DNA of 64,000 bases from an uncultured Lachnospiraceae bacterium (GTDB lineage Bacteria > Bacillota > Clostridia > Lachnospirales > Lachnospiraceae), in the NCBI GenBank assembly GCA_905209075.1, contig CAJLRL010000002.1, forward strand, positions 2,869 through 66,868, given 5' to 3'. Positions 1 through 64,000 of this stretch are shown piece by piece; the stretch's first letter is position 1; each line of letters begins with the position of its first letter. The translations under genes were made by a program, and so were the position numbers. The notes under the pieces were generated by a model that worked only from the letters and a program-made list of their open reading frames with translations, was not told the DNA's origin and did not search any database.

Positions 1-1
1 C

Positions 2-151
2 TTTTCGGGAGAGTGTGAAAAGAGACAGCTGGCCATCGCACTCAGAGAGGAACTTCCGGGATTTATGGTTCCAAGAAAAATCAAAAAACTTGAACAGCTC
101 CCGAAACTCCCTAATGGCAAATATGATATGAAAAAACTGGAGGAAATGTAA
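2..151 (+). CDS. AMP-dependent amino-acid ligase, DltA-like (C-terminal fragment; gene starts upstream of the window)
   Basis: Frame-2 translation ...PRKIKKLEQLPKLPNGKYDMKKLEEM* matches the C-terminal A10 motif region (PxxxNGKxD) of adenylation/AMP-binding enzymes. The stop at 149-151 lies 1 nt before the carrier-protein gene. Confidence 0.6.
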   Translation, partial: FSGECEKRQLAIALREELPGFMVPRKIKKLEQLPKLPNGKYDMKKLEEM

Positions 152-152
152 A

Positions 153-383
153 ATGAGAGACACGATAATGGAAATTTTAGAGGATTTAAGACCTGATGTT
201 GACTTTGAAAAAGAGACAAAGCTTATTGATGACAAAATCTTAGAGTCATTTGATATAGTATCACTTGTATCAGAGCTTTCAGATGAATTTGATATCACAA
301 TAAGACCAAAGGACCTTGTGCCTGAGAACTTCAACTCTGTAGATGCTATAGAGGCTCTTGTAAGTAAGCTTGTGGAGGAATAA
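153..383 (+). CDS. D-alanyl-carrier-protein-like small acyl/peptidyl carrier protein (DltC-like)
   Basis: 76 aa, acidic. Central ESFDIVSLVSEL resembles the DltC/ACP phosphopantetheine-Ser motif (DSxxxxxL). It sits immediately after an adenylating enzyme, as in dlt operons. Confidence 0.65.
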   Translation: MRDTIMEILEDLRPDVDFEKETKLIDDKILESFDIVSLVSELSDEFDITIRPKDLVPENFNSVDAIEALVSKLVEE

Positions 384-388
384 AATAT

Positions 389-1534
389 ATGAACTCAACA
401 CCATATTATGTATTTGATACGGATGAGTTCGCTAAAAGAGCAGCCATGATCAAGGCTGCTCTTGGTAATATTCATCTGTGTTTTTCTATTAAAGCAAATC
501 CGTTTTTACTCCATCGTATACCGGAAGGACTTGACCGTGTTGAAGTATGCAGCCCGGGAGAACTTGAGATATGTATCGCACTTGGCATTGATCCGTCTTC
601 CATCATATATTCAGGAGTTATGAAAGAAGAAACTGACATCACAAGGGCAATCACATATGGTGCAGGGATTCTTACATGTGAGAGTATACGTCATGCCCAG
701 CTTGAGAGCAAGGTGGCTCTTTCCCAGGGGAAAAAGGTAGATGTGATACTCAGGCTCAGCAGTGGAAACCAGTTTGGAATGTCGCTTACGGATATTGAGT
801 ATATAATTTCAAACCCGGACGAATTCAAAGGAATTTCAGTGATAGGGCTTCATTATTATTCCGGAACACAGAAATCGCTTCGAAAGATAAAAAAAGATCT
901 TGATAAAATAGAATCTGCGATCAGCACATTGGATGAAAAATATGGATTTAAGCCGGAGCTTATAGAATACGGCCCGGGACTTTGTGTGTATTACTTTGAG
1001 CCGGACTGGGAGGAAAAGGAGAAGGCTGCACTGGATGAAGCTGCTACAGTTTTAAAGGAGTTTGCAGAAAAATATCCTCTCGGAATAGAGATGGGACGTT
1101 TCCTTGCTGCGTCATGCGGAAAATATTTTACAACAGTTAAAGATATTAAGACACAGGGTGACGCAAATTATGTTATACTTGACGGAGGAATACATCATCT
1201 TAATTATTTCGGACAGAGGATGGCAATGGAAGTTCCACCGATCCGTTATGCAACAGAAGGAAAAAAAGCGCCGGATGAGGAAGTGGACTACACACTTTTT
1301 GGAAGTCTGTGTACAGTCGCAGATGTTTTAGTGCGTGAGGTAAGGCTGCCGCATCTTGATATAGATGATGTGCTTGAATTCGGACATTGTGGTGCATATT
1401 CCATGACGGAGGCGCCGGCTCTTTTCCTGTCGAGATTTTTACCTGCGATCTATGCGTACTCATCCGATAAGGGATATGAATTACTAAGAGACCACATACC
1501 GGCTTCTGATATAAATAAACCAGTTACGGAGTAA
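389..1534 (+). CDS. Fold-type III PLP-dependent decarboxylase (Orn/DAP/Arg decarboxylase family)
   Basis: 381 aa. N-terminal FSIKANPF (PLP-lysine motif, cf. YAVKAN in DapDC/ODC). ILDGGIHH resembles the DxGGG substrate-binding motif. C-terminal CGAYS region typical of DapDC-like enzymes. Confidence 0.6.
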   Translation: MNSTPYYVFDTDEFAKRAAMIKAALGNIHLCFSIKANPFLLHRIPEGLDRVEVCSPGELEICIALGIDPSSIIYSGVMKEETDITRAITYGAGILTCESIRHAQLESKVALSQGKKVDVILRLSSGNQFGMSLTDIEYIISNPDEFKGISVIGLHYYSGTQKSLRKIKKDLDKIESAISTLDEKYGFKPELIEYGPGLCVYYFEPDWEEKEKAALDEAATVLKEFAEKYPLGIEMGRFLAASCGKYFTTVKDIKTQGDANYVILDGGIHHLNYFGQRMAMEVPPIRYATEGKKAPDEEVDYTLFGSLCTVADVLVREVRLPHLDIDDVLEFGHCGAYSMTEAPALFLSRFLPAIYAYSSDKGYELLRDHIPASDINKPVTE

Positions 1535-1537
1535 TTT

Positions 1538-3088
1538 ATGGAACTTATTTCAGCAGCATTTGCTGCATTTACAGTTATTTTTTTAATTGCATATTATGTA
1601 TGTCCAAAACGTTTCCGCTGGATGGTGCTTCTTTTAGCAAGTTATTGCTACTATATCATTATCTGCGGAAAGTATGTGGCATTCATTCTTTTTACGACTG
1701 CATCAACTTACTTTGGTGCAGTTTTTATTGACATACTTTTAGATACACAAAAGAAAACGATAAAGGAAAATGCAAAAAGCTGGAGCAGGGAGCAGAGGAA
1801 AGCATACAAAGAAACCATAAGAAAAAAACGTATAGCAATAATGCTTCTTGTCCTTATATTAAATTTCGGACTGCTTGGATTTTTAAAATATATTCCATAT
1901 GCTTCCAGGCTTGGACTTCTGCTTCCGCTTGGAATTTCGTTTTATACATTCCAGTCTATGGGATATCTTATTGATGTTTATCAGGAAAAGGTAAAGGCAC
2001 AGACTAACTTTTTTAAATTAGCACTTTTTGTATCCTTTTTTCCACAGATAATACAGGGACCTATTGCGGTTTATGATGATCTGGCAGGGCAGCTTTACGA
2101 AGGACATGCATTTGATTATGATAAGCTTAAACGGGGTGCGCTTTTAGTATTATGGGGCGCCTTCAAGAAAATGGTCATAGCTGACCGTGCAGTGGTCGTC
2201 ATGAACTATATCCTTTCGGATGTGCACGGATTTTCGGGAAGCTATGTTTTGTTTGCGGCGGTCGTTTACGCACTTCAGCTTTATACGGATTTTTCCGGCG
2301 GCATAGATATAGTAAGAGGAATAGGAGAAATGTTCGGTATCACTATGGCGGAAAACTTCAGACAGCCATATTTTTCACGTTCTCTTACAGAGTACTGGCA
2401 CCGCTGGCACATAACACTTGGAAACTGGTGCAGGAATTATATCTTTTATCCTTTATCAATCTCAAAAAGATTTCTTGATATGGGTAAGTTTTTGAAAAAG
2501 CACAGTACAAAACATATTGCAAAAGTGCTACCGGGAAGCATAGCTTCAGTTATAACGTTTCTTGTAATCGGAATATGGCATGGGGCAAACATGAAATATG
2601 TGGCATTCGGACTCTGGAACGGAGTAGTCATCATGATCGCAGAACTTATAGCACCGGTTACGAACAGTATAAAAACAAAATTTTGTGGATATAAATTCAA
2701 AATACTGCCGGTACTGTGGACATTTATCCTTGTGCTTGTGGGATATTATTTCGATATTGCGGATGATCTGTCACAGGCTGTATATATGCTTGTAAAATCT
2801 GTTACTGATTTTCATATAAGTGATTTCTCATATGGAAACTTCATGGCAGCCCTTAAGCCGTGTGGCTACAGGACAGCTGATTTTATGCTGCTGGCTTTGC
2901 TTACAGTATTTTTGTTTATGGTTTCTCTGGTAAAGGAAAAGAAAAATCTTATGATAAGGGACTGGCTTATGGCAAGAAAGCTCCCGGTGCAGTGGATCAT
3001 AATAATGGCAGGAATTTTTTCAGTCATAATATTTGGATATTATGGACCAGGAATAAATCCGGCGGATTTTGTATACATGCAATTTTAG
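1538..3088 (+). CDS. MBOAT family membrane O-acyltransferase (DltB/AlgI-like)
   Basis: 516 aa polytopic membrane protein. The FYPLSISKR..., ...WHGAN and conserved His-containing (RWHITL) blocks are typical of DltB/AlgI MBOATs. Confidence 0.7.
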   Translation: MELISAAFAAFTVIFLIAYYVCPKRFRWMVLLLASYCYYIIICGKYVAFILFTTASTYFGAVFIDILLDTQKKTIKENAKSWSREQRKAYKETIRKKRIAIMLLVLILNFGLLGFLKYIPYASRLGLLLPLGISFYTFQSMGYLIDVYQEKVKAQTNFFKLALFVSFFPQIIQGPIAVYDDLAGQLYEGHAFDYDKLKRGALLVLWGAFKKMVIADRAVVVMNYILSDVHGFSGSYVLFAAVVYALQLYTDFSGGIDIVRGIGEMFGITMAENFRQPYFSRSLTEYWHRWHITLGNWCRNYIFYPLSISKRFLDMGKFLKKHSTKHIAKVLPGSIASVITFLVIGIWHGANMKYVAFGLWNGVVIMIAELIAPVTNSIKTKFCGYKFKILPVLWTFILVLVGYYFDIADDLSQAVYMLVKSVTDFHISDFSYGNFMAALKPCGYRTADFMLLALLTVFLFMVSLVKEKKNLMIRDWLMARKLPVQWIIIMAGIFSVIIFGYYGPGINPADFVYMQF

Positions 3089-3107
3089 GAAAATAGTGAG
3101 GACTTAA

Positions 3108-4205
3108 ATGAAAGGCAAAAAAAGAATCTGGTGGAGACCGCTAGTGTTTGCGGTACTTTTTTCAATTGTATTTTGCGTGGTATCACAGATGTTTATTACA
3201 GCTGACCGTTCAGACATTTCCAATATAAGAGGGTTTTATTATGAACCCAAAAATTCACTGGATGTTGTCACGATGGGACCAAGCGAAATGTATACGGGAT
3301 ATGCGCCGACACTTGCATGGCATGAATTTGGCTATACATCATATAATTTTGGAGCGGGAGCGATACCCTGTAACCTATACAAGTCAATGCTAAAAGAGGT
3401 GCTAAAGCGTCAGAATCCAAAGCTTATCGTAGTAAACATAAGTGATTATTATGATGGCGAGTGGAACTATGATGACGAAGTATATATGCGTAAATGGATA
3501 GATAATATTCCGTGGTCGCAGAACAAAATTGATACGATAAAAGATGTAATAGCAAAAAACGACAGGGTGGGATATTTTTACAGCCTGTGGAAATACCATG
3601 ATAACTGGGCGAATCCGCTTGATGTATTTAATGCTCTTAAAGTTAAAATATACCTTGCAGAAAATGGTGGGACAAACAATAAAGGATTTCTGACAAACAC
3701 TACGATAACAGGAGGCCAGGAAAATCTTGCGGCACTTGGAAAACGCGACTCCTTAAATATGTCTTTTTCAAAAAAGACAGAAGGGTATCTGAGGGATTTT
3801 CTTGATTTCTGCAAAGAAAGCAATATAGAAAATATGCTTTTTATTGCAATGCCTCATCAGATGAAAAGTATCAATGCGGACGTGATAGACCAGATCGGCG
3901 GCATTGTCGGTGAATATGGATATGATTTTATGGATCTGGATAAAAGCTATGCACAGATAGGCATAGATGATGCGACAGATTTTTCAGATGGTGAGCATAT
4001 GAACGTAAACGGAATGGAAAAGTTTACAACATATCTTGGACAGTATATTGTGGATAACTATGATGTTGCCAGATCAGACAGTGGATATACTGATGATATT
4101 AAAGCAGACTGGGATGCATGCTATGAAAAAACTATGGGGATTATAGACAGATGCAAGGAGGATATGAAGAGTGGAATCCATAAAGAGTACTGGGAAGGCG
4201 ATTGA
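3108..4205 (+). CDS. DltD-like / SGNH-type membrane-anchored transfer protein
   Basis: 365 aa. N-terminal TM helix, then an extracytoplasmic domain with a GPSE(M) motif resembling the DltD GSSE catalytic serine block. Positioned after the MBOAT gene as in dltABCD. Confidence 0.45.
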   Translation: MKGKKRIWWRPLVFAVLFSIVFCVVSQMFITADRSDISNIRGFYYEPKNSLDVVTMGPSEMYTGYAPTLAWHEFGYTSYNFGAGAIPCNLYKSMLKEVLKRQNPKLIVVNISDYYDGEWNYDDEVYMRKWIDNIPWSQNKIDTIKDVIAKNDRVGYFYSLWKYHDNWANPLDVFNALKVKIYLAENGGTNNKGFLTNTTITGGQENLAALGKRDSLNMSFSKKTEGYLRDFLDFCKESNIENMLFIAMPHQMKSINADVIDQIGGIVGEYGYDFMDLDKSYAQIGIDDATDFSDGEHMNVNGMEKFTTYLGQYIVDNYDVARSDSGYTDDIKADWDACYEKTMGIIDRCKEDMKSGIHKEYWEGD

Positions 4206-5139
4206 TATATCGGTCGTTGTGCCATGCTATAATGAGCAGGGAGCTTTGCCGTTTTATTATGATAAAATGAAAGAGGTTATGGCTTTGCTGCCGGAGCTTT
4301 CGTTTGAGATAATAATTGTGGATGATGGTTCGACAGATGGAACATTGGAGACCGTAAAGCAGCTTGCAAAGAGTGATGACCGCATCAGGTATATATCATT
4401 TTCCAGAAACTTCGGAAAAGAGGCGGCCATGTATGCCGGACTTAAGAATGCATCAGGAAAGTATACTGCCATAATGGATGCTGATCTTCAGGATCCGCCG
4501 GAAATGCTTCCCAAAATGTACCGGGTCATAACAGAAGAAGGATATGACGCAGTCGGAACCAGACGTGTTACAAGAAAAGGTGAACCGCCGGTCAGATCTT
4601 TTTTTGCAAGAAAATTTTATAAGATAATGAGCCGTATTTCAAAAGCAAATATGGTAGATGGGGCAAGGGATTACAGACTTATGAACCGCAAATATGTGGA
4701 CGCTCTTCTAAGCCTGGGTGAATATAACCGGTTTTCAAAAGGACTTTTTGGATGGGTAGGATTCAAAGTAAAGTGGCTTGAATTTGAGAATGTAAACCGG
4801 ATCGCAGGAGAGACAAAATGGTCATTTGGACAATTATTTTTGTACAGTCTTGATGGGATAGTCGCATTTTCCAATGTACCGCTTTATATGGCGTCAATTG
4901 CAGGAATAGGAAGCTTTATAGCGGCAATAGCAGCGATGATATTTATAATCGTGCGTAGGCTTGTTTTTGGAGATCCGGTCGCAGGTTGGGCTTCGACTGT
5001 TGTGATAATACTGTTTATCGGTGGTATACAGCTTCTTAGTATAGGAATCCTTGGACTGTATCTGTCAAAGCTTTATCTTGAAGCAAAAAACCGCCCTATA
5101 TATTTATTAGATGAAACAAATATAAAAGATGCCAGGTAG
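4171..5139 (+). CDS. GT2 polyprenyl-phosphate glycosyltransferase (GtrB/CsbB-like)
   Basis: ISVVVPCYNE...IIVDDGSTDGT...DADLQDPP motifs (GT-A DxD). Two C-terminal TM helices as in GtrB/DPM1-like bactoprenol glucosyltransferases. Overlaps the upstream gene by 35 nt. Confidence 0.75.
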   Translation: MESIKSTGKAIDISVVVPCYNEQGALPFYYDKMKEVMALLPELSFEIIIVDDGSTDGTLETVKQLAKSDDRIRYISFSRNFGKEAAMYAGLKNASGKYTAIMDADLQDPPEMLPKMYRVITEEGYDAVGTRRVTRKGEPPVRSFFARKFYKIMSRISKANMVDGARDYRLMNRKYVDALLSLGEYNRFSKGLFGWVGFKVKWLEFENVNRIAGETKWSFGQLFLYSLDGIVAFSNVPLYMASIAGIGSFIAAIAAMIFIIVRRLVFGDPVAGWASTVVIILFIGGIQLLSIGILGLYLSKLYLEAKNRPIYLLDETNIKDAR

Positions 5140-5154
5140 AGGCATCTTTTTTTT
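5128..5154. terminator. Bidirectional rho-independent terminator between convergent genes
   Basis: GATGCC-aggtaga-GGCATC hairpin followed by T8 on the + strand. An A-run lies 5' of the stem, giving a weaker terminator on the - strand. Confidence 0.6.
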
Positions 5155-5162
5155 GAGGCAGA

Positions 5163-6635
5163 TCAATTAATATGGAGCTTTGATTTTACAGTGTTTATTA
5201 TCTCATCAAGCATGGAATCCTTAAGGAGAAAAAGTAAGATAAAATAAAGTGCGCCGCCGGCGGTGATCATTATAAGAGTGCTTATTATGCATGGTTTAAG
5301 TATATAGTTTAAACCGATAAGAGCGATAAGCATTACAATAGAGGCGGCAAGGTATTTGGTGGAAAGAGAAAAAACAGTTTTCGCACTGAGTTCCTTACGC
5401 ACATACCAGAATTGTACGATCGTAATTATTAGTTCTGATATGACAGAGGCTATTGCGGCACCATACGAATATAAAAATGGGATCATTATCATGTTAAGCA
5501 CAAAGTTTGCCACAGCGCCGATGCATACCGAACGGGTGAGCAGATTTTCACGTCTGGTCGTTATAAGATACTGGATCCCTATGACATTGCTAAGTCCTAT
5601 TACAGGGATCAGAAGAGCCAGTATTATAAGCAGATTTGGAACCTTATCATATCCAGAGCCGTAGAACCATGGTGAAAAATTATGTGCGGTTCCCATAAGT
5701 CCAAAGCAAAGGGGAAGACCCATAAACCATACAAAACGGAAGCTTTTGTATAGCAGATCTTTTACCTCTTTTGTCCTGTTTTCACTGAAATATTTACCTA
5801 TACGGGGAACCATTACAGCGCCAAGGGCGGTGACTATAGTAAGGACCATTTTTGAAATTTTGCTTGCCTGCTCGTAATAACCGTTTTCAATCGTAGTGTG
5901 AGTGATCTGGTTTAGCATGGTTTTGTCCATTGCGGTGTATATTGTTGTTGCAACAGTCGGTATAAACAGTGCTATTGTCGCTCTAAGGTGTGAAAACGGA
6001 TGCAGTTTTTTAAAATCAGGCCGGTCAACGTATTTCGGAACGTAAAACCATATGGAAAGATTGGATAAAAGCTCCATTATGCACATTCCCGCAACATATA
6101 TTACCAGATCATCTTTATTGTGGATGGCGATAAAAATAAATGCTATGTTTATTATTTTAAATATGACATTTCGGCCGGCTACCTTACCGAATTCTTCCAT
6201 TCCCTGTAAGAGCCATGCTATATCAGCTGCAACGGACACAAGACACATCGCCTGAAGAAGGAGCAGTGTTGTATGCTCATGGTATATAAAAATTGTAAAT
6301 ATCAGATATGCGGCGAGGCATACTGCAACACTTATTATGCTCAGCAGCTCGATCTCCCAGAAAGTCTGTGTGCGTTTTTTTCTGTCACTCTGCAGATATG
6401 AAATCTCCCGGTTGCCATAGTTTAATGTACCGAGTGCGGCAACCATTATAAAATAAGCAACGATGGATGAGGTATAGCTGTAAAGTCCGATACCATCAAC
6501 TTTCAAAACCCTTGAAAGATAGGGGGTTGTTATAAGCGGTGTTATCAGTGTAAGGATCTGATAACTTACATTATAGATATAATTTAGTTTTAAGCTCTTT
6601 GAATTATTGGTTATTTTTCCACTTTTCGTTTTCAT
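5163..6635 (-). CDS. Wzx-like oligosaccharide flippase / polysaccharide biosynthesis protein (MOP superfamily)
   Basis: 490 aa, about 12-14 TM helices. The N-terminal ...NVSYQILTLITPLITTPYLSRVLKVDGIG motif is typical of PST/Wzx flippases. Confidence 0.7.
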   Translation of the reverse strand: MKTKSGKITNNSKSLKLNYIYNVSYQILTLITPLITTPYLSRVLKVDGIGLYSYTSSIVAYFIMVAALGTLNYGNREISYLQSDRKKRTQTFWEIELLSIISVAVCLAAYLIFTIFIYHEHTTLLLLQAMCLVSVAADIAWLLQGMEEFGKVAGRNVIFKIINIAFIFIAIHNKDDLVIYVAGMCIMELLSNLSIWFYVPKYVDRPDFKKLHPFSHLRATIALFIPTVATTIYTAMDKTMLNQITHTTIENGYYEQASKISKMVLTIVTALGAVMVPRIGKYFSENRTKEVKDLLYKSFRFVWFMGLPLCFGLMGTAHNFSPWFYGSGYDKVPNLLIILALLIPVIGLSNVIGIQYLITTRRENLLTRSVCIGAVANFVLNMIMIPFLYSYGAAIASVISELIITIVQFWYVRKELSAKTVFSLSTKYLAASIVMLIALIGLNYILKPCIISTLIMITAGGALYFILLFLLKDSMLDEIINTVKSKLHIN

Positions 6636-6717
6636 GATGATATGATAACATATATTGACTTATTTTTGCTAGAAAGTTATTATATAAAAATCGTTAACTA
6701 CAAAACGGATAAAAGAT

Positions 6718-7131
6718 ATGGAAAAATTAATGATAAAAAAGAAAGAAGATGTAAAACAATTAATTTTGTATACGATATTTGGCAACATGACGTTTGTGAT
6801 AAGTATAGTCTCATATGCATTTTTGGATATATATATGGGAATGAATGAGCTTATCGCAAATGCCATCGCATGGGTTTTTGCCGTGCTTTTTTCGTATGCT
6901 ACAAATAAAAAATGGGTATTTAAAGCTCCGACACCGACTAAAACAGCATTATTAATGCAGCTTGTAGCCTTTTTTGGAGGAAGGTTTTTTACGCTGCTGA
7001 TAGAGGAAGGAATCATATTAGTATTCATTACTATTCTGGGATTCCCAAGCATGTGGGTAAAGATCACAGCACAGATCGTTGTCGTAGTACTAAACTATGT
7101 CATAAGCAAACTGCTGGTGTTTAAGCAGTAA
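6718..7131 (+). CDS. GtrA family membrane protein (Und-P-sugar flippase-like)
   Basis: 137 aa with 4 predicted TM helices. The C-terminal NYVISKLLVF motif is typical of GtrA family. Located next to the GtrB-like GT2. Confidence 0.65.
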   Translation: MEKLMIKKKEDVKQLILYTIFGNMTFVISIVSYAFLDIYMGMNELIANAIAWVFAVLFSYATNKKWVFKAPTPTKTALLMQLVAFFGGRFFTLLIEEGIILVFITILGFPSMWVKITAQIVVVVLNYVISKLLVFKQ

Positions 7132-7232
7132 TAACAAAAATATAATTTTGCAGGCAAAAATAATAATATCTTAAAGAAATGTTTGAATAAAGGTGTTATA
7201 ATAAATAAAAGTATGCACTTAAGGAGATAATA

Positions 7233-7838
7233 ATGGAAATAACTGTGATTGGTATAGCAGGGGGTACAGGCTCCGGAAAATCCACATTTACAAACAGATT
7301 GAAAGAACAGTTTGGTGATAAGATCGCTGTTATATATTATGATAATTATTACAGGGCACAGGATGATGTCCCTTTTGAAGAACGTAAAAAAGTAAATTAT
7401 GATTCACCTGATTCGCTCGAGACAGATCTTATGATATCACATCTTAGGGCGTTGAAAGAAGGAAAGACCATCGAATGCCCGACATATGATTATACTGTCC
7501 ACAACAGATCAAAGGAGACTGTTGTTATTGAGCCTAGAAAGGTCATTATCGTGGAGGGAATCCTTGCCCTTGAAAACGAAGAACTGCGCAATCTTATAGA
7601 TATAAAAGTATTTGTCGAGGCTGATGCTGACGAGCGTATACTGCGCCGTGTGGTGCGTGATGTAAAGGAGCGTGGGCGTGATGTGGAGGATATTGCAAGA
7701 CAGTATCTTACAACAGTAAAGCCGATGCATTATGTTTATGTCGAGCCGACAAAATATCTGGCTGATCTTGTGATAAACAGTGGAATGAATGATGTGGCAT
7801 TCGAACTTATGAAGACGAAGATAGAGCAGATATTATAG
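7233..7838 (+). CDS. udk: Uridine kinase
   Basis: IGIAGGTGSGKST P-loop at the N-terminus, YDxYY block, about 200 aa, full-length similarity pattern of Udk. Confidence 0.8.
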   Translation: MEITVIGIAGGTGSGKSTFTNRLKEQFGDKIAVIYYDNYYRAQDDVPFEERKKVNYDSPDSLETDLMISHLRALKEGKTIECPTYDYTVHNRSKETVVIEPRKVIIVEGILALENEELRNLIDIKVFVEADADERILRRVVRDVKERGRDVEDIARQYLTTVKPMHYVYVEPTKYLADLVINSGMNDVAFELMKTKIEQIL

Positions 7839-7839
7839 T

Positions 7840-9843
7840 ATGCGGGGTATTTATATGAGAGATGCTAAAAATAATGACTTAAAAAATATAAATAATAGAT
7901 CAAAAAATAATAATTCAAAAAACAAAAAAACAGGTAACGATTTCGATGAGAGAAAGGCTGGACCTGAGCAGCCTGACAGTTATATGGGAAATGACAGACA
8001 GTGGATCCTTAGGGCACTTGTACTTGCGTTTGTCGACATATGTTCCATAGCTATATCGTTTTTCTTTGCCCTGATGATAAGATTTGAGTTTGTATACAGC
8101 CACATTCCCGAATTATATCTGGATGGATATCTGAAGATAGTACCTATATATATAGTGATATCACTCGTTGTGTTTTATTTTTGCAGGCTGTACCACAGCA
8201 TATGGCGTTTTGCAAGCATAAATGAGCTGATCCATATTGTGATAGCTTATATGATAATGATAATCGTTGCGGTGATTATCCACTGTGCATATCCTATCAC
8301 TATGCCATATGCATTCTGGCTTATCGGTCTTATGTTAAACTTTGCATGTACTACAGCAGAAAGGTTTGCCTACAGGCTTGTCCGTACAGGACAAAAAATG
8401 CTTGAACAGAAAGGTTCAGCAGATGGCGATGACAGAGTTATGATAATTGGTGCCGGAAATGCAGGAAGAATGCTGATACGTGAGCTTATCATGAGTTCGC
8501 ACCTTCATACGAAGGCATGCTGTATCATAGATGATAATCCGGCAAAGATCGGACGATTTATAGATGGTGTTCCGATTGTCGGAAATAGAAATGATATTCC
8601 TGAAATGGTGGAAAAATACGACATATCAAAGATCATATATGCTGTTCCATCAACAACCGGAAAGGATAGAAAAGAAATACTTAATATATGCAAGGATACA
8701 GACTGTGATGTTTCTGTTGTACCCGGAATCTATCAGATGGTTGACGGAAGGGTATCAGTCTCAAGCCTTAGGCCTGTAAGTATAGAGGATCTTTTAGGAC
8801 GTGATCAGGTAGTTGTAGATAATGATGGAATCCATTCATTTTTGCAGGGTAAGATTGTTATGGTAACTGGTGGAGGCGGTTCTATAGGAAGTGAGCTCTG
8901 CCGCCAGATAGCAAGAGAAAATCCTAAACTGCTTATAATATTTGATATCTATGAGAATAATGCTTATGACATCCAGCAGGAGTTAAAGCGTAAATATCCA
9001 TATGTACATGTGGAAACACTTATAGGTTCGGTCAGAAATACAAACCGTCTGCACTATATTTTCCAGACATATCATCCTGAGATCATATACCATGCAGCTG
9101 CACATAAGCATGTTCCGCTTATGGAGGAAAGTCCTAATGAGGCGATCAAAAACAACGTACTCGGTACTTTAAAGCTATCAAGGATGGCTGCACAGTATAA
9201 TGTTAAAAAATTCGTGCTCATCTCTACAGATAAGGCTGTTAATCCTACAAATATAATGGGAGCATCAAAGAGACTCTGTGAGATGATAATACAGATGATG
9301 AACCGTCAGACCAACACGGATTTTGTAGCGGTAAGATTTGGAAATGTACTTGGAAGCAATGGAAGTGTCATCCCTCTTTTCAAGAAACAGATTGAGGACG
9401 GAGGTCCTGTCACTGTGACGGACAAGCGCATCATAAGGTATTTTATGACTATCCCGGAGGCTGTAGCACTTGTGCTTCAGGCAGGATTATATGCAAAAGG
9501 CGGAGAGATCTTTGTACTTGATATGGGAGAGCCTGTGAAAATTGATGATATGGCGAGAAACCTTATAAGGTTGTCAGGACTTGAACCTGATGTGGACATA
9601 CAGATCGTGTACACAGGACTGCGTCCTGGTGAAAAGCTGTATGAGGAGATGCTCATGAGTGAGGAGGGACTTAAGGAAACTCCAAACAAGCTCATACATG
9701 TCGGAGAGCCGATAGAGATGAATGATGAACTTTTTGAGAAACAGCTTGTCGAACTCGAAAAGGCATGTACGTCAGAGAGTAAAGATATAAAGAAGATCGT
9801 TGCGTCTGTAGTTAAGACATATAAACCTGATCTAGACGATTAA
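7840..9843 (+). CDS. Membrane-anchored NDP-sugar 4,6-dehydratase (CapD/PglF/WbpM family)
   Basis: 667 aa. Four N-terminal TM helices, then two Rossmann domains (GAGNAG... and VTGGGGSIGSEL). YHAAAHKHVP block typical of CapD-like polysaccharide biosynthesis proteins. Confidence 0.8.
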   Translation: MRGIYMRDAKNNDLKNINNRSKNNNSKNKKTGNDFDERKAGPEQPDSYMGNDRQWILRALVLAFVDICSIAISFFFALMIRFEFVYSHIPELYLDGYLKIVPIYIVISLVVFYFCRLYHSIWRFASINELIHIVIAYMIMIIVAVIIHCAYPITMPYAFWLIGLMLNFACTTAERFAYRLVRTGQKMLEQKGSADGDDRVMIIGAGNAGRMLIRELIMSSHLHTKACCIIDDNPAKIGRFIDGVPIVGNRNDIPEMVEKYDISKIIYAVPSTTGKDRKEILNICKDTDCDVSVVPGIYQMVDGRVSVSSLRPVSIEDLLGRDQVVVDNDGIHSFLQGKIVMVTGGGGSIGSELCRQIARENPKLLIIFDIYENNAYDIQQELKRKYPYVHVETLIGSVRNTNRLHYIFQTYHPEIIYHAAAHKHVPLMEESPNEAIKNNVLGTLKLSRMAAQYNVKKFVLISTDKAVNPTNIMGASKRLCEMIIQMMNRQTNTDFVAVRFGNVLGSNGSVIPLFKKQIEDGGPVTVTDKRIIRYFMTIPEAVALVLQAGLYAKGGEIFVLDMGEPVKIDDMARNLIRLSGLEPDVDIQIVYTGLRPGEKLYEEMLMSEEGLKETPNKLIHVGEPIEMNDELFEKQLVELEKACTSESKDIKKIVASVVKTYKPDLDD

Positions 9844-9857
9844 CCGGATTACGGGGA

Positions 9858-11102
9858 ATGGGAGATATTATGGAAAAAAGACAGATAACATTTTCTCCTC
9901 CTGATATAACGGAGGCAGAAATCGAAGCAGTTGCCGATACACTTAGAAGTGGATGGATCACAACAGGTCCTAAATGCAAAGAATTCGAAAAAAAAATTGC
10001 ACAGTTTATAGGAACTGACAAAGCCGTTGTTCTTAATTCTGCAACAGCATGTCTGGAATCGATACTGCGTTTCTTAGGCATCGGAGCCGGGGATGAAGTG
10101 ATAACAAGTGCCTACACATATACAGCATCAGCAAGTCCCGTTGTACATGTCGGAGCATCGCTTAAGCTTGTAGATTGCAAAAAGGATTCCTTTGAAATAG
10201 ATTATGATGCAATAGAAAATGCAATAACAGAAAAGACAAAAGTGATCATTCCTGTAGACATAGCAGGAGTGCCGTGTGACTATGACAGGATTTTTGAAAT
10301 AGTAGAAAAAAAGAAAAATCTTTTCCAGCCATCAAATGACATACAGAAGGCTTTCGGAAGGATAATTGTCGCAGCCGATGGGGCACATGCTTTTGGCGCA
10401 TATATAAACAAAAAGCAGCCTGATGGTACAGTAAATAAAATCATGGTGGGAAATATCGCTGATTTTACAAGCTTTTCATTCCATGCAGTAAAGAATTTAA
10501 CCACAGCAGAGGGTGGCAGTCTTACATGGAGAAATATTCCTGGAATGGACAATGAAGAGATATATAAGCAGTTCATGCTTCTTTCACTTCATGGACAGAC
10601 AAAGGATGCATTCCATAAAAACCAGCTTGGAGCATGGGAATATGACATAGCGGCTCCTTTATATAAGTGCAATATGACAGATATACAGGCCGCAATTGGA
10701 CTTGTGCAGTTTGAGAGATATCCTGCGCTTTTGGACAGAAGAAGACAGATAATAGGTAAATATGATGAGGCTTTTAAGGAGATGGGATATAAAACAGTTC
10801 CACATTTTACAAAAGACCATACATCAAGCGGTCATCTGTATCTGCTCAGGATACCGGGGATCGATACCCAAAGGAGAAATGACATCATAGTAAAAATGGC
10901 AGAACGAGGCATTGCAACAAATGTACATTACAAGCCTCTTCCTATGATGACTGCATACAAAAACCTCGGATTTGATATATCGGATTATCCTAATGCTTAC
11001 CATCAGTACGAAAACGAGATAACGCTTCCGCTCCATACAAAATTATCTGATGAGGATGTTGACTATATCATTTCAGGTATCAAGGAAATTATGGCAGATT
11101 AA
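9858..11102 (+). CDS. DegT/DnrJ/EryC1/StrS family PLP sugar aminotransferase (PglE-like)
   Basis: 414 aa. Fold-type I aminotransferase blocks (SATACLE, FSFHAVKNLT with PLP-Lys, NVHYKPLP). Follows a PglF-like dehydratase. Confidence 0.8.
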   Translation: MGDIMEKRQITFSPPDITEAEIEAVADTLRSGWITTGPKCKEFEKKIAQFIGTDKAVVLNSATACLESILRFLGIGAGDEVITSAYTYTASASPVVHVGASLKLVDCKKDSFEIDYDAIENAITEKTKVIIPVDIAGVPCDYDRIFEIVEKKKNLFQPSNDIQKAFGRIIVAADGAHAFGAYINKKQPDGTVNKIMVGNIADFTSFSFHAVKNLTTAEGGSLTWRNIPGMDNEEIYKQFMLLSLHGQTKDAFHKNQLGAWEYDIAAPLYKCNMTDIQAAIGLVQFERYPALLDRRRQIIGKYDEAFKEMGYKTVPHFTKDHTSSGHLYLLRIPGIDTQRRNDIIVKMAERGIATNVHYKPLPMMTAYKNLGFDISDYPNAYHQYENEITLPLHTKLSDEDVDYIISGIKEIMAD

Positions 11103-11179
11103 GGTTACCGTCTGCGCCTGTATGTGCAGGTAACCGGAGTGATCTGATCACATGAGTACAAATATAACGGAGATATAAT

Positions 11180-11869
11180 ATGAACAGATGGAAGTCATGG
11201 GGAGAACTCCCGGAATTTATGAAAAATGAATACACACTTAGATATTACAGGCGGCTTAGCAGGAAAAGAGGCAGTATGGCACTTAAACGGATATTTGATG
11301 TCATTATGTCGCTTATATTGCTGGTGCCGCTGTCTCCGGTGATACTGGTCCTTGCGATCTGGATAAAAGCAGACAGCAAAGGACCTGTTTTTTTCAGACA
11401 GGAACGTATCACCCAGTATGGCAGAAAATTCAAAATATATAAATTCAGAACAATGGTAGATGATGCTGATAAAAAAGGCTCACTTGTAACAACAGAGGGA
11501 GATGCAAGGATCACAAGAGTTGGAGCCGCCATAAGAAAATACAGATTGGACGAGCTACCGCAGTTATTTAATGTTCTTGCAGGAGATATGACATTTGTAG
11601 GAACAAGGCCGGAGGTCGAAAAATACGTTATGGCATACACCCCTTCAATGATGGCAACACTTCTTATGCCTGCTGGTATTACAAGTGATGCGAGCATAAA
11701 ATATAAGGATGAGGAAAAACTTTTAAAAGCTGCAGATGATGTGGATCATGTATATATCAAAAAGGTTCTTCCCCAAAAGATGAGATATAATCTTTCATAC
11801 CTTAAACATTTTTCGATCATAAGAGATATAAGGATATGTATTGAAACGGTACTTGCGGTACTCAAATAG
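11180..11869 (+). CDS. Small PglC/WbaP-type phosphoglycosyl transferase (bacterial sugar transferase). Start may be the internal Met at 11276.
   Basis: KRIFDVIMSLILL..., single TM, then PVFFRQERITQYGRKFKIYKFRTM...RLDELPQLFNVL motifs, diagnostic of the bacterial sugar transferase family. Confidence 0.8.
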   Translation: MNRWKSWGELPEFMKNEYTLRYYRRLSRKRGSMALKRIFDVIMSLILLVPLSPVILVLAIWIKADSKGPVFFRQERITQYGRKFKIYKFRTMVDDADKKGSLVTTEGDARITRVGAAIRKYRLDELPQLFNVLAGDMTFVGTRPEVEKYVMAYTPSMMATLLMPAGITSDASIKYKDEEKLLKAADDVDHVYIKKVLPQKMRYNLSYLKHFSIIRDIRICIETVLAVLK

Positions 11870-11883
11870 GAGAGGATGGTCAT

Positions 11884-12702
11884 ATGGGATTTTCAGTACT
11901 TATGTCTATATACTATAAAGAAAAACCTGATAATTTTGCGCAGTGCATGGACAGCCTGCTGGCGCAGACTTCTCTTCCTGATGAAATAGTTCTGGTTGAG
12001 GATGGAAGGCTGACAGATGAACTTTATAAGGTTATAGATGAATATACAGGCAGAATGGGCAATATAAATTTCGTAAGACTAAGATTAGACGAAAACAGAG
12101 GATTAGGGATTGCTCTTTCATATGGCATAAAACATTGCCGGAACAGACTTGTAGCAAGGATGGATACAGATGATATAGCTGTAAAGGACAGATTTGCCAT
12201 GCAGCTGAAGGCTTTTTCGAAGAACCCGTCACTTGATATTGTCGGAGGTTATATAGACGAATTTATAGATGAGCCTGACAAACCATATTCGGTGCGTATG
12301 GTGCCAATCAGCCAGAAAGATATTTACAAATATCAAAGAAGGCGGGATGCGTTTAACCATATGACAGTCATGTACAAGAAAAATACTGTCATAGAAGCCG
12401 GAAACTACAAGGACTGTCTTCTGATGGAGGACTCACTTTTGTGGGCGGAAATGATAAAGAACCATGCACATATGGCGAATATCCCCAAAGTGCTTGTACA
12501 TGCCAGATGTGGTGATGACATGATAGACAGAAGAGGTGGAATGGACTATTTCTTTAAATATAAAAACGGAAGGAAACACATCTTAAAGACCGGTACAATA
12601 AGCTATGCAGATTACTGTGTCACAGTGGCGGCACAGTTTGTTGTGTGTATTATGCCTACAGCACTGCGGCGGTTTATTTTTAAAAAAATATTACGCAAGT
12701 AA
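11884..12702 (+). CDS. GT2 family glycosyltransferase
   Basis: VLMSIYYKEKPDNF...ARMDTDD (DxD) GT-A fold signature. Confidence 0.7.
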   Translation: MGFSVLMSIYYKEKPDNFAQCMDSLLAQTSLPDEIVLVEDGRLTDELYKVIDEYTGRMGNINFVRLRLDENRGLGIALSYGIKHCRNRLVARMDTDDIAVKDRFAMQLKAFSKNPSLDIVGGYIDEFIDEPDKPYSVRMVPISQKDIYKYQRRRDAFNHMTVMYKKNTVIEAGNYKDCLLMEDSLLWAEMIKNHAHMANIPKVLVHARCGDDMIDRRGGMDYFFKYKNGRKHILKTGTISYADYCVTVAAQFVVCIMPTALRRFIFKKILRK

Positions 12703-12785
12703 ACTTTTCAAATAGCATGACTTGTGATAAAATCTATAAGAATTGTTACAAGTATTACGAATTTATTTCAGGAGGGATAATATAA

Positions 12786-14516
12786 ATGGATTTCAGAGCA
12801 GAATACGAAAAATGGTGTACAGATCCATATTTTGATGAGGCGACAAAAGCTGAGCTTAAAGCATTAAACGGAAATGATAAAGAGATAGAGGACAGATTTT
12901 ACCGCACTCTTGAGTTTGGTACAGCCGGACTTCGCGGAGTTATAGGAGCAGGAACGAACAGGATGAACATCTATACAGTTCGTCAGGCTACACAGGGACT
13001 TGCAAACTACATACTCTCACAGGGAGAGGAAGCCGCAAAAAGAGGCGTTGCGATCGCACATGATTCCAGAAATATGCATGATGAGTTTACAGATGCAACA
13101 GCACTCTGCCTTGCTGCAAACGGAATAAAGACATATGTATTTCCACAGCTTGCACCGGTTCCAGAGCTTTCATATGCAGTAAGGACACTTGGAACAATAG
13201 CGGGAGTTGTTATAACAGCAAGCCATAATCCGCGTGAGTATAATGGATACAAGGTATACTGGGAAGATGGTGCACAGGTTACGCCGCCTCATGATACAAA
13301 TATAATGGCTGAGGTTGCTAAAGTTACATCTTTTGACCAGGTAAAGACAATGGATCGCGAAGATGCAATAAAAGCAGGACTTTACAACGTAATCTCAGAT
13401 GAAGTTGAAGAGGGATATTTTGGAGAACTTAAAAAGCTTTCGATCCATCCTGAAATCATTAAAGATATGGCAAAAGACATCAAGATAGTGTATACACCTC
13501 TTCATGGAACAGGTCTTCGTCCGGTACAAAGAGTACTTAAGGATATGGGCTTTGAGAATGTATATATTGAGCCACAGCAGGCAGTTCCTGACGGAAACTT
13601 CCCTACATGCCCTTATCCAAACCCGGAGAATCCGGATGCATGGAAGCTTGCACTTGAACTTGCAAAGGAAAAGGATGCTGATATCGTTTTAGCAACTGAC
13701 CCTGATGCAGACAGACTTGGTGTATATTGTAAGGATACAAAGACAGGCGAGTATGTTACATTTACAGGAAATATGTCAGCAATGCTTATCGGTGAGTATA
13801 TTTTAAGCCAGAAGAGTGCCAATGGTACTTTGCCTGAGAATCCTGCATTTGTAGAGTCGATCGTTTCAACAGATATGGGTAAGGCAATTGCGGCAGCATA
13901 TGGTGTAAAGCATATAGAGGTGCTTACAGGATTTAAGTATATTGGTGAGCAGATGCTTAAATTCGAAAAGACAGGATGTAACAATTATGTATTCGGTATG
14001 GAAGAAAGCTATGGATGTCTTCCGGGTACATATGCAAGAGATAAAGATGCACCGGCAGCAGTATGTATGCTCTGCGAGGTTGCAGCATTCTATAAATCAC
14101 AGGGCAAGACACTCTGGGATGGAATGATCGACATGTATGAGAAATACGGATACTATCGTGAGGGCATTTCTACACTCACATTAAAGGGTATTGACGGAGC
14201 AGCCCAGATCAATGAGATAATGACAAAAGCGCGTGATAATGCGCCGGATACATTTGGTGAGTATAAGGTACTTGCTATACGTGATTATAAGAACGATACG
14301 AGAAAAGACATGGCAACAGGCAAAGTGGAGCCTACAGGACTTCCTAGCTCAAATGTTTTATACTATGAACTTAACGATAACGCTTGGTGCTGTGTACGGC
14401 CTTCTGGTACAGAGCCAAAGATCAAATTCTATTTTGGAGTAAAGGGAAGCTCACTGGAAGATTCACAGTCTAAGCTTGATGCACTTTCAGCAGAAGTTTT
14501 AAAACGTTTCGAATAA
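12786..14516 (+). CDS. Phosphoglucomutase/phosphomannomutase (alpha-D-phosphohexomutase)
   Basis: TASHNPREYNGYKVY active-site Ser loop, GTAGLRG, 576 aa four-domain architecture. Confidence 0.85.
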   Translation: MDFRAEYEKWCTDPYFDEATKAELKALNGNDKEIEDRFYRTLEFGTAGLRGVIGAGTNRMNIYTVRQATQGLANYILSQGEEAAKRGVAIAHDSRNMHDEFTDATALCLAANGIKTYVFPQLAPVPELSYAVRTLGTIAGVVITASHNPREYNGYKVYWEDGAQVTPPHDTNIMAEVAKVTSFDQVKTMDREDAIKAGLYNVISDEVEEGYFGELKKLSIHPEIIKDMAKDIKIVYTPLHGTGLRPVQRVLKDMGFENVYIEPQQAVPDGNFPTCPYPNPENPDAWKLALELAKEKDADIVLATDPDADRLGVYCKDTKTGEYVTFTGNMSAMLIGEYILSQKSANGTLPENPAFVESIVSTDMGKAIAAAYGVKHIEVLTGFKYIGEQMLKFEKTGCNNYVFGMEESYGCLPGTYARDKDAPAAVCMLCEVAAFYKSQGKTLWDGMIDMYEKYGYYREGISTLTLKGIDGAAQINEIMTKARDNAPDTFGEYKVLAIRDYKNDTRKDMATGKVEPTGLPSSNVLYYELNDNAWCCVRPSGTEPKIKFYFGVKGSSLEDSQSKLDALSAEVLKRFE

Positions 14517-14517
14517 T

Positions 14518-14718
14518 ATGATGAAAATATACATTTGTCCGCAGTGTGGATGGGTCCGTATGGTCTCAAGAAGGAAAACTGTGGAATGTCACAAATGTGG
14601 AAACATGCAGATGCGGCTTACAAATCTTGAATTTGACAAATATGCTGACATGACAGAAAAAGAACGTAAAGATTACGCAGATGCCTGGTTATATATTCAT
14701 AAGAGAAATAAAGGATAG
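14518..14718 (+). CDS. Small zinc-ribbon protein (4-Cys)
   Basis: 66 aa with CPQC...CHKC pairs. Confidence 0.4.
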   Translation: MMKIYICPQCGWVRMVSRRKTVECHKCGNMQMRLTNLEFDKYADMTEKERKDYADAWLYIHKRNKG

Positions 14719-14722
14719 AAAT

Positions 14723-15985
14723 ATGGCAGGAAAGAAAAAGAAAAGAGGCCGCAAAAAGATAGTCCTCTTTGTATTTGAAATATTACTTCTGGGAGTGCTT
14801 CTTGGGGTGTTGTGGTTATATAACACAACACTCGGTCAGGTTGACTTTGATGATGAGGCATTATCAGCAAGTGAAGCAGGAATTAATGAGGATATAGACG
14901 AGGATGCTCTTGCAAATATGCATGGGTATCTGAATGTAGCCCTTTTCGGTCTTGATAACCGCAGTAATGGTTCATATGATGAAGGAAATTCAGACTGTAT
15001 CATTATTGCAAGCTTAAATTACGACACAAAGGAAGTGCAGCTAGTATCGTTATACAGAGATACTTACCTTAGTTCAGGAAACGGACGTTATACAAAGGCT
15101 AATGGTGCATATTCGGCAGGTGGTGTAAAAAGAGCGATATCAATGGTTAATTCAAACCTTGACCTTAATATCACAAAATATATATGTGTAGACTGGAAAG
15201 CACTTGTTGATGCCATTGATGACCTTGGTGGGGTAGATCTTGATGTTACACAGGATGAGGTCGATGAGATCAATTATCTTTTACCGGAGATAGACGGAAC
15301 TACAGGATATGATACAGCTGAAGTTACAACTACCGGAACGGTTCATCTTGATGGCACACAGGCAACTGCTTATGCGCGTATCAGATCGACATCAGGAGAT
15401 GATTTCCTTCGTGCTTCCAGACAAAGGATTGTGCTTCAGGCAATGCTTGATAAGGCACAAAATGCAGATCTTGCATCGCTTAAGTCTATGTGTACAGATA
15501 TATTAAAACAGATAAGTACTAACTTTACTGCAGCAGAGCTTATACAGTATGCATCAGCAGTAAACAAATACGAGATAAAATCTACAACAGGATTTCCGTT
15601 TGAACTTACAACAAAGATACTTTCATCAACAGGTGATACGGTTATCCCTATAGATCTTGCAAAGAATGTGTCGGAGCTTCATGAATATCTATTCAATGAG
15701 CAGGGGTATACAGCATCTGATACAGTTCAGAGGATAAGCCAGAAGATCGAGGATAAAACAGGTGTCGATCCGGATGAAGCGGCATATGATCTCGACAAGT
15801 TCAACGATACTGTAGGTTCTGATGGAACAGAGGGTGTAAAGAAAAAGAATGAATTAAAGAATCCAAAAAGTACTGAGCAGGATGTTGATTCAGATGACGG
15901 TGATTCAGATTCAGACGACAGGGATTCAGATTCAGATGAAGAACAAAATGACAGAGAAGGTAATGGAAACGAGGAAGAATACTAA
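14723..15985 (+). CDS. LytR-CpsA-Psr (LCP) family cell-wall glycopolymer ligase with acidic C-terminal tail
   Basis: Lys/Arg-rich N-terminus plus TM. The LCP core contains SDCIIIASLN...VQLVSLYRDTY and RQRIV motifs. C-terminal D/S/E-rich tail. Internal start at 14723 preceded by AAAGGA. Confidence 0.8.
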   Translation: MAGKKKKRGRKKIVLFVFEILLLGVLLGVLWLYNTTLGQVDFDDEALSASEAGINEDIDEDALANMHGYLNVALFGLDNRSNGSYDEGNSDCIIIASLNYDTKEVQLVSLYRDTYLSSGNGRYTKANGAYSAGGVKRAISMVNSNLDLNITKYICVDWKALVDAIDDLGGVDLDVTQDEVDEINYLLPEIDGTTGYDTAEVTTTGTVHLDGTQATAYARIRSTSGDDFLRASRQRIVLQAMLDKAQNADLASLKSMCTDILKQISTNFTAAELIQYASAVNKYEIKSTTGFPFELTTKILSSTGDTVIPIDLAKNVSELHEYLFNEQGYTASDTVQRISQKIEDKTGVDPDEAAYDLDKFNDTVGSDGTEGVKKKNELKNPKSTEQDVDSDDGDSDSDDRDSDSDEEQNDREGNGNEEEY

Positions 15986-17199
15986 TGGAAATGAAAAAAG
16001 AAATCAAAGACAAAGTAGTAAACACTAACCAGAAATATCTGGAGAAATTTTTATCACAGGATGTGCCTGAAAAACTTGAAAAACAGCTTGAAAACATGGA
16101 CTGGTCTTATATTGACATGATAAACGATAAAGAACAGAAAAGAGGAACTTTTTCTCCACTTGAGGCAATGGAGATATCCAAGATCGAGAGCAATAGATCA
16201 AAGTATACAGATATAGGAATCGATGCGATAAAAAACACAAAAGTCGGAGCAATTCTTCTAGCCGGAGGACAGGGCACACGTCTTGGATTCGACAAGGCAA
16301 AGGGAATGTTTAATATCGGACAGACAAAAGAGCTTTATATATTTGAACAGCTTATAGCAAACCTTATGAAAGTCACAAAGGCAGCAGATGCATGGGTTCC
16401 TCTTTACATCATGACAAGTGAGATAAACGATGCCATGACAAGAGAGTTTTTTGAAGAGCACAACTATTTTGGATACAACAGGGATTTTGTAAAGTTCTTT
16501 GTACAGGAAATGGTTCCGGCAGTTGATTTTGACGGAAATCTTCTCATGAAATCAGAGGATTCACTTGCAATGTCTCCTAACGGAAATGGTGGATGGTTCA
16601 AGTCACTTATAAATGCAGGTCTCGACAAAGATTTAAAAGACAAAGGTGTTGAGTGGCTCAATGTATTTGCTGTGGATAATGTACTTCAGCAGATAGCTGA
16701 TCCGGTATTTGTCGGTGCGACAATTGATTCAGGATGTGTAAGCGGCGCAAAAGTTGTAAGAAAAGTAGATCCATATGAAAGAGTTGGTGCACTTTGTCTT
16801 GAGGACGGCAAGCCATCTATAGTTGAGTACTATGAACTTACACCGGAAATGGCAGAGGCAAAGAATCCAAATGGATCACTCCAGTATGGATTTGGTGTTA
16901 TCCTTAACTATATCTTCCGTGTTGACAAGTTGTTTGGAATTGCGCAAAAGAGTCTACCGCTTCATGTTGTTGAAAAGAAAGTTCCATATATAGATGAGAA
17001 CAATACAGAGCATAAACCGGAAAAGCCAAACGCATACAAATTTGAAACATTGATCCTTGACATGGTTTATATGATGGATGATTGTCTCCCATTTGAGGTA
17101 GACAGGGAGAAAGAATTTGCACCGGTAAAGAATGCCACAGGTGTTGATTCGGTTGAGTCTGCGAGAGCGCTTTTAGTTAAAAATGGTATTGAAATATAA
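15985..17199 (+). CDS. UDP-sugar pyrophosphorylase (UDPGP type 1 family; UDP-GlcNAc/UDP-Glc pyrophosphorylase-like)
   Basis: LLAGGQGTRLG nucleotide-binding loop and about 400-aa length of the eukaryote-like UDPGP family. Confidence 0.7.
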   Translation: MEMKKEIKDKVVNTNQKYLEKFLSQDVPEKLEKQLENMDWSYIDMINDKEQKRGTFSPLEAMEISKIESNRSKYTDIGIDAIKNTKVGAILLAGGQGTRLGFDKAKGMFNIGQTKELYIFEQLIANLMKVTKAADAWVPLYIMTSEINDAMTREFFEEHNYFGYNRDFVKFFVQEMVPAVDFDGNLLMKSEDSLAMSPNGNGGWFKSLINAGLDKDLKDKGVEWLNVFAVDNVLQQIADPVFVGATIDSGCVSGAKVVRKVDPYERVGALCLEDGKPSIVEYYELTPEMAEAKNPNGSLQYGFGVILNYIFRVDKLFGIAQKSLPLHVVEKKVPYIDENNTEHKPEKPNAYKFETLILDMVYMMDDCLPFEVDREKEFAPVKNATGVDSVESARALLVKNGIEI

Positions 17200-17208
17200 G
17201 ATAATACA

Positions 17209-17241
17209 CTTCCCGGTTGCTTTTGACCGGGAAGTTTTTTT
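17209..17241 (+). terminator. Rho-independent terminator
   Basis: CTTCCCGG-ttgcttttga-CCGGGAAG stem followed by T7. Confidence 0.75.
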
Positions 17242-17345
17242 ATTTTTTCTAAAATCGTCACAATTTAAACACAGATTATAGGTATACTCATCATTGTAGA
17301 AAAGAAATGGATAAAAACCTTTGAAGAGGAAAGGGGTAATATATT

Positions 17346-18947
17346 ATGGATAACAATTTTAATAATAATGGATTCAATGGATATCAGACAGATCCTTATA
17401 AACAGGGCAGTGACGCATCAGCACAGAATGTAAATACAGACAAAGCTGATGGATCACAAAACATGGCACAGCAGTCAAACTATAATCCATATAGTGGATA
17501 TAACTACGGACAGACTGACATGTATGGAAATAATCAGACAAATGCATATTCACAGAGTGCGCAGAACAATGCAGCGGGAAATGCATACACACAGGGCGCT
17601 CAGAATCCGGCAGGTGGCAGACGCAAAAAAGAAAAGAAAAAAGGCGGGTTCGGAGCATTTATGGGAAGAACCGTGGCTGCAGCACTTGTATTTGGACTTG
17701 TAGGTGGAGGAATTTTTACCGGTGTAAGTTATGTTGGAACGAGATCACTTCACACGCAGGGAACTTCTAAGGCTACATTGAGCACAACAACAGATTCAAA
17801 AAATAGTGGTTCTGCTACAACAACTTCAGCTTCAGATGATAGCTCAGCAGATGTATCATCTATTGTAAAAAATGTAATGCCAAGCATAGTTGCAATAACA
17901 AATACAGGAACAGTAAGCTATAATACATTTTTCGGGGAGCAGTCCCAGCAGAGTGAAAGTGCAGGATCCGGAATTATAGTAAGTGAGGATGATGACTATT
18001 TATATATTTCTACAAATAATCATGTTGTAGCAAATGCAGAGCAGCTTACAGTACAGTTCTGTGATAATGAAGTAGTCGCAGCCGAGGTAAGAGGAACAGA
18101 TCCTGATGACGATCTTGCTGTTGTAAGAGTTAAAAAGTCAGATATAAAGAGCGATACAATGTCAGCTATAAAAATAGCTACGATTGGTGATTCTGATTCA
18201 GCATCAGTCGGCAATGAGGCAATAGCGATCGGAAATGCTTTAGGATATGGACAGACAGTTACAACAGGTATTGTAAGTGCCCTTGACAGAACAGTTACAA
18301 CACAGGATTCCACAACAGGTGAGACAACAACGAACAGCCATCTTATCCAGACAGATGCAGCCATAAATCCTGGTAACAGTGGAGGCGCACTGCTCAATGC
18401 AGCTGGTGAGGTTATCGGAATAAACTCTGTAAAATACTCATCTACAGAGGTTGAAGGAATCGGATATGCGATCCCTATGTCAGTTGCACAGCCTATCATA
18501 GAAAGCCTTATCCAGAATGGCTCATACACCAATGAAAATGCAGCTTACCTTGGAATAAAAGGCGGCGATGTTTCATCTGAAATGATAGCTTACGGATTCC
18601 CGGCAGGTGTATATGTTTCATCTGTTATCAATGGTTCAGGCGCACAGGCAGCAGGAATCAGCGAGGGTGATATAATCACAGAAGTAGACGGAACAAAGGT
18701 CACAGGAATGTCAGATCTTAAGGCTGCACTTAAATCATACTCAGCAGGAGACAAGGTCACATTTACTGTAGCACGCCAGAATGGAAATAAATATGAGACA
18801 TCATCTGTGGATGTAACACTCAGTGCTGCAAGCCAGTTACAGGATGACACAAGCAGTGAAAACAATAGCGGAAGTGACAGTAACGGAAATAACGGCAGCA
18901 ATGGATACAATGATAATGGCAATGGCTTTAATCCATTTGGAAACTAA
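17346..18947 (+). CDS. htrA: HtrA/DegP-family serine protease with PDZ domain
   Basis: His/Asp/Ser triad blocks (NNHVV..., DDDLAV, NPGNSGGALLN), C-terminal PDZ, N-terminal Q/N/Y-rich cytoplasmic tail plus TM. Confidence 0.85.
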   Translation: MDNNFNNNGFNGYQTDPYKQGSDASAQNVNTDKADGSQNMAQQSNYNPYSGYNYGQTDMYGNNQTNAYSQSAQNNAAGNAYTQGAQNPAGGRRKKEKKKGGFGAFMGRTVAAALVFGLVGGGIFTGVSYVGTRSLHTQGTSKATLSTTTDSKNSGSATTTSASDDSSADVSSIVKNVMPSIVAITNTGTVSYNTFFGEQSQQSESAGSGIIVSEDDDYLYISTNNHVVANAEQLTVQFCDNEVVAAEVRGTDPDDDLAVVRVKKSDIKSDTMSAIKIATIGDSDSASVGNEAIAIGNALGYGQTVTTGIVSALDRTVTTQDSTTGETTTNSHLIQTDAAINPGNSGGALLNAAGEVIGINSVKYSSTEVEGIGYAIPMSVAQPIIESLIQNGSYTNENAAYLGIKGGDVSSEMIAYGFPAGVYVSSVINGSGAQAAGISEGDIITEVDGTKVTGMSDLKAALKSYSAGDKVTFTVARQNGNKYETSSVDVTLSAASQLQDDTSSENNSGSDSNGNNGSNGYNDNGNGFNPFGN

Positions 18948-18965
18948 ATAGTAAAAACATATTTT

Positions 18966-18993
18966 GCGGTCGGCGTATGCCGACCGCATTTTG
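18966..18993 (+). terminator. Rho-independent terminator
   Basis: GCGGTCGGC-gtat-GCCGACCGC hairpin followed by ATTTTG. Confidence 0.65.
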
Positions 18994-19035
18994 CTGTTAA
19001 TAGTAAAAAATAGTACTTTAGACGAATATGTTTCA

Positions 19036-19064
19036 TTGACAAAAAATCATTAGTATTTCATAAT
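19036..19064 (+). promoter_or_regulatory. Sigma-A-type promoter upstream of carbamate kinase
   Basis: TTGACA, 17-nt spacer, CATAAT. Confidence 0.45.
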
Positions 19065-19133
19065 AGAATGTATATAAAAAGGATTATCTAAGCTATTAAG
19101 TAGCATAATGAAAACATACATCAGGAGGTTATC

Positions 19134-20066
19134 ATGAAGAAAAAAAAGATTGTCATAGCACTTGGACATGAGGCGCTTGGAACAACATTACCGGAGCAGC
19201 AGGAGGCTACAAGAAGAACAGCAAAGGCTGTTGCAGATTTTATAAGGGATGATTATGAAGTTGTTATAACACACAGCAACGGACCGCAGGTTGGAATGAT
19301 ACATACAGCAATGTCAGAATTCTGCAGGATTTATCCGGAGTATACTGCAACACCTACATCCGTATGTTCTGCGATGAGTCAGGGATATATCGGATATGAT
19401 CTGCAGAATGCGATCAGAACAGAGCTTTTAAACAGAGGTATATACAAAACGGTATCTACAGTACTCACACAGGTTATAGTAGATCCATATGATGAGGCTT
19501 TCTATCATCCGACAAAGGTTATCGGCAGAGTTATGACAAAAGACGAAGCCGAGGAAGAGGAAAAGAAAGGAAACCATGTTACACAGGTTGACGGAGGATA
19601 CAGAAGAATTATCGCTGCACCAAAGCCTGTCGATATTGTAGAGAAAGATGCAATAAAGGCACTGGTTGATGCAAATCAGGTAGTTATAGCATGCGGCGGA
19701 GGCGGAATCCCTGTACTTTCCCAGGGAAACAAGCTTCAGGGTGCAAGTGCTGTAATCGAAAAAGATCTTGCAGCAGGAAAGCTTGCACAGCTTCTGGATG
19801 CAGATATGCTTGTGATTTTAACAAGTGTGGATAAGGTCTGCCTTAATTTCGAAAAGGAAGATGAAAAAGCACTTGATACAATGACAGTGGCACAGGCAAA
19901 GGAATATCTCGCAGAAGGCCAGTTTGGAGAGGGAACAATGGCTCCAAAGATTGAGGCTGCGATCGATTTTATAGATGAGTCAGCGATCCGCTCTGTACTC
20001 ATCACAAAACTAAACAAGGAAGGAACAGAACTTACCGGTGGAATGGGAACTCTCATCAAGAAATAA
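19134..20066 (+). CDS. arcC: Carbamate kinase
   Basis: 310 aa. KIVIALGHEAL N-terminal motif and amino-acid-kinase-fold blocks typical of ArcC. Confidence 0.8.
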   Translation: MKKKKIVIALGHEALGTTLPEQQEATRRTAKAVADFIRDDYEVVITHSNGPQVGMIHTAMSEFCRIYPEYTATPTSVCSAMSQGYIGYDLQNAIRTELLNRGIYKTVSTVLTQVIVDPYDEAFYHPTKVIGRVMTKDEAEEEEKKGNHVTQVDGGYRRIIAAPKPVDIVEKDAIKALVDANQVVIACGGGGIPVLSQGNKLQGASAVIEKDLAAGKLAQLLDADMLVILTSVDKVCLNFEKEDEKALDTMTVAQAKEYLAEGQFGEGTMAPKIEAAIDFIDESAIRSVLITKLNKEGTELTGGMGTLIKK

Positions 20067-20141
20067 ATTATCTGATACTGTCCGTAAGGTTTGAAACGGA
20101 CAGTACTGATCATTTACATCGATAAGTAAGGAAAACATATA

Positions 20142-21944
20142 ATGGGTGATATAGCATTAAAAAAACGAAGCGAGGTTCCGGCAGAATACAAATGGAAACT
20201 TGAGGATATGTTTGAAACGGATGAGCAGTGGGAAAAAGAAGTGGAGCAGACTCTTTTACTGATAGATGAAGTTTCGCAGTTCAAAGGACATCTGGCTGAC
20301 AATGAGATCAAATTTCTTAAATTTCTGGAACTGGAGGACAGGATAAATTATCATCTGGCGAGGATAATCGTATATTCTAACCAGCGTTCCCATGAAGATA
20401 CCGCAGTATCAAAATATCAGGCATATGCTTCAAGGGCAGAGTCAGTAATGGTCAAAGCTGCAAGTGCACTTTCATTTGCAGACCCTGAGATACTGGCAAT
20501 GTCAGAGGAAAACATAGAAGAGTTCTGTAAGGCAGAGTCGAAGCTTTTGCACTATAAATGGGCGATAGAGAAGATCAGACGAAAGAAAGCACATACATTA
20601 TCGCAGGCAGAAGAAAATATCCTTGCACAGGTAAAAGAAGTTACATCTGCACCGGATAATATTTTCAGCATGTTTAATAATGCTGATGTTAAATTCCCAT
20701 ATATAACGGATGTAGAGGGAAACAAAATAAGGATTACGCACGGAAATTTTATAGATTTTCTCATGAGCAAAGACAGAAGTCTGAGAAAACAGGTATTCAG
20801 GGAAGTGTATGGCACTTATAAGAAATGGGGAAACACCATCTCAGCAACATACATAAGCCAGCTTAAGAATGACCAGTTCCTGGCAAACGTCAGAAAATAT
20901 GGCAGTGCAAGGGAAATGTATCTTTCTAAGGGAAATATACCACAGAGTGTATATGACAATCTTATAGAGACTGTCCATGCACATCTTCCGGCATTACATG
21001 AGTATATGTCGCTGCGGAAAAAGATGCTTGGAGTAGAACATCTTCATATGTACGATCTTTTTGTACCGATAGTTTCCGATGTGGATATGAAATATTCTTT
21101 TGATGAGGCAAAGGATACAGTCGCAAGGGCTCTTTTACCGATGGGAGAAGAGTATACATCTATTCTTGAAGATGGAATGGAAAGTGGCTGGATAGACGTA
21201 TATGAAAATGAAAACAAAAGGAGCGGAGCCTATTCATGGGGCGCATATGGAACACATCCATATGTACTTTTAAATTATCAGGATAATCTGGACGGAATAT
21301 TTACACTTGCCCATGAGATGGGACATGCGATGCACACATATTTTTCAAATAGGACACAATCTGTAACATATGCAGATTATTCTATATTTGTTGCTGAGGT
21401 TGCATCAACATGTAATGAATCGTTGCTTATGCATTACCTTCTGGAAAACTGTACTGATGAAAATCAGAAGAAATATCTTGTCTGCCATTATCTTGATGGA
21501 TTCAGGACTACACTTTTCAGACAGGCGCAGCTTGCTGAGTTTGAGCATATTGCACATGAAAGGATAGCAGCTGGTGAGGCACTCACAAAAGAATCTTTAA
21601 ATCAGATATGGTATGATCTTAATGTTTTGTATTATGGCCCGGATATGAAGGTAGATGAAGAGATAGCATATGAGTGGATGCGTATTCCTCATTTTTATAC
21701 GCCATATTATGTTTATCAGTATTCAACAGGATATTCAGCAGCAGTTGCATTTTCAAAAATGATAATTGAGGATGGGAAGCCTGCTGTGGATAAATATATA
21801 AATAATTTCCTATGTGGTGGATGTTCAAAAGATCCTATAGACCTGTTAAAGAGTGCAGGTGTGGATATGAGCACGCCGAAGCCTGTAGATGATGCACTCA
21901 ATGTTTTTGAAGATTACCTCAAAAAGTTAGAAATTACTGTGTAA
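20142..21944 (+). CDS. pepF: Oligoendopeptidase F (M3B family)
   Basis: 600 aa, HEMGHAMH zinc-binding HExxH motif, M3 family length. Confidence 0.85.
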   Translation: MGDIALKKRSEVPAEYKWKLEDMFETDEQWEKEVEQTLLLIDEVSQFKGHLADNEIKFLKFLELEDRINYHLARIIVYSNQRSHEDTAVSKYQAYASRAESVMVKAASALSFADPEILAMSEENIEEFCKAESKLLHYKWAIEKIRRKKAHTLSQAEENILAQVKEVTSAPDNIFSMFNNADVKFPYITDVEGNKIRITHGNFIDFLMSKDRSLRKQVFREVYGTYKKWGNTISATYISQLKNDQFLANVRKYGSAREMYLSKGNIPQSVYDNLIETVHAHLPALHEYMSLRKKMLGVEHLHMYDLFVPIVSDVDMKYSFDEAKDTVARALLPMGEEYTSILEDGMESGWIDVYENENKRSGAYSWGAYGTHPYVLLNYQDNLDGIFTLAHEMGHAMHTYFSNRTQSVTYADYSIFVAEVASTCNESLLMHYLLENCTDENQKKYLVCHYLDGFRTTLFRQAQLAEFEHIAHERIAAGEALTKESLNQIWYDLNVLYYGPDMKVDEEIAYEWMRIPHFYTPYYVYQYSTGYSAAVAFSKMIIEDGKPAVDKYINNFLCGGCSKDPIDLLKSAGVDMSTPKPVDDALNVFEDYLKKLEITV

Positions 21945-21956
21945 CAATGGTCTTAT

Positions 21957-22307
21957 GTGATGGAGAGCCTAGATGCGGTAAAGGAAAAGGCGCAGAGCCA
22001 TATAAAGACAGCGGACGAAATAGTAGAACTTGCAAATTCTCTTAATCAGAAGTTTTCATCAGCAAGAGCTGTTTCAGATAAGCTGAAGGAGGCTGTTGTA
22101 ACAAGCAATAATTCGGTTTCTGAGATAGTAGCAAGTACAAAGCTTAATGCTGATCAGATCGAACAACAGACGAACAGGACGGCAGATATACAAAAGAGCA
22201 TAAAAAGTGTCGGTGACGTTATTTCAGCAAACGAGATGATCATGGGCAGCCTGTTAGGTGATATAAGCACTATTTCTGGAAATATGGAGAAAGTTGCCAA
22301 AAATTAA
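21957..22307 (+). CDS. Hypothetical coiled-coil protein
   Basis: ORF with compact spacing between pepF and luxS. No recognisable motif. Confidence 0.3.
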   Translation: MMESLDAVKEKAQSHIKTADEIVELANSLNQKFSSARAVSDKLKEAVVTSNNSVSEIVASTKLNADQIEQQTNRTADIQKSIKSVGDVISANEMIMGSLLGDISTISGNMEKVAKN

Positions 22308-22324
22308 TCAGGAGGAAGACATAA

Positions 22325-22789
22325 ATGGACAGGATAAAAAGTTTTCAGATAAATCATAATATATTAGAACCGGGATTTTACATATCAAGAGAGGATGGCG
22401 ATATCATTACATATGATCTTCGCACAAGAAAACCTAATGCAGGTGATTATATGTCTAATTCTGCCATGCATTCAGTTGAGCATATGTTTGCAACATGTAT
22501 CAGAAATTCAAAAATTGCCGATAAGGTTGTATATTTCGGACCTATGGGATGTCAGACGGGATTTTATCTTGTGGTCAGACAGGTTGAGCCGAAAGAGGTA
22601 TTTGATGTAACAAAACAGGTATTAGAACAGATTTTAGATTATGATGGACCTGTTTTTGGTGCATCGGCCATAGAGTGCGGACATTATGAGAATCTGTCAC
22701 TTGATGAGGCAAAAGCAGAGTGCAGAAAATATTTTGATGTCATAAATTACCAGACAAATATGGAATTTACATACCCGGAGGAGAACTAA
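22325..22789 (+). CDS. luxS: S-ribosylhomocysteine lyase
   Basis: 154 aa with HSVEHMFATC (HxxEH iron-binding motif of LuxS). Confidence 0.85.
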   Translation: MDRIKSFQINHNILEPGFYISREDGDIITYDLRTRKPNAGDYMSNSAMHSVEHMFATCIRNSKIADKVVYFGPMGCQTGFYLVVRQVEPKEVFDVTKQVLEQILDYDGPVFGASAIECGHYENLSLDEAKAECRKYFDVINYQTNMEFTYPEEN

Positions 22790-22790
22790 A

Positions 22791-23474
22791 ATGAAAATAG
22801 GTGTTATAGGCGCTATGCAGATGGAGGTGGACAACCTTCAGGCAAATATGACTGACACAAAAGTAGTTGAATACAGTGGAATTACTTTTGTTGAAGGTAA
22901 AATTGACGGAAAGAGTGTTGTCGCCGCTAAATGTGGTATAGGCAAGGTATTTGCAGCTATATGTGCACAGACAATGATCCTTGAATTTAATGTGGACATG
23001 ATTGTAAATATCGGAGTTGCGGGAAGCCTTACGAAAGACCTGTCAGTGTTCGATGTAGCTGTGGCTATTAATGTTGTACAGCATGATATGGACACATCAG
23101 CTCTCGGAGATCCGGTTGGTCTTTTATCGGGTATAAATATGGTTCTGCTTCCGGCAGATGAAAAAATGGTTGAGCATATGTGTAAATGTCTCAAAAATAA
23201 AGGAATCAATTACAAAAAGGGAACTATCGCAACTGGAGATCAGTTTGTTGCCACAAAAGAAAAGAAAGACGAGATCGTTGATAAATTTGATGCGATCGCA
23301 GCTGAAATGGAAGGTGGAAGCATCGGTCATGTCTGTTATGTAAATAACGTTCCATTTACAATACTCCGCTCAATATCAGATAGTGAAGGCGGAGCCGTAG
23401 ACTATGCTACATTTGCAGAAAAAGCAGCGCAACAGTCTATAGATGTAGTTATAGAGTTTATAAGTGAATTGTAA
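22791..23474 (+). CDS. mtnN: 5'-methylthioadenosine/S-adenosylhomocysteine nucleosidase
   Basis: MKIGVIGAM N-terminus, AAEMEG block, about 227 aa PNP/UDP phosphorylase fold. Confidence 0.85.
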   Translation: MKIGVIGAMQMEVDNLQANMTDTKVVEYSGITFVEGKIDGKSVVAAKCGIGKVFAAICAQTMILEFNVDMIVNIGVAGSLTKDLSVFDVAVAINVVQHDMDTSALGDPVGLLSGINMVLLPADEKMVEHMCKCLKNKGINYKKGTIATGDQFVATKEKKDEIVDKFDAIAAEMEGGSIGHVCYVNNVPFTILRSISDSEGGAVDYATFAEKAAQQSIDVVIEFISEL

Positions 23475-23502
23475 ATTATAAAGTTATAGTACGAATATTT
23501 TA

Positions 23503-24387
23503 TTGTTGTCACGAATAACATGTATCATGAGTGATTACAGAGACTATCTTAATAAAACAAAACTACATAATAACACTATACGAAAGAGACGCCGACGCAG
23601 ATTCATGTTTGGAATCGTGCTGTCGGCGGTTCTTATTTTTGGAATTGTTTTCGGACATGAAAGTATATCGGGTGAGTTTAACTGTGCTGGTGTGGGAGAG
23701 GTGATGGATGTAATAAGCAGTGCAGTCAGTCAGATAGGAGACAGGAAACTGCCAATTTATTCGGTGGAAACATCTGAAAATAAGATTGCATTAAGCTTTG
23801 ATGCTGCATGGGGAGCAGAAGATTTTCAGAATATAATGGATGTTCTGGATGCGCATGATGTAAAAGTTACATTTTTTATGACAGGCGGCTGGGTAAATGA
23901 TAATCCTGATTGTGTCAGGGAACTTGTTGATAAAGGACACGAATTGGGAAATCATAGTGAACATCATTATGATATGACAACAATTTCAAAAGATGAAATG
24001 AAGACGGAGATCATGAACGTCCACGATGCGGTAAAGGAACTTACAGGTTATGAGATGCATGTATTCAGACCGCCATATGGTGCATACAATAATGAACTTA
24101 TCGACATGGCATATAGTTGTGATTATTACCCGATAGAATGGAGTGTAGATTCACTTGATTGGAAAAATTACGGGGTACAGCCGATCATAGACACTGTATG
24201 TAATCACAAAGAACTTGGAGGAGGAGCGATAATACTTTGTCATAATGGGGCAAAATATACAGCGCAGGCGCTCGACGAACTGCTTAATAATCTGGAAGGA
24301 AAAGGATATACTATAGTTCCTGTATCAGAACTTATCATGACAGAAAATTATCATATGGATGCAAATGGAAGACAGATTGCGGATTAG
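23503..24387 (+). CDS. Polysaccharide deacetylase (NodB homology domain) family protein
   Basis: FDAAWG..., HDVKVTFF, HSEHH motifs of CE4 deacetylases. N-terminal TM. Confidence 0.75.
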   Translation: MLSRITCIMSDYRDYLNKTKLHNNTIRKRRRRRFMFGIVLSAVLIFGIVFGHESISGEFNCAGVGEVMDVISSAVSQIGDRKLPIYSVETSENKIALSFDAAWGAEDFQNIMDVLDAHDVKVTFFMTGGWVNDNPDCVRELVDKGHELGNHSEHHYDMTTISKDEMKTEIMNVHDAVKELTGYEMHVFRPPYGAYNNELIDMAYSCDYYPIEWSVDSLDWKNYGVQPIIDTVCNHKELGGGAIILCHNGAKYTAQALDELLNNLEGKGYTIVPVSELIMTENYHMDANGRQIAD

Positions 24388-24403
24388 AAGAGCAAAATGA
24401 TCA

Positions 24404-24431
24404 AAAGAGGTGCCTGCGGGCACCTCTTTTG
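24404..24431. terminator. Bidirectional terminator between convergent genes
   Basis: GAGGTGCC-tgcgg-GCACCTC hairpin flanked by A-run and T-run. Confidence 0.55.
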
Positions 24432-24444
24432 GGAATATGTTGAT

Positions 24445-25434
24445 TTAGTCAATACCAAAAATGTACCATTTTCCATCCAATTTGCATACCGTAATGGTTG
24501 AATCCTCGGGTTCATATGAATCATCTCCAATTACGCTGATAGTACAATATACGCGATAACCACTTGTTAATTTATAGTCAGAACCATACAAAGAAGCATA
24601 GATACTATCTTCGGCATTTGATAATTGTAATTGTGTAAGCTTTTCTTTACCAGTTATTTCGATTTTTATCTTTTGACCATCAAATTCTGAGTCAAAATCA
24701 TCAAGTACATAATCACCTACAGATTCTCCTGCTATTTTATATAATGAAGGATGTTCTGGATTTAGCGGAAATGCTTCCATGAGCGTTGATGTATCTCTGT
24801 TATTTATTCCCTTTTCAAATTTCTCGATAGGTGTTTTGTATGTATTTCTTGTAGATAATACAACTATTAAAATAATTATGATGGCAAGAGCGGCAACTAC
24901 TGCTGCTACGATTCCAGCGATAAGGCCTGTTTTTTTCTTTTGAGGCTGCATCGGCGGCTGTCCATAATAAAATGAATTTGCGCCTGGCTGACCACCAACA
25001 GGCTGCTGACCACTAAAATCAGGCTGACCACCGACAGGCTGCTGACCATTAAAATCAGGCTGACCACCGATAGGTTGCTGGCCATTGAAATCAGGCTGAC
25101 CACCAACAGGTGGCTGACCATTGAAACCAGGCTGGGCACCAACAGGTGGCTGACCATTGAAACCAGGCTGGGCACCAACAGGCTGACTTGTACCAGCATC
25201 AGGCTGTCCATATTGTGGCACATCACTGTAAATATTCTTTGGAGCATTGTTTGATGAGACTGCCTGCTCAAAAGCAGTAGGATTTCCGGCAGAAGAAGAC
25301 ACTGCCTGCTGGAATGCTGTAGATGCAGGGGCAGCCGGGGCTGGATTTAAGTCCTGTGGAACCGGTGTCCCACAGCCAGTACAGAATTTGGCACCTGGAG
25401 CTAGATCGGCACCGCAGATATTACATTTTGACAT
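24445..25434 (-). CDS. Zinc-ribbon domain membrane protein with Pro/Gln/Gly-rich tandem repeats
   Basis: N-terminal CxxC...CxxC zinc ribbon, about 6 imperfect 12-aa repeats (GGQPDFNGQQPV), single TM, C-terminal extracytoplasmic domain. Confidence 0.6.
   Translation of the reverse strand: MSKCNICGADLAPGAKFCTGCGTPVPQDLNPAPAAPASTAFQQAVSSSAGNPTAFEQAVSSNNAPKNIYSDVPQYGQPDAGTSQPVGAQPGFNGQPPVGAQPGFNGQPPVGGQPDFNGQQPIGGQPDFNGQQPVGGQPDFSGQQPVGGQPGANSFYYGQPPMQPQKKKTGLIAGIVAAVVAALAIIIILIVVLSTRNTYKTPIEKFEKGINNRDTSTLMEAFPLNPEHPSLYKIAGESVGDYVLDDFDSEFDGQKIKIEITGKEKLTQLQLSNAEDSIYASLYGSDYKLTSGYRVYCTISVIGDDSYEPEDSTITVCKLDGKWYIFGID
24955..25200. repeat. In-frame 36-nt imperfect tandem repeats (about 6-7 copies) inside the CDS
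   Basis: Repeated caggctgaccaccRacaggYtgctgaccattRaaatc units visible on the + strand. Confidence 0.7.
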
Positions 25435-25745
25435 TGATATGTTCCTCCCTTTTTAACATTTGTTTTACATAAAAAATTCTATTCCAGTATATCATATATT
25501 AAAATAAAGTAAATGATAACTTTTAACGTAATTGTCCATTGTTGCTAGTCAGGTGTGAGTAATAGTACTTAGTTACTCAATAATTAACACTATGGCGCAT
25601 AGCTTGACAGAGAAGTGTCAAGCTTGCGTGTGAACCGTAACAGTACTTACACAAACAATCAAAATAAATGAAATAGGGTATTTAATGAAACTAGGTTATG
25701 TGATAAAATATTTTTATAAAAGGAAAGGTATTTGGGGGTGGAAAT

Positions 25746-25892
25746 ATGACAGATGCGGGTTTTTTGGTTACATTTTTCATAATAATTTTTCTTGTGATAA
25801 TTTTTGCAGTGATAGCGGTTATCGCAGCTGTAACGGGATCTGTTGCAGGAATTGTTGATGATGAAGATGAGATGGAAGAAGAAGGCTTATAA
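25746..25892 (+). CDS. Possible small membrane peptide with acidic C-terminus (48 aa)
   Basis: MTDAGFLVTFFIIIFLVIIFAVIAVIAAVTGSVAGIVDDEDEMEEEGL. GGGGTGG SD-like sequence 8 nt upstream. Followed by a hairpin plus T-run terminator at 25880-25908. Confidence 0.3.
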   Translation: MTDAGFLVTFFIIIFLVIIFAVIAVIAAVTGSVAGIVDDEDEMEEEGL

Positions 25893-25971
25893 TGAGCCTT
25901 CTTTTTTTACAAAGTTTTAATATTTACTGCGATTGCACAGCTGATAGGGCAGTGCTATACTTAAGACATAA

Positions 25972-25989
25972 ACTGACCGACCGGTCAGT
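25972..25989. promoter_or_regulatory. Perfect 18-bp palindrome, candidate TetR-family operator upstream of the RND pump
   Basis: ACTGACCG-AC-CGGTCAGT, 33 nt upstream of the RND start codon. Confidence 0.45.
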
Positions 25990-26021
25990 CGAATGAGATA
26001 GTACAGAGAAAAGGAGATATT

Positions 26022-29000
26022 ATGATTTCAAAGTATAGTGTTAAGAAACCATTCACCGTGCTTGTGGGTGTGATACTTGTTATTGTGCTCGGAGTCGTGT
26101 CCCTTAGCAGGATGACGACAGATCTGCTTCCGGATATGAGCTTTCAGTACGCACTTATAATCACGACAGATATGGGGGCAAGTCCACAGGAAGTGGAATC
26201 GGATGTAACGGCGCCGATCGAGTCGGCTATGGCTACGACATCCAACATCAAGAACGTAAGCTCTATGTCTTACAACAGTTATTCGATTGTAACTTGTGAA
26301 TATGAACAGGATGCAAACATGGACTCTGTTGTTATTGAGATACAGCAGAAGATAGAACAGGTAAAGGCATCATGGTCTGATGGCATAGGCACACCGACTA
26401 TCATGCAGATAAACCCGGATATGCTTCCTATCATGATGACGGCTGTCGACATGGACGGAAAAAGTGAGTCAGAGATCACAGATTATGTGGAAAATGAATT
26501 GATCCCGGCAATCGAAAGTACTGAGGGTGTTGCTTCAGTCACTGCGACCGGCGAACTGACTGAACAGATAGAGGTTACACTTGACCAGAATAAGATAGAT
26601 GCGCTCAACGAGAAAATCCATAATGCGGTTCTGGCTAAGTTTGACGATGCCAGGGAGAAATTAGACAGTGCAGACTCGCAGATAAAACAAGGCCAGAGTG
26701 CCATAAGCAATGCGTCAGATCAGATCAGCGAAGGTGTAGATACGATAAAAGATCAAAAGACACAGTTGTCAGATCAGAAAAGTCAGCTTGAGAGCACCCT
26801 TGCTGAATTAAATGAACAAAAAAGCCAGCTTGAGACTATCCAGTCAGGAATAAGTTCATTTATGAATGATACGATGTATACAGAGACGATACCTTCACTT
26901 GAAAAGGCAAAAGATATGCCGGGTGGAGATGTAGCAAAGGCTTCACTTGAGCAGATTGATAAACAGATCGCTGAGAAATTTTCGGGCCTGTCGGAGCTTG
27001 GAATAACAGTAAATGGATATGCAGATATGCCGCAGGCTGCCAGTACAGTCGCAAAGACACTTGTGCAGGTAAATACCGGCATAGAACAGTGTCAGAGCGG
27101 ACTTGAAAAGATATCAGAGGGAGAGATTGCATTAAATGATGCTATGGATGAACTTAACAGTCAGGCTGCTATAAGTTCCATTACAATAGGACAGCAGTCA
27201 GCCCAGCTTGCCACAGCAGCAGCTTCACTTGAAAATTCAAAAACACAGCTTGAGGAGAGTGAAAAGAGCGCACTTGACAAGTCTGATCTTAATACAGTGC
27301 TCAGTATAGATACACTGTCGCAGCTTCTTACGGCACAGAATTTTGATATGCCGGCAGGATATGTAAATGATGCTGATGGCACCCAGTATATTGTACAAGT
27401 TGGCGATAAGGTAAAATCTGTAGATGATCTGAACAATCTGGTACTTATGGATATGAACATGGACGGAATAGATCCTATCAGGGTATCAGATGTGGCAAAT
27501 GTTGAAATTACTGATAATTCAGGTGATAATTATGCGGTCATAAATGGAAATCCCGGAATAATTCTTTCAATGGAGAAACAGACCGGATATTCGACAGGAG
27601 ATGTCACAGACAGACTTCTTGATAAATTTGACTCTCTTGAAAAACAAAACGATGGGCTTCACACAACAGTGCTTATGAATCAGGGTATATATATTGACAT
27701 GGTAGTAAGCAGTGTGCTTCAGAACATGATAGTGGGTGCTATACTTGCCATCATAGTATTGTTCCTCTTCTTAAAAGATATAAAGCCTACGCTTGTTATC
27801 GCAGCATCAATTCCGCTTTCTGTAATAGTTGCGGTCGTGCTTATGTACTTTACAAATATCACATTAAATATCATTTCGATGTCAGGACTTGTGCTTGGAA
27901 TCGGTATGCTTGTTGATAATTCTATCGTTGTTATAGAAAATATTTACCGCCTCAGAGGTGAGGGATATTCTGTAAAAAAAGCTGCCGTAGAGGGTGCAGG
28001 TCAGGTGGCTGGAGCGATTTTTGCATCAACACTTACGACGGTAAGCGTATATGCGCCGATCATATTTACGGATGGAATCACAAGGCAGCTTTTCGTCGAT
28101 CTTGCCCTTACAGTATTATTCACGCTTATGGCAAGTCTTCTCGTGGCACTTACATTTGTGCCGGCCATAGCATCAGGAATGCTTAAAAAGACAAAGGATA
28201 TAAAACATCCGTGGTTTGAAAAATTTAAAGACTGGTATGGAAGAATACTTGCAGTATGTTTAAGGTATAAACCTGTAGTATTTATCGTGGCGATAGCACT
28301 TTTACTTGGCAGTGGAGCACTCTGCCTGTCAAAGGGAATGACCTTTATGGACATGGATATGGAGTCTGATCAGATCTCACTGACAATAACGGCAAAAGAG
28401 GATGAAAAGCTGGACTTTGACGAACTTACAGCTATGTCAGATCAGGTGATCGATAAAATTTCTGACATAAAAGGAATAGACACGATCGGTGCAACGGCTG
28501 GCGGAAATTCAACGATGAGCCTGATGAATTCTGGAACAGACAGCGTGAGCATGTATGTGCTTTTGGATGAAAATAAAAAGGTTTCATCGGATGATGTTAT
28601 TTCAGAAATTGAAGATCGCACAAAGGATTTAGACTGTGAAGTTACGGCAGATTCATCATCTATGGATTATTCAGCATATTTCGGAAGTGGAATCTCTGTA
28701 AAAATAAAGGGAAATGATATCGATAAGCTTCAGGAACTTGCGTCACAGGTTGCAGAAGTGCTCGAAGGCACAGAAGGTGTTGTGGATGTTGATGATGGAC
28801 TTAAAGATACGACAAACGAACTTAAGATCACAGTGGATAAAGAAAAGGCTGCAAAATATGGCTACACTGTGGCTCAGGTGTACAAACTGATATCAGATGA
28901 TATATCATCAAATAAGAGTGTGACAACGCTTTCCGCAGATATTAAGGATTATGAGGTATATTTACAGACGCAGGAACAGTCAGATGTAACAGTTGACGAT

Positions 29001-29783
29001 ATAAAAAATATGACGTTTACATATACAAATCAGGATGGTGATGAATCAGATATCTCGCTTTCTGATATATGTATGATAGAACAGACACAGACTCTCTCGA
29101 CGATCCACAGAGACTCACAGACCAGATACATAACAGTATCAGGCAGTGTCGATGAAAATCACAATGTTACATTGGTAAGTGACAAAGTTAAATCTAAATT
29201 AGATAAAATAGATATGCCGGAAGGCTACAGTGCTTCAATGGAAGGTGAGGATGAGACAATAAATGAATCCATGAGCCAGCTTGTACTTATGCTTTTACTT
29301 GCGGTAGTATTTATCTATCTGATAATGGTTGCACAGTTTCAGTCGCTGCTTTCGCCGTTTATCATCATGTTCTCAATCCCGCTTGCATTTACAGGAGGAT
29401 TTATAGCTTTATTTATTACCGGAAATGAGCTTGGAATCATATCAATGCTCGGATTTATCATGCTCGCAGGACTTATCGTAAACAACGGAATCGTGCTCAT
29501 AGATTATATCAATCAGGCAAGACGACAGGGAATGAAAAAACATGATGCGATCATCGACGCAGGAAAGACAAGAGTGCGTCCGATCCTTATGACAGCGATG
29601 ACTACCATACTTGCTATGGTGACCTCTGCAATAGGAATCGGCGGTGGTTCAGATATGATAAAACCGATGGCGATAACGATCATCGGAGGACTCGTATACG
29701 GAACGATTCTTACACTTATCGTAATTCCATGTATTTACGATGCATTCAACAGGGAAAAAAATATGGTTGAGGAGGATCTCTAA
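26022..29783 (+). CDS. RND superfamily efflux permease (AcrB/HAE-like) with a large coiled-coil insertion
   Basis: N-terminal TM1 plus porter-domain blocks align with AcrB. Two 5-6 TM bundles (..FLFLKDIKPTLV.. and ..IMFSIPLAF..). An insertion of about 250 aa of heptad-like Q/S/L-rich sequence at residues about 190-430. Confidence 0.8.
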   Translation: MISKYSVKKPFTVLVGVILVIVLGVVSLSRMTTDLLPDMSFQYALIITTDMGASPQEVESDVTAPIESAMATTSNIKNVSSMSYNSYSIVTCEYEQDANMDSVVIEIQQKIEQVKASWSDGIGTPTIMQINPDMLPIMMTAVDMDGKSESEITDYVENELIPAIESTEGVASVTATGELTEQIEVTLDQNKIDALNEKIHNAVLAKFDDAREKLDSADSQIKQGQSAISNASDQISEGVDTIKDQKTQLSDQKSQLESTLAELNEQKSQLETIQSGISSFMNDTMYTETIPSLEKAKDMPGGDVAKASLEQIDKQIAEKFSGLSELGITVNGYADMPQAASTVAKTLVQVNTGIEQCQSGLEKISEGEIALNDAMDELNSQAAISSITIGQQSAQLATAAASLENSKTQLEESEKSALDKSDLNTVLSIDTLSQLLTAQNFDMPAGYVNDADGTQYIVQVGDKVKSVDDLNNLVLMDMNMDGIDPIRVSDVANVEITDNSGDNYAVINGNPGIILSMEKQTGYSTGDVTDRLLDKFDSLEKQNDGLHTTVLMNQGIYIDMVVSSVLQNMIVGAILAIIVLFLFLKDIKPTLVIAASIPLSVIVAVVLMYFTNITLNIISMSGLVLGIGMLVDNSIVVIENIYRLRGEGYSVKKAAVEGAGQVAGAIFASTLTTVSVYAPIIFTDGITRQLFVDLALTVLFTLMASLLVALTFVPAIASGMLKKTKDIKHPWFEKFKDWYGRILAVCLRYKPVVFIVAIALLLGSGALCLSKGMTFMDMDMESDQISLTITAKEDEKLDFDELTAMSDQVIDKISDIKGIDTIGATAGGNSTMSLMNSGTDSVSMYVLLDENKKVSSDDVISEIEDRTKDLDCEVTADSSSMDYSAYFGSGISVKIKGNDIDKLQELASQVAEVLEGTEGVVDVDDGLKDTTNELKITVDKEKAAKYGYTVAQVYKLISDDISSNKSVTTLSADIKDYEVYLQTQEQSDVTVDDIKNMTFTYTNQDGDESDISLSDICMIEQTQTLSTIHRDSQTRYITVSGSVDENHNVTLVSDKVKSKLDKIDMPEGYSASMEGEDETINESMSQLVLMLLLAVVFIYLIMVAQFQSLLSPFIIMFSIPLAFTGGFIALFITGNELGIISMLGFIMLAGLIVNNGIVLIDYINQARRQGMKKHDAIIDAGKTRVRPILMTAMTTILAMVTSAIGIGGGSDMIKPMAITIIGGLVYGTILTLIVIPCIYDAFNREKNMVEEDL

Positions 29784-30475
29784 TGGCCCAGATACAGATA
29801 AAGCCAAAGAATATATTAGAGCCATCTGAAAAAGTACTTCAAATGTACGAAGCGGTACACAGCTTCATGCTTGAAAAAAGGGATATATCAACGATAAAGG
29901 TGGTGGATATAACATCCGCCGCCGGAATCGGAAAAGGCACAGCATATGAATATTTTTCTTCAAAGGAAGAAATCATAGCAAGCGCCATGGCATATGAATA
30001 TAAAAATAAAATAACAGAACTTGTAAACTGCATGTTTGCACAGAGCGGCTTTAAAAACCGTGTGATGAACGTGATGGACTGGATATACGATAATCAGGAG
30101 TACAATCAGCTTTTTTCACACATTTTTAATGAGGTCATGGGAGAGCCGAGACTGCCTCTGATAGGAAGCAGCATAAAGCAGCTGGAGAGTGATAATGAAG
30201 CACAGACTACGGCAGAAGATTTAAAAGGTGGTTGCCGTATGATGGATGACTGTGTAAAATACTTAGACAGCATTGTATCACGCCTTATGCAGGAAGCATA
30301 TGATGAGGGTGTCATAACTGAAACAGACAGCACCAAACGAAACATAACTGCGATGTCGGGGATGATACAATATGGCTGTATGCTCATGCTGGAAAGCCGC
30401 AGACAGATGAGCGCCATGACAGATGAGCAGCTGCGGCAGTTCATCTATGGAAATATAATAAAATGCCTGAATTAG
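29783..30475 (+). CDS. TetR/AcrR family transcriptional regulator
   Basis: N-terminal HTH (ITSAAGIGKGTAYEYFSSKEEI). Start overlaps the RND stop. Confidence 0.7.
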   Translation: MAQIQIKPKNILEPSEKVLQMYEAVHSFMLEKRDISTIKVVDITSAAGIGKGTAYEYFSSKEEIIASAMAYEYKNKITELVNCMFAQSGFKNRVMNVMDWIYDNQEYNQLFSHIFNEVMGEPRLPLIGSSIKQLESDNEAQTTAEDLKGGCRMMDDCVKYLDSIVSRLMQEAYDEGVITETDSTKRNITAMSGMIQYGCMLMLESRRQMSAMTDEQLRQFIYGNIIKCLN

Positions 30476-30547
30476 TATAGCAGAACAAAATACAATTTAA
30501 TCAAAATCCATATTGACAAAAAAGTCAAACCAATTTAAGATTGAAAA

Positions 30548-30830
30548 AGAATATATAAAAATAAAGGCGCAAAAAAGAGGAGTACATGACGGAAATCCTT
30601 AAAGAGAGAGCATCCACAGGCTGCAAGGTGCTTAGGACACGAAATCATGGAAGGTAGCTTTTTAGCCGGAGAACCCAGAAAGTCATATACCAGATAAGAT
30701 ATAGGCATAAGTTCTCCCGACTCGTCCACGTTACAGGACAAGAGGCATTCGAGGAAAACTCCGATGTAAACGAAGGTGGTACAGCGCTGACACGCCCTTC
30801 TGGTCAAAGACCGGGAGGGCTTTTTATATT
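30548..30830 (+). ncRNA. Putative T-box leader RNA (valine specifier)
   Basis: TTGACA-17-TAAGAT promoter at 30513-30541. AGAGAGAG block. GAAAGUCA with GUC (Val) plus purine at 30682-30685. T-box-like GGUGGUACAGCG at 30775-30786 directly abutting a 12-bp hairpin (30794-30820) plus U-run. Confidence 0.45.
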
Positions 30831-31215
30831 AATAAAATGTATAAACAGCCACCAGCGCAATCCTAAAAGCCAGAAGCAGACCACTTTCCGGTAGCAGAGT
30901 CGTCAGCACGATACTATGAGCCCCAGGCGAATAGTATCACCCCAATAAGGGCTTCATACCACTCTCTGCAATTGCATCGAAAACCTACGTGCCATGTTGT
31001 ATATACATTCTGCGAAAGTCGAAGAACCGAAAGTATCATGGTTCCATAAACCACAGCGAACAAAACCAACAGGCAAAAAGAAACCAGCTATCTGAAATCG
31101 CTCATGATACAAACTCGGTTCTGACTTGAGCAGAATATATATACAACATGGCAAAAGCCATAACCTAAAAAGCAATTGCCCACAAACTAACCAAAAGCCC
31201 GAAAAGGAGGAAACT

Positions 31216-33864
31216 ATGAGCAAAGAATTAAACAAGACATACGATCCGAAAGATATAGAGGATCGTCTTTACGAAAAATGGGAAAACAACGGATACTTCC
31301 ACGCTGAGGTTGACCGCAGCAAGAAGCCATTCACCATCGTGATGCCGCCACCAAACATCACAGGACAGCTGCACATGGGACACGCCCTTGACAACACCAT
31401 GCAGGATATCCTTATCAGATACAAGAGAATGCAGGGCTACAATGCACTCTGGCAGCCGGGAACAGACCACGCATCCATCGCAACAGAGGTAAAGGTCATC
31501 CAGGCACTTAAGGAGCAGGGAATCAACAAGGCAGACCTTACAAGAGAAGAGTTCCTCGAGAAATGCTGGGACTGGAGAAAAGAGTACGGCGGACGTATCG
31601 TAAAGCAGCTTCGTAAGCTTGGATCATCAGCAGACTGGCAGCGTGAGAGATTTACCATGGATGAGGGCTGCTCACACGCAGTACAGGAGGTATTTACAAA
31701 ACTCTATAAGAAGGGCTGGATCTATAAGGGCTCAAGAATCGTAAACTGGTGTCCTGTATGTAAGACATCTATTTCAGATGCAGAGGTAGAGCATGAGGAG
31801 CAGGACGGCTTCTTCTGGCACATCAACTATCCTGTAGTTGGCGAGGAAGGCAGATTCGTAGAGATAGCAACAACACGTCCTGAGACACTTTTCGGAGATA
31901 CAGCCGTAGCTGTAAACCCGGATGATGAGCGCTATCAGGATATCATCGGAAAGACCTTGAAGCTTCCATGCACAGACAGAGAGATTCCTGTAATCGCAGA
32001 TTCATACGTAGATAAAGAATTTGGAACAGGCTGTGTAAAGATTACACCTGCACACGACCCTAACGATTTCGAGGTAGGAAAACGCCATAGCTTAGAGGAA
32101 ATCGTTGTAATCAATGATGATGCCACAATGAATGAAAAGGCCGGAAAATATGCCGGAATGGACAGATACGAGTGCAGAAAGGCACTGGTTGAGGACCTTA
32201 AGGAGCAGGGCCTTTTAGTAAAGGTTGTACCACACTCACACAATGTAGGTGTGCATGACCGCTGTCACACAACAGTTGAGCCAATGATCAAGCAGCAGTG
32301 GTTCGTCAAGATGGACGAGATGATCAAGCCTGCAGTTGAGGGAGTAAAGAACGGAGAAATCAAGCTCCTTCCTTCAAGAATGGACAAGACATACTTCAAC
32401 TGGACAGACAATATCCGCGACTGGTGTATCAGCCGTCAGCTCTGGTGGGGACACAGAATCCCTGCATGGTACTGTGATGACTGTGGAGAGATGGTAGTTT
32501 CAATAGAAAAGCCGGGCAAATGTCCTAAGTGTGGCAAGGAGCACTGGACACAGGATCCTGATACACTTGATACATGGTTCTCATCAGCGCTCTGGCCATT
32601 TTCAACACTCGGCTGGCCTGAAAAGACAGAGGATCTTGACTATTTCTATCCAAACGATGTGCTTGTAACAGGCTACGATATCATTTTCTTCTGGGTAATC
32701 AGAATGATTTTCTCAGGCTATGAGCAGATGGGCAAGGCACCATTCCACACAGTGCTTTTCCACGGACTCGTAAGAGATTCACAGGGGCGCAAGATGAGTA
32801 AATCACTCGGAAACGGAATCGATCCGCTTGAGGTTATCGACAAGTATGGTGCAGATGCACTTCGTCTTACACTTATCACAGGAAATGCACCGGGAAATGA
32901 CATGCGTTTCTACTGGGAGAGAGTTGAGGCATCAAGAAACTTTGCAAATAAGGTATGGAATGCATCAAGATTTATCATGATGAACCTTGAAGGTGTAGAG
33001 CTCAGAGAGCCAAAGGCAGACGAGCTTCACGCAGCGGACAAATGGATTCTTTCAAAGGTAAATACACTTGCAAAGGATGCCACAGAAAACATGGACAAGT
33101 TCGAGCTTGGAATCGCAGTACAAAAGGTATACGACTTCATCTGGGATGAGTTCTGTGACTGGTATATTGAGATTGCAAAGGTACGTACTTACAAAAAGGA
33201 TGAGGATCCTGCATCAGCTAATGCGGCACTTTGGACTTTAAAGACAGTGCTTGTAAATGCACTTAAGCTGCTTCATCCATATATGCCATTTATCACAGAG
33301 GAAATTTTCTGTACACTTCAGTCAGATGAAGAAACTATCATGCTTTCTAAGTGGCCAGAGTACAAAGAAGAGTGGGATTTCCCGGCTGAGGAAGCTGCGA
33401 TAGAGCACTGCAAGGATCTCGTAAAGGGTATCAGAAATGTGCGCACACAGATGGATGTTCCACCTTCAAGAAAGGCAAAGCTTTTCATCACAAGTGATGA
33501 TGAAATGGTAAGGAAAATATTTGATGACAATAAAGAAGTATATGTAAACCTTGCATTTACAAGCGAGATCACAGTTCAGGCTGATAAGGATAATATCGGA
33601 GATGATGCTGTTTCTGTTGTTATTCCTGATGCAGTTGCATACCTTCCGCTTGAGGATCTTGTAGATTTCGAAAAAGAAAAAGAAAGACTTAACAAAGAAA
33701 AGGATAAGCTTACAAAAGAGCTTGCACGTTCAAGAGGAATGCTTTCAAATGAAAAATTCCTTAATAATGCAAAGCCTGAAAAAGTGCAGGAAGAAAAAGA
33801 CAAGCTTGCAAAATATGAACAAATGATGGAACAGGTACAGGAGCGTCTTGCACAAATGAAATAA
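31216..33864 (+). CDS. valS: Valine--tRNA ligase
   Basis: PNITGQLHMGHA (HIGH) and KMSKS motifs, editing domain, C-terminal coiled-coil. AAAGGAGG SD before the ATG at 31216; the track ORF start at 31126 is an upstream extension. Confidence 0.9.
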   Translation: MSKELNKTYDPKDIEDRLYEKWENNGYFHAEVDRSKKPFTIVMPPPNITGQLHMGHALDNTMQDILIRYKRMQGYNALWQPGTDHASIATEVKVIQALKEQGINKADLTREEFLEKCWDWRKEYGGRIVKQLRKLGSSADWQRERFTMDEGCSHAVQEVFTKLYKKGWIYKGSRIVNWCPVCKTSISDAEVEHEEQDGFFWHINYPVVGEEGRFVEIATTRPETLFGDTAVAVNPDDERYQDIIGKTLKLPCTDREIPVIADSYVDKEFGTGCVKITPAHDPNDFEVGKRHSLEEIVVINDDATMNEKAGKYAGMDRYECRKALVEDLKEQGLLVKVVPHSHNVGVHDRCHTTVEPMIKQQWFVKMDEMIKPAVEGVKNGEIKLLPSRMDKTYFNWTDNIRDWCISRQLWWGHRIPAWYCDDCGEMVVSIEKPGKCPKCGKEHWTQDPDTLDTWFSSALWPFSTLGWPEKTEDLDYFYPNDVLVTGYDIIFFWVIRMIFSGYEQMGKAPFHTVLFHGLVRDSQGRKMSKSLGNGIDPLEVIDKYGADALRLTLITGNAPGNDMRFYWERVEASRNFANKVWNASRFIMMNLEGVELREPKADELHAADKWILSKVNTLAKDATENMDKFELGIAVQKVYDFIWDEFCDWYIEIAKVRTYKKDEDPASANAALWTLKTVLVNALKLLHPYMPFITEEIFCTLQSDEETIMLSKWPEYKEEWDFPAEEAAIEHCKDLVKGIRNVRTQMDVPPSRKAKLFITSDDEMVRKIFDDNKEVYVNLAFTSEITVQADKDNIGDDAVSVVIPDAVAYLPLEDLVDFEKEKERLNKEKDKLTKELARSRGMLSNEKFLNNAKPEKVQEEKDKLAKYEQMMEQVQERLAQMK

Positions 33865-33914
33865 TGGTGGTATCATAGTACTAACTATAAGACTAAACTA
33901 AATGGGGTATTGCT

Positions 33915-35306
33915 ATGGAAAATAAAAGTGCAGGCGGACCGGTTGTCAGAATTTCACATGATCAGATGGAAGCATACCTTCTTTTACCGATGGTCAATTT
34001 TGATCAGACATATAAATTTGAGGAAGTGATGGATCTTCTCGACAAAAATGGTGTCAGATTTGGAGTAGATAAGAAAGTTATAGATAATATGATCTCAAAC
34101 AGGATTTTTGGAAGAGAGGTTTTGGTGGCGCATGGTGAGCCGGTGGAGGATGGCCATGATGGCTATTATAATTTTGGGTTTGACTGTAATCCAAATAAAA
34201 AACCGGTTATACGTGATGATGGAAGCGTTGATTATTGGAGTGTGCATGCGATAGAAACCGTTGAGGAGGGGCAGGTGATAGCAACATATGTTGAACCTGT
34301 ACCGGGAAAGAATGGCATGACAGTAAAGGGAACACCGGTTACTGCCAAAAGAGGCAGACCGATCTCACCTTTACTTGGAAGGGGCTTTGAAAGATCAGAG
34401 GACGGACTGACATATAAAGCAACGATTTCAGGAAAGATAGAGATGCAGAATAACCGGATACTCATTGTTCCTATATATGAGATATTCGGGGATGTAGATG
34501 TAAACACTGGAAATATTGACTTTAAGGGGGATGTTGTAATACATGGAAATATAAAGCCCGGAGCCAGTGTCAGATCAACGGCTTCAATTACAGTGGACGG
34601 GATATCAGAAGGCTGTAATCTTGAAGCAGGCAAGGATATTATCCTAAGAGGTGGAATGATAGGTGGTGATAAAGCCCACCTTAAGGTAAAAGGAAATCTC
34701 TATGCAAAGTTTATTGAGTATACACATGTTGAAGCGGATGGATTTATAGAAGCAGATTCAGCGATGAACAGTACCATAATAAGCTATGATAAGGTTATCT
34801 TTGCAGCAGGACATGCAAGCGTTATAGGTGGTGCTATATATGGCTGTGCAGGAATAGAAGCCAATAACTTTGGAAATGAATCTGAGGTAAAGACAGAGGT
34901 TAATGTCGGTATCCATAAAAAGATACGGCAGAGGATTTTCCAGCTTCAGAATCTTATAGAAGAGGATCAGATATTAGTAGACAAAATCAATTCCGGAATC
35001 AGGCAATATGATGAAATATCAAAGGAAAAAGGACTTAACGCAGCATCAGATGAAAAGAGAGTCGCTCTCCTAAGGGCGAGAATTGCGCGTCAGGCAGAAA
35101 TTTCAAAAAATTCGCAGGAGCTGGAATGGCTGAACAGTATAGTTGAAAGATCGCAGGGTGCTACCGTGAAAGTCGAAAGGGATGTATACCCTAATGTAGA
35201 AGTAAGGATCAACGATGCAAAGGTCTTAAACAGACATAAGCAGAGCAAAGTTGAGTTTATAGAGCAGCATGGCAAAGTTGTAATGCTGTCACTGCTTGAT
35301 CAGTAG
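33915..35306 (+). CDS. DUF342/FapA-like beta-helix protein
   Basis: 463 aa with repetitive G-x-hydrophobic beta-helix-like segments (GDVDVNTGNIDFKGDVVIHGNIKPGASV...) typical of DUF342 (FapA) proteins. Confidence 0.45.
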   Translation: MENKSAGGPVVRISHDQMEAYLLLPMVNFDQTYKFEEVMDLLDKNGVRFGVDKKVIDNMISNRIFGREVLVAHGEPVEDGHDGYYNFGFDCNPNKKPVIRDDGSVDYWSVHAIETVEEGQVIATYVEPVPGKNGMTVKGTPVTAKRGRPISPLLGRGFERSEDGLTYKATISGKIEMQNNRILIVPIYEIFGDVDVNTGNIDFKGDVVIHGNIKPGASVRSTASITVDGISEGCNLEAGKDIILRGGMIGGDKAHLKVKGNLYAKFIEYTHVEADGFIEADSAMNSTIISYDKVIFAAGHASVIGGAIYGCAGIEANNFGNESEVKTEVNVGIHKKIRQRIFQLQNLIEEDQILVDKINSGIRQYDEISKEKGLNAASDEKRVALLRARIARQAEISKNSQELEWLNSIVERSQGATVKVERDVYPNVEVRINDAKVLNRHKQSKVEFIEQHGKVVMLSLLDQ

Positions 35307-35365
35307 GTAATGTGTAGAAATTTGCGATATTTTTATTAAATCTTAATGGAATTGTACTTGCATTA

Positions 35366-35402
35366 AAAAGTCACTATATTATAATATATAGTGACTTTTT
35401 TA
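35366..35402 (+). terminator. Rho-independent terminator (perfect palindrome)
   Basis: AAAAAGTCACTATAT-tataa-TATATAGTGACTTTTTT. Confidence 0.75.
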
Positions 35403-35603
35403 TTACAGGATGGACATTGTTTTTATAGTGATGCATGATTACATCTTTGAAAATATGAATGGAGGTATTCAGATGTTAAATTTTGAAGAAGAACTTAAAA
35501 ATTATGAACCAAGTCTCGAAGTTGAAGAGGCTGAGTCGTCAATTTATAATAGAGATCTTACAGATGTTACAGATATAATTGCAGAGATACTGAGGGAACA
35601 GAA

Positions 35604-36968
35604 ATGATTTGTTATAAATGTGGACATGAGGCTGGAAGAGAAGAACAATGTCCTTCATGCGGGGCAGATATTTCAGTTTTTCAGAGAATAGTTAAAATAT
35701 CAAACGAATATTATAATGATGGATTGCAAAAGGCAAAAGTAAGAAATCTGTCAGGTGCAATAATAAGCTTAAAACAGAGTCTAAAATTCTATAAATACAA
35801 TATTGATGCAAGAAATCTTCTTGGACTTGTTTACTATGAAATAGGAGAAGTAGTGCAGGCCTTAAGTGAATGGGTTATAAGTGCGAACTACCAGCCGGAA
35901 GATAATATTGCAACAAAATATTTAAAGGAAGTTCATAACAACAGGAACCAGCTTGAAGCTGCAAATCAGACTATTAAAAAATATAATCAGGCTTTAACAT
36001 ATTGCAGGCAGGATAGTAAAGATCTTGCGATCATACAGCTTAAGAAAGTATTATCTTTGAATCCGAGACTTGTCAAAGGCCATCAGCTGCTGGCTCTTCT
36101 ATACATGGAAAGCGGACACCTCGAAAAGGCAAAGCATGCTCTTAGGAATGCAGGAAAGATAGACACGGATAATACAACAACCCTGCGCTATTTAAAAGAA
36201 GTAAACCAGCGTATAAAAGAAAAAGGTGGCGATCGCAAAAAGAAAAATGATGATTTAATTTCTTATCAGAGCGGCAATGAAACAATAATTATGCCCAAAC
36301 GATTCAGGGAAAGCTCACTTGGGGCAACAATAGTGTACCTTATAATAGGACTTATTGTAGGAGTTGCAGTCACATGCTTCCTTATAGTCCCAAATGTAAA
36401 GAATTCCATAAAGCAGGATGCAAAGCAGCAGCTTGTTGATGCAAGTGATAAAATATCATCAAACGGACAGACGATAGATGGGTTAAATGACCAGATCACG
36501 CAGCTGCAGTCACAGCTTGATGAAGAGAAAAAGAAAAATGATGACGTATCAACTCAGATTTCATCATATGAATCACTGCTTAATGCATATGTTGTTTACA
36601 CGACTGGCGATGCCCTTGCCACAGGTGAGGCTTTAGAGAATATAGATACAAAATATTTAAGTGATAATGCAATGTCAACGTATAATGCATTAAATGATGC
36701 GGTGTATGATTCATATATGCAGGCGATGTATAACGAAGCATATGGAAGTTATACAACAGGTGATTATGCGAATGCAATCCCTATATTCTTAAAGATAATA
36801 GGCAAGGATCAAAATTACAGGGATGGTTCGGCAGTGTATTATCTGGCTCAGTCATATCGTAAGTCTGGAGATACAGCATCGGCAGTCCAGTATTATCAGT
36901 ATGTACTTGATAATTTCCCGGGAACAGAAAAGGCCCGTACTGCGCAGAACTATGTTAATGTTCAATAA
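35604..36968 (+). CDS. Zinc-ribbon/TPR-repeat membrane protein
   Basis: N-terminal CxxC...CxxC, several TPR-like helical repeats, one TM helix, C-terminal TPR-like region. Confidence 0.5.
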   Translation: MICYKCGHEAGREEQCPSCGADISVFQRIVKISNEYYNDGLQKAKVRNLSGAIISLKQSLKFYKYNIDARNLLGLVYYEIGEVVQALSEWVISANYQPEDNIATKYLKEVHNNRNQLEAANQTIKKYNQALTYCRQDSKDLAIIQLKKVLSLNPRLVKGHQLLALLYMESGHLEKAKHALRNAGKIDTDNTTTLRYLKEVNQRIKEKGGDRKKKNDDLISYQSGNETIIMPKRFRESSLGATIVYLIIGLIVGVAVTCFLIVPNVKNSIKQDAKQQLVDASDKISSNGQTIDGLNDQITQLQSQLDEEKKKNDDVSTQISSYESLLNAYVVYTTGDALATGEALENIDTKYLSDNAMSTYNALNDAVYDSYMQAMYNEAYGSYTTGDYANAIPIFLKIIGKDQNYRDGSAVYYLAQSYRKSGDTASAVQYYQYVLDNFPGTEKARTAQNYVNVQ

Positions 36969-37135
36969 TTAAATATAAATATAATAAAAATACAAAAGAC
37001 ACTTGGTTTATTCAGGTGTCTTTTTATTATTATGATAAAAGAACCGGGAGATCACATATGTGTACCCTGGTGATAACATGTGGGGAAAGGGAGCCAAAAG
37101 ACAGTTCTATGTTTCCACAGAAAAAGGAGGATTAT

Positions 37136-37450
37136 ATGATAGGAGAATATAGTATTCTTAACGGCCGGCTTACTTATAAAATGCCGGAAGAAATCGATCA
37201 CCATATGGCAAAAGCTATAGCGATGGAGATAGATGCATTGATAGAGGGTGGAGGTGTAAGAAAGGTTGTTTTTGATATGGAGCAGACCAGATTTATGGAC
37301 AGTTCAGGTATAGGAATTGTAATAGGACGAGCCAGAAAGCTTAAGTTTTTTGAAGATGGAGAAGTAGCTGTCTGTAATATGTCAAAACGTGTGGATGTGA
37401 TATTTAAAAGTGCCGGACTCTATGACATTGTAAAAAAGGAGGAAAAATAG
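37136..37450 (+). CDS. spoIIAA: Anti-sigma F factor antagonist
   Basis: STAS-domain, about 105 aa, phosphorylatable Ser in FMDSSGIG. AAAAAGGAGG SD before the ATG at 37136. The track GTG start at 37016 overlaps the upstream terminator. Confidence 0.8.
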   Translation: MIGEYSILNGRLTYKMPEEIDHHMAKAIAMEIDALIEGGGVRKVVFDMEQTRFMDSSGIGIVIGRARKLKFFEDGEVAVCNMSKRVDVIFKSAGLYDIVKKEEK

Positions 37451-37890
37451 TGGAAAATAGTACATATATAAATAATCATATGGAACTGTCATTTGATGCA
37501 GTTTCAGTAAATGAGGCGTTCTCAAGAACTGCTGTGGCAATGTTTATGGCGCAGCTTGATCCTACACTAGAGCAGATTGATGATGTAAAGACAGCAGTAT
37601 CAGAGGCAGTCACAAATGCAATTATACATGGTTATAATGAGGATGAGCCAGAAAAACAGGTAAAAATGAAGTGTATGTATGATGAAAACAGGATACTTAC
37701 TATAAAGATCATTGACGAAGGCATAGGGATAAAGAATATAGATAAGGCTATGCAGCCACTGTATACGTCAAAGCCGCAGATGGAAAGGTCAGGAATGGGA
37801 TTTTCGTTTATGCAGGCATTTATGGATAGTCTTGTTGTTGAATCAGAATGCGGCAGGGGTACAACGGTCACAATGACAAAAAAGTTGTGA
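37450..37890 (+). CDS. spoIIAB: Anti-sigma F factor (serine kinase)
   Basis: 146 aa GHKL-type ATPase blocks (ELVTNAIIHG-like VSEAVTNAIIHG, IIDEGIGI, GMGFSFM). Confidence 0.85.
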   Translation: MENSTYINNHMELSFDAVSVNEAFSRTAVAMFMAQLDPTLEQIDDVKTAVSEAVTNAIIHGYNEDEPEKQVKMKCMYDENRILTIKIIDEGIGIKNIDKAMQPLYTSKPQMERSGMGFSFMQAFMDSLVVESECGRGTTVTMTKKL

Positions 37891-37903
37891 TGGGAAATCG
37901 GCT

Positions 37904-38581
37904 ATGATAGAAAATAGAGCTGGAAATGATACGGACAGGCTTGTAGAAGAAAATATCGGCCTTATTTATATGGTACTTAAAAGATTTAAGAACAGAGGGC
38001 GTGATATGGAGGAATTATTTCAGGTTGGAGCAGAAGGGCTTACAAAGGCGGCAGCACGCTTTGAGCCGGACCGGGGATATGCATTCTCGACATATGCTGT
38101 TCCAATGATAATCGGTGAAATACAGAGATTTATAAGGGATGACGGCATGGTACATATCAGCCGCAAGATTAAAGAGGACGCAAGAAAGATTGCAGTTATC
38201 AGAGAACAATTAGAAAAGACTGACAGCAATGGAATATCTGTTGAGAAAATCGCTGAAAATACAGGACTATCAAAACAGGATATAATTATTGCAATGGAAG
38301 CGGAAAATCCAACAACAAATATAGAAAATGAATCGGTGATTGATTTTATCGAACATAAGAATGCCCATGAAATATCTGTCTCAGACAGGGTGGTCGATAA
38401 TCTTACCCTGCAGGAGGCCATAAAAAAACTAAGTGAAGAAGAGAAAAGATTTATCCGTATACGCTATCTTGAAGAAAAAACGCAGAGTCAGACAGCACAA
38501 ATCCTAGGAAAAAACCAGGTGGCGGTATCCAGATACGAAAAAAAACTTTTGCTTAAGCTGCGGCGAAGTTGTATGATATGA
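37904..38581 (+). CDS. sigF: RNA polymerase sporulation sigma factor F
   Basis: Sigma-70 regions 2-4 (YAVPMIIGEIQRFIRDDG, C-terminal HTH QSQTAQILGKNQVAVSRYEKK) directly downstream of spoIIAA-spoIIAB. Confidence 0.85.
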   Translation: MIENRAGNDTDRLVEENIGLIYMVLKRFKNRGRDMEELFQVGAEGLTKAAARFEPDRGYAFSTYAVPMIIGEIQRFIRDDGMVHISRKIKEDARKIAVIREQLEKTDSNGISVEKIAENTGLSKQDIIIAMEAENPTTNIENESVIDFIEHKNAHEISVSDRVVDNLTLQEAIKKLSEEEKRFIRIRYLEEKTQSQTAQILGKNQVAVSRYEKKLLLKLRRSCMI

Positions 38582-38616
38582 ATGGAATAAAAAGATGAAA
38601 AACATGGAGAAGAAAA

Positions 38617-39363
38617 ATGAGTAAATTACCACTTGATTATGAAAATTATGTATTTGATCTGTACGGAACACTTGTCGATATCCATACGGATGAAGAGCCC
38701 GGATCAATATGGGAAAAGCTGGCAATGTTTTATGGTTATTATGGTGCACATTATAGTGCAAAAGAACTTAAATGCAGATATAAGAAACTTGTTGATAACC
38801 ATGAAAAGAAACTAAAAACAGATCTCGAAAATAGTACAGCATATTCCCATGAAGCATCGCCTGAAATAAAAATAGAAGAAGTATTTATGCAGCTTTTTAC
38901 AGATAAGGGTATAAAAGCTGACAATGAACTTGCAGTTCATGCGGGGCAGTTTATGAGGGTAATGTCTACGGACTATGTAAGGGCTTATCCCGGAACAGGA
39001 GAAATGCTTGAAAACCTTAAAGCAAACGGCAAAAAAGTATATCTGTTATCTAATGCCCAGCGCATATTTACAGAATATGAAATGCATGACATAGATATTT
39101 TTAAATATTTCGATGAAATATTTATATCATCCGATTATGGAACTAAAAAGCCGGACATAAGATTTTTCGATGTACTTATTAAAAAATGCGGTATTGATCC
39201 AAAGAAATCACTATTTATAGGAAATGATTCAACAACGGACATAAAAGGAGCAACAGAAGCTGGGTTTGATACATTTTATGTAAAGTCTAATATATCACCT
39301 GAAAACGATATGGCAGAAAATTCGACATATAAAGTGGCAGAATTTACAAAATGGGAGTATTAA
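38617..39363 (+). CDS. HAD-IA family hydrolase
   Basis: FDLYGTLVD (DxD motif I), later K and DD motifs. Confidence 0.65.
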   Translation: MSKLPLDYENYVFDLYGTLVDIHTDEEPGSIWEKLAMFYGYYGAHYSAKELKCRYKKLVDNHEKKLKTDLENSTAYSHEASPEIKIEEVFMQLFTDKGIKADNELAVHAGQFMRVMSTDYVRAYPGTGEMLENLKANGKKVYLLSNAQRIFTEYEMHDIDIFKYFDEIFISSDYGTKKPDIRFFDVLIKKCGIDPKKSLFIGNDSTTDIKGATEAGFDTFYVKSNISPENDMAENSTYKVAEFTKWEY

Positions 39364-39537
39364 GTTACAAAAACTTAAAGTTATTCAATGAGTGAATTAA
39401 AGTAAAATTGGTCAAAATATCTAAAAATAATATAAAAAATGAGGCATTAGTACGAAAATTTTTGTTAATATTGAAAAAATAAAATAAAAGTGTACAATGT
39501 ATACGAATTAATAAAAATTAAAACAGAGGTGAGAAAA

Positions 39538-40887
39538 ATGACAAACATACCATTATGGTTATGTATACCATTCGCCGGACTATTGCTGTGTATAGCTATA
39601 CTGCCATTAGTTAAAGGTGAATGGTGGGAGAAAAACCAGCCATATGCAGTAATTGCATGGTCACTACTATTTATCATTCCATTTGCGGTTAAATTCGGTG
39701 CTGCAAGTGCTGCAGAGACAGTGCTTGAATGCCTGGTAAATGATTATCTTACATTTATAGTTCTGCTTTTTGGATTATTCTGTGTAGCTGGAAACATCAA
39801 GCTTGAAGGAAATCTGATCGGTAATCCGATAGTCAATGTGGTAACGCTTGCCGTAGGAACATTTTTTTCAAGCTGGATCGGAACAACAGGTGCAAGTATG
39901 CTTTTTGTCCGTCCGATCATACAGATGAATTCGTGGAGAAAAAATAAAAGACATATCATGATCTTTTTTATTTTCCTCGTATCAAACATTGGAGGATGTC
40001 TTACACCGATCGGAGATCCACCGCTTCTTATGGGATTTTCAAGAGGAGTTTCATTTTTCTGGAGCATGAGGCTTATGCCGGTACTTATACTCAACATGGT
40101 AATTCTTCTTACGATATTTTATTTCCTTGATAGAAAAGCATACCAGAAGGATATAGCTATGGGTCTTATGCCAGAAATTAAAGAAGGTGAGCCTCTTATA
40201 AGAATAAAGGGTGCACACAACTTTTTATTTATCGTGCTTATTGTTATAGCTGTTATATTAAGTGGTGTACTTCCGGGACTTTCTGTATTCCAGAATGCAG
40301 CAGGAGAGGTGCTTTCATTACCGATTTTCGGAGAGGTCAGACTGTCAGTGTCATCTATAATTGAGATAGTGCTTATACTTTTAGCAGCATTTCTTTCATT
40401 TAAAACAACTCCAAAGGAAGTAAGGGTACAAAACCACTTTACATGGGGCGCAATCCAGGAAGTTGCAGTATTATTTATAGGAATTTTCATCACAATGCAG
40501 CCGGCTCTTATGATCTTAAAGAGTGCGGGAGCAAACCTTGGACTTTCACACCCATACCAGATGTTCTGGGTAACAGGTGCATTGTCAAGTTTCCTCGACA
40601 ATACTCCAACATACCTTGTATTCCTGACAACAGCGGGATCTATGAGCTTTACAAGTGGAATTGTCACAACACTTGGAACTGTACCGGTAAAAATGCTCAT
40701 GGCAATATCATGTGGTGCAGTATTTATGGGAGCAAACACATACATTGGAAATGCTCCAAACTTTATGGTTAAATCGATCTCTGATGAAAACGGTGTCAAC
40801 ATGCCATCATTTTTCGGCTATATCGGATGGTCAATAAGATATCTGATACCGGTATTCATTATAGATATGCTTATATTCTTTATATAA
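39538..40887 (+). CDS. Polytopic ion transporter (ArsB/NhaD-like permease superfamily)
   Basis: About 450 aa, at least 10 TM helices, internal duplication, GDPPLLMGF motif. Confidence 0.4.
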   Translation: MTNIPLWLCIPFAGLLLCIAILPLVKGEWWEKNQPYAVIAWSLLFIIPFAVKFGAASAAETVLECLVNDYLTFIVLLFGLFCVAGNIKLEGNLIGNPIVNVVTLAVGTFFSSWIGTTGASMLFVRPIIQMNSWRKNKRHIMIFFIFLVSNIGGCLTPIGDPPLLMGFSRGVSFFWSMRLMPVLILNMVILLTIFYFLDRKAYQKDIAMGLMPEIKEGEPLIRIKGAHNFLFIVLIVIAVILSGVLPGLSVFQNAAGEVLSLPIFGEVRLSVSSIIEIVLILLAAFLSFKTTPKEVRVQNHFTWGAIQEVAVLFIGIFITMQPALMILKSAGANLGLSHPYQMFWVTGALSSFLDNTPTYLVFLTTAGSMSFTSGIVTTLGTVPVKMLMAISCGAVFMGANTYIGNAPNFMVKSISDENGVNMPSFFGYIGWSIRYLIPVFIIDMLIFFI

Positions 40888-40901
40888 AGGAGGGGTGAAG
40901 A

Positions 40902-41876
40902 ATGGAATTTTATGATGAGAAAATCAAACAGCTTGCTATTGAAATTTATGAGCTCGATGCAGAAGTTTATGAAAAAGTTGGATCATCACTCGGACGTGTT
41001 TTTACGGCTGAGAGAGATATATGTATCAGAAATATAATGGAGGATCTTCACTCCAGACAAAAAAGCTCGCATGTCCGAAGTGAGCTTGCCCTCATAAGCA
41101 ACATGGCAAGAACGATAAAAGATAAAAATATCCGCCATGGCCTTATGGAAAAGTATGACAAAGTGCTTAATGAGATAAAGGAGCTTCCTACAAGTTTTGC
41201 AGATGGTGACATCCTTGATCCAAAGATTGCTGACCTTAATACGGTAAACTTAAAGGATCGATTTAAATCAGGGGATCACCTGATAATATGTATAGGACGT
41301 TCATGCGGATGCGGTGGTAATGAGATAGGTTTTGCCCTGGCAGATAAGCTTCATATGAATTTCTATGATGTTTCGGTCATGAACGAGGTGTTTAAGCAGC
41401 AGGGCGGCGATGAGGCAGCTCAGGCTGTTGCAACATTCCAGAAGAAACAGAAGATAACACCATCAAAGAGTGTTAGATCATTTGCCAAGTATCATGGACT
41501 TAGTGCCAATGATGTACTTTTCTTTGATACAAGTAAATTTCTTGTGCAGAAAGCAAAAGAAGAGGATTTCATAGTTATGGGAAGATTTGCGGATGCCATA
41601 CTTACAAACAATCATATACCGCACATAAGTATATTTATCACAGCACCTGAACGTAGAAGGATACAGCGTTTTGTTGAGATAAACCAGAACATAACTGTAA
41701 AGCAGGCAAAAAAATGGATCGAATCAGAGGATAAGCGGCACTTAAAGACATATAAATTTTATACTGGAAGAAAATGGAGCAAGGCGTCAAACTATGATCT
41801 TTGCATCAACAGTGCAAGCTATGGGATAAATGGTTCAGTTGAGATGATAATGAGGATGCTTGATCTCGAAAAATAG
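40902..41876 (+). CDS. Cytidylate kinase-like family protein with 120-aa N-terminal extension
   Basis: ICIGRSCGCGGNEIGFALADKLHMNFYD matches the Cytidylate_kin2 signature (GRxxGSGG...YD). Confidence 0.55.
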   Translation: MEFYDEKIKQLAIEIYELDAEVYEKVGSSLGRVFTAERDICIRNIMEDLHSRQKSSHVRSELALISNMARTIKDKNIRHGLMEKYDKVLNEIKELPTSFADGDILDPKIADLNTVNLKDRFKSGDHLIICIGRSCGCGGNEIGFALADKLHMNFYDVSVMNEVFKQQGGDEAAQAVATFQKKQKITPSKSVRSFAKYHGLSANDVLFFDTSKFLVQKAKEEDFIVMGRFADAILTNNHIPHISIFITAPERRRIQRFVEINQNITVKQAKKWIESEDKRHLKTYKFYTGRKWSKASNYDLCINSASYGINGSVEMIMRMLDLEK

Positions 41877-41964
41877 CTGGTTTTACTTCAGACATTTTAT
41901 AAAAGACCTTACAAAAATTCTAAAATAGTGTTAAAATATATTTGTAAAGCGAAAGAGGTGTGAA

Positions 41965-42465
41965 ATGTTTGAGATAGGTGACTATGTATTAAATGCCACA
42001 AACGGCATATGTAAAATCAAAGAGATAGTGGAGTTGGACATGTCCGGAGATAAAAATCCTAAATCATACTTTTTACTTCGCCCGATAGACGAGGAAAATG
42101 ATAAGGTTTACATTCCGGTCGATAATGCTGACAAACGTATCAGAAAAGTAATAAACAAAAAAGAAGCTGTTTCCATAATAGAGATGATTCCGGAAGTGGA
42201 AGAACTATCTATATCTAATGAAAAGGAAAGGGAGACTAAATATAAGACTGCAGTCAGAAGCTGTGATCCGAGACAGATAATAAGTCTTCTTAAATGCCTG
42301 CGCAGACGAAATGAAGAACGTTTGGCCAATGGAAAGAAATCTACAGCTGTAGATGAGAGATATTTAAAGATGGCAGTGAATAATTTTCATGCGGAGCTGG
42401 CATTTGCACTTGGACGTGATAAAAGTGAGATGGATAGTATAATCGAGGAAATGCTTGCGAGATAG
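41965..42465 (+). CDS. CarD/CdnL family RNA-polymerase-binding transcription factor
   Basis: MFEIGDYVLNATNGICKIKEI... N-terminal Tudor-like RNAP-interacting domain. 166 aa. Confidence 0.7.
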   Translation: MFEIGDYVLNATNGICKIKEIVELDMSGDKNPKSYFLLRPIDEENDKVYIPVDNADKRIRKVINKKEAVSIIEMIPEVEELSISNEKERETKYKTAVRSCDPRQIISLLKCLRRRNEERLANGKKSTAVDERYLKMAVNNFHAELAFALGRDKSEMDSIIEEMLAR

Positions 42466-42467
42466 AC

Positions 42468-42518
42468 AAAAGGTGGTTACTGTTCACAATTCAAGTGAAC
42501 AGTAACCACCTTTTTGTT
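42468..42518 (+). terminator. Rho-independent terminator (20-bp perfect stem)
   Basis: AAAAGGTGGTTACTGTTCAC-aattcaa-GTGAACAGTAACCACCTTTTT. Confidence 0.85.
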
Positions 42519-42751
42519 TTGTATAATGAAATACTCCCTAGTGATTTGTACTTTTAATAGTACTATGGTTATATTATATAGTACTTTGGACATATAATGC
42601 AATAGGAAAAATGTGCAAAAACGATTTGAATATTAAAAAAAACATTCATATAATACCTTAAGAAAAGTTTAAACAAAAAAATAATGTGGTTTTGTGCCTG
42701 ATATGGTATAATGATAGAGTTAATGAAAAAAATGAAAAGGAAATATTTTAC

Positions 42752-43396
42752 ATGAGAGAAAAAATTAAACTCATAGGTTTTTACAATTACACGGTTATAC
42801 TTACATATATTGGAATGCTTATTGGATTTATGGGCATAATGCTTGTACTGAAAAATAATCATGTATGGGCACTTATATGTCTTATGATAGCCGGTGTGTG
42901 TGATATGTTTGACGGAACGATCGCATCGACAAAAAAGGACAGGACAAAGGATGAAAAGAGTTTTGGGATACAGATAGATTCTTTAAGTGATCTTATATGC
43001 TTTGGGGTTCTTCCATCGGTATGGGTTATGAGTATGTCGGATAAGTTAGGTGTTTTATCGTTTATTCCATGTCTTTTTATATTGTGTGGACTTATCAGGC
43101 TTGCATATTTTAATGTTGACGAGGCAAACCGTCAGGCGGCAACATCCGAGCGCAGATCCTATTATCTCGGACTGCCTATTACGGCATCAGCGCTTGCGAT
43201 TCCGGCAGTTTACGTAATCGGAATGTTCTTTAAAACACCTATGTATGAGACTGGGCTTATTGCACTTTTAATAGTCGGTATATGTTATGTGCTTCCGTTC
43301 CACCTCAAAAAGCCGAAGTTTGTTGGAGAGCTTCTGATAGTAGGATTCGGGGCAGCACTGTTTTGTATAATTATAGCGGAGGCAGTACTTCGATGA
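42752..43396 (+). CDS. pssA: CDP-diacylglycerol--serine O-phosphatidyltransferase (CDP-alcohol phosphatidyltransferase family)
   Basis: DMFDGTIAST...G...DSLSD matches the D-G-x2-A-R...G-x3-D-x3-D motif. Directly coupled (ATGA overlap) to a phosphatidylserine decarboxylase. Confidence 0.7.
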   Translation: MREKIKLIGFYNYTVILTYIGMLIGFMGIMLVLKNNHVWALICLMIAGVCDMFDGTIASTKKDRTKDEKSFGIQIDSLSDLICFGVLPSVWVMSMSDKLGVLSFIPCLFILCGLIRLAYFNVDEANRQAATSERRSYYLGLPITASALAIPAVYVIGMFFKTPMYETGLIALLIVGICYVLPFHLKKPKFVGELLIVGFGAALFCIIIAEAVLR

Positions 43397-44211
43397 AAAA
43401 CAGATCGTTTGTAGAATGGATGTATTCAACTAAAACAGGACGGGCATTTTTAAAGATCATGCTTTATTCGGGCATACTTAAAGCTGCTGAAAAAATTGCA
43501 CGTTCGCCGTTTTCCAGACCATATATAAAAAAATTCATTAAAAGCAATAATATAGATATGTCTGATTTTAAAGGTCAGACATATTATAGTTTTCAGGATT
43601 TTTTCTCCCGTAAGAGAAAAGATATAGTCCCTGACAGGACTCCGGAGCATCTTATAAGCCCGTGTGATGGTTATCTTAGTGCATACAAAATAAAAAGCAA
43701 CAGCAGTTTCTTTATAAAAGGTTCGTGGTATAAAGTTAAAGATCTTGTGACGGACGAAAAGCAGGCAAAAAAATTTGCCGGTGGAGACTGTGTGGTTTTG
43801 AGATTATGTGCGAATGATTATCATCATTACTGCTATATAGATGATGGTTTTATGGGCAAGAATCATTTTGTCAAAGGAACGCTTCATAGCGTACAGCCGA
43901 TCGCCTGTGAGAATTATCCTGTTTACAGATTAAACCGCAGGATGTGGACTATGCTGGAGACAAATAATTTTGGAAAAGTAGCGCAGATCGAGATAGGTGC
44001 GGTTCTGGTTGGTGGAATAGTAAATAACAGCGAAAACGTTCTGATGAAGAGAGGTCAGGATATGGGACGCTTTGAACTTATAGGTTCAACCATAGTTCTT
44101 CTATTTGAAAAGGGAAAAATTGAATTGATTCCTGAAATTCTGGACAATATAAAAGGGGACAAAGAATTCAGGGTTGTCCAGGGACAGCATATTGCAAATA
44201 AAATCAGATAG
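43393..44211 (+). CDS. psd: Phosphatidylserine decarboxylase proenzyme
   Basis: C-terminal GST self-cleavage motif (FELIGSTIVL). About 270 aa. Confidence 0.75.
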   Translation: MKNRSFVEWMYSTKTGRAFLKIMLYSGILKAAEKIARSPFSRPYIKKFIKSNNIDMSDFKGQTYYSFQDFFSRKRKDIVPDRTPEHLISPCDGYLSAYKIKSNSSFFIKGSWYKVKDLVTDEKQAKKFAGGDCVVLRLCANDYHHYCYIDDGFMGKNHFVKGTLHSVQPIACENYPVYRLNRRMWTMLETNNFGKVAQIEIGAVLVGGIVNNSENVLMKRGQDMGRFELIGSTIVLLFEKGKIELIPEILDNIKGDKEFRVVQGQHIANKIR

Positions 44212-44223
44212 AGAGAAAATAAT

Positions 44224-44877
44224 ATGGTAATAAAAGAAAAATTAGACTGGCTGCTGCCAAAATTCTGCCGGATACCACTCATTTTTACGGTCATACTTAA
44301 TTTCAGCGTATACTGGGGATCACGTGCGATAGCAGGGAACTGGTATCATCACAATATAGAGACTCCGGTGGATGCTATGATTCCAACGGTTTATTGGACA
44401 GTCCTTATTTATTTTGGCTGCTATATATTCTGGATCATAAACTATATATATAATGCCAGAATGAGCAAAGAGCATTGTTATATATTTCTTGGAACAGACT
44501 GGATAGGAAAAGTTATATGTTTTATTTTATATGTAGCATATCCAACTACAAACACAAGACCTCAGATAGCCGGCGATGGGATATGGGCAGAGCTTATGAG
44601 ATTATTATACAGAATAGATGAAGCAGATAATCTTTTCCCTTCAATACATTGTCTTGTCAGCTGGATCTGTTATATAGGAATAAGAGGAAATAAAAAAGTA
44701 CCGCTGGCATTCAGGGTATTTTCGTGTATAATGGCACTTGCGGTATGTATTTCCACACTCACGACGAAACAGCATGTAATATATGATGTTGTGGCGGGAA
44801 TAGCACTTGCAGAAGCAGGATATTTTATATTGGGAAGAATCGGCAGGCAGAAAACAGGCGGGGATGCGCAGCCGTAA
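44224..44877 (+). CDS. PAP2-family membrane phosphatase
   Basis: Three PAP2 motifs: (K/Y)x6RP as YPTTNTRP, PSGH as FPSIH, SRx5Hx3D as TKQHVIYDV. Confidence 0.6.
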   Translation: MVIKEKLDWLLPKFCRIPLIFTVILNFSVYWGSRAIAGNWYHHNIETPVDAMIPTVYWTVLIYFGCYIFWIINYIYNARMSKEHCYIFLGTDWIGKVICFILYVAYPTTNTRPQIAGDGIWAELMRLLYRIDEADNLFPSIHCLVSWICYIGIRGNKKVPLAFRVFSCIMALAVCISTLTTKQHVIYDVVAGIALAEAGYFILGRIGRQKTGGDAQP

Positions 44878-44906
44878 ATTACAATAGAAAAGGAAAAGGT
44901 GATAAA

Positions 44907-45602
44907 ATGAACAGGCAACAGGATGTTACGATTACTGTTGATGAGGAGGAAGAGTTTGAACTTCTCCCGGCAATGGGGGAATTTAGTTCGATTGCATCGC
45001 AATACGAGCACATAATGTTTTTTTATGAATCAGGGATACAACAGATAGTTGCAAAACTCCAGATATTGAATAATGAGTTTAAGAATAATAATGAACGTAA
45101 TCCTATTGAAAACATAAAAAGCCGTGTAAAATCAATGGAGAGCATTATCGATAAAATGCAGCGCAAGGGGATTCCTCTTACGATGAATTCCATGGCAAAG
45201 GAGATAAAGGATATAGCGGGCGTCAGAGTCATATGTCCATTTATCTCTGATGTTTATCAGGTCGCGAATATGCTTGTAAACCAGCAGGATGTCGATCTGG
45301 TAACGGTAAAGGATTACATAAAAAAGCCGAAAGAAAACGGCTACAGAAGTCTCCATATGATCGTTATGGTAGATGTGTATTTTTCAGATCACAAGGATCG
45401 TGTGCCTATAGAAATCCAGTTCCGCACTATTGCGATGAATTTCTGGGCAAGCACGGAGCATCAGCTGAGATATAAAAAGGACAGGGTATTTACTGAGGAA
45501 ATGCAGCAGGAACTAAAGAAATGTGCTGACATAATGGCGGAGGCAGACGACAAAATGCAGAATCTTGCCATAGTATCAGGAATTACACAACCGATAAATT
45601 AA
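44907..45602 (+). CDS. Small alarmone synthetase (RelA/SpoT synthetase-domain protein, RelQ/RelP-like)
   Basis: 231 aa. DIAGVRVI, GYRSLHMIV, EIQFRTIAMNFWASTEHQLRYK blocks of the (p)ppGpp synthetase domain. No HD hydrolase domain. Confidence 0.8.
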   Translation: MNRQQDVTITVDEEEEFELLPAMGEFSSIASQYEHIMFFYESGIQQIVAKLQILNNEFKNNNERNPIENIKSRVKSMESIIDKMQRKGIPLTMNSMAKEIKDIAGVRVICPFISDVYQVANMLVNQQDVDLVTVKDYIKKPKENGYRSLHMIVMVDVYFSDHKDRVPIEIQFRTIAMNFWASTEHQLRYKKDRVFTEEMQQELKKCADIMAEADDKMQNLAIVSGITQPIN

Positions 45603-45666
45603 ACAAAATCCACCCGGGTATGAGAATAACCGGGTGGATTTTGTTTATAAATATTTAATAAAATTG

Positions 45667-45693
45667 TTAGCACTCTCTGTTGACGAGTGCTAA
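45667..45693. promoter_or_regulatory. CIRCE element (HrcA operator) overlapping the clpB promoter
   Basis: TTAGCACTC-N9-GAGTGCTAA is a perfect match to the CIRCE consensus. TTGACG (-35) lies inside the spacer, TATAAC (-10) 17 nt downstream. Confidence 0.85.
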
Positions 45694-45756
45694 TTTACGT
45701 GTTATAACATAATCGTAAACAGAAATGTAAACAATATTTTTGAAGGGAGTGAGACT

Positions 45757-48357
45757 ATGAACATTCAAAAATTTACACAGAAATCAATAGAAGCAGTCAA
45801 TGATTGCGAGAAGCTTGCTTATGATTATGGAAATCAGGAGATAGAGCAGGAACATTTGCTTGTAGCATTACTTTCACAGGAAGATGGTCTGATTCCAAAG
45901 CTTATAGATAAGATGGAGATAAACGTAGAGCATTTTACAGAGAATGCGAAGCGTCATCTGACAGCAAGGACAAAGGTCAGTGGCAGCAGTGCACAGATTT
46001 ATGTCGGCAATGATTTAAATAAGGTACTTATCCATGCTGAGGATGAGGCAAAGGCAATGGGGGATGAGTATGTATCGGTTGAACATCTTTTCCTCTGCCT
46101 GTTAAGATATCCTAATAAGGCAATGAAAGAGCTGATAAAGGAGTACGGTCTCACAAGAGACAGGTTCCTCGCCGCACTTTCTACAGTAAGAGGCAATCAG
46201 AAGGTTACATCTGATAACCCTGAGGCTACCTATGACACACTTGAAAAGTATGGATACGATATGGTCGAAAGAGCCAGGGAACAGAAGCTGGATCCTGTTA
46301 TCGGACGTGATGAAGAGATCAGGAATGTTATCAGGATCCTTTCACGTAAGACAAAAAATAATCCGGTACTTATCGGTGAACCCGGTGTAGGTAAAACGGC
46401 GGTAGTTGAAGGACTGGCACAGCGTATTGTAAAAGGTGATGTGCCTGAGGGACTTAAAGACAAAAAGCTTTTTGCACTCGATATGGGAGCTCTTGTAGCA
46501 GGTGCCAAGTATAGGGGCGAATTCGAGGAAAGATTAAAGGCTGTACTTGATGATGTAAAAGCGTCAGAGGGTCAGATAATTCTTTTTATCGACGAACTCC
46601 ATACAATAGTCGGTGCTGGAAAAACGGATGGTGCAATGGATGCCGGACAGCTTCTAAAACCGATGCTGGCAAGAGGTGAGCTTCACTGTGTAGGTGCAAC
46701 AACGCTTGATGAGTATCGTGAGTACATTGAGAAGGATGCTGCACTTGAGAGACGTTTCCAGCCTGTAATGGTAGATGAGCCTACAGTTGAGGATACGATA
46801 TCTATTCTTCGTGGACTTAAGGACAGATACGAAGTATTCCACGGAGTAAAGATCACAGATTCTGCACTTGTGACGGCAGCAGTACTTTCCAACAGATATA
46901 TCACAGACAGATTTCTGCCTGATAAGGCGATCGATCTTGTCGATGAGGCATGTGCCATGATAAAGACCGAACTTGATTCCATGCCAACAGAGCTGGACGA
47001 ATTAAATCGTAAGGTCATGCAGCTTCAGATAGAGGAAACTGCTCTTAAGAAAGAGACGGATCATTTAAGCATGGACAGACTTGCCGCCCTGCAGAAGGAG
47101 CTTGCAGAACTGCGTGATGAATTCAACGCTAAAAAGGCAAAATGGCAGAATGAAAAGAGTGCAGTCGATAAGGTAAGCAAGCTGCGTGAAAATATCGAAT
47201 CTACAAAGAATGAGATAAAGAGCGCACAGCAGAATTATGATCTTGAAAAAGCAGCAGAACTGCAGTATGGTGTACTTCCGAATCTTCAGAAAGAGTTAGA
47301 AATAGAAGAGCAGAAGATAAAAGATAAGGATTTATCGCTTGTCAGGGAAAATGTAAGTGATGAGGAAATAGCAAAAATCATCTCGCGCTGGACAGGAATC
47401 CCTGTTGCAAAGCTTACCGAAAGTGAGAGGAATAAAACACTTCATCTTGATGAAGAACTCCATAAGAGAGTTGTCGGACAGGATGATGGTGTTACAAAGG
47501 TCACAGAGGCAATAATCCGTTCAAAAGCTGGAATAAAGGATCCTACAAAACCGATAGGTTCGTTTATGTTCCTTGGACCTACAGGCGTAGGCAAGACAGA
47601 GCTTGCGAAGGCACTTGCAGCAAGTCTTTTTGATGATGAGAATAATATGGTACGTCTCGATATGAGTGAGTACATGGAGAAATACTCAGTGTCCCGTCTT
47701 ATCGGGGCTCCTCCGGGATATGTAGGGTATGACGAGGGCGGACAGCTTACCGAGGCTGTAAGGCGTAAACCTTATTCTGTAGTCCTCTTTGATGAAGTTG
47801 AAAAAGCCCATCCTGATGTATTTAATGTACTGCTTCAGGTACTTGATGATGGACGTATCACCGATTCACAGGGACGTACCGTGGACTTTAAAAATACTAT
47901 CATCATCATGACAAGTAACCTAGGATCACAGGAGCTTCTTGAGGGTATAGAGGCAGACGGCAGCATCAGCACAGAGTGTGAGGATCGTGTCATGAATGAG
48001 CTTAAAGGTCATTTCAGACCGGAATTTCTGAACCGGCTGGATGAGATCATCATGTTCAAGCCTCTCACAAAGGATAACATAGGACATATCATAAATCTCC
48101 TTATGGATGACCTTAACAAGCGTCTTGTTGAAAAGGAGATAAAGGTTGAATTGACAGATTCTGCAAAGAAGTTTATCACAGATAATGGCTATGATCCGAT
48201 ATACGGAGCAAGACCACTGAAACGATATCTTCAGAAGCATGTAGAAACACTTGCAGCAAAGCTTATCCTTGGAGATGGTGTAAGGACCGGAGATACTATA
48301 CTTATAGATGAAAAAGATGGACAGCTTAGCGCATCTACAGTGCCGGCTGCTGTTTAA
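45757..48357 (+). CDS. clpB: ATP-dependent chaperone ClpB
   Basis: 866 aa. Clp N-domain, two AAA+ modules (GEPGVGKTA and GPTGVGKTE Walker A), long middle coiled-coil. Confidence 0.9.
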
Positions 48358-48401
48358 AGCGATAAAAAGATAAAAGATAATAGTGGATAGTGTATTCATA
48401 A

Positions 48402-48435
48402 AACAAGGTGTGGGGATCATCCCCGCACCTTGTTT
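48402..48435 (+). terminator. Hairpin terminator (weak U-tract)
   Basis: AACAAGGTGTGGGGAT-c-ATCCCCGCACCTTGTT. Confidence 0.55.
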
Positions 48436-48795
48436 ACGATTAAAGATATATTTTAATCGTTCTTACAATCCTTCTTAAAGCATGCAATTCCAACAGGCAG
48501 TTTTAGTTGCTGGTCATACTGTTAGGTGCGAACAGTAACATATACATAGCAAAACTGCATTGCCGGGGTTGGAAATTAGACATTATGTAGAAAAATAAAT
48601 TTAGTGTTGTAAAGTGATGTGAATTAATGTATCTTATTATAGGGAAATGAATTTTACAACTCTATTTTATGCATAATTGGTGCTTATATATTAAATGAAT
48701 TGTGATTATATCGTTGTAAAATGAATTTTTAGATTAGTGAAATTGCAAAATGATATGTTTGATATATCAAATACGTATTTCAATGCGGGGATTAT

Positions 48796-50124
48796 ATGGA
48801 TTTATTTGATTACATGAGAGAACAGAATAAGGAAACCTCAGGTCCCCTTGCATCGCGGATGCGCCCGACTACACTTGATGAGGTAGTCGGACAGCAGCAT
48901 ATAGTAGGTAAAGACAAGCTGCTATATCGTGCGATAAAGGCTGATAAACTAAGCTCGATCATCTTTTACGGGCCACCGGGCACCGGAAAGACTACTCTGG
49001 CAAAGGTGATAGCACATACCACAAGTGCTGAGTTTATGCAGATCAATGCCACATCAGCCGGTAAAAAGGACATGGAAGAGGTTGTGGAGCAGGCAAAAGC
49101 AAATCAGGGAATGTATCAGAAGAAAACGATATTGTTTATCGACGAGATACACCGGTTCAACAAGGGTCAGCAGGATTATCTGCTTCCGTTTGTGGAGGAT
49201 GGTACGATCATCCTGATAGGAGCTACCACAGAAAATCCTTACTTTGAAGTAAACGGAGCTTTGCTTTCGAGATCAGTCATATTTGAACTTAAAAAGCTCT
49301 CGGCAGATGATATAAAGACACTGATAAAAAGAGCATTGACAGACAAAGAAAAAGGGATGGGCGCTTACGATGCACAAATAGATGATGATGCGCTTGATTT
49401 TCTTGCTGATGTCTCAAACGGAGATGCCCGGGCAGCCTTAACGGCAATAGAACTGGGAGTGCTGACTACGGACAGGGCAGAGGATGGCATCATACATATT
49501 ACTATTGATGTAGCAAGTGAGTGTATACAGAAGAGGGTTATTTCTTATGACAAAAAGGGCGATAACCATTACGATACGATATCAGCATTTATAAAAAGCA
49601 TGCGTGGTTCGGATCCTGATGCGGCAGTTTACTATCTGGCGAGAATGTTGTATGCCGGTGAAGATGTAAAATTTATAGCGCGAAGGATCATGATACTGGC
49701 ATCTGAAGATATAGGAAATGCCGACCCGATGGCTATGGTTCTTGCTTCGTCGGCAGCGGCAGCAGTAGAGCGTGTAGGAATGCCGGAGGCACAGATCATA
49801 CTGTCACAGGCTGTAACATATATGGCATGTGCACCAAAGAGCAATGCGGCATACAATGCAATTTCAGAGGCCATGCGTGTTGTAAAAGAGACGAAGACAC
49901 CACCGGTTCCGGCACATCTTCAGGATGCACATTACGGAGCGGCGGAAAAGCTCGGACATGGAGTGGGATATAAATATGCCCATGATTATCCGAATCATTA
50001 CGTAAAGCAGCAATATCTGCCGGATGGTCTTACAGACCAGGTATTTTACAAACCTTCTGATATAGGCTACGAGGCAAAGATACAGGAATATTTCAAAAAA
50101 ATCCATAGCGGCAGTGATGTATGA
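48796..50124 (+). CDS. rarA: Replication-associated recombination protein A (AAA+ ATPase)
   Basis: GPPGTGKTTLA Walker A, ILFIDEIHRFNK Walker B/sensor, MgsA C-terminal domain. Confidence 0.85.
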   Translation: MDLFDYMREQNKETSGPLASRMRPTTLDEVVGQQHIVGKDKLLYRAIKADKLSSIIFYGPPGTGKTTLAKVIAHTTSAEFMQINATSAGKKDMEEVVEQAKANQGMYQKKTILFIDEIHRFNKGQQDYLLPFVEDGTIILIGATTENPYFEVNGALLSRSVIFELKKLSADDIKTLIKRALTDKEKGMGAYDAQIDDDALDFLADVSNGDARAALTAIELGVLTTDRAEDGIIHITIDVASECIQKRVISYDKKGDNHYDTISAFIKSMRGSDPDAAVYYLARMLYAGEDVKFIARRIMILASEDIGNADPMAMVLASSAAAAVERVGMPEAQIILSQAVTYMACAPKSNAAYNAISEAMRVVKETKTPPVPAHLQDAHYGAAEKLGHGVGYKYAHDYPNHYVKQQYLPDGLTDQVFYKPSDIGYEAKIQEYFKKIHSGSDV

Positions 50125-50209
50125 TGCAAATAACGTTATGGTTTAATTATGTGATAAAGTACAAATTTTATAAATATATTAATAAAAATCAGACCAGGAG
50201 GATCTTTTA

Positions 50210-51496
50210 ATGAAAAAGTATACAGAAATGACAAAGGATGAGTTACTGCAGGAGAAGACTGCGCTTGAGGCTGAGTATGAGAAAATCAAAGGTCTTGGCT
50301 TAAGTCTTGATATGTCACGTGGAAAGCCGGGAGCAGATCAGCTTGACCTCTCTCTTCCAATGCTTGATGTCTTAAAATCAGACAGTGATATGAAAAGTGA
50401 ATCAGGTCTTGATGTAAGAAATTATGCATGTCTTGATGGAATACCTGAAGCAAAGGCACTTATTGCAGGCATGGTAGGCGCAAAGCCGGAGCAGGCAATT
50501 GTATATGGTAATTCAAGTCTTAATATCATGTATGATCAGGTTTCGCGTGCATTTATTTTTGGCCTTTGCGGAAATACACCATGGTGTAAGCTCGATAAGG
50601 TTAAGTTCCTCTGTCCTGTACCGGGATATGACAGACATTTCGCCATAACAGAAGAGTTTGGTGTGGAGATGATAAATATTCCTATGACAGAAGATGGTCC
50701 TGATATGGATATGGTAGAGCAGTATGTAAACAACGATGCATCGGTAAAGGGTATCTGGTGCGTACCGAAATATTCAAACCCACAGGGCGTTGTATATTCA
50801 GATGAGACAGTAAAGAGATTTGCAAAGCTTAAACCGGCAGCAGATGATTTCAGAATCTTTTGGGACAATGCATACACAGTACATCATCTTTATGATGATG
50901 ATCAGGCACAGATCCCTGATATATTAGCCCTCTGTGAACAGGAAGGAAATCCAGATATGGTATTTGAGTTCTGTTCAACAAGTAAAATAAGCTTTCCGGG
51001 AGCCGGTGTGGCAGGTATATGCACATCTGAAAAGAACCGTGAGGATATTAAGAAACGTCTCACTATCCAGACGATCGGTCATGACAAGATCAACCAGCTG
51101 CGTCATGCAAGATTTTTTAAAGACATGGATGGGGTAAAAGCTCACATGGCAAAACATGCAGCTCTTATCAGACCTAAATTTGAGCTTATAGAAAATATAC
51201 TGACAGATGAGATCGCATCAAGAGGAATAGGAAGCTGGATCAAGCCACTTGGAGGATATTTCTTCGGATTTGAGGCACTTCCGGGCTGTGCAAAGGAAAT
51301 CGTTGCAAAATGTAAAGAAGCAGGAGTTACAATGACAGGAGCAGGATCTCCATTCCCGTATAAAAAAGATCCAAAGGACAGCGTTATCCGTATAGCACCT
51401 ACTTATCCATCAATCGATGAGCTTAAAAAAGCAGCCGAGGTATTTGTTGTCGTAACACGTCTTGTAAGCGTAAATAAAATCCTTGAGAAAAACTAG
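50210..51496 (+). CDS. Class I/II PLP-dependent aminotransferase
   Basis: 428 aa fold-type I pattern. SxSKxxxxxG PLP-lysine block (CSTSKISFPGAGVAG). Confidence 0.55.
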   Translation: MKKYTEMTKDELLQEKTALEAEYEKIKGLGLSLDMSRGKPGADQLDLSLPMLDVLKSDSDMKSESGLDVRNYACLDGIPEAKALIAGMVGAKPEQAIVYGNSSLNIMYDQVSRAFIFGLCGNTPWCKLDKVKFLCPVPGYDRHFAITEEFGVEMINIPMTEDGPDMDMVEQYVNNDASVKGIWCVPKYSNPQGVVYSDETVKRFAKLKPAADDFRIFWDNAYTVHHLYDDDQAQIPDILALCEQEGNPDMVFEFCSTSKISFPGAGVAGICTSEKNREDIKKRLTIQTIGHDKINQLRHARFFKDMDGVKAHMAKHAALIRPKFELIENILTDEIASRGIGSWIKPLGGYFFGFEALPGCAKEIVAKCKEAGVTMTGAGSPFPYKKDPKDSVIRIAPTYPSIDELKKAAEVFVVVTRLVSVNKILEKN

Positions 51497-51551
51497 TACT
51501 TTTGTTATAATGATATTGTAAATGTCAATATGTACAAAAGAGGTTGTTTAT

Positions 51552-52487
51552 ATGGGGTTTTTGAATAAAAAAAGTACTACAGAAGAGAGTACAGAAACAC
51601 AGGAACTTAAAAGGCTTCTGGAGGAGGCAAGGGTTAACGCAAAAAACCTCCGGAAGTCATTGGAAAATATAGATACACATATGCATGGCGTATCGGATCA
51701 TGCCGGCGAGATCGGTTCCATAATGCAGGAATATGGAACCAGTATAAGCCAGATGAATGAAAATATTTCAGAAATCGCAAATGTAATGGAAGAGATGGAA
51801 AACTCGTTTGAGGGGATGAACGAGGAGGCAAAGGACGGAGCAAGGTATGCCCAGAACAGCAACAAAGCGGCTTATGACATCATGATGGAGTCTGAGAACG
51901 AAAGACGTGAAGTGGAAGAACGTGCCAATGCTGTGGAAAAAGCGCTGATGGATAAAATCGAGCAGTCTAAGGAAGCTGAAAAGATCCTTGATCTTACGGC
52001 GAATATATTAGAGATTGCAGATCAGACAAACCTTTTAGCGCTCAACGCTTCAATAGAAGCAGCACATGCAGGAGATGCGGGAAGAGGATTCGCAATTGTT
52101 GCCGACGAGATAACCAAGCTTGCTGCAAGCTCAAGTGAAACGGCAGAACAGATAAAGGAGATATCAGCATCTGTGTTAAATGCAGTTTCAGGTCTTGCAA
52201 GTGAAGCTGAAAATGTTGTTACATTTATGAAAGATAAGACTATGGGAAGCTATGATAAGCTTGTGGAAGTCGGACGTAAATATCAGGGTGACTCAAAGAT
52301 AATGTTTGATAAGATGCAGGATTTTTCATATGTTTCACAGAGCCTGCTTGAGCAGGTTGCAGATTCAAATAAATCAGTCGATGCCATAAGAACAGCAGCA
52401 GGAGAAACTGAGCAGTCACTTAACTCTATAATGGATAAAATGGATGAGATAGATGACAGCATAAAAGAAATTATGCATACATCGTAA
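51552..52487 (+). CDS. Soluble methyl-accepting chemotaxis protein signalling-domain protein (no TM or sensor domain)
   Basis: [31 protein letters not shown] matches the MCP highly conserved signalling tip. Coiled-coil flanks. Confidence 0.65.
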
Positions 52488-52574
52488 TTTACTATTTACA
52501 AATCAATAAAAATGTGTAATATTATAAATATCAATTTTGGTATTTATGCATGCGGATTAGTATGCATTCTTTTA

Positions 52575-52597
52575 GTGGCGTTCTGCCACTTTTTTTA
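52575..52597 (+). terminator. Rho-independent terminator
   Basis: AGTGGC-gttct-GCCACT followed by T7. Confidence 0.7.
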
Positions 52598-52702
52598 TTC
52601 CCTAAATTAATCAATACAACGAAAAACAAACCAGTAACTACAAAATAAATAAAACACAAAATAAAAATATATAGCAAAATATAGCAAAGGAAGGGTTTTT
52701 AT

Positions 52703-52876
52703 ATGAAAGAGATTTTTCAGGAGTATGGAGGAATACTTATAACAGTTGTTGCAATTTTATCTATTATTCTGGTTATAACGGCGGTAATAGGTTCCGATGC
52801 TGACAGTATAATCGGAAAAGCTTTTAATGATCTGATCCAGGGCTTCTTAGCGCAGGCAAATAACAGTATTAAATAG
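52703..52876 (+). CDS. Flp-like leaderless mini-pilin, paralog 1 (57 aa; below ORF-track cutoff)
   Basis: MKEIFQEYGGILITVVAILSIILVITAVIGS... N-terminal E-Y-G then a hydrophobic helix resembles mature Flp pilins (..IEYGLIA..). AAAGGAAGGG SD. Directly upstream of the CpaF-like ATPase. Confidence 0.5.
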   Translation: MKEIFQEYGGILITVVAILSIILVITAVIGSDADSIIGKAFNDLIQGFLAQANNSIK

Positions 52877-52886
52877 AGGTGGGCAG

Positions 52887-53942
52887 ATGGAACTAGGCAA
52901 AGAATATTTTGGACCACTGTGGAGCTTTGTCGCAAGCGATGAGATAACGGATATAGATTATAATGGCAAAGAAATATGGTTAACAAATATTTTTAACGAG
53001 AGATTCAGGGCTAATCCGCAATTTGTATCGGAGTATATGACAACTGCGTTTGTAGAGCAGTTTACACAGCGTATAGCAAATGTGGTGAGCAGGCAGTTTA
53101 ACAAAAGAAATCCGGAGCTTGAAGCGGAAACCAGTGAGCTTCGTGTCACCATACTTCATGAGTCAGTTGCAAAATCGGGCAGAAGCATAAGCATAAGAAA
53201 GACGCCGCCGCTTATAAGACTTACAGCAGAATCAGCTGTAGCAGAGAAGTTTTGTTCTCAGGAAATTCTTTCGCTGCTGATAAATTGTGTGATCACAAAG
53301 ATGAATATCACATTTTGCGGAATGCCGGGTATAGGAAAGACGGAATGTGTTAAATTTTTCTCGCAATTTATTCCGGCAAACGAAAGAGTGATAACAATAG
53401 AGGATACACTTGAGATAAGATATGGTGCGACAAATCCGGGAAAAGACTGTATAGAGATGAAAGTCAGTGAGGATGTATTTGGATATTCCGAGGCAATAAA
53501 ATCATGTCTTAGAATGAATCCGAAATGGATAATGCTGTCTGAAGCCCGCTCAAAAGAAGTTAAATATCTTCTTGAAAGCTGGAGTACCGGCGTGAGGGGA
53601 ATGACAACACTTCATACAGATGATGTGCGAAATATACCTGACAGGATACTTAATATGCTTGAGAGCCGGATAGATGCTGAAAGGATGGAAAATGATATAT
53701 ATCAGGCTTTGGATGTCGGTATACTTATCAGAAAAGGCAGGAGAGATGATGGCGCTGTATACAGGTATATAGATCAGATTTGCTTCTTTTTCAGGGAAAA
53801 TTATAGTAATGAGATTTTTATGGTAGTATCTGATGGGAAAATAGTCACAAAAGATCTGCCGAAGATTATCATGAGAAGATTTAAGAGAGCCGGGATTGAT
53901 GATCCGTTTGAACTTAAGGCATCAAAGGAGGTGGAACAGTGA
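52887..53942 (+). CDS. CpaF/TadA-type secretion ATPase (type II/IV secretion NTPase family)
   Basis: ITDIDYNG, SISIRKTPP, Walker A GMPGIGKT, FIPANERVITIEDTLEIR, RMNPKWIMLSEAR, TTLHTDD all align block-for-block with CpaF/VirB11 motifs. Confidence 0.8.
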   Translation: MELGKEYFGPLWSFVASDEITDIDYNGKEIWLTNIFNERFRANPQFVSEYMTTAFVEQFTQRIANVVSRQFNKRNPELEAETSELRVTILHESVAKSGRSISIRKTPPLIRLTAESAVAEKFCSQEILSLLINCVITKMNITFCGMPGIGKTECVKFFSQFIPANERVITIEDTLEIRYGATNPGKDCIEMKVSEDVFGYSEAIKSCLRMNPKWIMLSEARSKEVKYLLESWSTGVRGMTTLHTDDVRNIPDRILNMLESRIDAERMENDIYQALDVGILIRKGRRDDGAVYRYIDQICFFFRENYSNEIFMVVSDGKIVTKDLPKIIMRRFKRAGIDDPFELKASKEVEQ

Positions 53943-55324
53943 TATATTTATCACTTATGGCACTTACATATCTGCTCAAAATCCTCCTTAAATTAAACTG
54001 GATAAGCACAGTGGCTGTTTTATGCTTTCTGCTTGTCATGCAAAGATGGCACAAAAAGAAGCATCTTGCATATGTAAATTCGGTGGATAGATTCGAGGAT
54101 GTTTCACTGTATATAGATACACTCCTTTACTCTTTTATGAAGGAAAGAAAGATAATAAGGGCATTTGAGGATACGTGGAGTACATTTGAGGATGGAACGA
54201 TGAAGCAGACCATACAGAATGCATTTGATCATATGCGGCTTACTTTCGATGAGACGGAAGTTTTAGTCGACGCAATGAAAATTATAGAGACAGAGTATAA
54301 CTGCAACCGGATAAAGACTGCACATGAATTTATGGAGCATGCGGAATATTATGGCGGAGATATAAATAATTCTGCCAGAATCCTGCTTAAGGATAAAAGT
54401 TCGTGGGAAAGAAGGATTCATAAGACGATTGAAGAGAGAAAGCGGATGTTTACCGAGATAATAATGTCGGTTGTAATGTCGATCGTGATATGTGGGATCG
54501 TACTCCATCTGCCTGTGCTTAACATGGACATAAGTACAAATATTTTTGTGCAGATACTTGCCGTGATCGTTGTGATACTTGATGATTTTATAATTCTTAG
54601 GGGACAGGGATACTTAAGTGTGGACTACCTCACAGTTGATCTGTTAAGTGATGAGCAAAAATATGTAAAGAAGCTTGAGGATTATAAAAATTACGACTAT
54701 AAAAAAGAATTTAAGCGATCGATCCTGTATTCGATCATACCGGCAGTTATCATGTGTGTATGTCTGTTGTATGGCAGGCAGTGGTGGGCAGCAGCAGCGA
54801 TGGGGATTATGCTCCTGACGCTTAACCAGCACAAAATAGGACATAAACTGATGAAGAAAAATATTACACGGCAGATAAAAAGTGCTTTCCCTAAATGGCT
54901 TATGGATATTGCCCTTCTGATACAAAGCGAAAATGTCCAGGTAGCAATCCAAAAATCCAGGGAACATGTTCCGCTCATATTAAGAGGAGAAGTTGAAGAA
55001 TTAATTGGCAGGCTTGATATGGAGCCGGAATCATCAGGTCCTTATCACAGATTCTTAGAGAAACTTACTCTTCCACAGATAAATGCGGCAATGGGCATGT
55101 TGTATGCTGTCTCAATAGGTAATAGTGGTAATGCAGAGGATCAGATAGATGAGCTTATAACTAAGAATCTAGAGATGCTTGATATTGCTGACAGCGAGAG
55201 ACTAAAGGACAATACAGCAGGTATGTATTTATTGTTCCTGGCACCAGTTGTTACCGCTTCATTTAAGCTGATCGTGGATATGGCAGTGTTTCTGCTTGGT
55301 TTTTTATCATACAGGGTTATATAG
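53939..55324 (+). CDS. Polytopic membrane protein, probable fused TadB/TadC-like (T2SS-F type) platform protein
   Basis: 461 aa. Alternating cytoplasmic helical domains and TM hairpins in two repeats. Translationally coupled to the ATPase (overlapping stop/start). Confidence 0.4.
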   Translation: MIYLSLMALTYLLKILLKLNWISTVAVLCFLLVMQRWHKKKHLAYVNSVDRFEDVSLYIDTLLYSFMKERKIIRAFEDTWSTFEDGTMKQTIQNAFDHMRLTFDETEVLVDAMKIIETEYNCNRIKTAHEFMEHAEYYGGDINNSARILLKDKSSWERRIHKTIEERKRMFTEIIMSVVMSIVICGIVLHLPVLNMDISTNIFVQILAVIVVILDDFIILRGQGYLSVDYLTVDLLSDEQKYVKKLEDYKNYDYKKEFKRSILYSIIPAVIMCVCLLYGRQWWAAAAMGIMLLTLNQHKIGHKLMKKNITRQIKSAFPKWLMDIALLIQSENVQVAIQKSREHVPLILRGEVEELIGRLDMEPESSGPYHRFLEKLTLPQINAAMGMLYAVSIGNSGNAEDQIDELITKNLEMLDIADSERLKDNTAGMYLLFLAPVVTASFKLIVDMAVFLLGFLSYRVI

Positions 55325-55333
55325 GAGAAGAGA

Positions 55334-55708
55334 ATGAGCCAGATAATGAAATCCTTTTTGGGATTATTTTTAATAATGTTTATGGTTGTGACTTCGGCGG
55401 GCGTACTTTCAGGATTTTTGTCGGTTTTATCAGCACAGAATACGCATGCAGCGATCATAAGTGAGCTTGAGGACAGTGATTTTTATCCTTCAGTAGTTAA
55501 TGAGTGCTTTAAGAAGGCAAAGGATGAAAATACGCAGCTATCAATAAAATTATACCTTGATGATAATTCAGTTAAAACCATAAGCGGTGCAGGGGAAATT
55601 CCTGGAGGAAAGAAAATTGAGAAAGCGCGTGTGGAACTTAAGTTTTTTTATCAGATACCTTTTTTTGAGATAAAAGAACCGCATATTTTAAGTGGATACG
55701 CATTATAA
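55334..55708 (+). CDS. TadE/pseudopilin-like protein (N-terminal hydrophobic segment)
   Basis: MSQIMKSFLGLFLIMFMVVTSAGVLSGFLSVL then a soluble domain of about 90 aa. Confidence 0.35.
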   Translation: MSQIMKSFLGLFLIMFMVVTSAGVLSGFLSVLSAQNTHAAIISELEDSDFYPSVVNECFKKAKDENTQLSIKLYLDDNSVKTISGAGEIPGGKKIEKARVELKFFYQIPFFEIKEPHILSGYAL

Positions 55709-55731
55709 GCTTTAATGGGGGATTATAAGAT

Positions 55732-55830
55732 ATGGAGACTTTGATAGAAGAATATGGTGGAAGCATAATAATGCTGTTATTTGGGGCTGGTGCTGTAGCC
55801 GTGTTAGAACAGATTTTTGCGATTTTATAA
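55732..55830 (+). CDS. Flp-like leaderless mini-pilin, paralog 2 (32 aa; below ORF-track cutoff)
   Basis: METLIEEYGGSIIMLLFGAGAVAVLEQIFAIL. Same xxIxxEYGG plus hydrophobic helix pattern. Confidence 0.4.
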   Translation: METLIEEYGGSIIMLLFGAGAVAVLEQIFAIL

Positions 55831-55840
55831 GGAGGGGGAA

Positions 55841-55987
55841 ATGAAAGCAATATTTAGAGAGTATGGAGGTATGCTTATAGCATCAGCTGCTACATGCACA
55901 TTTCTGGTTTTGATAGGAAATATATTCCTTGCCCAGGATGGACTTTTATCAAAGCTTATCATGGCATGGGGAAATGGAGGAATCTGA
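55841..55987 (+). CDS. Flp-like leaderless mini-pilin, paralog 3 (48 aa; below ORF-track cutoff)
   Basis: MKAIFREYGGMLIASAATCTFLVLIGNIFLA... GGAGGGGG SD immediately upstream. Stop overlaps the next start (TGATGA). Confidence 0.45.
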   Translation: MKAIFREYGGMLIASAATCTFLVLIGNIFLAQDGLLSKLIMAWGNGGI

Positions 55988-56442
55988 TGAAAGAAATAAT
56001 GCACACATATGGTGCACTTATCATTTCAGCTGCAATTCTTGTCGGAATTCTTGCATTATTTTCTAATGTATCATATAGGGCTGCGGCAGCATTTGAGAAT
56101 AAAGAAATTCTGGATGATAATATGCAGAATATTGCTTATGACAATTACAAAGATGTGCATATTCCAAAGCTGACACCAAAGCCGGCATTATACGAGACAT
56201 CCAGGGATATTATAGCGGGAAATCTGTTCTGCGATACAGCAGAGTCTGCTAATATATTGAGAACAAAAGCGTATACAGTATTAGATGAAAGTGGTAACAG
56301 AAAGGACGAGTGCATAAAAAACAGCGGTATGAGGCTTTATTTTGCAAAGCCGGGAATATATACAGTTTACCTTACGGTAACTATGGTAAACGGAATGCAG
56401 CTGCATTCCGTTACCAAAGTTGCAGTTAATCAGAAAATATAA
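55987..56442 (+). CDS. Pilin-like protein, paralog 4, with C-terminal globular domain (151 aa)
   Basis: MKEIMHTYGALIISAAILVGILALF... has the same N-terminal pattern (T replaces E), then a domain of about 120 aa. In-frame internal start of track ORF 55894..56442. Confidence 0.45.
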   Translation: MKEIMHTYGALIISAAILVGILALFSNVSYRAAAAFENKEILDDNMQNIAYDNYKDVHIPKLTPKPALYETSRDIIAGNLFCDTAESANILRTKAYTVLDESGNRKDECIKNSGMRLYFAKPGIYTVYLTVTMVNGMQLHSVTKVAVNQKI

Positions 56443-56457
56443 AGATTAGGGGGGAAA

Positions 56458-56853
56458 ATGAAAAATACAGTATTAGGAATAATAGGATGTATTATCGTTT
56501 TGTATACAGCAATGCTTTCATTAGGAATATATAGTCTGTACATCCATAAGAACCAGATGGAGAAATGCCTGTCACAGGTATTGTATGGAGTTATGGATAA
56601 ATATTATCTGCCACATGATACAGCAGAGACGGGTGGGGCTTTAAATAATACAGCTGCAAGAAATGATGTTCTGGAAGACATAAAGGCACGTCTTGGAGAC
56701 TGTGACAATCTAAACACAACTATATATGTCTGTGATATGGACAAAGGGATAATCTCAGCACGCATAGAGAATGATCTCGAGCTTCCCATGGGAATAGAAA
56801 AGCATCTAAGTTGTACAAAAACAATAATCGCAGATAGGGGGATGGATGATTGA
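56458..56853 (+). CDS. TadE/TadG-like minor pilin-type membrane protein
   Basis: MKNTVLGIIGCIIVLYTAMLSLGIYSLYI hydrophobic N-terminus then a soluble domain. Confidence 0.35.
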   Translation: MKNTVLGIIGCIIVLYTAMLSLGIYSLYIHKNQMEKCLSQVLYGVMDKYYLPHDTAETGGALNNTAARNDVLEDIKARLGDCDNLNTTIYVCDMDKGIISARIENDLELPMGIEKHLSCTKTIIADRGMDD

Positions 56854-57758
56854 AAAAAATAAATAGAAAAAACTGTATTATCGGAGCAGGACTTCTTTTA
56901 ATGGGAATTATGGTGATGACAGTTTCTGCTGCATGTGGAAATAAAAGAGAAAAAACAGAATCAGAAACACTAAACACTAAAAATATTGTAAATGGATCAG
57001 AACTTATAGCTGAAACTGAAAAAGTAAGCAAAGTAGAAAATTCAAAGGATAATGAAAAAATCCAACAAAATACAGAGCCTGTGAAGCAGACAAACATTGA
57101 ACAGATCAAACCGGATAAAACAGATATCCAGAGCAGTCCATCAACCGAAAATGAAACAAAAAATGATGATGAAAAAAATGATAACGATGAAAAAAAGAGT
57201 GACGTGATGGAAGAAGAAAATCCAGATTATCATGCCAGCGGAGGAGAATCGGATGTTTCGGATAATCCTGCAGATGAATATAATGCAGATGAGCCGGACA
57301 ATAGTACGCATGATCAAGATGCAGATGAACCAGACAATGATACGGAAAATTACGAGACATATGATGATGGAAACGGATTCGGTGATGCTAAGGAAGAAAA
57401 GCCAAAGGTAGATGCAGGCTGGATTTATTATGTAAGCTCTGCAAAAAATGGAATGAACAGCGAACAGAAGGCATATTTTGACGCACTTGTCGGGAAGTGG
57501 ACACGGAAAGAAATAACTGATGCGGATATGAGTGATGAGTTTTTACATACCTTTGATGAATGGGGCTTTGATACATGGACTGCAGGTGTAACGTCAGATG
57601 AAAGATGTTTGTTTAATTCAGTGGAGGCAATACCTGATTATAGCGAGATGGTTGCAGAAAGTAAAGGATTTTATAATTTCATAGGATTATATACGGAAGG
57701 AGAGTACGACGATAAAGGATATCTTATATGCTATTACTGGGAAGCAGGAACGATGTAA
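56850..57758 (+). CDS. Lipoprotein with acidic low-complexity linker
   Basis: Signal peptide with lipobox VSAAC. D/E/N-rich region. Conserved C-terminal domain. Confidence 0.55.
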   Translation: MKKINRKNCIIGAGLLLMGIMVMTVSAACGNKREKTESETLNTKNIVNGSELIAETEKVSKVENSKDNEKIQQNTEPVKQTNIEQIKPDKTDIQSSPSTENETKNDDEKNDNDEKKSDVMEEENPDYHASGGESDVSDNPADEYNADEPDNSTHDQDADEPDNDTENYETYDDGNGFGDAKEEKPKVDAGWIYYVSSAKNGMNSEQKAYFDALVGKWTRKEITDADMSDEFLHTFDEWGFDTWTAGVTSDERCLFNSVEAIPDYSEMVAESKGFYNFIGLYTEGEYDDKGYLICYYWEAGTM

Positions 57759-57780
57759 AAGAAAAACTGCAACAGCAGCA

Positions 57781-59502
57781 GTGACAGGACTTATTTTGGC
57801 AGGGGTGCTCATTATTACATTTGGATGTCAGGGAAATGTGTATGCTGCAGAAAGAACTGCGGCTAATAATGCAGCAACTTATTATAGTATTTTTGGAAAC
57901 AAAACGGTTTTTGTTCCAGATGCACCAACAGACGGAAAAGTGTATTTCTGTTCAGCAGGGAAAAAGGCTACATCCGGTACAAGATTTAAGACTGTAGGAT
58001 ATAAAATGACGGTGCGTGATAATAAGGGGAACTGGCTGCAATCCATATATTATGAGATGGATGGAAGATTTATGAAATTAATAGATGACACGGAGGAGGG
58101 AGGATACGATTATACGTTGTATGCAATTTCTCTATATGTGATTAAATCAAGGATGAATGCAACAGCGCAAAATGCACTAAAAAATGGAAATTGTAATATA
58201 GTACTTGATGCATGTATGGTTGTGACAAAAAATGGTGTACCGCAGGGAGCAATGAATGATAACGGATGGGTGTCAGGTTCGGTGTATGATACATATACCG
58301 GAATAGCTTCAGCAGCAGACTGGAGTGATGGAGCACTCGAGTCGCTGCACTCATATTATTCCAAAACAGTCAATGGATTATTTCATACTATAACTGTTAA
58401 TGGGGCATCCGGAATTTCATCAACAAAAGGTTCGGGTACATATTGTTATGGAACAGAAATCAGTATTTCAGCATCGCCTAAGCCGGGGTATGCATTTACA
58501 ACATGGAATAACAACAGTAAGCTTACAGCAAACCCATATAAGCTGTATGCAAATACATCAGTCACATATACAGCATATGCTAAAATACAGGATCTGACAG
58601 TAAGTTTTTATAGAAACAGCTATGATGCGGATAAAGTGGGGATTACAAAGAAATATGTTATGGGGACTGCCGGACAGAAGTTTCCTTCCGTTGATTGGAA
58701 AAAGGAGGGCTTTCATATGATAGGATGGAATAATAAAAAGTCTGATACGACAGCTGGGTATTCTTTGAACTGTAATGTAGCAGATGCGTGGATAAAAAGC
58801 TGTGCACCGGCAAAAAATATATATGCTGTATGGCAGAAAAACAAATATACAGTCAAATTTGATACTGGACAGACATATAACGTCTATTATGATGGGGAAA
58901 TCGTAATACCGGATGGAAGATTATGCAAAGGATATATTTTCGGAGATGGCACAGGAAAGACAATGTACAGCCCAAATAAGACTGTATCGGTAGCAGATAT
59001 GTGCAAAAAACTTGGACTGGAATATACAGATGGAGGTGTAATTAATTTTTACGTTGTTTGGGAGCATGAACCAGTCATAGAGGCAGAAGATATGTATTTT
59101 TCAGTACAGGCGGCAAGAGATGGGCTGGTGACGGAGGAAATGCTTTCGGGAAGGATTAAAGCATACGATGTTGAGGATGGTGATATACCATATGGAATGA
59201 ATGGTACAAATTATTTTCGTATACAAAATTATTCACCATATTCGATAAGAAATGCGGCAGATGGAGAGATCATCGGGCTTGATCTGGAAGTCATGGATAG
59301 TTTTGGAAATATTGTATCTAAACAGATAAAACTTAAGTTTGTGGATTCAAAATTTGAAGATCAGACGGCAAAATATGGAAAGATAAGATTTATAAGTGAT
59401 AAATATTATGGAAAAGGAAAAGCGGGAGGTCTTTTATATGACTCCCGCTGGTTAAATGATCCATCATATATTAATCTTCTGCAGAAGGCTCTGGAAGCTT
59501 AA
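57781..59502 (+). CDS. Secreted protein with Listeria-Bacteroides (InlB B-type) repeats; start uncertain
   Basis: Hydrophobic signal-like N-terminus. GYAFTTWNN...TYTAYA and GFHMIGWNN...NIYAVW match the B-repeat pattern (G-[YF]-x-F-x-G-W ... Y-A-x-W). Confidence 0.55.
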   Translation: MTGLILAGVLIITFGCQGNVYAAERTAANNAATYYSIFGNKTVFVPDAPTDGKVYFCSAGKKATSGTRFKTVGYKMTVRDNKGNWLQSIYYEMDGRFMKLIDDTEEGGYDYTLYAISLYVIKSRMNATAQNALKNGNCNIVLDACMVVTKNGVPQGAMNDNGWVSGSVYDTYTGIASAADWSDGALESLHSYYSKTVNGLFHTITVNGASGISSTKGSGTYCYGTEISISASPKPGYAFTTWNNNSKLTANPYKLYANTSVTYTAYAKIQDLTVSFYRNSYDADKVGITKKYVMGTAGQKFPSVDWKKEGFHMIGWNNKKSDTTAGYSLNCNVADAWIKSCAPAKNIYAVWQKNKYTVKFDTGQTYNVYYDGEIVIPDGRLCKGYIFGDGTGKTMYSPNKTVSVADMCKKLGLEYTDGGVINFYVVWEHEPVIEAEDMYFSVQAARDGLVTEEMLSGRIKAYDVEDGDIPYGMNGTNYFRIQNYSPYSIRNAADGEIIGLDLEVMDSFGNIVSKQIKLKFVDSKFEDQTAKYGKIRFISDKYYGKGKAGGLLYDSRWLNDPSYINLLQKALEA

Positions 59503-60739
59503 TATAGACTTTTTCTATTCTGTTTTTATCGACGGCTTCTATACGAAGAAGTACATCGTCATCAGTAATGATTATCTCGTTACGCTCAGGTAGATGATCC
59601 AGTTTTTCAAGGCAGTAACCACCGATAGTGTCGTAATCATCTGATTCAAGATGAAGGTTAAGCTCGTCACTTACATCTTCAAGATTAGCAGAGCCAAGAA
59701 CAAGATATTCACGATCACTCAATCTGGTAATATCATCAATTTCATCGGTATCATATTCATCACGGATTTCACCGACAATCTCTTCGATCAGATCCTCGAG
59801 TGTTATAAGACCGGCTGTTACACCATATTCATCAAGTACGATGGCAAGAGATATAGATGACTTTTTCATCTCAAGGAAAAGATCAGAGGTATTCTTGTGT
59901 TCATATGTAAAATAAGGTTCCCTCATTATATCACGAATCGAAAAATTATCTGTATTTTCGATAAGTAATAAATCTTTCATGTTGATGATACCCACAACAT
60001 TATCTGTGGATTCTTCATATACAGGAAGACGAGTGAACATATCCTGTTTATAGATTTTAAGCACTTCATTATAATCAGCATCAATGTGGACAAATGTCAT
60101 GTCAATCCTTGGAATCATGACTTCTTTTGCCTCAGCATCGCCAAAATCGAAAACATTATGGATCATAGCCCGTTCTTCATCTTCAATCACACCTGTTTCC
60201 TGACCGACATCAACGATTGTGCGGAGCTCTTCTTCAGTCATAACGCGGTTTCCATCGCTGGCTTTGACTCCAAATAGAAAAAGAACACCGAGAGAAAGCT
60301 TGTTGATGAGGAAAATGACCGGAGTAAGAACTATCATTAAAACATTGATTATGCCTGCTATTTTCAGTGAAATAGAATCGGCTTTTATGGTGGAGAGGGT
60401 CTTTGGTGAGACCTCTCCAAAAATAAGTATAAGGAAAGTGATTATTCCGGTTGCAATTCCTGCACCATAGTTTCCAAACATTGATATTGCAAGTGTAGTA
60501 GCTATAGATGAAGCAGAAAGATTTACTATGTTATTTCCAATAAGTATTGCTGAAAGCATCTTCGCAGAATCTTTTGTGATTTTTAATACCATTTTTGCCT
60601 TTTTGTTGTCTGCGTCTGCGAGAGTGCGCATATGTATCCTGTTTACAGTTGTAAGCGCTGTCTCAGCAGAAGAGAAAAAGGCTGATAATGCTAAAAGAAT
60701 AAGTAAAAATATAAGTTGTGATATGTCACCCGAGTCCAA
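59471..60739 (-). CDS. CNNM/HlyC-CorC family transporter (DUF21, tandem CBS, CorC_HlyC)
   Basis: Four N-terminal TM helices (DUF21), CBS pair, C-terminal transporter-associated domain. Confidence 0.75.
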   Translation of the reverse strand: MDSGDISQLIFLLILLALSAFFSSAETALTTVNRIHMRTLADADNKKAKMVLKITKDSAKMLSAILIGNNIVNLSASSIATTLAISMFGNYGAGIATGIITFLILIFGEVSPKTLSTIKADSISLKIAGIINVLMIVLTPVIFLINKLSLGVLFLFGVKASDGNRVMTEEELRTIVDVGQETGVIEDEERAMIHNVFDFGDAEAKEVMIPRIDMTFVHIDADYNEVLKIYKQDMFTRLPVYEESTDNVVGIINMKDLLLIENTDNFSIRDIMREPYFTYEHKNTSDLFLEMKKSSISLAIVLDEYGVTAGLITLEDLIEEIVGEIRDEYDTDEIDDITRLSDREYLVLGSANLEDVSDELNLHLESDDYDTIGGYCLEKLDHLPERNEIIITDDDVLLRIEAVDKNRIEKVYIKLPEPSAED

Positions 60740-60774
60740 TAAAATGTCACCTCTCTAATATGTTATAGTTATGA

Positions 60775-62265
<1,491 letters not shown>

Positions 62266-62601
62266 TTATTAAAAATTATATATGCCGCCTGTAAAAGAGA
62301 CGGTTTCTATTAAAGTAATTTTAATGATGATAGCAAATTAAAATGTACATGTCAAGGAGATATAAGCCACATTGTAAAATATTATACAATATATAAGCAA
62401 AAGTAATAAAATGTCTTTTGCATTGAAGCTGTATTTATGGTATCTTAATTATGTAATAAATATGTTTTTTATTGTTTATTTATTTAAGTATATATTTTTA
62501 TTTAATGTAATGACAAAGGGGTCCATTATATAGGATTCTTTTGCCTTTTTTCTATACAGAAAGATTACACAAAGAGATTTTATGGTATGTAGGAGAATGT
62601 T

Positions 62602-63387
62602 ATGGAATTTCGACCATGTATTGACATCCACAATGGAAGTGTCAAACAGATCGTCGGCGGTTCGCTTAAGGATAAAGCGGACTATGCCACGGAAAATTTT
62701 GTATCCCAGCAGGACGCAGCATTTTATGCCAGACTTTATAAAGATTCCGGTATAAAGGGCGGACATATAATCCTGCTCAATCCATCTACGAGTGAGTTCT
62801 ATGAAAAGACAAAGGCACAGGCAATAAGTGCACTTGGGACATATAGGAATGGGCTTCAGGTGGGGGGAGGCATAACCCCTGATAATGCACAGGAATTTAT
62901 AGATGCCGGTGCACAGGCAGTCATAGTAACATCATATGTGTTTAAAGATGGAAAAATCAATTATGATAATCTAAAAAAAATATATAATGCCGTTGGCAGA
63001 GAACACCTTGTTCTGGATCTTTCATGCCGCAAAAAAGATGGAAAATATTATATAGTTACTGACAGATGGCAGAAATTTACGGATGAGATCGTAAATGAGA
63101 AGATGCTGGATAATCTCTTGGAATATTGCACGGAATTTCTTATCCATGCGGTTGATGTGGAAGGAAAGGCCAATGGAATAGAAGATGAGCTTGTCTCCAT
63201 TCTCGGGAACTGGGGGAAGATCCCGATAACATATGCCGGGGGTGTGAGCAGCTTTGAGGACTTAATAAAGATAAGAGAGCTTGGCAAAAATAAACTGAAT
63301 GTAACGATCGGAAGTGCGCTTGATATTTTCGGAGGCAGCATGGATTATAATAAGGTAATAGAATTTTGTGAAGGAGAATCAAAATGA
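62602..63387 (+). CDS. 5-ProFAR isomerase of the eukaryote-type HIS6 family (HisA-like)
   Basis: [58 protein letters not shown] align block-for-block with yeast His6-type isomerase. Confidence 0.65.
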
Positions 63388-64000
63388 GCAAGTATACAAA
63401 GCAGGACATAATAAGGATTGTAGAGGAAGAGGATATCGAATTTATAAGACTACAGTTTACAGATATATTTGGTACATTAAAGAATGTTGCTATCACAGCA
63501 GGACAGCTGGAAAAAGCATTAGATAACAGATGTATGTTTGACGGATCATCTATAGAGGGATTTGTCAGAATAGAAGAATCTGATATGTATCTGTATCCGG
63601 ATCTTGATACATTTATGATCTTTCCGTGGAGACCACAGCAGGGAAAGGTTGCAAGGATCATATGTGATGTGTACAGGGCAGACGGGACACCTTTTGAGGG
63701 AGATCCGAGATATGTCTTAAAGAAACAGATAGATGCAGCAAAAGAAATGGGCTATATATTTAATGTAGGTCCGGAATGTGAATTTTTCCTTTTTCATCTT
63801 GATGACAATGGACAGCCGACTACGATAACACATGAAAGGGCAGGATATTTCGACCTTGGTCCTAACGATCTTGGGGAAAATGCCAGAAGAGATATGGTCC
63901 TTACGCTTGAGGATATGGATTATGAGATTGAGGCATCACATCATGAAGTCGCACCGGCACAGCATGAGATCGACTTCAAATATGAAGAGGCGATGCACAC
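63384..64000 (+). CDS. glnA: Glutamine synthetase type I (N-terminal part; continues beyond the window)
   Basis: N-terminal beta-grasp domain and the start of the catalytic domain of GS-I. The ATG overlaps the upstream stop (ATGA). Confidence 0.85.

What the first reader, a model, noticed from the sequence alone, without database searches (positions are those of the whole stretch)
1..4205. Non-canonical Dlt-like carrier-protein pathway that includes a fold-III PLP decarboxylase
The gene order AMP-ligase (DltA-like), 76-aa carrier protein (DltC-like), Orn/DAP-decarboxylase-family PLP enzyme, MBOAT (DltB-like), DltD-like differs from dltABCD by the inserted decarboxylase-type enzyme. A dedicated decarboxylase argues that the transferred moiety may not be D-alanine. 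One inference is that the decarboxylase generates the amino-acid substrate, for example lysine from meso-DAP or a diamine precursor, which is then adenylated, loaded and exported by the MBOAT/DltD pair onto a cell-wall glycopolymer. The adjacent Gtr-type and Pgl-like polysaccharide locus could supply the acceptor polymer.
Basis: inference. Interest (0 to 1): 0.7.

Follow-up and report, generated by a model that had tools for sequence, protein, structure and literature searches.

The report
Dlt-like pathway with on-carrier decarboxylation
A five-gene cassette in the abundant gut bacterium Agathobacter rectalis, shared by hundreds of gut and rumen Clostridia, looks like the D-alanylation (Dlt) machinery but probably loads an acidic amino acid on a carrier protein, decarboxylates it there, and exports the resulting amino-acyl group to a cell-surface polymer, which would be an undescribed envelope modification.

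Summary
On the + strand of 1-4205 lie a ligase 3' end, a 76-aa carrier protein, a fold-III PLP decarboxylase, an MBOAT and a membrane-anchored SGNH (DltD-like) protein. They are packed 1-19 nt apart and run into a GtrB/PgfS-type GT2.

The linkage is conserved. In 47 species-level genomes with enough flank, ligase and carrier are always adjacent to the decarboxylase, and 42 carry all five genes, in at least six gene orders.

It is not dltABCD plus an inserted lysA.
- The ligase lacks the D-Ala pocket: the Asp that binds the alpha-amino group is Ile, and position 239 is Arg.
- The decarboxylase is closest to BtrK, the Glu-S-ACP decarboxylase, and lacks the DAP-decarboxylase motifs.
- The MBOAT carries a fused C-terminal FVYMQF acyl-shuttle motif (PatA type), and there is no DltX.

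Best reading: Glu or Asp is loaded through its side-chain carboxyl, decarboxylated on the carrier to 4-aminobutyryl or beta-alanyl, relayed through Tyr513 and SGNH Ser59, and placed on an envelope polymer.

This is a new variant of a known kind. The acyl group and the acceptor are untested.

The parts
2..151 (+). 3' end (49 codons) of a 514-aa stand-alone NRPS-type adenylation enzyme. It resembles DltA but is not D-Ala specific.
   Evidence: Translation. The full gene is L001:8219-9763. TIGR01733 3e-89; DltA models 270-285 bits, below cut-offs of 476 and 560. Best PDB matches are LgrA and DltA 3fcc at 2e-69. Pocket positions: 235 = I216, 236 = A217, 239 = R220, 301 = S288, 517 = K505. The motif QSPLDYIAA[IV]RDIY is present in 73 of 77 orthologues.
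153..383 (+). Stand-alone 76-aa carrier protein. The phosphopantetheine-attachment Ser32 is at codon 246-248.
   Evidence: PP-binding 0.0022. DltC model 5e-7, below cut-off. PDB aminoacyl carrier protein 4h2s 6e-7, DltC 0.007. Ser32 is conserved in 82 of 82. The gene starts 1 nt after the ligase stop.
389..1534 (+). Fold-III PLP decarboxylase, BtrK-like. Proposed to decarboxylate the carrier-tethered amino acid. PLP-binding Lys35 is at codon 491-493 and Cys308 at 1310-1312.
   Evidence: Pfam PF02784 and PF00278. Best NCBIfam hit is TIGR03099, the exosortase-A-associated decarboxylase, at 1e-44; lysA 5e-40. Both are below cut-off. The best PDB match is BtrK, with the single sequence (1e-25) and with family profiles (241 bits against 193 or less for true DAPDCs). 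K35, H155, E234, R237, D265, C308, T309 and D312 are conserved in 83 of 83, and Y337 in 82 of 83 with one gap.
1538..3088 (+). MBOAT with a DltB-like core plus two extra C-terminal helices that end in the acyl-shuttle motif FVYMQF (3068-3085). Tyr513 is at codon 3074-3076 and the catalytic His348 at 2579-2581.
   Evidence: PF03062. The only NCBIfam hit is DltB at 8e-43. The only PDB hits are DltB 8jem and 6bug at 3e-21, aligned over 125-370 and including WHRWH and GxWHG. Hydrophobic helices at 444-468 and 481-506. H348, H291 and Y513 are conserved in 81 of 81. All 80 full-length neighbouring MBOATs end x-Y-x-x-[FY]. The meaning of the motif comes from PMC12148441.
3108..4205 (+). Extracytoplasmic SGNH acyltransferase anchored by one N-terminal helix (residues 6-33). 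It is DltD-like in architecture. Ser59 is at codon 3282-3284 and His297 at 3996-3998.
4171..5139 (+). GtrB/PgfS/ArnC-type polyprenyl-phosphate glycosyltransferase (GT2). It is translationally coupled to the cassette through a 35-nt overlap. The association is specific to a few lineages and it is not part of the conserved core.
   Evidence: PF00535 2e-38. PgfS model 1e-96 and ArnC-type model 4e-45, both below cut-off. A GT2 homologue is next to LIG-ACP-DEC only in L011-L013 and L071.

Best explanation
The cassette is a self-contained pathway that aminoacylates a cell-envelope polymer. It combines two known kinds of logic.

Step 1, inferred. The stand-alone adenylation enzyme activates an amino-dicarboxylic acid through its side-chain carboxyl and loads it on Ser32-phosphopantetheine of the 76-aa carrier. 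Glu is slightly favoured, Asp is possible, and other substrates such as alpha-aminoadipate are not excluded.

Step 2, inferred from homology and linkage. The BtrK-like fold-III PLP enzyme removes the free alpha-carboxyl while the substrate is still tethered. The product is an omega-aminoacyl thioester, 4-aminobutyryl-S-carrier or beta-alanyl-S-carrier.

Step 3, inferred from conserved residues and published mechanism. The MBOAT uses His348 to move the acyl group across the membrane onto Tyr513 of its own fused C-terminal FVYMQF shuttle motif. No DltX microprotein is needed.

Step 4, inferred. The membrane-anchored SGNH protein takes the acyl group on Ser59 and esterifies an extracytoplasmic polymer. 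In A. rectalis this is probably a wall glycopolymer. The modification adds a primary amine and so positive charge, which makes it functionally analogous to D-alanylation.

What is shown directly: gene content and coordinates, operon-like packing, conserved linkage, conserved catalytic residues, and the family affinities. The identity of the acyl group, the order of steps 1 and 2, and the acceptor are all inferred.
For: Linkage
- 590 candidate stretches in the species-level genome collection encode a relative of the decarboxylase.
- In the best 80 loci the carrier is adjacent in 79 and the ligase in 77.
- Of the 47 loci with at least 6 kb on both sides, ligase 47, carrier 47, MBOAT 45, detected SGNH 42, all five 42. 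At least six gene orders occur.
- In three of the five apparent exceptions (L018 and L053, plus the incomplete locus L033) a divergent SGNH or AlgJ-like ORF sits beside the MBOAT.
- The same block is kept where the SGNH protein is only 34% identical, with unrelated flanks (L007, L008).

Ligase
[quoted passage not shown] It is replaced by aliphatic residues in A domains whose substrates lack an alpha-amino group (PMC11253843).
- Position 239 is Arg in 73 and Lys in 4. Two independent gap-free alignments to LgrA give the same mapping.

Decarboxylase
- BtrK, the L-glutamyl-[BtrI ACP] decarboxylase, is the top solved relative in three searches.
- The family shares the LCT motif with BtrK. It also shares it with a Kitasatospora enzyme beside methylaspartate mutase and a ligase with VinN's features, and with enzymes in ligase-ACP-decarboxylase triads in Paracoccus and Sinorhizobium polysaccharide loci.
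- The review PMC11350588 describes side-chain loading followed by alpha-decarboxylation on the ACP for BtrJ/I/K, CtaD/E/F and FlvN/L/O.
- The ligase and the decarboxylase both hit the paired exosortase-A-associated models, TIGR03098 and TIGR03099.

MBOAT and SGNH
- His348 and Tyr513 are invariant, and FxYxxF lies at the extreme C-terminus after two extra helices.
- PMC12148441 shows this Tyr is the acyl shuttle in PatA and sits on DltX in Dlt.
- L001 has no DltX-like small ORF.
- The SGNH fold has an invariant Ser and His.

Operon
- Gaps are 1-19 nt. A terminator-like hairpin lies upstream of the ligase and another follows the GT2.
Against: - There is no biochemical evidence, and no paper describing this cassette was found.
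- The ligase pocket does not resemble the structurally characterised side-chain-activating enzyme VinN. It has no K330/R331 and no shortened beta13-beta14 loop. Side-chain activation therefore rests on the loss of Asp235, the presence of Arg239, and the logic of the decarboxylase.
- BtrK outscores true DAP decarboxylases only moderately (241 against 193-205 bits).
- A 4-aminobutyryl thioester or aryl ester can cyclise to pyrrolidone, and the butirosin pathway uses a protecting group (my knowledge). The cassette encodes no protecting enzymes, which favours beta-alanyl and leaves the acyl group ambiguous.
- The closest relatives, L011-L013, have GT2-ligase-carrier-decarboxylase with no MBOAT within 8 kb. 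The module can therefore feed another acceptor route.
- The acceptor is unknown.
Confidence: 0.6

Rival explanations
1. Decarboxylase first. The PLP enzyme decarboxylates a free amino acid, for example meso-DAP to Lys, Orn to putrescine, Glu to GABA or Asp to beta-Ala. The ligase then adenylates that product and loads it on the carrier for export.
For: - The enzyme belongs to the Orn/DAP/Arg decarboxylase family, and the lysA model scores 5e-40.
- Public records call it diaminopimelate decarboxylase.
- Loss of Asp235 in the ligase would also fit a free omega-amino acid such as GABA, which has no alpha-amino group.
Against: - The lysA score of 137 is far below the cut-off of 298.
- The DAPDC CES and RPxxY motifs seen in 1twi are absent.
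- Lys or any other alpha-amino acid should need Asp235, which is Ile here.
- A conserved Arg or Lys at pocket position 239 fits a distal carboxylate, not a distal ammonium.
- The nearest characterised relatives act on tethered substrates (PMC11350588).
- The carrier and decarboxylase genes stay adjacent in every gene order.
- Known free-Glu and free-Asp decarboxylases belong to other folds (my knowledge).
Confidence: 0.14
2. The three cytoplasmic genes and the MBOAT-SGNH pair are separate functions. Ligase, carrier and decarboxylase make a small molecule or a cytoplasmic sugar or lipid modification. The MBOAT-SGNH pair is an ordinary acetyl-CoA-dependent O-acetyltransferase of the PatA/PatB or AlgI/AlgJ type.
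For: - The MBOAT has the fused FxYxxF architecture that the literature associates with acyl-CoA-using MBOATs.
- L011-L013, Paracoccus and Sinorhizobium have the triad without an MBOAT.
- Several loci carry a second MBOAT-SGNH pair.
Against: - 45 of 47 complete loci keep an MBOAT within 8 kb of the triad despite at least six rearrangements, while the flanks are otherwise unconserved.
- The genes are 3-19 nt apart in the window.
- The MBOAT core matches only DltB among NCBIfam models and PDB chains.
Confidence: 0.1
3. A true D-alanylation system with its own racemase. The PLP enzyme, named 'alanine racemase' by NCBI annotation, makes D-Ala for a DltA-like ligase.
For: - Pfam Ala_racemase_N matches weakly at 3.8e-7.
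- Public names include 'alanine racemase' for the PLP enzyme and 'D-alanine--poly(phosphoribitol) ligase subunit 2' for the carrier.
- DltA is among the ligase's good PDB matches.
Against: - Both decarboxylase domains score better than the racemase N-domain, and there is no racemase C-domain hit.
- No alanine racemase appears at E <= 1e-10 in the profile search of the PDB.
- The decarboxylase-family residues are invariant.
- The D-Ala-binding residues of DltA are not conserved in the ligase.
Confidence: 0.03

Closest known systems
Teichoic-acid D-alanylation pathway DltX-A-B-C-D
   Same: Both have a stand-alone adenylation enzyme, a small carrier protein, an MBOAT whose core matches only DltB, and an N-terminally anchored SGNH protein structurally similar to DltD. 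Both have the same overall logic: a cytoplasmic aminoacyl thioester is relayed across the membrane to a polymer.
   Different: The ligase lacks the D-Ala pocket (D197, L198 and C269 correspond to I, A and S). All four equivalog models score below cut-off or miss entirely. There is no DltX; the FxYxxF shuttle motif is fused to the MBOAT on two extra helices. An additional PLP decarboxylase is an obligate member.
Carrier-tethered decarboxylation modules of natural-product pathways: BtrI/BtrJ/BtrK (butirosin, Glu to GABA), VinN/VinL/VinO, FlvN/FlvL/FlvO and CtaD/CtaE/CtaF (Asp or 3-methyl-Asp to a beta-amino acid)
   Same: Both have the triad of activating enzyme, stand-alone ACP and fold-III PLP decarboxylase. 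BtrK is the closest solved structure. The LCT motif is shared. The order expected is load through the side chain, then decarboxylate.
   Different: The output goes to an MBOAT-SGNH export system, not to a PKS, NRPS or aminoglycoside acyltransferase. The ligase is an ANL enzyme unlike BtrJ (an ATP-grasp enzyme, my knowledge), and its pocket differs from VinN. No protecting-group enzymes are encoded.
Acyl-CoA-dependent MBOAT-SGNH pairs (PatA/PatB peptidoglycan O-acetylation; AlgI/AlgJ/AlgX type)
   Same: The MBOAT has an invariant His and a C-terminal FxYxxF acyl-shuttle motif on two additional helices. The partner is an extracytoplasmic SGNH protein with a catalytic Ser.
   Different: Those systems are described as lacking a carrier protein and using acyl-CoA (PMC12148441). 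Here a ligase, a carrier and a decarboxylase are tightly linked, and the MBOAT core is DltB-like.
Exosortase-A-associated ligase and decarboxylase pair (NCBIfam TIGR03098 and TIGR03099) in proteobacterial exopolysaccharide loci
   Same: The ligase and decarboxylase are homologous as a pair, a carrier ORF is present, and the pair sits inside polysaccharide loci (Sinorhizobium pSymB; the same triad occurs in Paracoccus pFER4).
   Different: Identity is only 28-30%. The scores are below the family cut-offs. The proteobacterial ligases have VinN-like pocket features. No MBOAT-SGNH pair is nearby. The function of those pairs is also uncharacterised.

Membership tests
Dlt pathway (dltXABCD) | DltA: a D-alanine-specific carrier-protein ligase that reaches the equivalog score and has D197, L198 and C269 lining the D-Ala pocket | tested here: not met
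   TIGR01734 scores 270 bits against a cut-off of 560; NF003417 scores 285 against 476. The corresponding residues are I216, A217 and S288, with Ile in 73 of 77 orthologues (residue roles from PMC11253843).
Dlt pathway (dltXABCD) | DltC: a small carrier protein with a phosphopantetheinylated Ser | tested here: inconclusive
   A carrier protein with invariant Ser32 is present. The DltC equivalog NF003464 scores 29.6 bits against a cut-off of 68, and other ACP models score similarly.
Dlt pathway (dltXABCD) | DltB: an MBOAT with a catalytic His and without the C-terminal shuttle helices | tested here: not met
   His348 is conserved and DltB is the only PDB or NCBIfam match. However, TIGR04091 scores 147 bits against a cut-off of 375, and the protein has two extra helices ending in FVYMQF.
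Dlt pathway (dltXABCD) | DltX: a separate membrane microprotein carrying the FxYxxF Tyr | tested here: not met
   The 21-kb locus L001 has no small ORF ending in the motif. The motif is fused to the MBOAT.
Dlt pathway (dltXABCD) | DltD: an N-terminally anchored SGNH transferase in Pfam DltD | tested here: inconclusive
Dlt pathway (dltXABCD) | The product is D-alanyl ester on lipoteichoic or wall teichoic acid | not testable with these tools
   This needs chemical analysis of envelope polymers.
Carrier-tethered amino-acid decarboxylation module (BtrIJK / VinNLO type) | Genes for an activating enzyme, a stand-alone ACP and a fold-III PLP decarboxylase are adjacent | tested here: met
   Present in the window at 2-1534. 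Found in 47 of 47 complete loci.
Carrier-tethered amino-acid decarboxylation module (BtrIJK / VinNLO type) | The decarboxylase is closer to carrier-substrate enzymes than to LysA or ODC | tested here: met
   BtrK is the top PDB hit with the single sequence and with two profiles. The LCT motif is shared with a VinO-like enzyme.
Carrier-tethered amino-acid decarboxylation module (BtrIJK / VinNLO type) | The activating enzyme uses the side-chain carboxyl of Glu, Asp or 3-methyl-Asp | tested here: inconclusive
   Asp235 is lost and Arg239 is conserved, which is consistent. VinN's K330/R331 and shortened loop are absent. There is no assay.
Carrier-tethered amino-acid decarboxylation module (BtrIJK / VinNLO type) | Decarboxylation happens on the carrier, seen as a -44 Da shift of the acyl-carrier | not testable with these tools
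   This needs in vitro reconstitution and intact-protein mass spectrometry.
MBOAT-SGNH acyl-shuttle systems (PatA/PatB type) | An invariant MBOAT His and a C-terminal FxYxxF motif on two additional TM helices | tested here: met
   H348 and Y513 are conserved in 81 of 81. The motif is at the extreme C-terminus in 80 of 80. Helices lie at 444-468 and 481-506 (definition).
MBOAT-SGNH acyl-shuttle systems (PatA/PatB type) | The donor is acyl-CoA and no dedicated carrier protein is present | tested here: not met
   Ligase and carrier genes are linked in 45 of 47 complete loci that have an MBOAT. The actual donor was not assayed.
Diaminopimelate decarboxylase (LysA) | Reaches the equivalog score and has the CES and RPxxY motifs for the distal stereocentre | tested here: not met
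   TIGR01048 scores 137 bits against a cut-off of 298. The family has GSLCTxxD and NYYGQ where M. jannaschii LysA has GGLCESSD and RPAMY. The roles of these motifs are from my own knowledge.
Alanine racemase | Racemase N- and C-terminal domains | tested here: not met
   Only a weak N-domain hit (30.5 bits), weaker than both decarboxylase domains, and no C-domain hit. No racemase appears at E <= 1e-10 in the PDB profile search.

The most novel reading that the evidence does not exclude
Gut and rumen Clostridia, including the very abundant human commensal A. rectalis, decorate an envelope polymer with ester-linked omega-amino acids (4-aminobutyryl or beta-alanyl). This modification has not been described. 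It would be made by a hybrid pathway that is the first MBOAT-SGNH system to combine a carrier-protein donor with a self-contained (fused) tyrosine shuttle, and the first use of on-carrier PLP decarboxylation outside secondary metabolism.
Probability: 0.45. Interest if true: 0.8.

Novelty: new variant of a known kind. Interest (0 to 1): 0.68.

Why it matters
D-alanylation of teichoic acids is a major determinant of surface charge, resistance to cationic peptides, autolysis and host interaction in Firmicutes. If this cassette installs a different cationic acyl group, it defines a second envelope-charging chemistry in the dominant butyrate-producing gut Clostridia. That would bear on resilience to host defence peptides and on immune recognition.

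Mechanistically, it contradicts the current generalisation that only Dlt uses a carrier protein and that MBOATs with a fused shuttle motif use acyl-CoA. It also moves ACP-tethered decarboxylation from antibiotic biosynthesis into primary envelope biology.

It would correct widespread mis-annotation as well. The decarboxylase is called 'alanine racemase' or 'diaminopimelate decarboxylase', and the SGNH protein is called 'hypothetical'.

Tried and rejected
- A 26-sequence decarboxylase alignment was too diverse for the locus scan. A 10-sequence alignment worked.
- Six literature searches for any description of a Dlt-like, MBOAT or exosortase-associated system with a decarboxylase found nothing relevant. 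The Schultz et al. 2023 DltX paper is not held.
- I recall that the ACV-synthetase aminoadipate code (EPRNIVEFVK) and the McyE iso-Glu code also have Arg at position 239. I could not verify this, so it is offered only as a recollection.
- P0192, a 1046-aa decarboxylase 'fusion', is joined to surface-protein and transglutaminase domains. It looks like a gene-call artefact and gave no functional clue.
- The flanking-gene census was meant to find the acceptor. No family recurs in more than 7 of 80 loci, so a conserved linked acceptor was rejected.
- The plasmid search found only relatives at 27-30% identity. They are useful as outgroups but are not members of the cassette.
- The racemase reading and the lysA reading were considered and rejected on domain, motif and cut-off grounds.
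- The structure tools return no coordinates, so the distance between Tyr513 and His348 could not be measured.

Full report
**What is in the sequence**

Window 1-4205 carries five co-directional genes on the + strand.
- The last 49 codons of an AMP-ligase, at 2-151.
- A 76-aa carrier protein, at 153-383.
- A 381-aa PLP enzyme of the Orn/DAP/Arg-decarboxylase family, at 389-1534.
- A 516-aa MBOAT, at 1538-3088.
- A 365-aa protein with no family match, at 3108-4205.

The gaps between them are 1, 5, 3 and 19 nt, and each start has a GGAG-type ribosome-binding site. The next gene, a GtrB/PgfS-type GT2 at 4171-5139, overlaps the last gene by 35 nt.

The exact decarboxylase protein is indexed in 1803 blocks of the assembly collection, and the longest contigs read are gut metagenomes. 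Those contigs supplied the complete 514-aa ligase, L001:8219-9763. Source names place the locus in Agathobacter rectalis, formerly [Eubacterium] rectale. A terminator-like hairpin lies between the upstream gene and the ligase, and another follows the GT2. The five genes plus the GT2 therefore look like one transcription unit.

**Is the linkage real?**

A scan of one genome per species found 590 candidate stretches encoding relatives of the decarboxylase. This is a lower bound. I analysed the best 80 loci, which are 44-73% identical and come from Lachnospiraceae, Ruminococcus, Acutalibacteraceae, Oscillospiraceae and Bulleidia.
- The carrier is adjacent in 79 of 80 and the ligase in 77 of 80. 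The rest are cut by contig ends.
- Among the 47 loci with at least 6 kb on both sides, ligase and carrier are present in 47, an MBOAT in 45, a detectable homologue of the 365-aa protein in 42, and all five in 42.
- At least six gene orders occur.
- In three of the five apparent exceptions (L018 and L053, plus the incomplete locus L033), a more divergent SGNH or AlgJ-like ORF sits beside the MBOAT.
- The flanking genes are not conserved. No family occurs in more than 7 of 80 loci.

So this is a self-contained cassette. Its catalytic residues are invariant.
- Carrier: Ser32.
- Decarboxylase: Lys35, His155, Glu234, Arg237, Asp265, Cys308, Tyr337.
- MBOAT: His291, His348, Tyr513.
- SGNH: Ser59, His297.

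**The ligase is not a D-alanine DltA**

It is an NRPS-type adenylation domain (TIGR01733, 3e-89). Its DltA scores of 270-285 bits are below the cut-offs of 476 and 560.

Two gap-free alignments to LgrA domains and a 77-sequence alignment map the specificity positions.
- GrsA position 235 is Ile216 (Ile in 73 of 77).
- Position 236 is Ala217.
- Position 239 is Arg220 (Arg in 73, Lys in 4).
- Position 301 is Ser288.
- Position 517 is Lys505.

[quoted passage not shown] It notes that Asp235 is replaced by aliphatic residues when the substrate lacks an alpha-amino group. It also states that DltA binds D-Ala with D197 (equivalent to 235), L198 and C269. None of these three is kept.

A conserved basic residue deep in the pocket points to a substrate with a second, free carboxylate. 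From memory only, Arg at 239 also occurs in the A domains that activate the side-chain carboxyl of aminoadipate (ACVS) and iso-Glu (McyE). I could not verify this.

The pocket differs from VinN, which keeps the Asp, uses K330/R331 and has a shortened loop. I saw those VinN features in a Kitasatospora vicenistatin-like ligase. The Paracoccus and Sinorhizobium ligases share the retained Asp, an Arg at position 331 and the shortened loop. The cassette ligases have none of these features.

**The decarboxylase**

Both decarboxylase domains match. The lysA equivalog scores 137 bits against a cut-off of 298. The best NCBIfam hit is the exosortase-A-associated decarboxylase TIGR03099.

The closest solved structure is BtrK, the L-glutamyl-[BtrI ACP] decarboxylase. 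This holds with the single sequence (1e-25 against 2e-21 for DAPDC) and with family profiles (241 bits against 205 for 6knh and 193 or less for true DAPDCs).

The family has GSLCTxxD and DGGIHxLNYYGQ where M. jannaschii LysA has GGLCESSD and a RPAMY segment. From my own knowledge, those LysA residues bind the distal stereocentre of DAP.

The racemase reading, which is the name NCBI gives the protein, fails. The racemase N-domain hit is weaker than both decarboxylase domains, there is no C-domain hit, and no racemase appears in the profile search.

**Precedent for on-carrier decarboxylation**

PMC11350588 describes Glu or Asp being ligated to an ACP through the side-chain carboxyl and then alpha-decarboxylated by BtrK, CtaF or FlvO to give GABA or beta-Ala.

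Relatives of the window enzyme at 27-30% identity sit beside an AMP-ligase in three other settings.
- A Kitasatospora cluster with methylaspartate mutase, of the vicenistatin type. No carrier ORF is annotated in the stretch fetched.
- A Paracoccus polysaccharide locus, with the order ligase-ACP-decarboxylase.
- The Sinorhizobium pSymB exopolysaccharide locus, with the exosortase-A-type pair plus an unannotated ACP ORF.

The ligase-decarboxylase pairing, with a carrier in two of these three settings, is therefore old and portable. Where it has been characterised, the decarboxylase acts on the tethered substrate.

**The export half is a hybrid**

The MBOAT core matches only DltB. Unlike DltB, however, it has two extra C-terminal hydrophobic helices and ends in FVYMQF. 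All 80 full-length MBOATs next to these triads end x-Y-x-x-[FY].

PMC12148441 defines FxYxxF as the acyl-shuttle motif.
- In Dlt the motif sits on the microprotein DltX, and DltB lacks the two extra helices.
- In PatA-type MBOATs it is fused to the C-terminus, and the Tyr is auto-acylated and hands the acyl group to the SGNH partner.
- The paper states that the other MBOAT-SGNH pathways lack a carrier protein because they use acyl-CoA.

This cassette combines a carrier-protein donor with a fused shuttle, and it has no DltX-like ORF.

**Most likely mechanism**

1. The ligase loads an amino-dicarboxylate on Ser32-phosphopantetheine through its side-chain carboxyl.
2. The decarboxylase removes the alpha-carboxyl on the carrier.
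3. MBOAT His348 moves the omega-aminoacyl group to Tyr513.
4. SGNH Ser59 passes it to an extracytoplasmic polymer.

The acyl group is uncertain.
- For Glu giving 4-aminobutyryl: the residue that binds a beta-amino group in VinN-type enzymes is lost, and the beta-amino-acid loop is absent.
- For Asp giving beta-alanyl: it is chemically stable, and the cassette encodes no protecting-group enzymes.
- My split is roughly 40% Glu, 35% Asp and 25% other.

Four outlier loci (L071, L082, L086, L090) have a different ligase pocket (Asp235 with Lys239) and the order ligase-decarboxylase-carrier. They may use another substrate.

**Acceptor**

In A. rectalis the cassette is embedded in a wall-glycopolymer region.
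- Upstream: an LCP ligase and proteins with wall-binding repeats.
- Downstream: GT2, a flippase, GtrA, a CapD/PglF-like dehydratase, a DegT aminotransferase, an initiating transferase, a second LCP and UDPGP.

This context is specific to the lineage. The closest relatives, L011-L013, have GT2-ligase-carrier-decarboxylase with no MBOAT nearby. The acceptor cannot be named.

**Verdict**

I found no publication describing the cassette. Public annotations are inconsistent. I rate it a new variant of a known kind. It is of real interest to envelope biologists, but it rests entirely on inference from sequence.

Noticed in passing
L024, L025, L028, L029, L031, L039, L057 (for example L024:3433-6058 and 9136-11920): One ligase-carrier-decarboxylase triad is flanked by two different MBOAT-SGNH pairs. 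The second MBOAT ends in PIYANF or PMYADF (PatA-like). One donor module may serve two transferases, or the second pair may be an acetyltransferase.
   Followed up: partly
L071, L082, L086, L090: Four outlier loci have the order ligase-decarboxylase-carrier. Their ligase pocket is canonical at position 235 (FDFDVSVKD or FCFDASAKD: Asp235, Lys239). They may load a different substrate from the main clade.
   Followed up: partly
L011:5102-9227, L012, L013: The closest relatives of the window's genes (68-73% identity for the decarboxylase) have GT2-ligase-carrier-decarboxylase and no MBOAT or SGNH gene within 8 kb. UDP-galactopyranose mutase and rmlABCD follow. The triad seems able to feed another route, and the GtrB-like GT2 is the only gene that stays linked in the Agathobacter clade.
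   Followed up: partly
L009:8001-9053, L010:1521-2573: An orphan homologue of the SGNH protein (P0125, 50% identical) lacks the N-terminal anchor and sits alone after a UDPGP gene near an IS110 transposase. It may be a remnant of a broken cassette.
   Followed up: no
L019, L026, L083, L084 (for example L084:10751-14120): There are two or three tandem paralogues of the SGNH gene after a single MBOAT. This suggests several acceptors or specificities for each donor system.
   Followed up: no
L018:5159-6214, L033:5191-6228, L053:940-2130: The partner of the MBOAT can be a much more divergent SGNH protein (GQSH...DGHMMG) or an AlgJ/AlgX-like protein with a DHHW motif. The simple homology screen missed both.
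   Followed up: partly
L091:8139-8464 (Sinorhizobium meliloti pSymB, CP140959.1): The unannotated gap after the exosortase-A-type decarboxylase encodes an ACP-like ORF (…ELDSFAVVNL…) that appears to be frameshifted. A locus tag is skipped there in the gene table.
   Followed up: partly
L024, L029, L031: Contigs carrying near-identical cassettes are binned as Bacteroides faecis, Eggerthellaceae and Coriobacteriaceae. All other hits are Bacillota (Clostridia, plus one bin labelled Bulleidia). This is probably mis-binning, or possibly horizontal transfer.
   Followed up: no
L007:1951-3219 against L008:1-3268: The same cassette sequence has an integrase upstream in one metagenome and an ABC transporter in another. 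This is consistent with the cassette being mobile.
   Followed up: no
L022:3-1025, L025:336-1049 and about 6 other loci: A histidine kinase and response regulator pair lies next to the cassette in 6-7 of 80 loci. This recalls the two-component control of dlt operons.
   Followed up: no
L001:718-8123 (upstream of the window's start): Directly upstream of the ligase are an LCP-family ligase, a lectin-like protein with choline-binding-type wall repeats, and two large proteins (447 and about 700-765 aa) with no or only repeat-type Pfam hits. The length of the last one varies between metagenomes.
   Followed up: no
window 389-1534 and 3108-4205: Public annotation is inconsistent. The decarboxylase is called 'alanine racemase' or 'diaminopimelate decarboxylase', the carrier is sometimes 'D-alanine--poly(phosphoribitol) ligase subunit 2', and the SGNH protein is 'hypothetical protein'.
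   Followed up: yes

Follow-up and report, generated by a model that had tools for sequence, protein, structure and literature searches.

The question raised by this locus is whether a type IV filament-like structure can be built from pilins that are synthesized without a leader. A cleavable leader peptide is normally needed for type IV pilus assembly. In the current study, an operon was analyzed within the window, i.e. the whole stretch of 64,000 nucleotides of Lachnospiraceae DNA under examination. The operon may best be explained as encoding a divergent assembly machine of the Tad-like (type IV filament-like) kind in Gram-positive Lachnospiraceae, with leaderless, probably unprocessed pilins; a probability of about 0.5 is given to this reading, which was derived from sequence comparisons.

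Positions 52703-59502 on the + strand form one tightly packed operon of ten genes, with intergenic overlaps or gaps of at most 23 nt. All ORFs described in an earlier sequence-only reading of this DNA were present at the same coordinates and on the + strand. The features, in operon order, are as follows:

52574..52590, +, terminator-like hairpin and T-run (AGTGGCGTTCTGCCACT then TTTTTTATTC; 7-pair stem with 4 G-C pairs)
52703..52876, +, major pilin-like subunit, 57 aa: MKEIFQEYGG, then a hydrophobic helix of ~21 residues and a short amphipathic tail; without leader
52887..53942, +, secretion/pilus ATPase, 351 aa: T2SSE superfamily, VirB11/CpaF/FlaI branch
53939..55324, +, polytopic all-helical membrane protein, 461 aa: twice-repeated unit of TM, helical bundle and long TM helix
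55334..55708, +, candidate minor pilin or pseudopilin, 124 aa: MSQIMKSFLG, TM and a small globular domain
55732..55830, +, mini pilin-like protein, 32 aa: METLIEEYGG and a single hydrophobic helix, nothing more
55841..55987, +, pilin-like protein, 48 aa: MKAIFREYGG, helix and a WGNGG-type C-terminal tail
55987..56442, +, pilin-like protein, 151 aa: MKEIMHTYGA, helix and a C-terminal domain of ~110 aa
56458..56853, +, N-terminally membrane-anchored protein, 131 aa: MKNTVLGIIG...; kept in 48 of 59 loci
56850..57758, +, probable lipoprotein, 302 aa: ...VSAAC and an acidic low-complexity region
57781..59502, +, secreted protein, 573 aa: InlB-type B-repeat; Pfam Flg_new_2 at 3.1e-8

The hairpin at 52574..52590 is the 5' boundary of the transcription unit and lies between an MCP gene and the operon. 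A link between the operon and this MCP gene, noted immediately upstream in the sequence-only reading, was not supported, as the hairpin separates the two and neither the closest relatives nor the Roseburia-like clade have the MCP gene; in Roseburia-like loci, the gene upstream of the pilin gene gave no Pfam match. The gene order is kept across Lachnospiraceae, including the gut-abundant Agathobacter and Roseburia, at a fixed chromosomal site, which in various genera lies between housekeeping genes (RarA, aminotransferase ... CNNM, GuaB), and it is retained down to 36% ATPase identity. The GC content of the locus equals that of its flanks. More than 2300 ATPase homologues were found at 75–80% identity. 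Among related loci, identity was 75–90% for the ATPase, 55–86% for the pilin, 45–68% for the platform, and 25–65% for the minor pilins and adhesin, a gradient that is typical of pilus loci.

A Shine-Dalgarno sequence precedes each of the 57-, 32-, 48- and 151-aa ORFs, and the pilin-like N-terminus, M-x-x-[IV]-[FIM]-x-[EQ]-Y-G, is followed directly by a hydrophobic helix. The 124-aa protein, whose N-terminus (MSQ[IV]xKx[FY]xG) is kept in 52 loci, has the same N-terminal register and is therefore a fifth member of the pilin-like class, so that five co-operonic proteins share one signature, M-x-x-[IV]-[FIM]-x-x-[YF]-G/x-G/x and then a hydrophobic helix. It is also a distant DUF4320 relative: the window protein itself did not match DUF4320 (PF14208) and 5 of 44 orthologues matched weakly (E 1e-3 or weaker, below the cut-off); hhalign paired it with a 120-aa ORF of pHTbeta (probability 73%, E 3e-5), and this counterpart matched DUF4320 with an E-value of 0.0021. 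The 151-aa protein could be a minor pilin bearing a head domain, and its single-sequence AF2 model was unusably poor (pLDDT 50).

The start of the 57-aa gene was examined for a longer, leader-bearing form. No in-frame upstream start is present in the window, and of 53 related loci about half have a stop at most 26 codons upstream, with no alternative start. Database homologues of the 57-aa protein carry MKEIFQEYGG exactly at their start in 104 of 120 cases, the N-terminus is identical in 99 of 120 close homologues, and the longer homologues have unrelated extensions that are typical gene-caller artefacts. On these sequence data, the start codon of the pilin-like genes is judged to be genuine and leaderless.

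The small ORFs are kept in relatives (59 loci, 227 protein clusters), as the sequence-only reading required of true genes. The 57-aa gene lies directly upstream of the ATPase gene in 53 of 59 loci, relatives with as little as 53% ATPase identity still have a 32–37-aa orthologue of the 32-aa protein in the corresponding place, and the 48-aa protein was found in 31 loci (tblastn). When 60 loci were scanned, 38 had exactly four Shine-Dalgarno-preceded ORFs with the motif, in matching places of the operon, and almost none occurred elsewhere in the 17-kb loci, a recurrence judged to be far beyond chance. A profile search of 1.84 billion proteins yielded the 227 clusters of the pilin-like family. 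Among 114 unique family N-termini, M1 was present in 100%, Y8 in 113 and G9 in 110, and Lys occurred at position 2 or 6, not both, in 108. The motif and following helix described earlier were thus borne out, with the exception that the Glu of the E-Y pair varies: residue 7 is Glu in 69 and Gln in 44. This residue is the supposed equivalent of Flp E5, and its being Gln in 39% of N-termini counts against the best reading. In long-form members of the family (193–661 aa), this N-terminus is followed by large C-terminal domains, as in modular pilins.

The N-tail consists of 8–9 residues with a net charge of -1 and has no Gly at the Flp -1 position, which in this family is Lys (or Gln, Asp, Glu) preceded by Met alone. 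As the tail is net acidic, the positive-inside rule does not fix how these proteins are oriented in the membrane. The class III signal peptide of the Type IV filament (T4F/TFF) superfamily is lacking in the pilin-like proteins, and the architecture of their N-terminus matches canonical Flp G/ATAIEYGLFAALIAAVIVG... and TadE G/ATAVEFVLVLP.... Pfam Peptidase_A24 had no match among window ORFs of at least 110 aa, and a motif search detected no GxGDxK-bearing membrane ORF in the window or in 59 related loci with 8-kb flanks. The claim that the locus has no prepilin peptidase therefore holds for the 64-kb window and for 8 kb around the 59 related loci. An A24 peptidase may be encoded elsewhere in the genome, and cleavage after the near-invariant G9 is possible. 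The species E. rectale was the source of a solved TadZ, going by a citation in PMC11300603, suggesting a conventional Tad system there. As for leaderless pilins, the missing Gly-ended leader and the genuine start were confirmed family-wide, and the unprocessed state is probable.

The 351-aa protein matched Pfam T2SSE (2.8e-17; 62.9 bits against a cut-off of 24.9) and has intact Walker A (GMPGIGKT), Asp box (IEDTLE), Walker B (IMLSEAR) and His box (TLHT) motifs. NCBIfam models for VirB11 (103 bits), TadA (80 bits, cut-off 373), FlaI (64 bits) and TrbB were all matched below their cut-offs, and the best PDB match was CpaF (66.7 bits, 1.9e-17) compared with 61.9 bits (5e-16) for VirB11. In an NJ tree that left out archaeal FlaI and Firmicute TadA, the protein joined uncharacterized 'CpaF/VirB11' ATPases of Gram-positive plasmids (pXO2, pHTbeta) with 91% bootstrap, and grouped with proteobacterial CpaF in 0%. 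Its identity to the plasmid forms is 26–32%. An assignment specifically to CpaF/TadA, as first proposed, is not clearly supported, since the protein is about equally similar to VirB11 and the phylogeny placed it with ATPases of conjugative plasmids. That its nearest relatives lie in plasmid conjugation regions counts against the best reading.

The 461-aa protein is probably a fused two-domain platform (GspF/PilC/TadBC-like), as suggested by moderate fold similarity and sub-threshold T2SSF matches; Pfam T2SSF had no match among window proteins at its threshold, and hhalign to TadB and TadC was not significant. The proposal of a fused TadB/C platform is consistent with the fold and the repeat architecture, and has no T2SSF model match behind it in the window. 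The locus combines a hexameric-type GspE/PilB/VirB11 ATPase, a GspF-fold platform (on moderate fold evidence) and single-helix subunits, as in the T4F/TFF superfamily. Flp_Fap had no match at E<=1 in window proteins, hhalign to canonical Flp was not significant, and TadE matched neither the window proteins nor 56 orthologues of the 131- and 151-aa proteins. The label TadE-like for two of the proteins is thus not supported by any HMM, and functional analogues with the shared N-terminal motif exist. With regard to TadZ/CpaE ParA-like ATPases and TadG, no ParA/AAA_31 was found in the operon or its neighbors.

Downstream of these genes, the lipoprotein had a homologue in only 16 of 59 loci and is a variable accessory gene, and homologues of the 573-aa protein were found in 46 of 59 loci at 25–50% identity, with no PDB sequence match for the window protein. 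The 131- and 573-aa proteins are fused in three species (loci L019, L020 and L026), and the 573-aa protein may be an adhesin, displayed by the filament or together with it. The downstream secreted proteins bear their own Sec signals, and the last, cargo-like genes differ between species, for example a 1531-aa S8 protease in locus L042.

The Tad/Flp (type IVc) systems of monoderms, e.g. Tad of Bifidobacterium breve and Flp of Micrococcus luteus (PMC6916266), share with this locus a compact operon, a tiny single-helix major subunit with E-Y-G before the helix, several minor pilin-like proteins, a CpaF/VirB11-branch ATPase, a GspF-fold platform, the lack of a secretin, and a gut-colonization context. 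Unlike these systems, the window locus has only Met-Lys before the Flp register in place of a Gly-ended leader, no linked TadV, TadZ or TadG, and one fused platform instead of TadB and TadC; the Flp_Fap, TadE and T2SSF models fail on its proteins, and its ATPase, which falls outside the CpaF cluster, is shorter (351 aa) and lacks the N-terminal domains of CpaF. The 'VirB11' region of pXO2/pAW63, pHTbeta and pLIS8 (PMC1196294; loci L060, L062, L064) has the sister ATPase clade (91%), platform-like proteins, a ~120-aa DUF4320-like protein (xIIKxFxG N-terminus) and ~48-aa single-helix proteins without a Gly-ended leader. However, the plasmids lack the EYG motif and encode the membrane proteins as two separate ones, and their modules adjoin VirB2/TrbC, VirB4 and VirD4 conjugation genes, whereas the window locus is chromosomal, in conserved synteny, with adhesin-like genes at its end. 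The plasmid module is itself uncharacterized.

The Tad-like cluster of TANB77, a clade of gut Clostridia (PMC11680825), likewise belongs to a commensal and has a CpaF-like ATPase, one platform protein in which TadC and TadB are fused, and a run of short single-TM 'pilin-like' proteins missed by sequence models, but it has CpaB, TadZ and CpaE, an ATPase of 640 aa and pilin-like proteins of 143–237 aa, and a leaderless N-terminal motif is not described for it. The Tad-like module of pXO1 (L061) resembles the locus in that a membrane protein with a weak T2SSF match and small pilins come after a Firmicute ATPase of the CpaF/VirB11 family. In contrast, the pXO1 module includes a TadZ-like ParA ATPase, and its pilins have a conventional Gly-ended leader (MLTKMKNWLKNEDSQLSSENG/MLIALAV...), indicating that only some lineages are leaderless.

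In the proposed mechanism, the subunits would be translated essentially in mature form, with M1-K2 | E3-I4-F5-Q6-E7-Y8-G9 in register with Flp G(-1) | x1-x4-E5-Y6-G7. With no class III leader to remove, no prepilin peptidase would be required. The 57-aa protein would be the major subunit, lying N-in/C-out in the membrane, from which the ATPase-platform pair would extract it and polymerize it into a thin Flp-like filament. The single conserved Lys (2 or 6) may replace the N-terminal amine as partner of conserved acidic residues in the filament core. The 32-, 48-, 124- and 151-aa proteins would be minor pilins that prime or cap the filament, and adhesion would come from the 131-aa anchor and the 573-aa B-repeat protein.

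The same machine could also work with processed pilins, if MKEIFQEYG(G) were a short atypical acidic leader cut after G9 or G10 by an unlinked A24 peptidase or another membrane protease. G9 followed by ~20 hydrophobic residues is arranged as in class III signal peptides in general, loci that borrow a peptidase are known (MSH, PMC6668835; B. breve Tad, PMC6916266), and a conventional Tad system is probable in the species group, as far as the citation in PMC11300603 goes. Nevertheless, this is rather improbable: the 9-residue segment is net acidic and not basic, and the EYG-plus-helix register is the mature Flp motif. The would-be +1 residue, at position 10, is Pro in 17 of 114 N-termini, the 32-aa protein would be left with only 23 aa after cleavage, and a linked peptidase was found in 0 of 59 loci. 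Leaders are usually poorly conserved, whereas this segment is the best conserved part in all five paralogues. It is also unlikely that the operon forms a short T2SS-like or Com-like pseudopilus, acting as a piston or as a conduit across the cell wall, either to export or display the downstream proteins (573-aa protein, lipoprotein, Roseburia subtilase) or to take up DNA. Many minor-pilin-like genes beside one major subunit, species-variable cargo-like last genes and the Sec signals of the downstream proteins would suit such a structure, but a monoderm has no need of a second-membrane secretion step, the major subunit gene is first and highly conserved as in filament-forming pilins, the anchor-adhesin fusion suits display better than secretion, and the locus has no ComEA/ComEC-like genes.

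The plasmid relatives of the ATPase (91% bootstrap) raise the further possibility that the locus is a remnant of the mating-pair-formation module of a Gram-positive conjugative element, or a domesticated form of it, and makes cell-cell contact for DNA transfer, since the plasmid layout (ATPase, two ~270-aa membrane proteins, ~120-aa DUF4320-like and ~48-aa single-helix proteins) is shared. This origin is very doubtful, as VirB4, VirD4, a VirB6-like channel and a relaxase are all absent from the operon and the 64-kb window, VirB2/TrbC and an integrase are absent in or near the locus, the site between housekeeping genes is fixed across genera, GC does not depart from the flanks, and the ATPases are only distantly related. 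Finally, databases call the small ORFs hypothetical or miss them, and no family model matches them, so the locus could be taken as an orphan ATPase with unrelated membrane proteins and no small genes; the position, length class, Shine-Dalgarno sequence and N-terminal motif kept over 59 loci and 227 clusters effectively refute this. The leaderless Tad-like machine is the preferred reading: a pilus-type ATPase/platform operon, the Flp-like 'xxxxEYG + hydrophobic helix', no Gly-ended leader and no linked peptidase, all family-wide, survive from the sequence-only reading, and its specifics on the ATPase, TadE and MCP do not.

Since the pilin-like proteins lack the cleavable leader normally needed for type IV pilus assembly, these bacteria may form a surface filament without a prepilin peptidase. 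It is tentatively suggested that this is the first type IV filament-like lineage to assemble unprocessed leaderless pilins, hence without a prepilin peptidase and with a Lys side chain for the N-terminal amine, and that it represents a core, vertically inherited surface organelle of top-abundance butyrate producers of the human gut. If this is true, the related 'VirB11' modules of the pXO2/pAW63/pHTbeta type would be a so far unrecognized conjugative filament of Gram-positive bacteria.

Ten genes on the + strand lie between a terminator-like hairpin and a convergent CNNM gene, with overlaps or gaps of no more than 23 nt between neighbours and a GC content equal to that of the flanks. The features of this run are:

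52574-52590, terminator-like hairpin, 5' boundary of the ten-gene run
52703-52876, + strand, pil1, pilin-like protein of 57 aa
52887-53942, + strand, ATPase of 351 aa
53939-55324, + strand, probable platform, polytopic membrane protein of 461 aa
55334-55708, + strand, p124
55732-55830, + strand, pil2, pilin-like protein of 32 aa
55841-55987, + strand, pil3, pilin-like protein of 48 aa
55987-56442, + strand, pil4, pilin-like protein of 151 aa
56458-56853, + strand, p131
56850-57758, + strand, probable lipoprotein
57781-59502, + strand, p573

Both flanks consist of housekeeping genes. Upstream are RarA/MgsA, aspartate aminotransferase and a soluble protein with an MCP domain; downstream come CNNM, IMP dehydrogenase and a HisA-like gene. 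When every protein of the locus was scanned against Pfam, NCBIfam and PHROGs, the matches were limited to T2SSE, Flg_new_2 and MCPsignal. The conserved chromosomal synteny, the flank-like GC content and the lack of a meaningful PHROG match led to the rejection of a phage or mobile-element origin. The upstream MCP-signalling protein (window 51522-52487, 321 aa, no TM segment) is genuine, as the sequence-only reading had stated, but is not counted as part of the system. The hairpin stands between it and the operon, and the gene, present in only about half of the related loci, is absent from the five closest relatives and from the Roseburia-like clade, which argues against a functional link.

Elsewhere in the window, a large surface-polysaccharide biosynthesis cluster (389-17199) encodes an MBOAT protein, GT2 glycosyltransferases, a flippase, GtrA, a Polysacc_synt_2 dehydratase, a DegT aminotransferase, a Bac_transf priming transferase, LytR-CpsA-Psr and UDP-glucose pyrophosphorylase. 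The stretch 26022-30475 encodes an RND (AcrB-family) transporter of 1253 aa, a length unusual for a Gram-positive, which matches from residue 418 only, and after it a TetR-family regulator. Ahead of a three-gene set (37016-38581) of STAS anti-anti-sigma factor, HATPase_c_2 anti-sigma kinase and sigma-70-family factor, resembling SpoIIAA/SpoIIAB/SigF or RsbV/RsbW/SigB, come genes for a TPR protein and for a FapA-family protein (33915-35306).

The pilin-like proteins begin with MKEIFQEYGG (pil1), METLIEEYGG (pil2), MKAIFREYGG (pil3) and MKEIMHTYGA (pil4), and a hydrophobic helix directly follows these ten residues; p124 (MSQIMKSFLG) starts in the same register. No in-frame start was found upstream of pil1 in the window. 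About half of 53 related loci had a stop codon at most 26 codons upstream of the pilin, with no start in between, and in every locus a purine-rich Shine-Dalgarno sequence preceded the pilin ATG by 6-10 nt. The start was at the pil1 Met in 104 of 120 close database homologues; the extensions of the remainder are mutually unrelated, none of them Gly-ended, and are gene-caller artefacts. The leaderless N-terminus is real. The comparative data also showed that the small ORFs are conserved in relatives, and refuted the idea that they are non-genes.

A search of 1.84 billion representative proteins with a pilin-family profile returned 227 clusters. Among 114 distinct N-termini of this family, M1 was found in 100%, Y8 in 113 and G9 in 110, while position 7 was E in 69 and Q in 44, and position 10 was G, P or S. 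The N-tail has a net charge of -1, with a basic residue at position 2 or 6, never both, in 108 of the 114; this i/i+4 pattern suggests a helical charge face. The acidic residue was seen to swap between positions 6 and 7 (K-x-x-x-Q-E versus K-x-x-x-E-Q). Long family members of 193-661 aa carry the same N-terminus and helix ahead of large C-terminal domains, and in this resemble modular pilins. In seven of these (P0446, P0469, P0471, P0476, P0481, P0486 and P0490) M-[KQ]-K-I-F-x-E-Y-G-G and the helix were kept. A single-sequence AF2 model of pil4, with a long N-terminal helix and C-terminal strands, was unusable (pLDDT 50).

Canonical Flp reads ...DEDG/ATAIEYGLFAALIAAVIVG..., and canonical TadE reads ...DETG/ATAVEFVLVLP.... 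The sequence-only reading had described the window proteins as starting like mature Flp with only Met-Lys ahead, and as far as architecture is concerned this held. Homology to Flp, TadE or Flp_Fap, however, was not detected for the window proteins by HMM or profile comparison, nor did the pilin family match Flp by hhalign or PDB profile search, so the resemblance to mature Flp/TadE is one of architecture only. The proposal of two TadE-like proteins was likewise supported by no HMM.

The absence of a prepilin peptidase from the locus was borne out. No window ORF of at least 110 aa matched Peptidase_A24, and neither in the window nor in 59 loci with their 8-kb flanks did a motif search, run without a positive control, find a GxGDxK-bearing membrane ORF. 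A citation in PMC11300603 indicates that a TadZ structure has been solved from E. rectale, so a conventional Tad system, and hence an A24 peptidase, may exist elsewhere in these genomes.

The ATPase was found at 36-90% identity in 59 loci of Agathobacter, Lachnobacterium, Roseburia and other Lachnospiraceae, with the order pilin, ATPase, platform, p124, mini-pilin, ~48-aa pilin, ~150-aa pilin, p131 and large secreted protein kept throughout. In 38 of 60 loci the number of motif-bearing ORFs with a Shine-Dalgarno sequence was exactly four. Since the locus always lies between RarA/aminotransferase and CNNM/GuaB in the Agathobacter-like clade, it is chromosomal and vertically inherited. Identity falls from the ATPase (75-90%) through the pilin (55-86%) and platform (45-68%) to the minor pilins and adhesin (25-65%). 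Gene order was kept and the EYG motif absent in the three most divergent loci (L048, L053 and L058), where the N-tails of the subunits are still short and without a Gly-ended leader. The most divergent of these, L058, encodes a 66-aa pilin (3318-3518) with an extended N-terminus, MPTESSEVGSG-FVKIFYGILITL..., and a cut after GSG (MPTESSEVGSG/FVKIFYG) would put Y-G exactly in the Flp +6/+7 register. Since no common Gly site was seen in the remaining L058 subunits, the suggestion that this extension may be a relic leader was set aside. Single protein clusters comprise thousands of metagenomic members, and at least 1000 contigs carry the pilin.

At the end of the operon, the B-repeat protein p573 had no match among PDB sequences. 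In three species, a single polypeptide of 487-609 aa combines the orthologues of p131 and p573, so that the membrane anchor and the adhesin-like module are joined:

L019, 10973-12802, p131-p573 fusion
L020, 11560-13023, p131-p573 fusion
L026, 11149-12720, p131-p573 fusion

In a Roseburia-like locus (L042, 12289-16884) the last operon gene encodes, in place of the B-repeat protein, a subtilase-domain (Peptidase_S8) protein of 1531 aa.

The ATPase matched the T2SSE domain above the Pfam cut-off. All four of its motifs (Walker A, Asp box, Walker B and His box) are intact. The earlier assignment to a CpaF/TadA type in particular was not supported. Against solved structures, CpaF (66.7 bits) and Helicobacter VirB11 (61.9 bits) scored comparably, followed by archaeal GspE and FlaI; NCBIfam placed VirB11 first, ahead of TrbB, TadA and FlaI, all far below cut-offs. 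The best plasmid matches were Gram-positive conjugative plasmids, with pHTbeta (30% identity) followed by pLIS8, pXO2 and pXO1, and these outranked alpha-proteobacterial CpaF and, by far, VirB11/TrbB. In a thinly sampled NJ tree of 15 taxa, which left out FlaI and Firmicute TadA, the Lachnospiraceae ATPase clade joined the Gram-positive plasmid ATPases (91% bootstrap), and never CpaF or VirB11/TrbB.

The platform, a probable fused protein, gave no PDB match by profile sequence search or Foldseek. Comparisons by hhalign of its profile with canonical TadB, TadC and the pHTbeta membrane proteins, and of its N-half with its C-half, were not significant. The Clostridia clade TANB77 has been reported to carry a Tad-like cluster whose platform is a TadC/TadB fusion (PMC11680825). 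Weak DUF4320 matches in 5 of 44 p124 orthologues, and an hhalign probability of 73% with a 120-aa ORF of the pHTbeta module, indicate that p124 is a distant relative of both.

The window system is most closely related to the 'VirB11' modules, themselves uncharacterised, of pXO2/pAW63, pHTbeta and pLIS8 (PMC1196294). The plasmid modules compared were:

pHTbeta (L060), 6600-11750
pXO2 (L064), 4650-9800
pLIS8 (L062), 6387-10425
pXO1 (L061), 5845-12265, TadZ-like ParA ATPase, CpaF/VirB11 ATPase and weak-T2SSF membrane protein

The first three are conserved, encode a CpaF/VirB11 ATPase, two ~270-aa membrane proteins, a ~120-aa DUF4320-like protein and ~48-aa single-helix proteins without Gly-ended leaders, and adjoin TrbC/VirB2 and VirD4 genes. 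Each looks like a Tad-like filament module within a Gram-positive conjugation system, seemingly uncharacterised. The pXO1 module is also related to the window system, but its two pilins, encoded in tandem and each 67 aa long, do have a conventional leader ending in Gly (..SSENG/MLIALAV); WxL and DUF916 surface proteins come after them. Searches of the literature on leaderless or unprocessed pilins, on Tad in Lachnospiraceae or E. rectale and on plasmid VirB11 modules turned up no description of the window system.

In its working the window system is likened, from gene content and conservation, to the monoderm Tad/Flp pilus, although it is without the Flp motif with Gly at -1, a linked TadV, TadZ and TadE, and seemingly without separate TadB and TadC. 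The best-supported reading, with a probability of about one half, is that of a divergent Tad-like filament machine, with subunits that would be synthesised leaderless and probably left unprocessed. The main rival, in which an unlinked peptidase cuts the pilins after the invariant Gly9, is considered unlikely: the segment to be removed is acidic, is better conserved than any other part in all five paralogues and keeps the register of the mature Flp motif, and Pro often occupies the would-be +1 position. A role as a pseudopilus or in secretion and a conjugation-derived role were both rated less likely.

According to reviews, every type IV filament has a prepilin peptidase and a class III signal peptide, and both are among its defining parts (PMC10191384, PMC6916266, PMC6668835). 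Should the present system do without both, polymerisation would not depend mechanistically on removal of a leader, and a single ATPase with a single platform and a 57-aa subunit would make a minimal model of pilin extraction from the membrane. Most genes of the locus are 'hypothetical' in current annotation pipelines. Agathobacter and Roseburia are dominant gut butyrate producers, and because the locus occurs in these genera and is abundant in metagenomes, it is a candidate factor in colonisation or adhesion and may present an antigen to the host.
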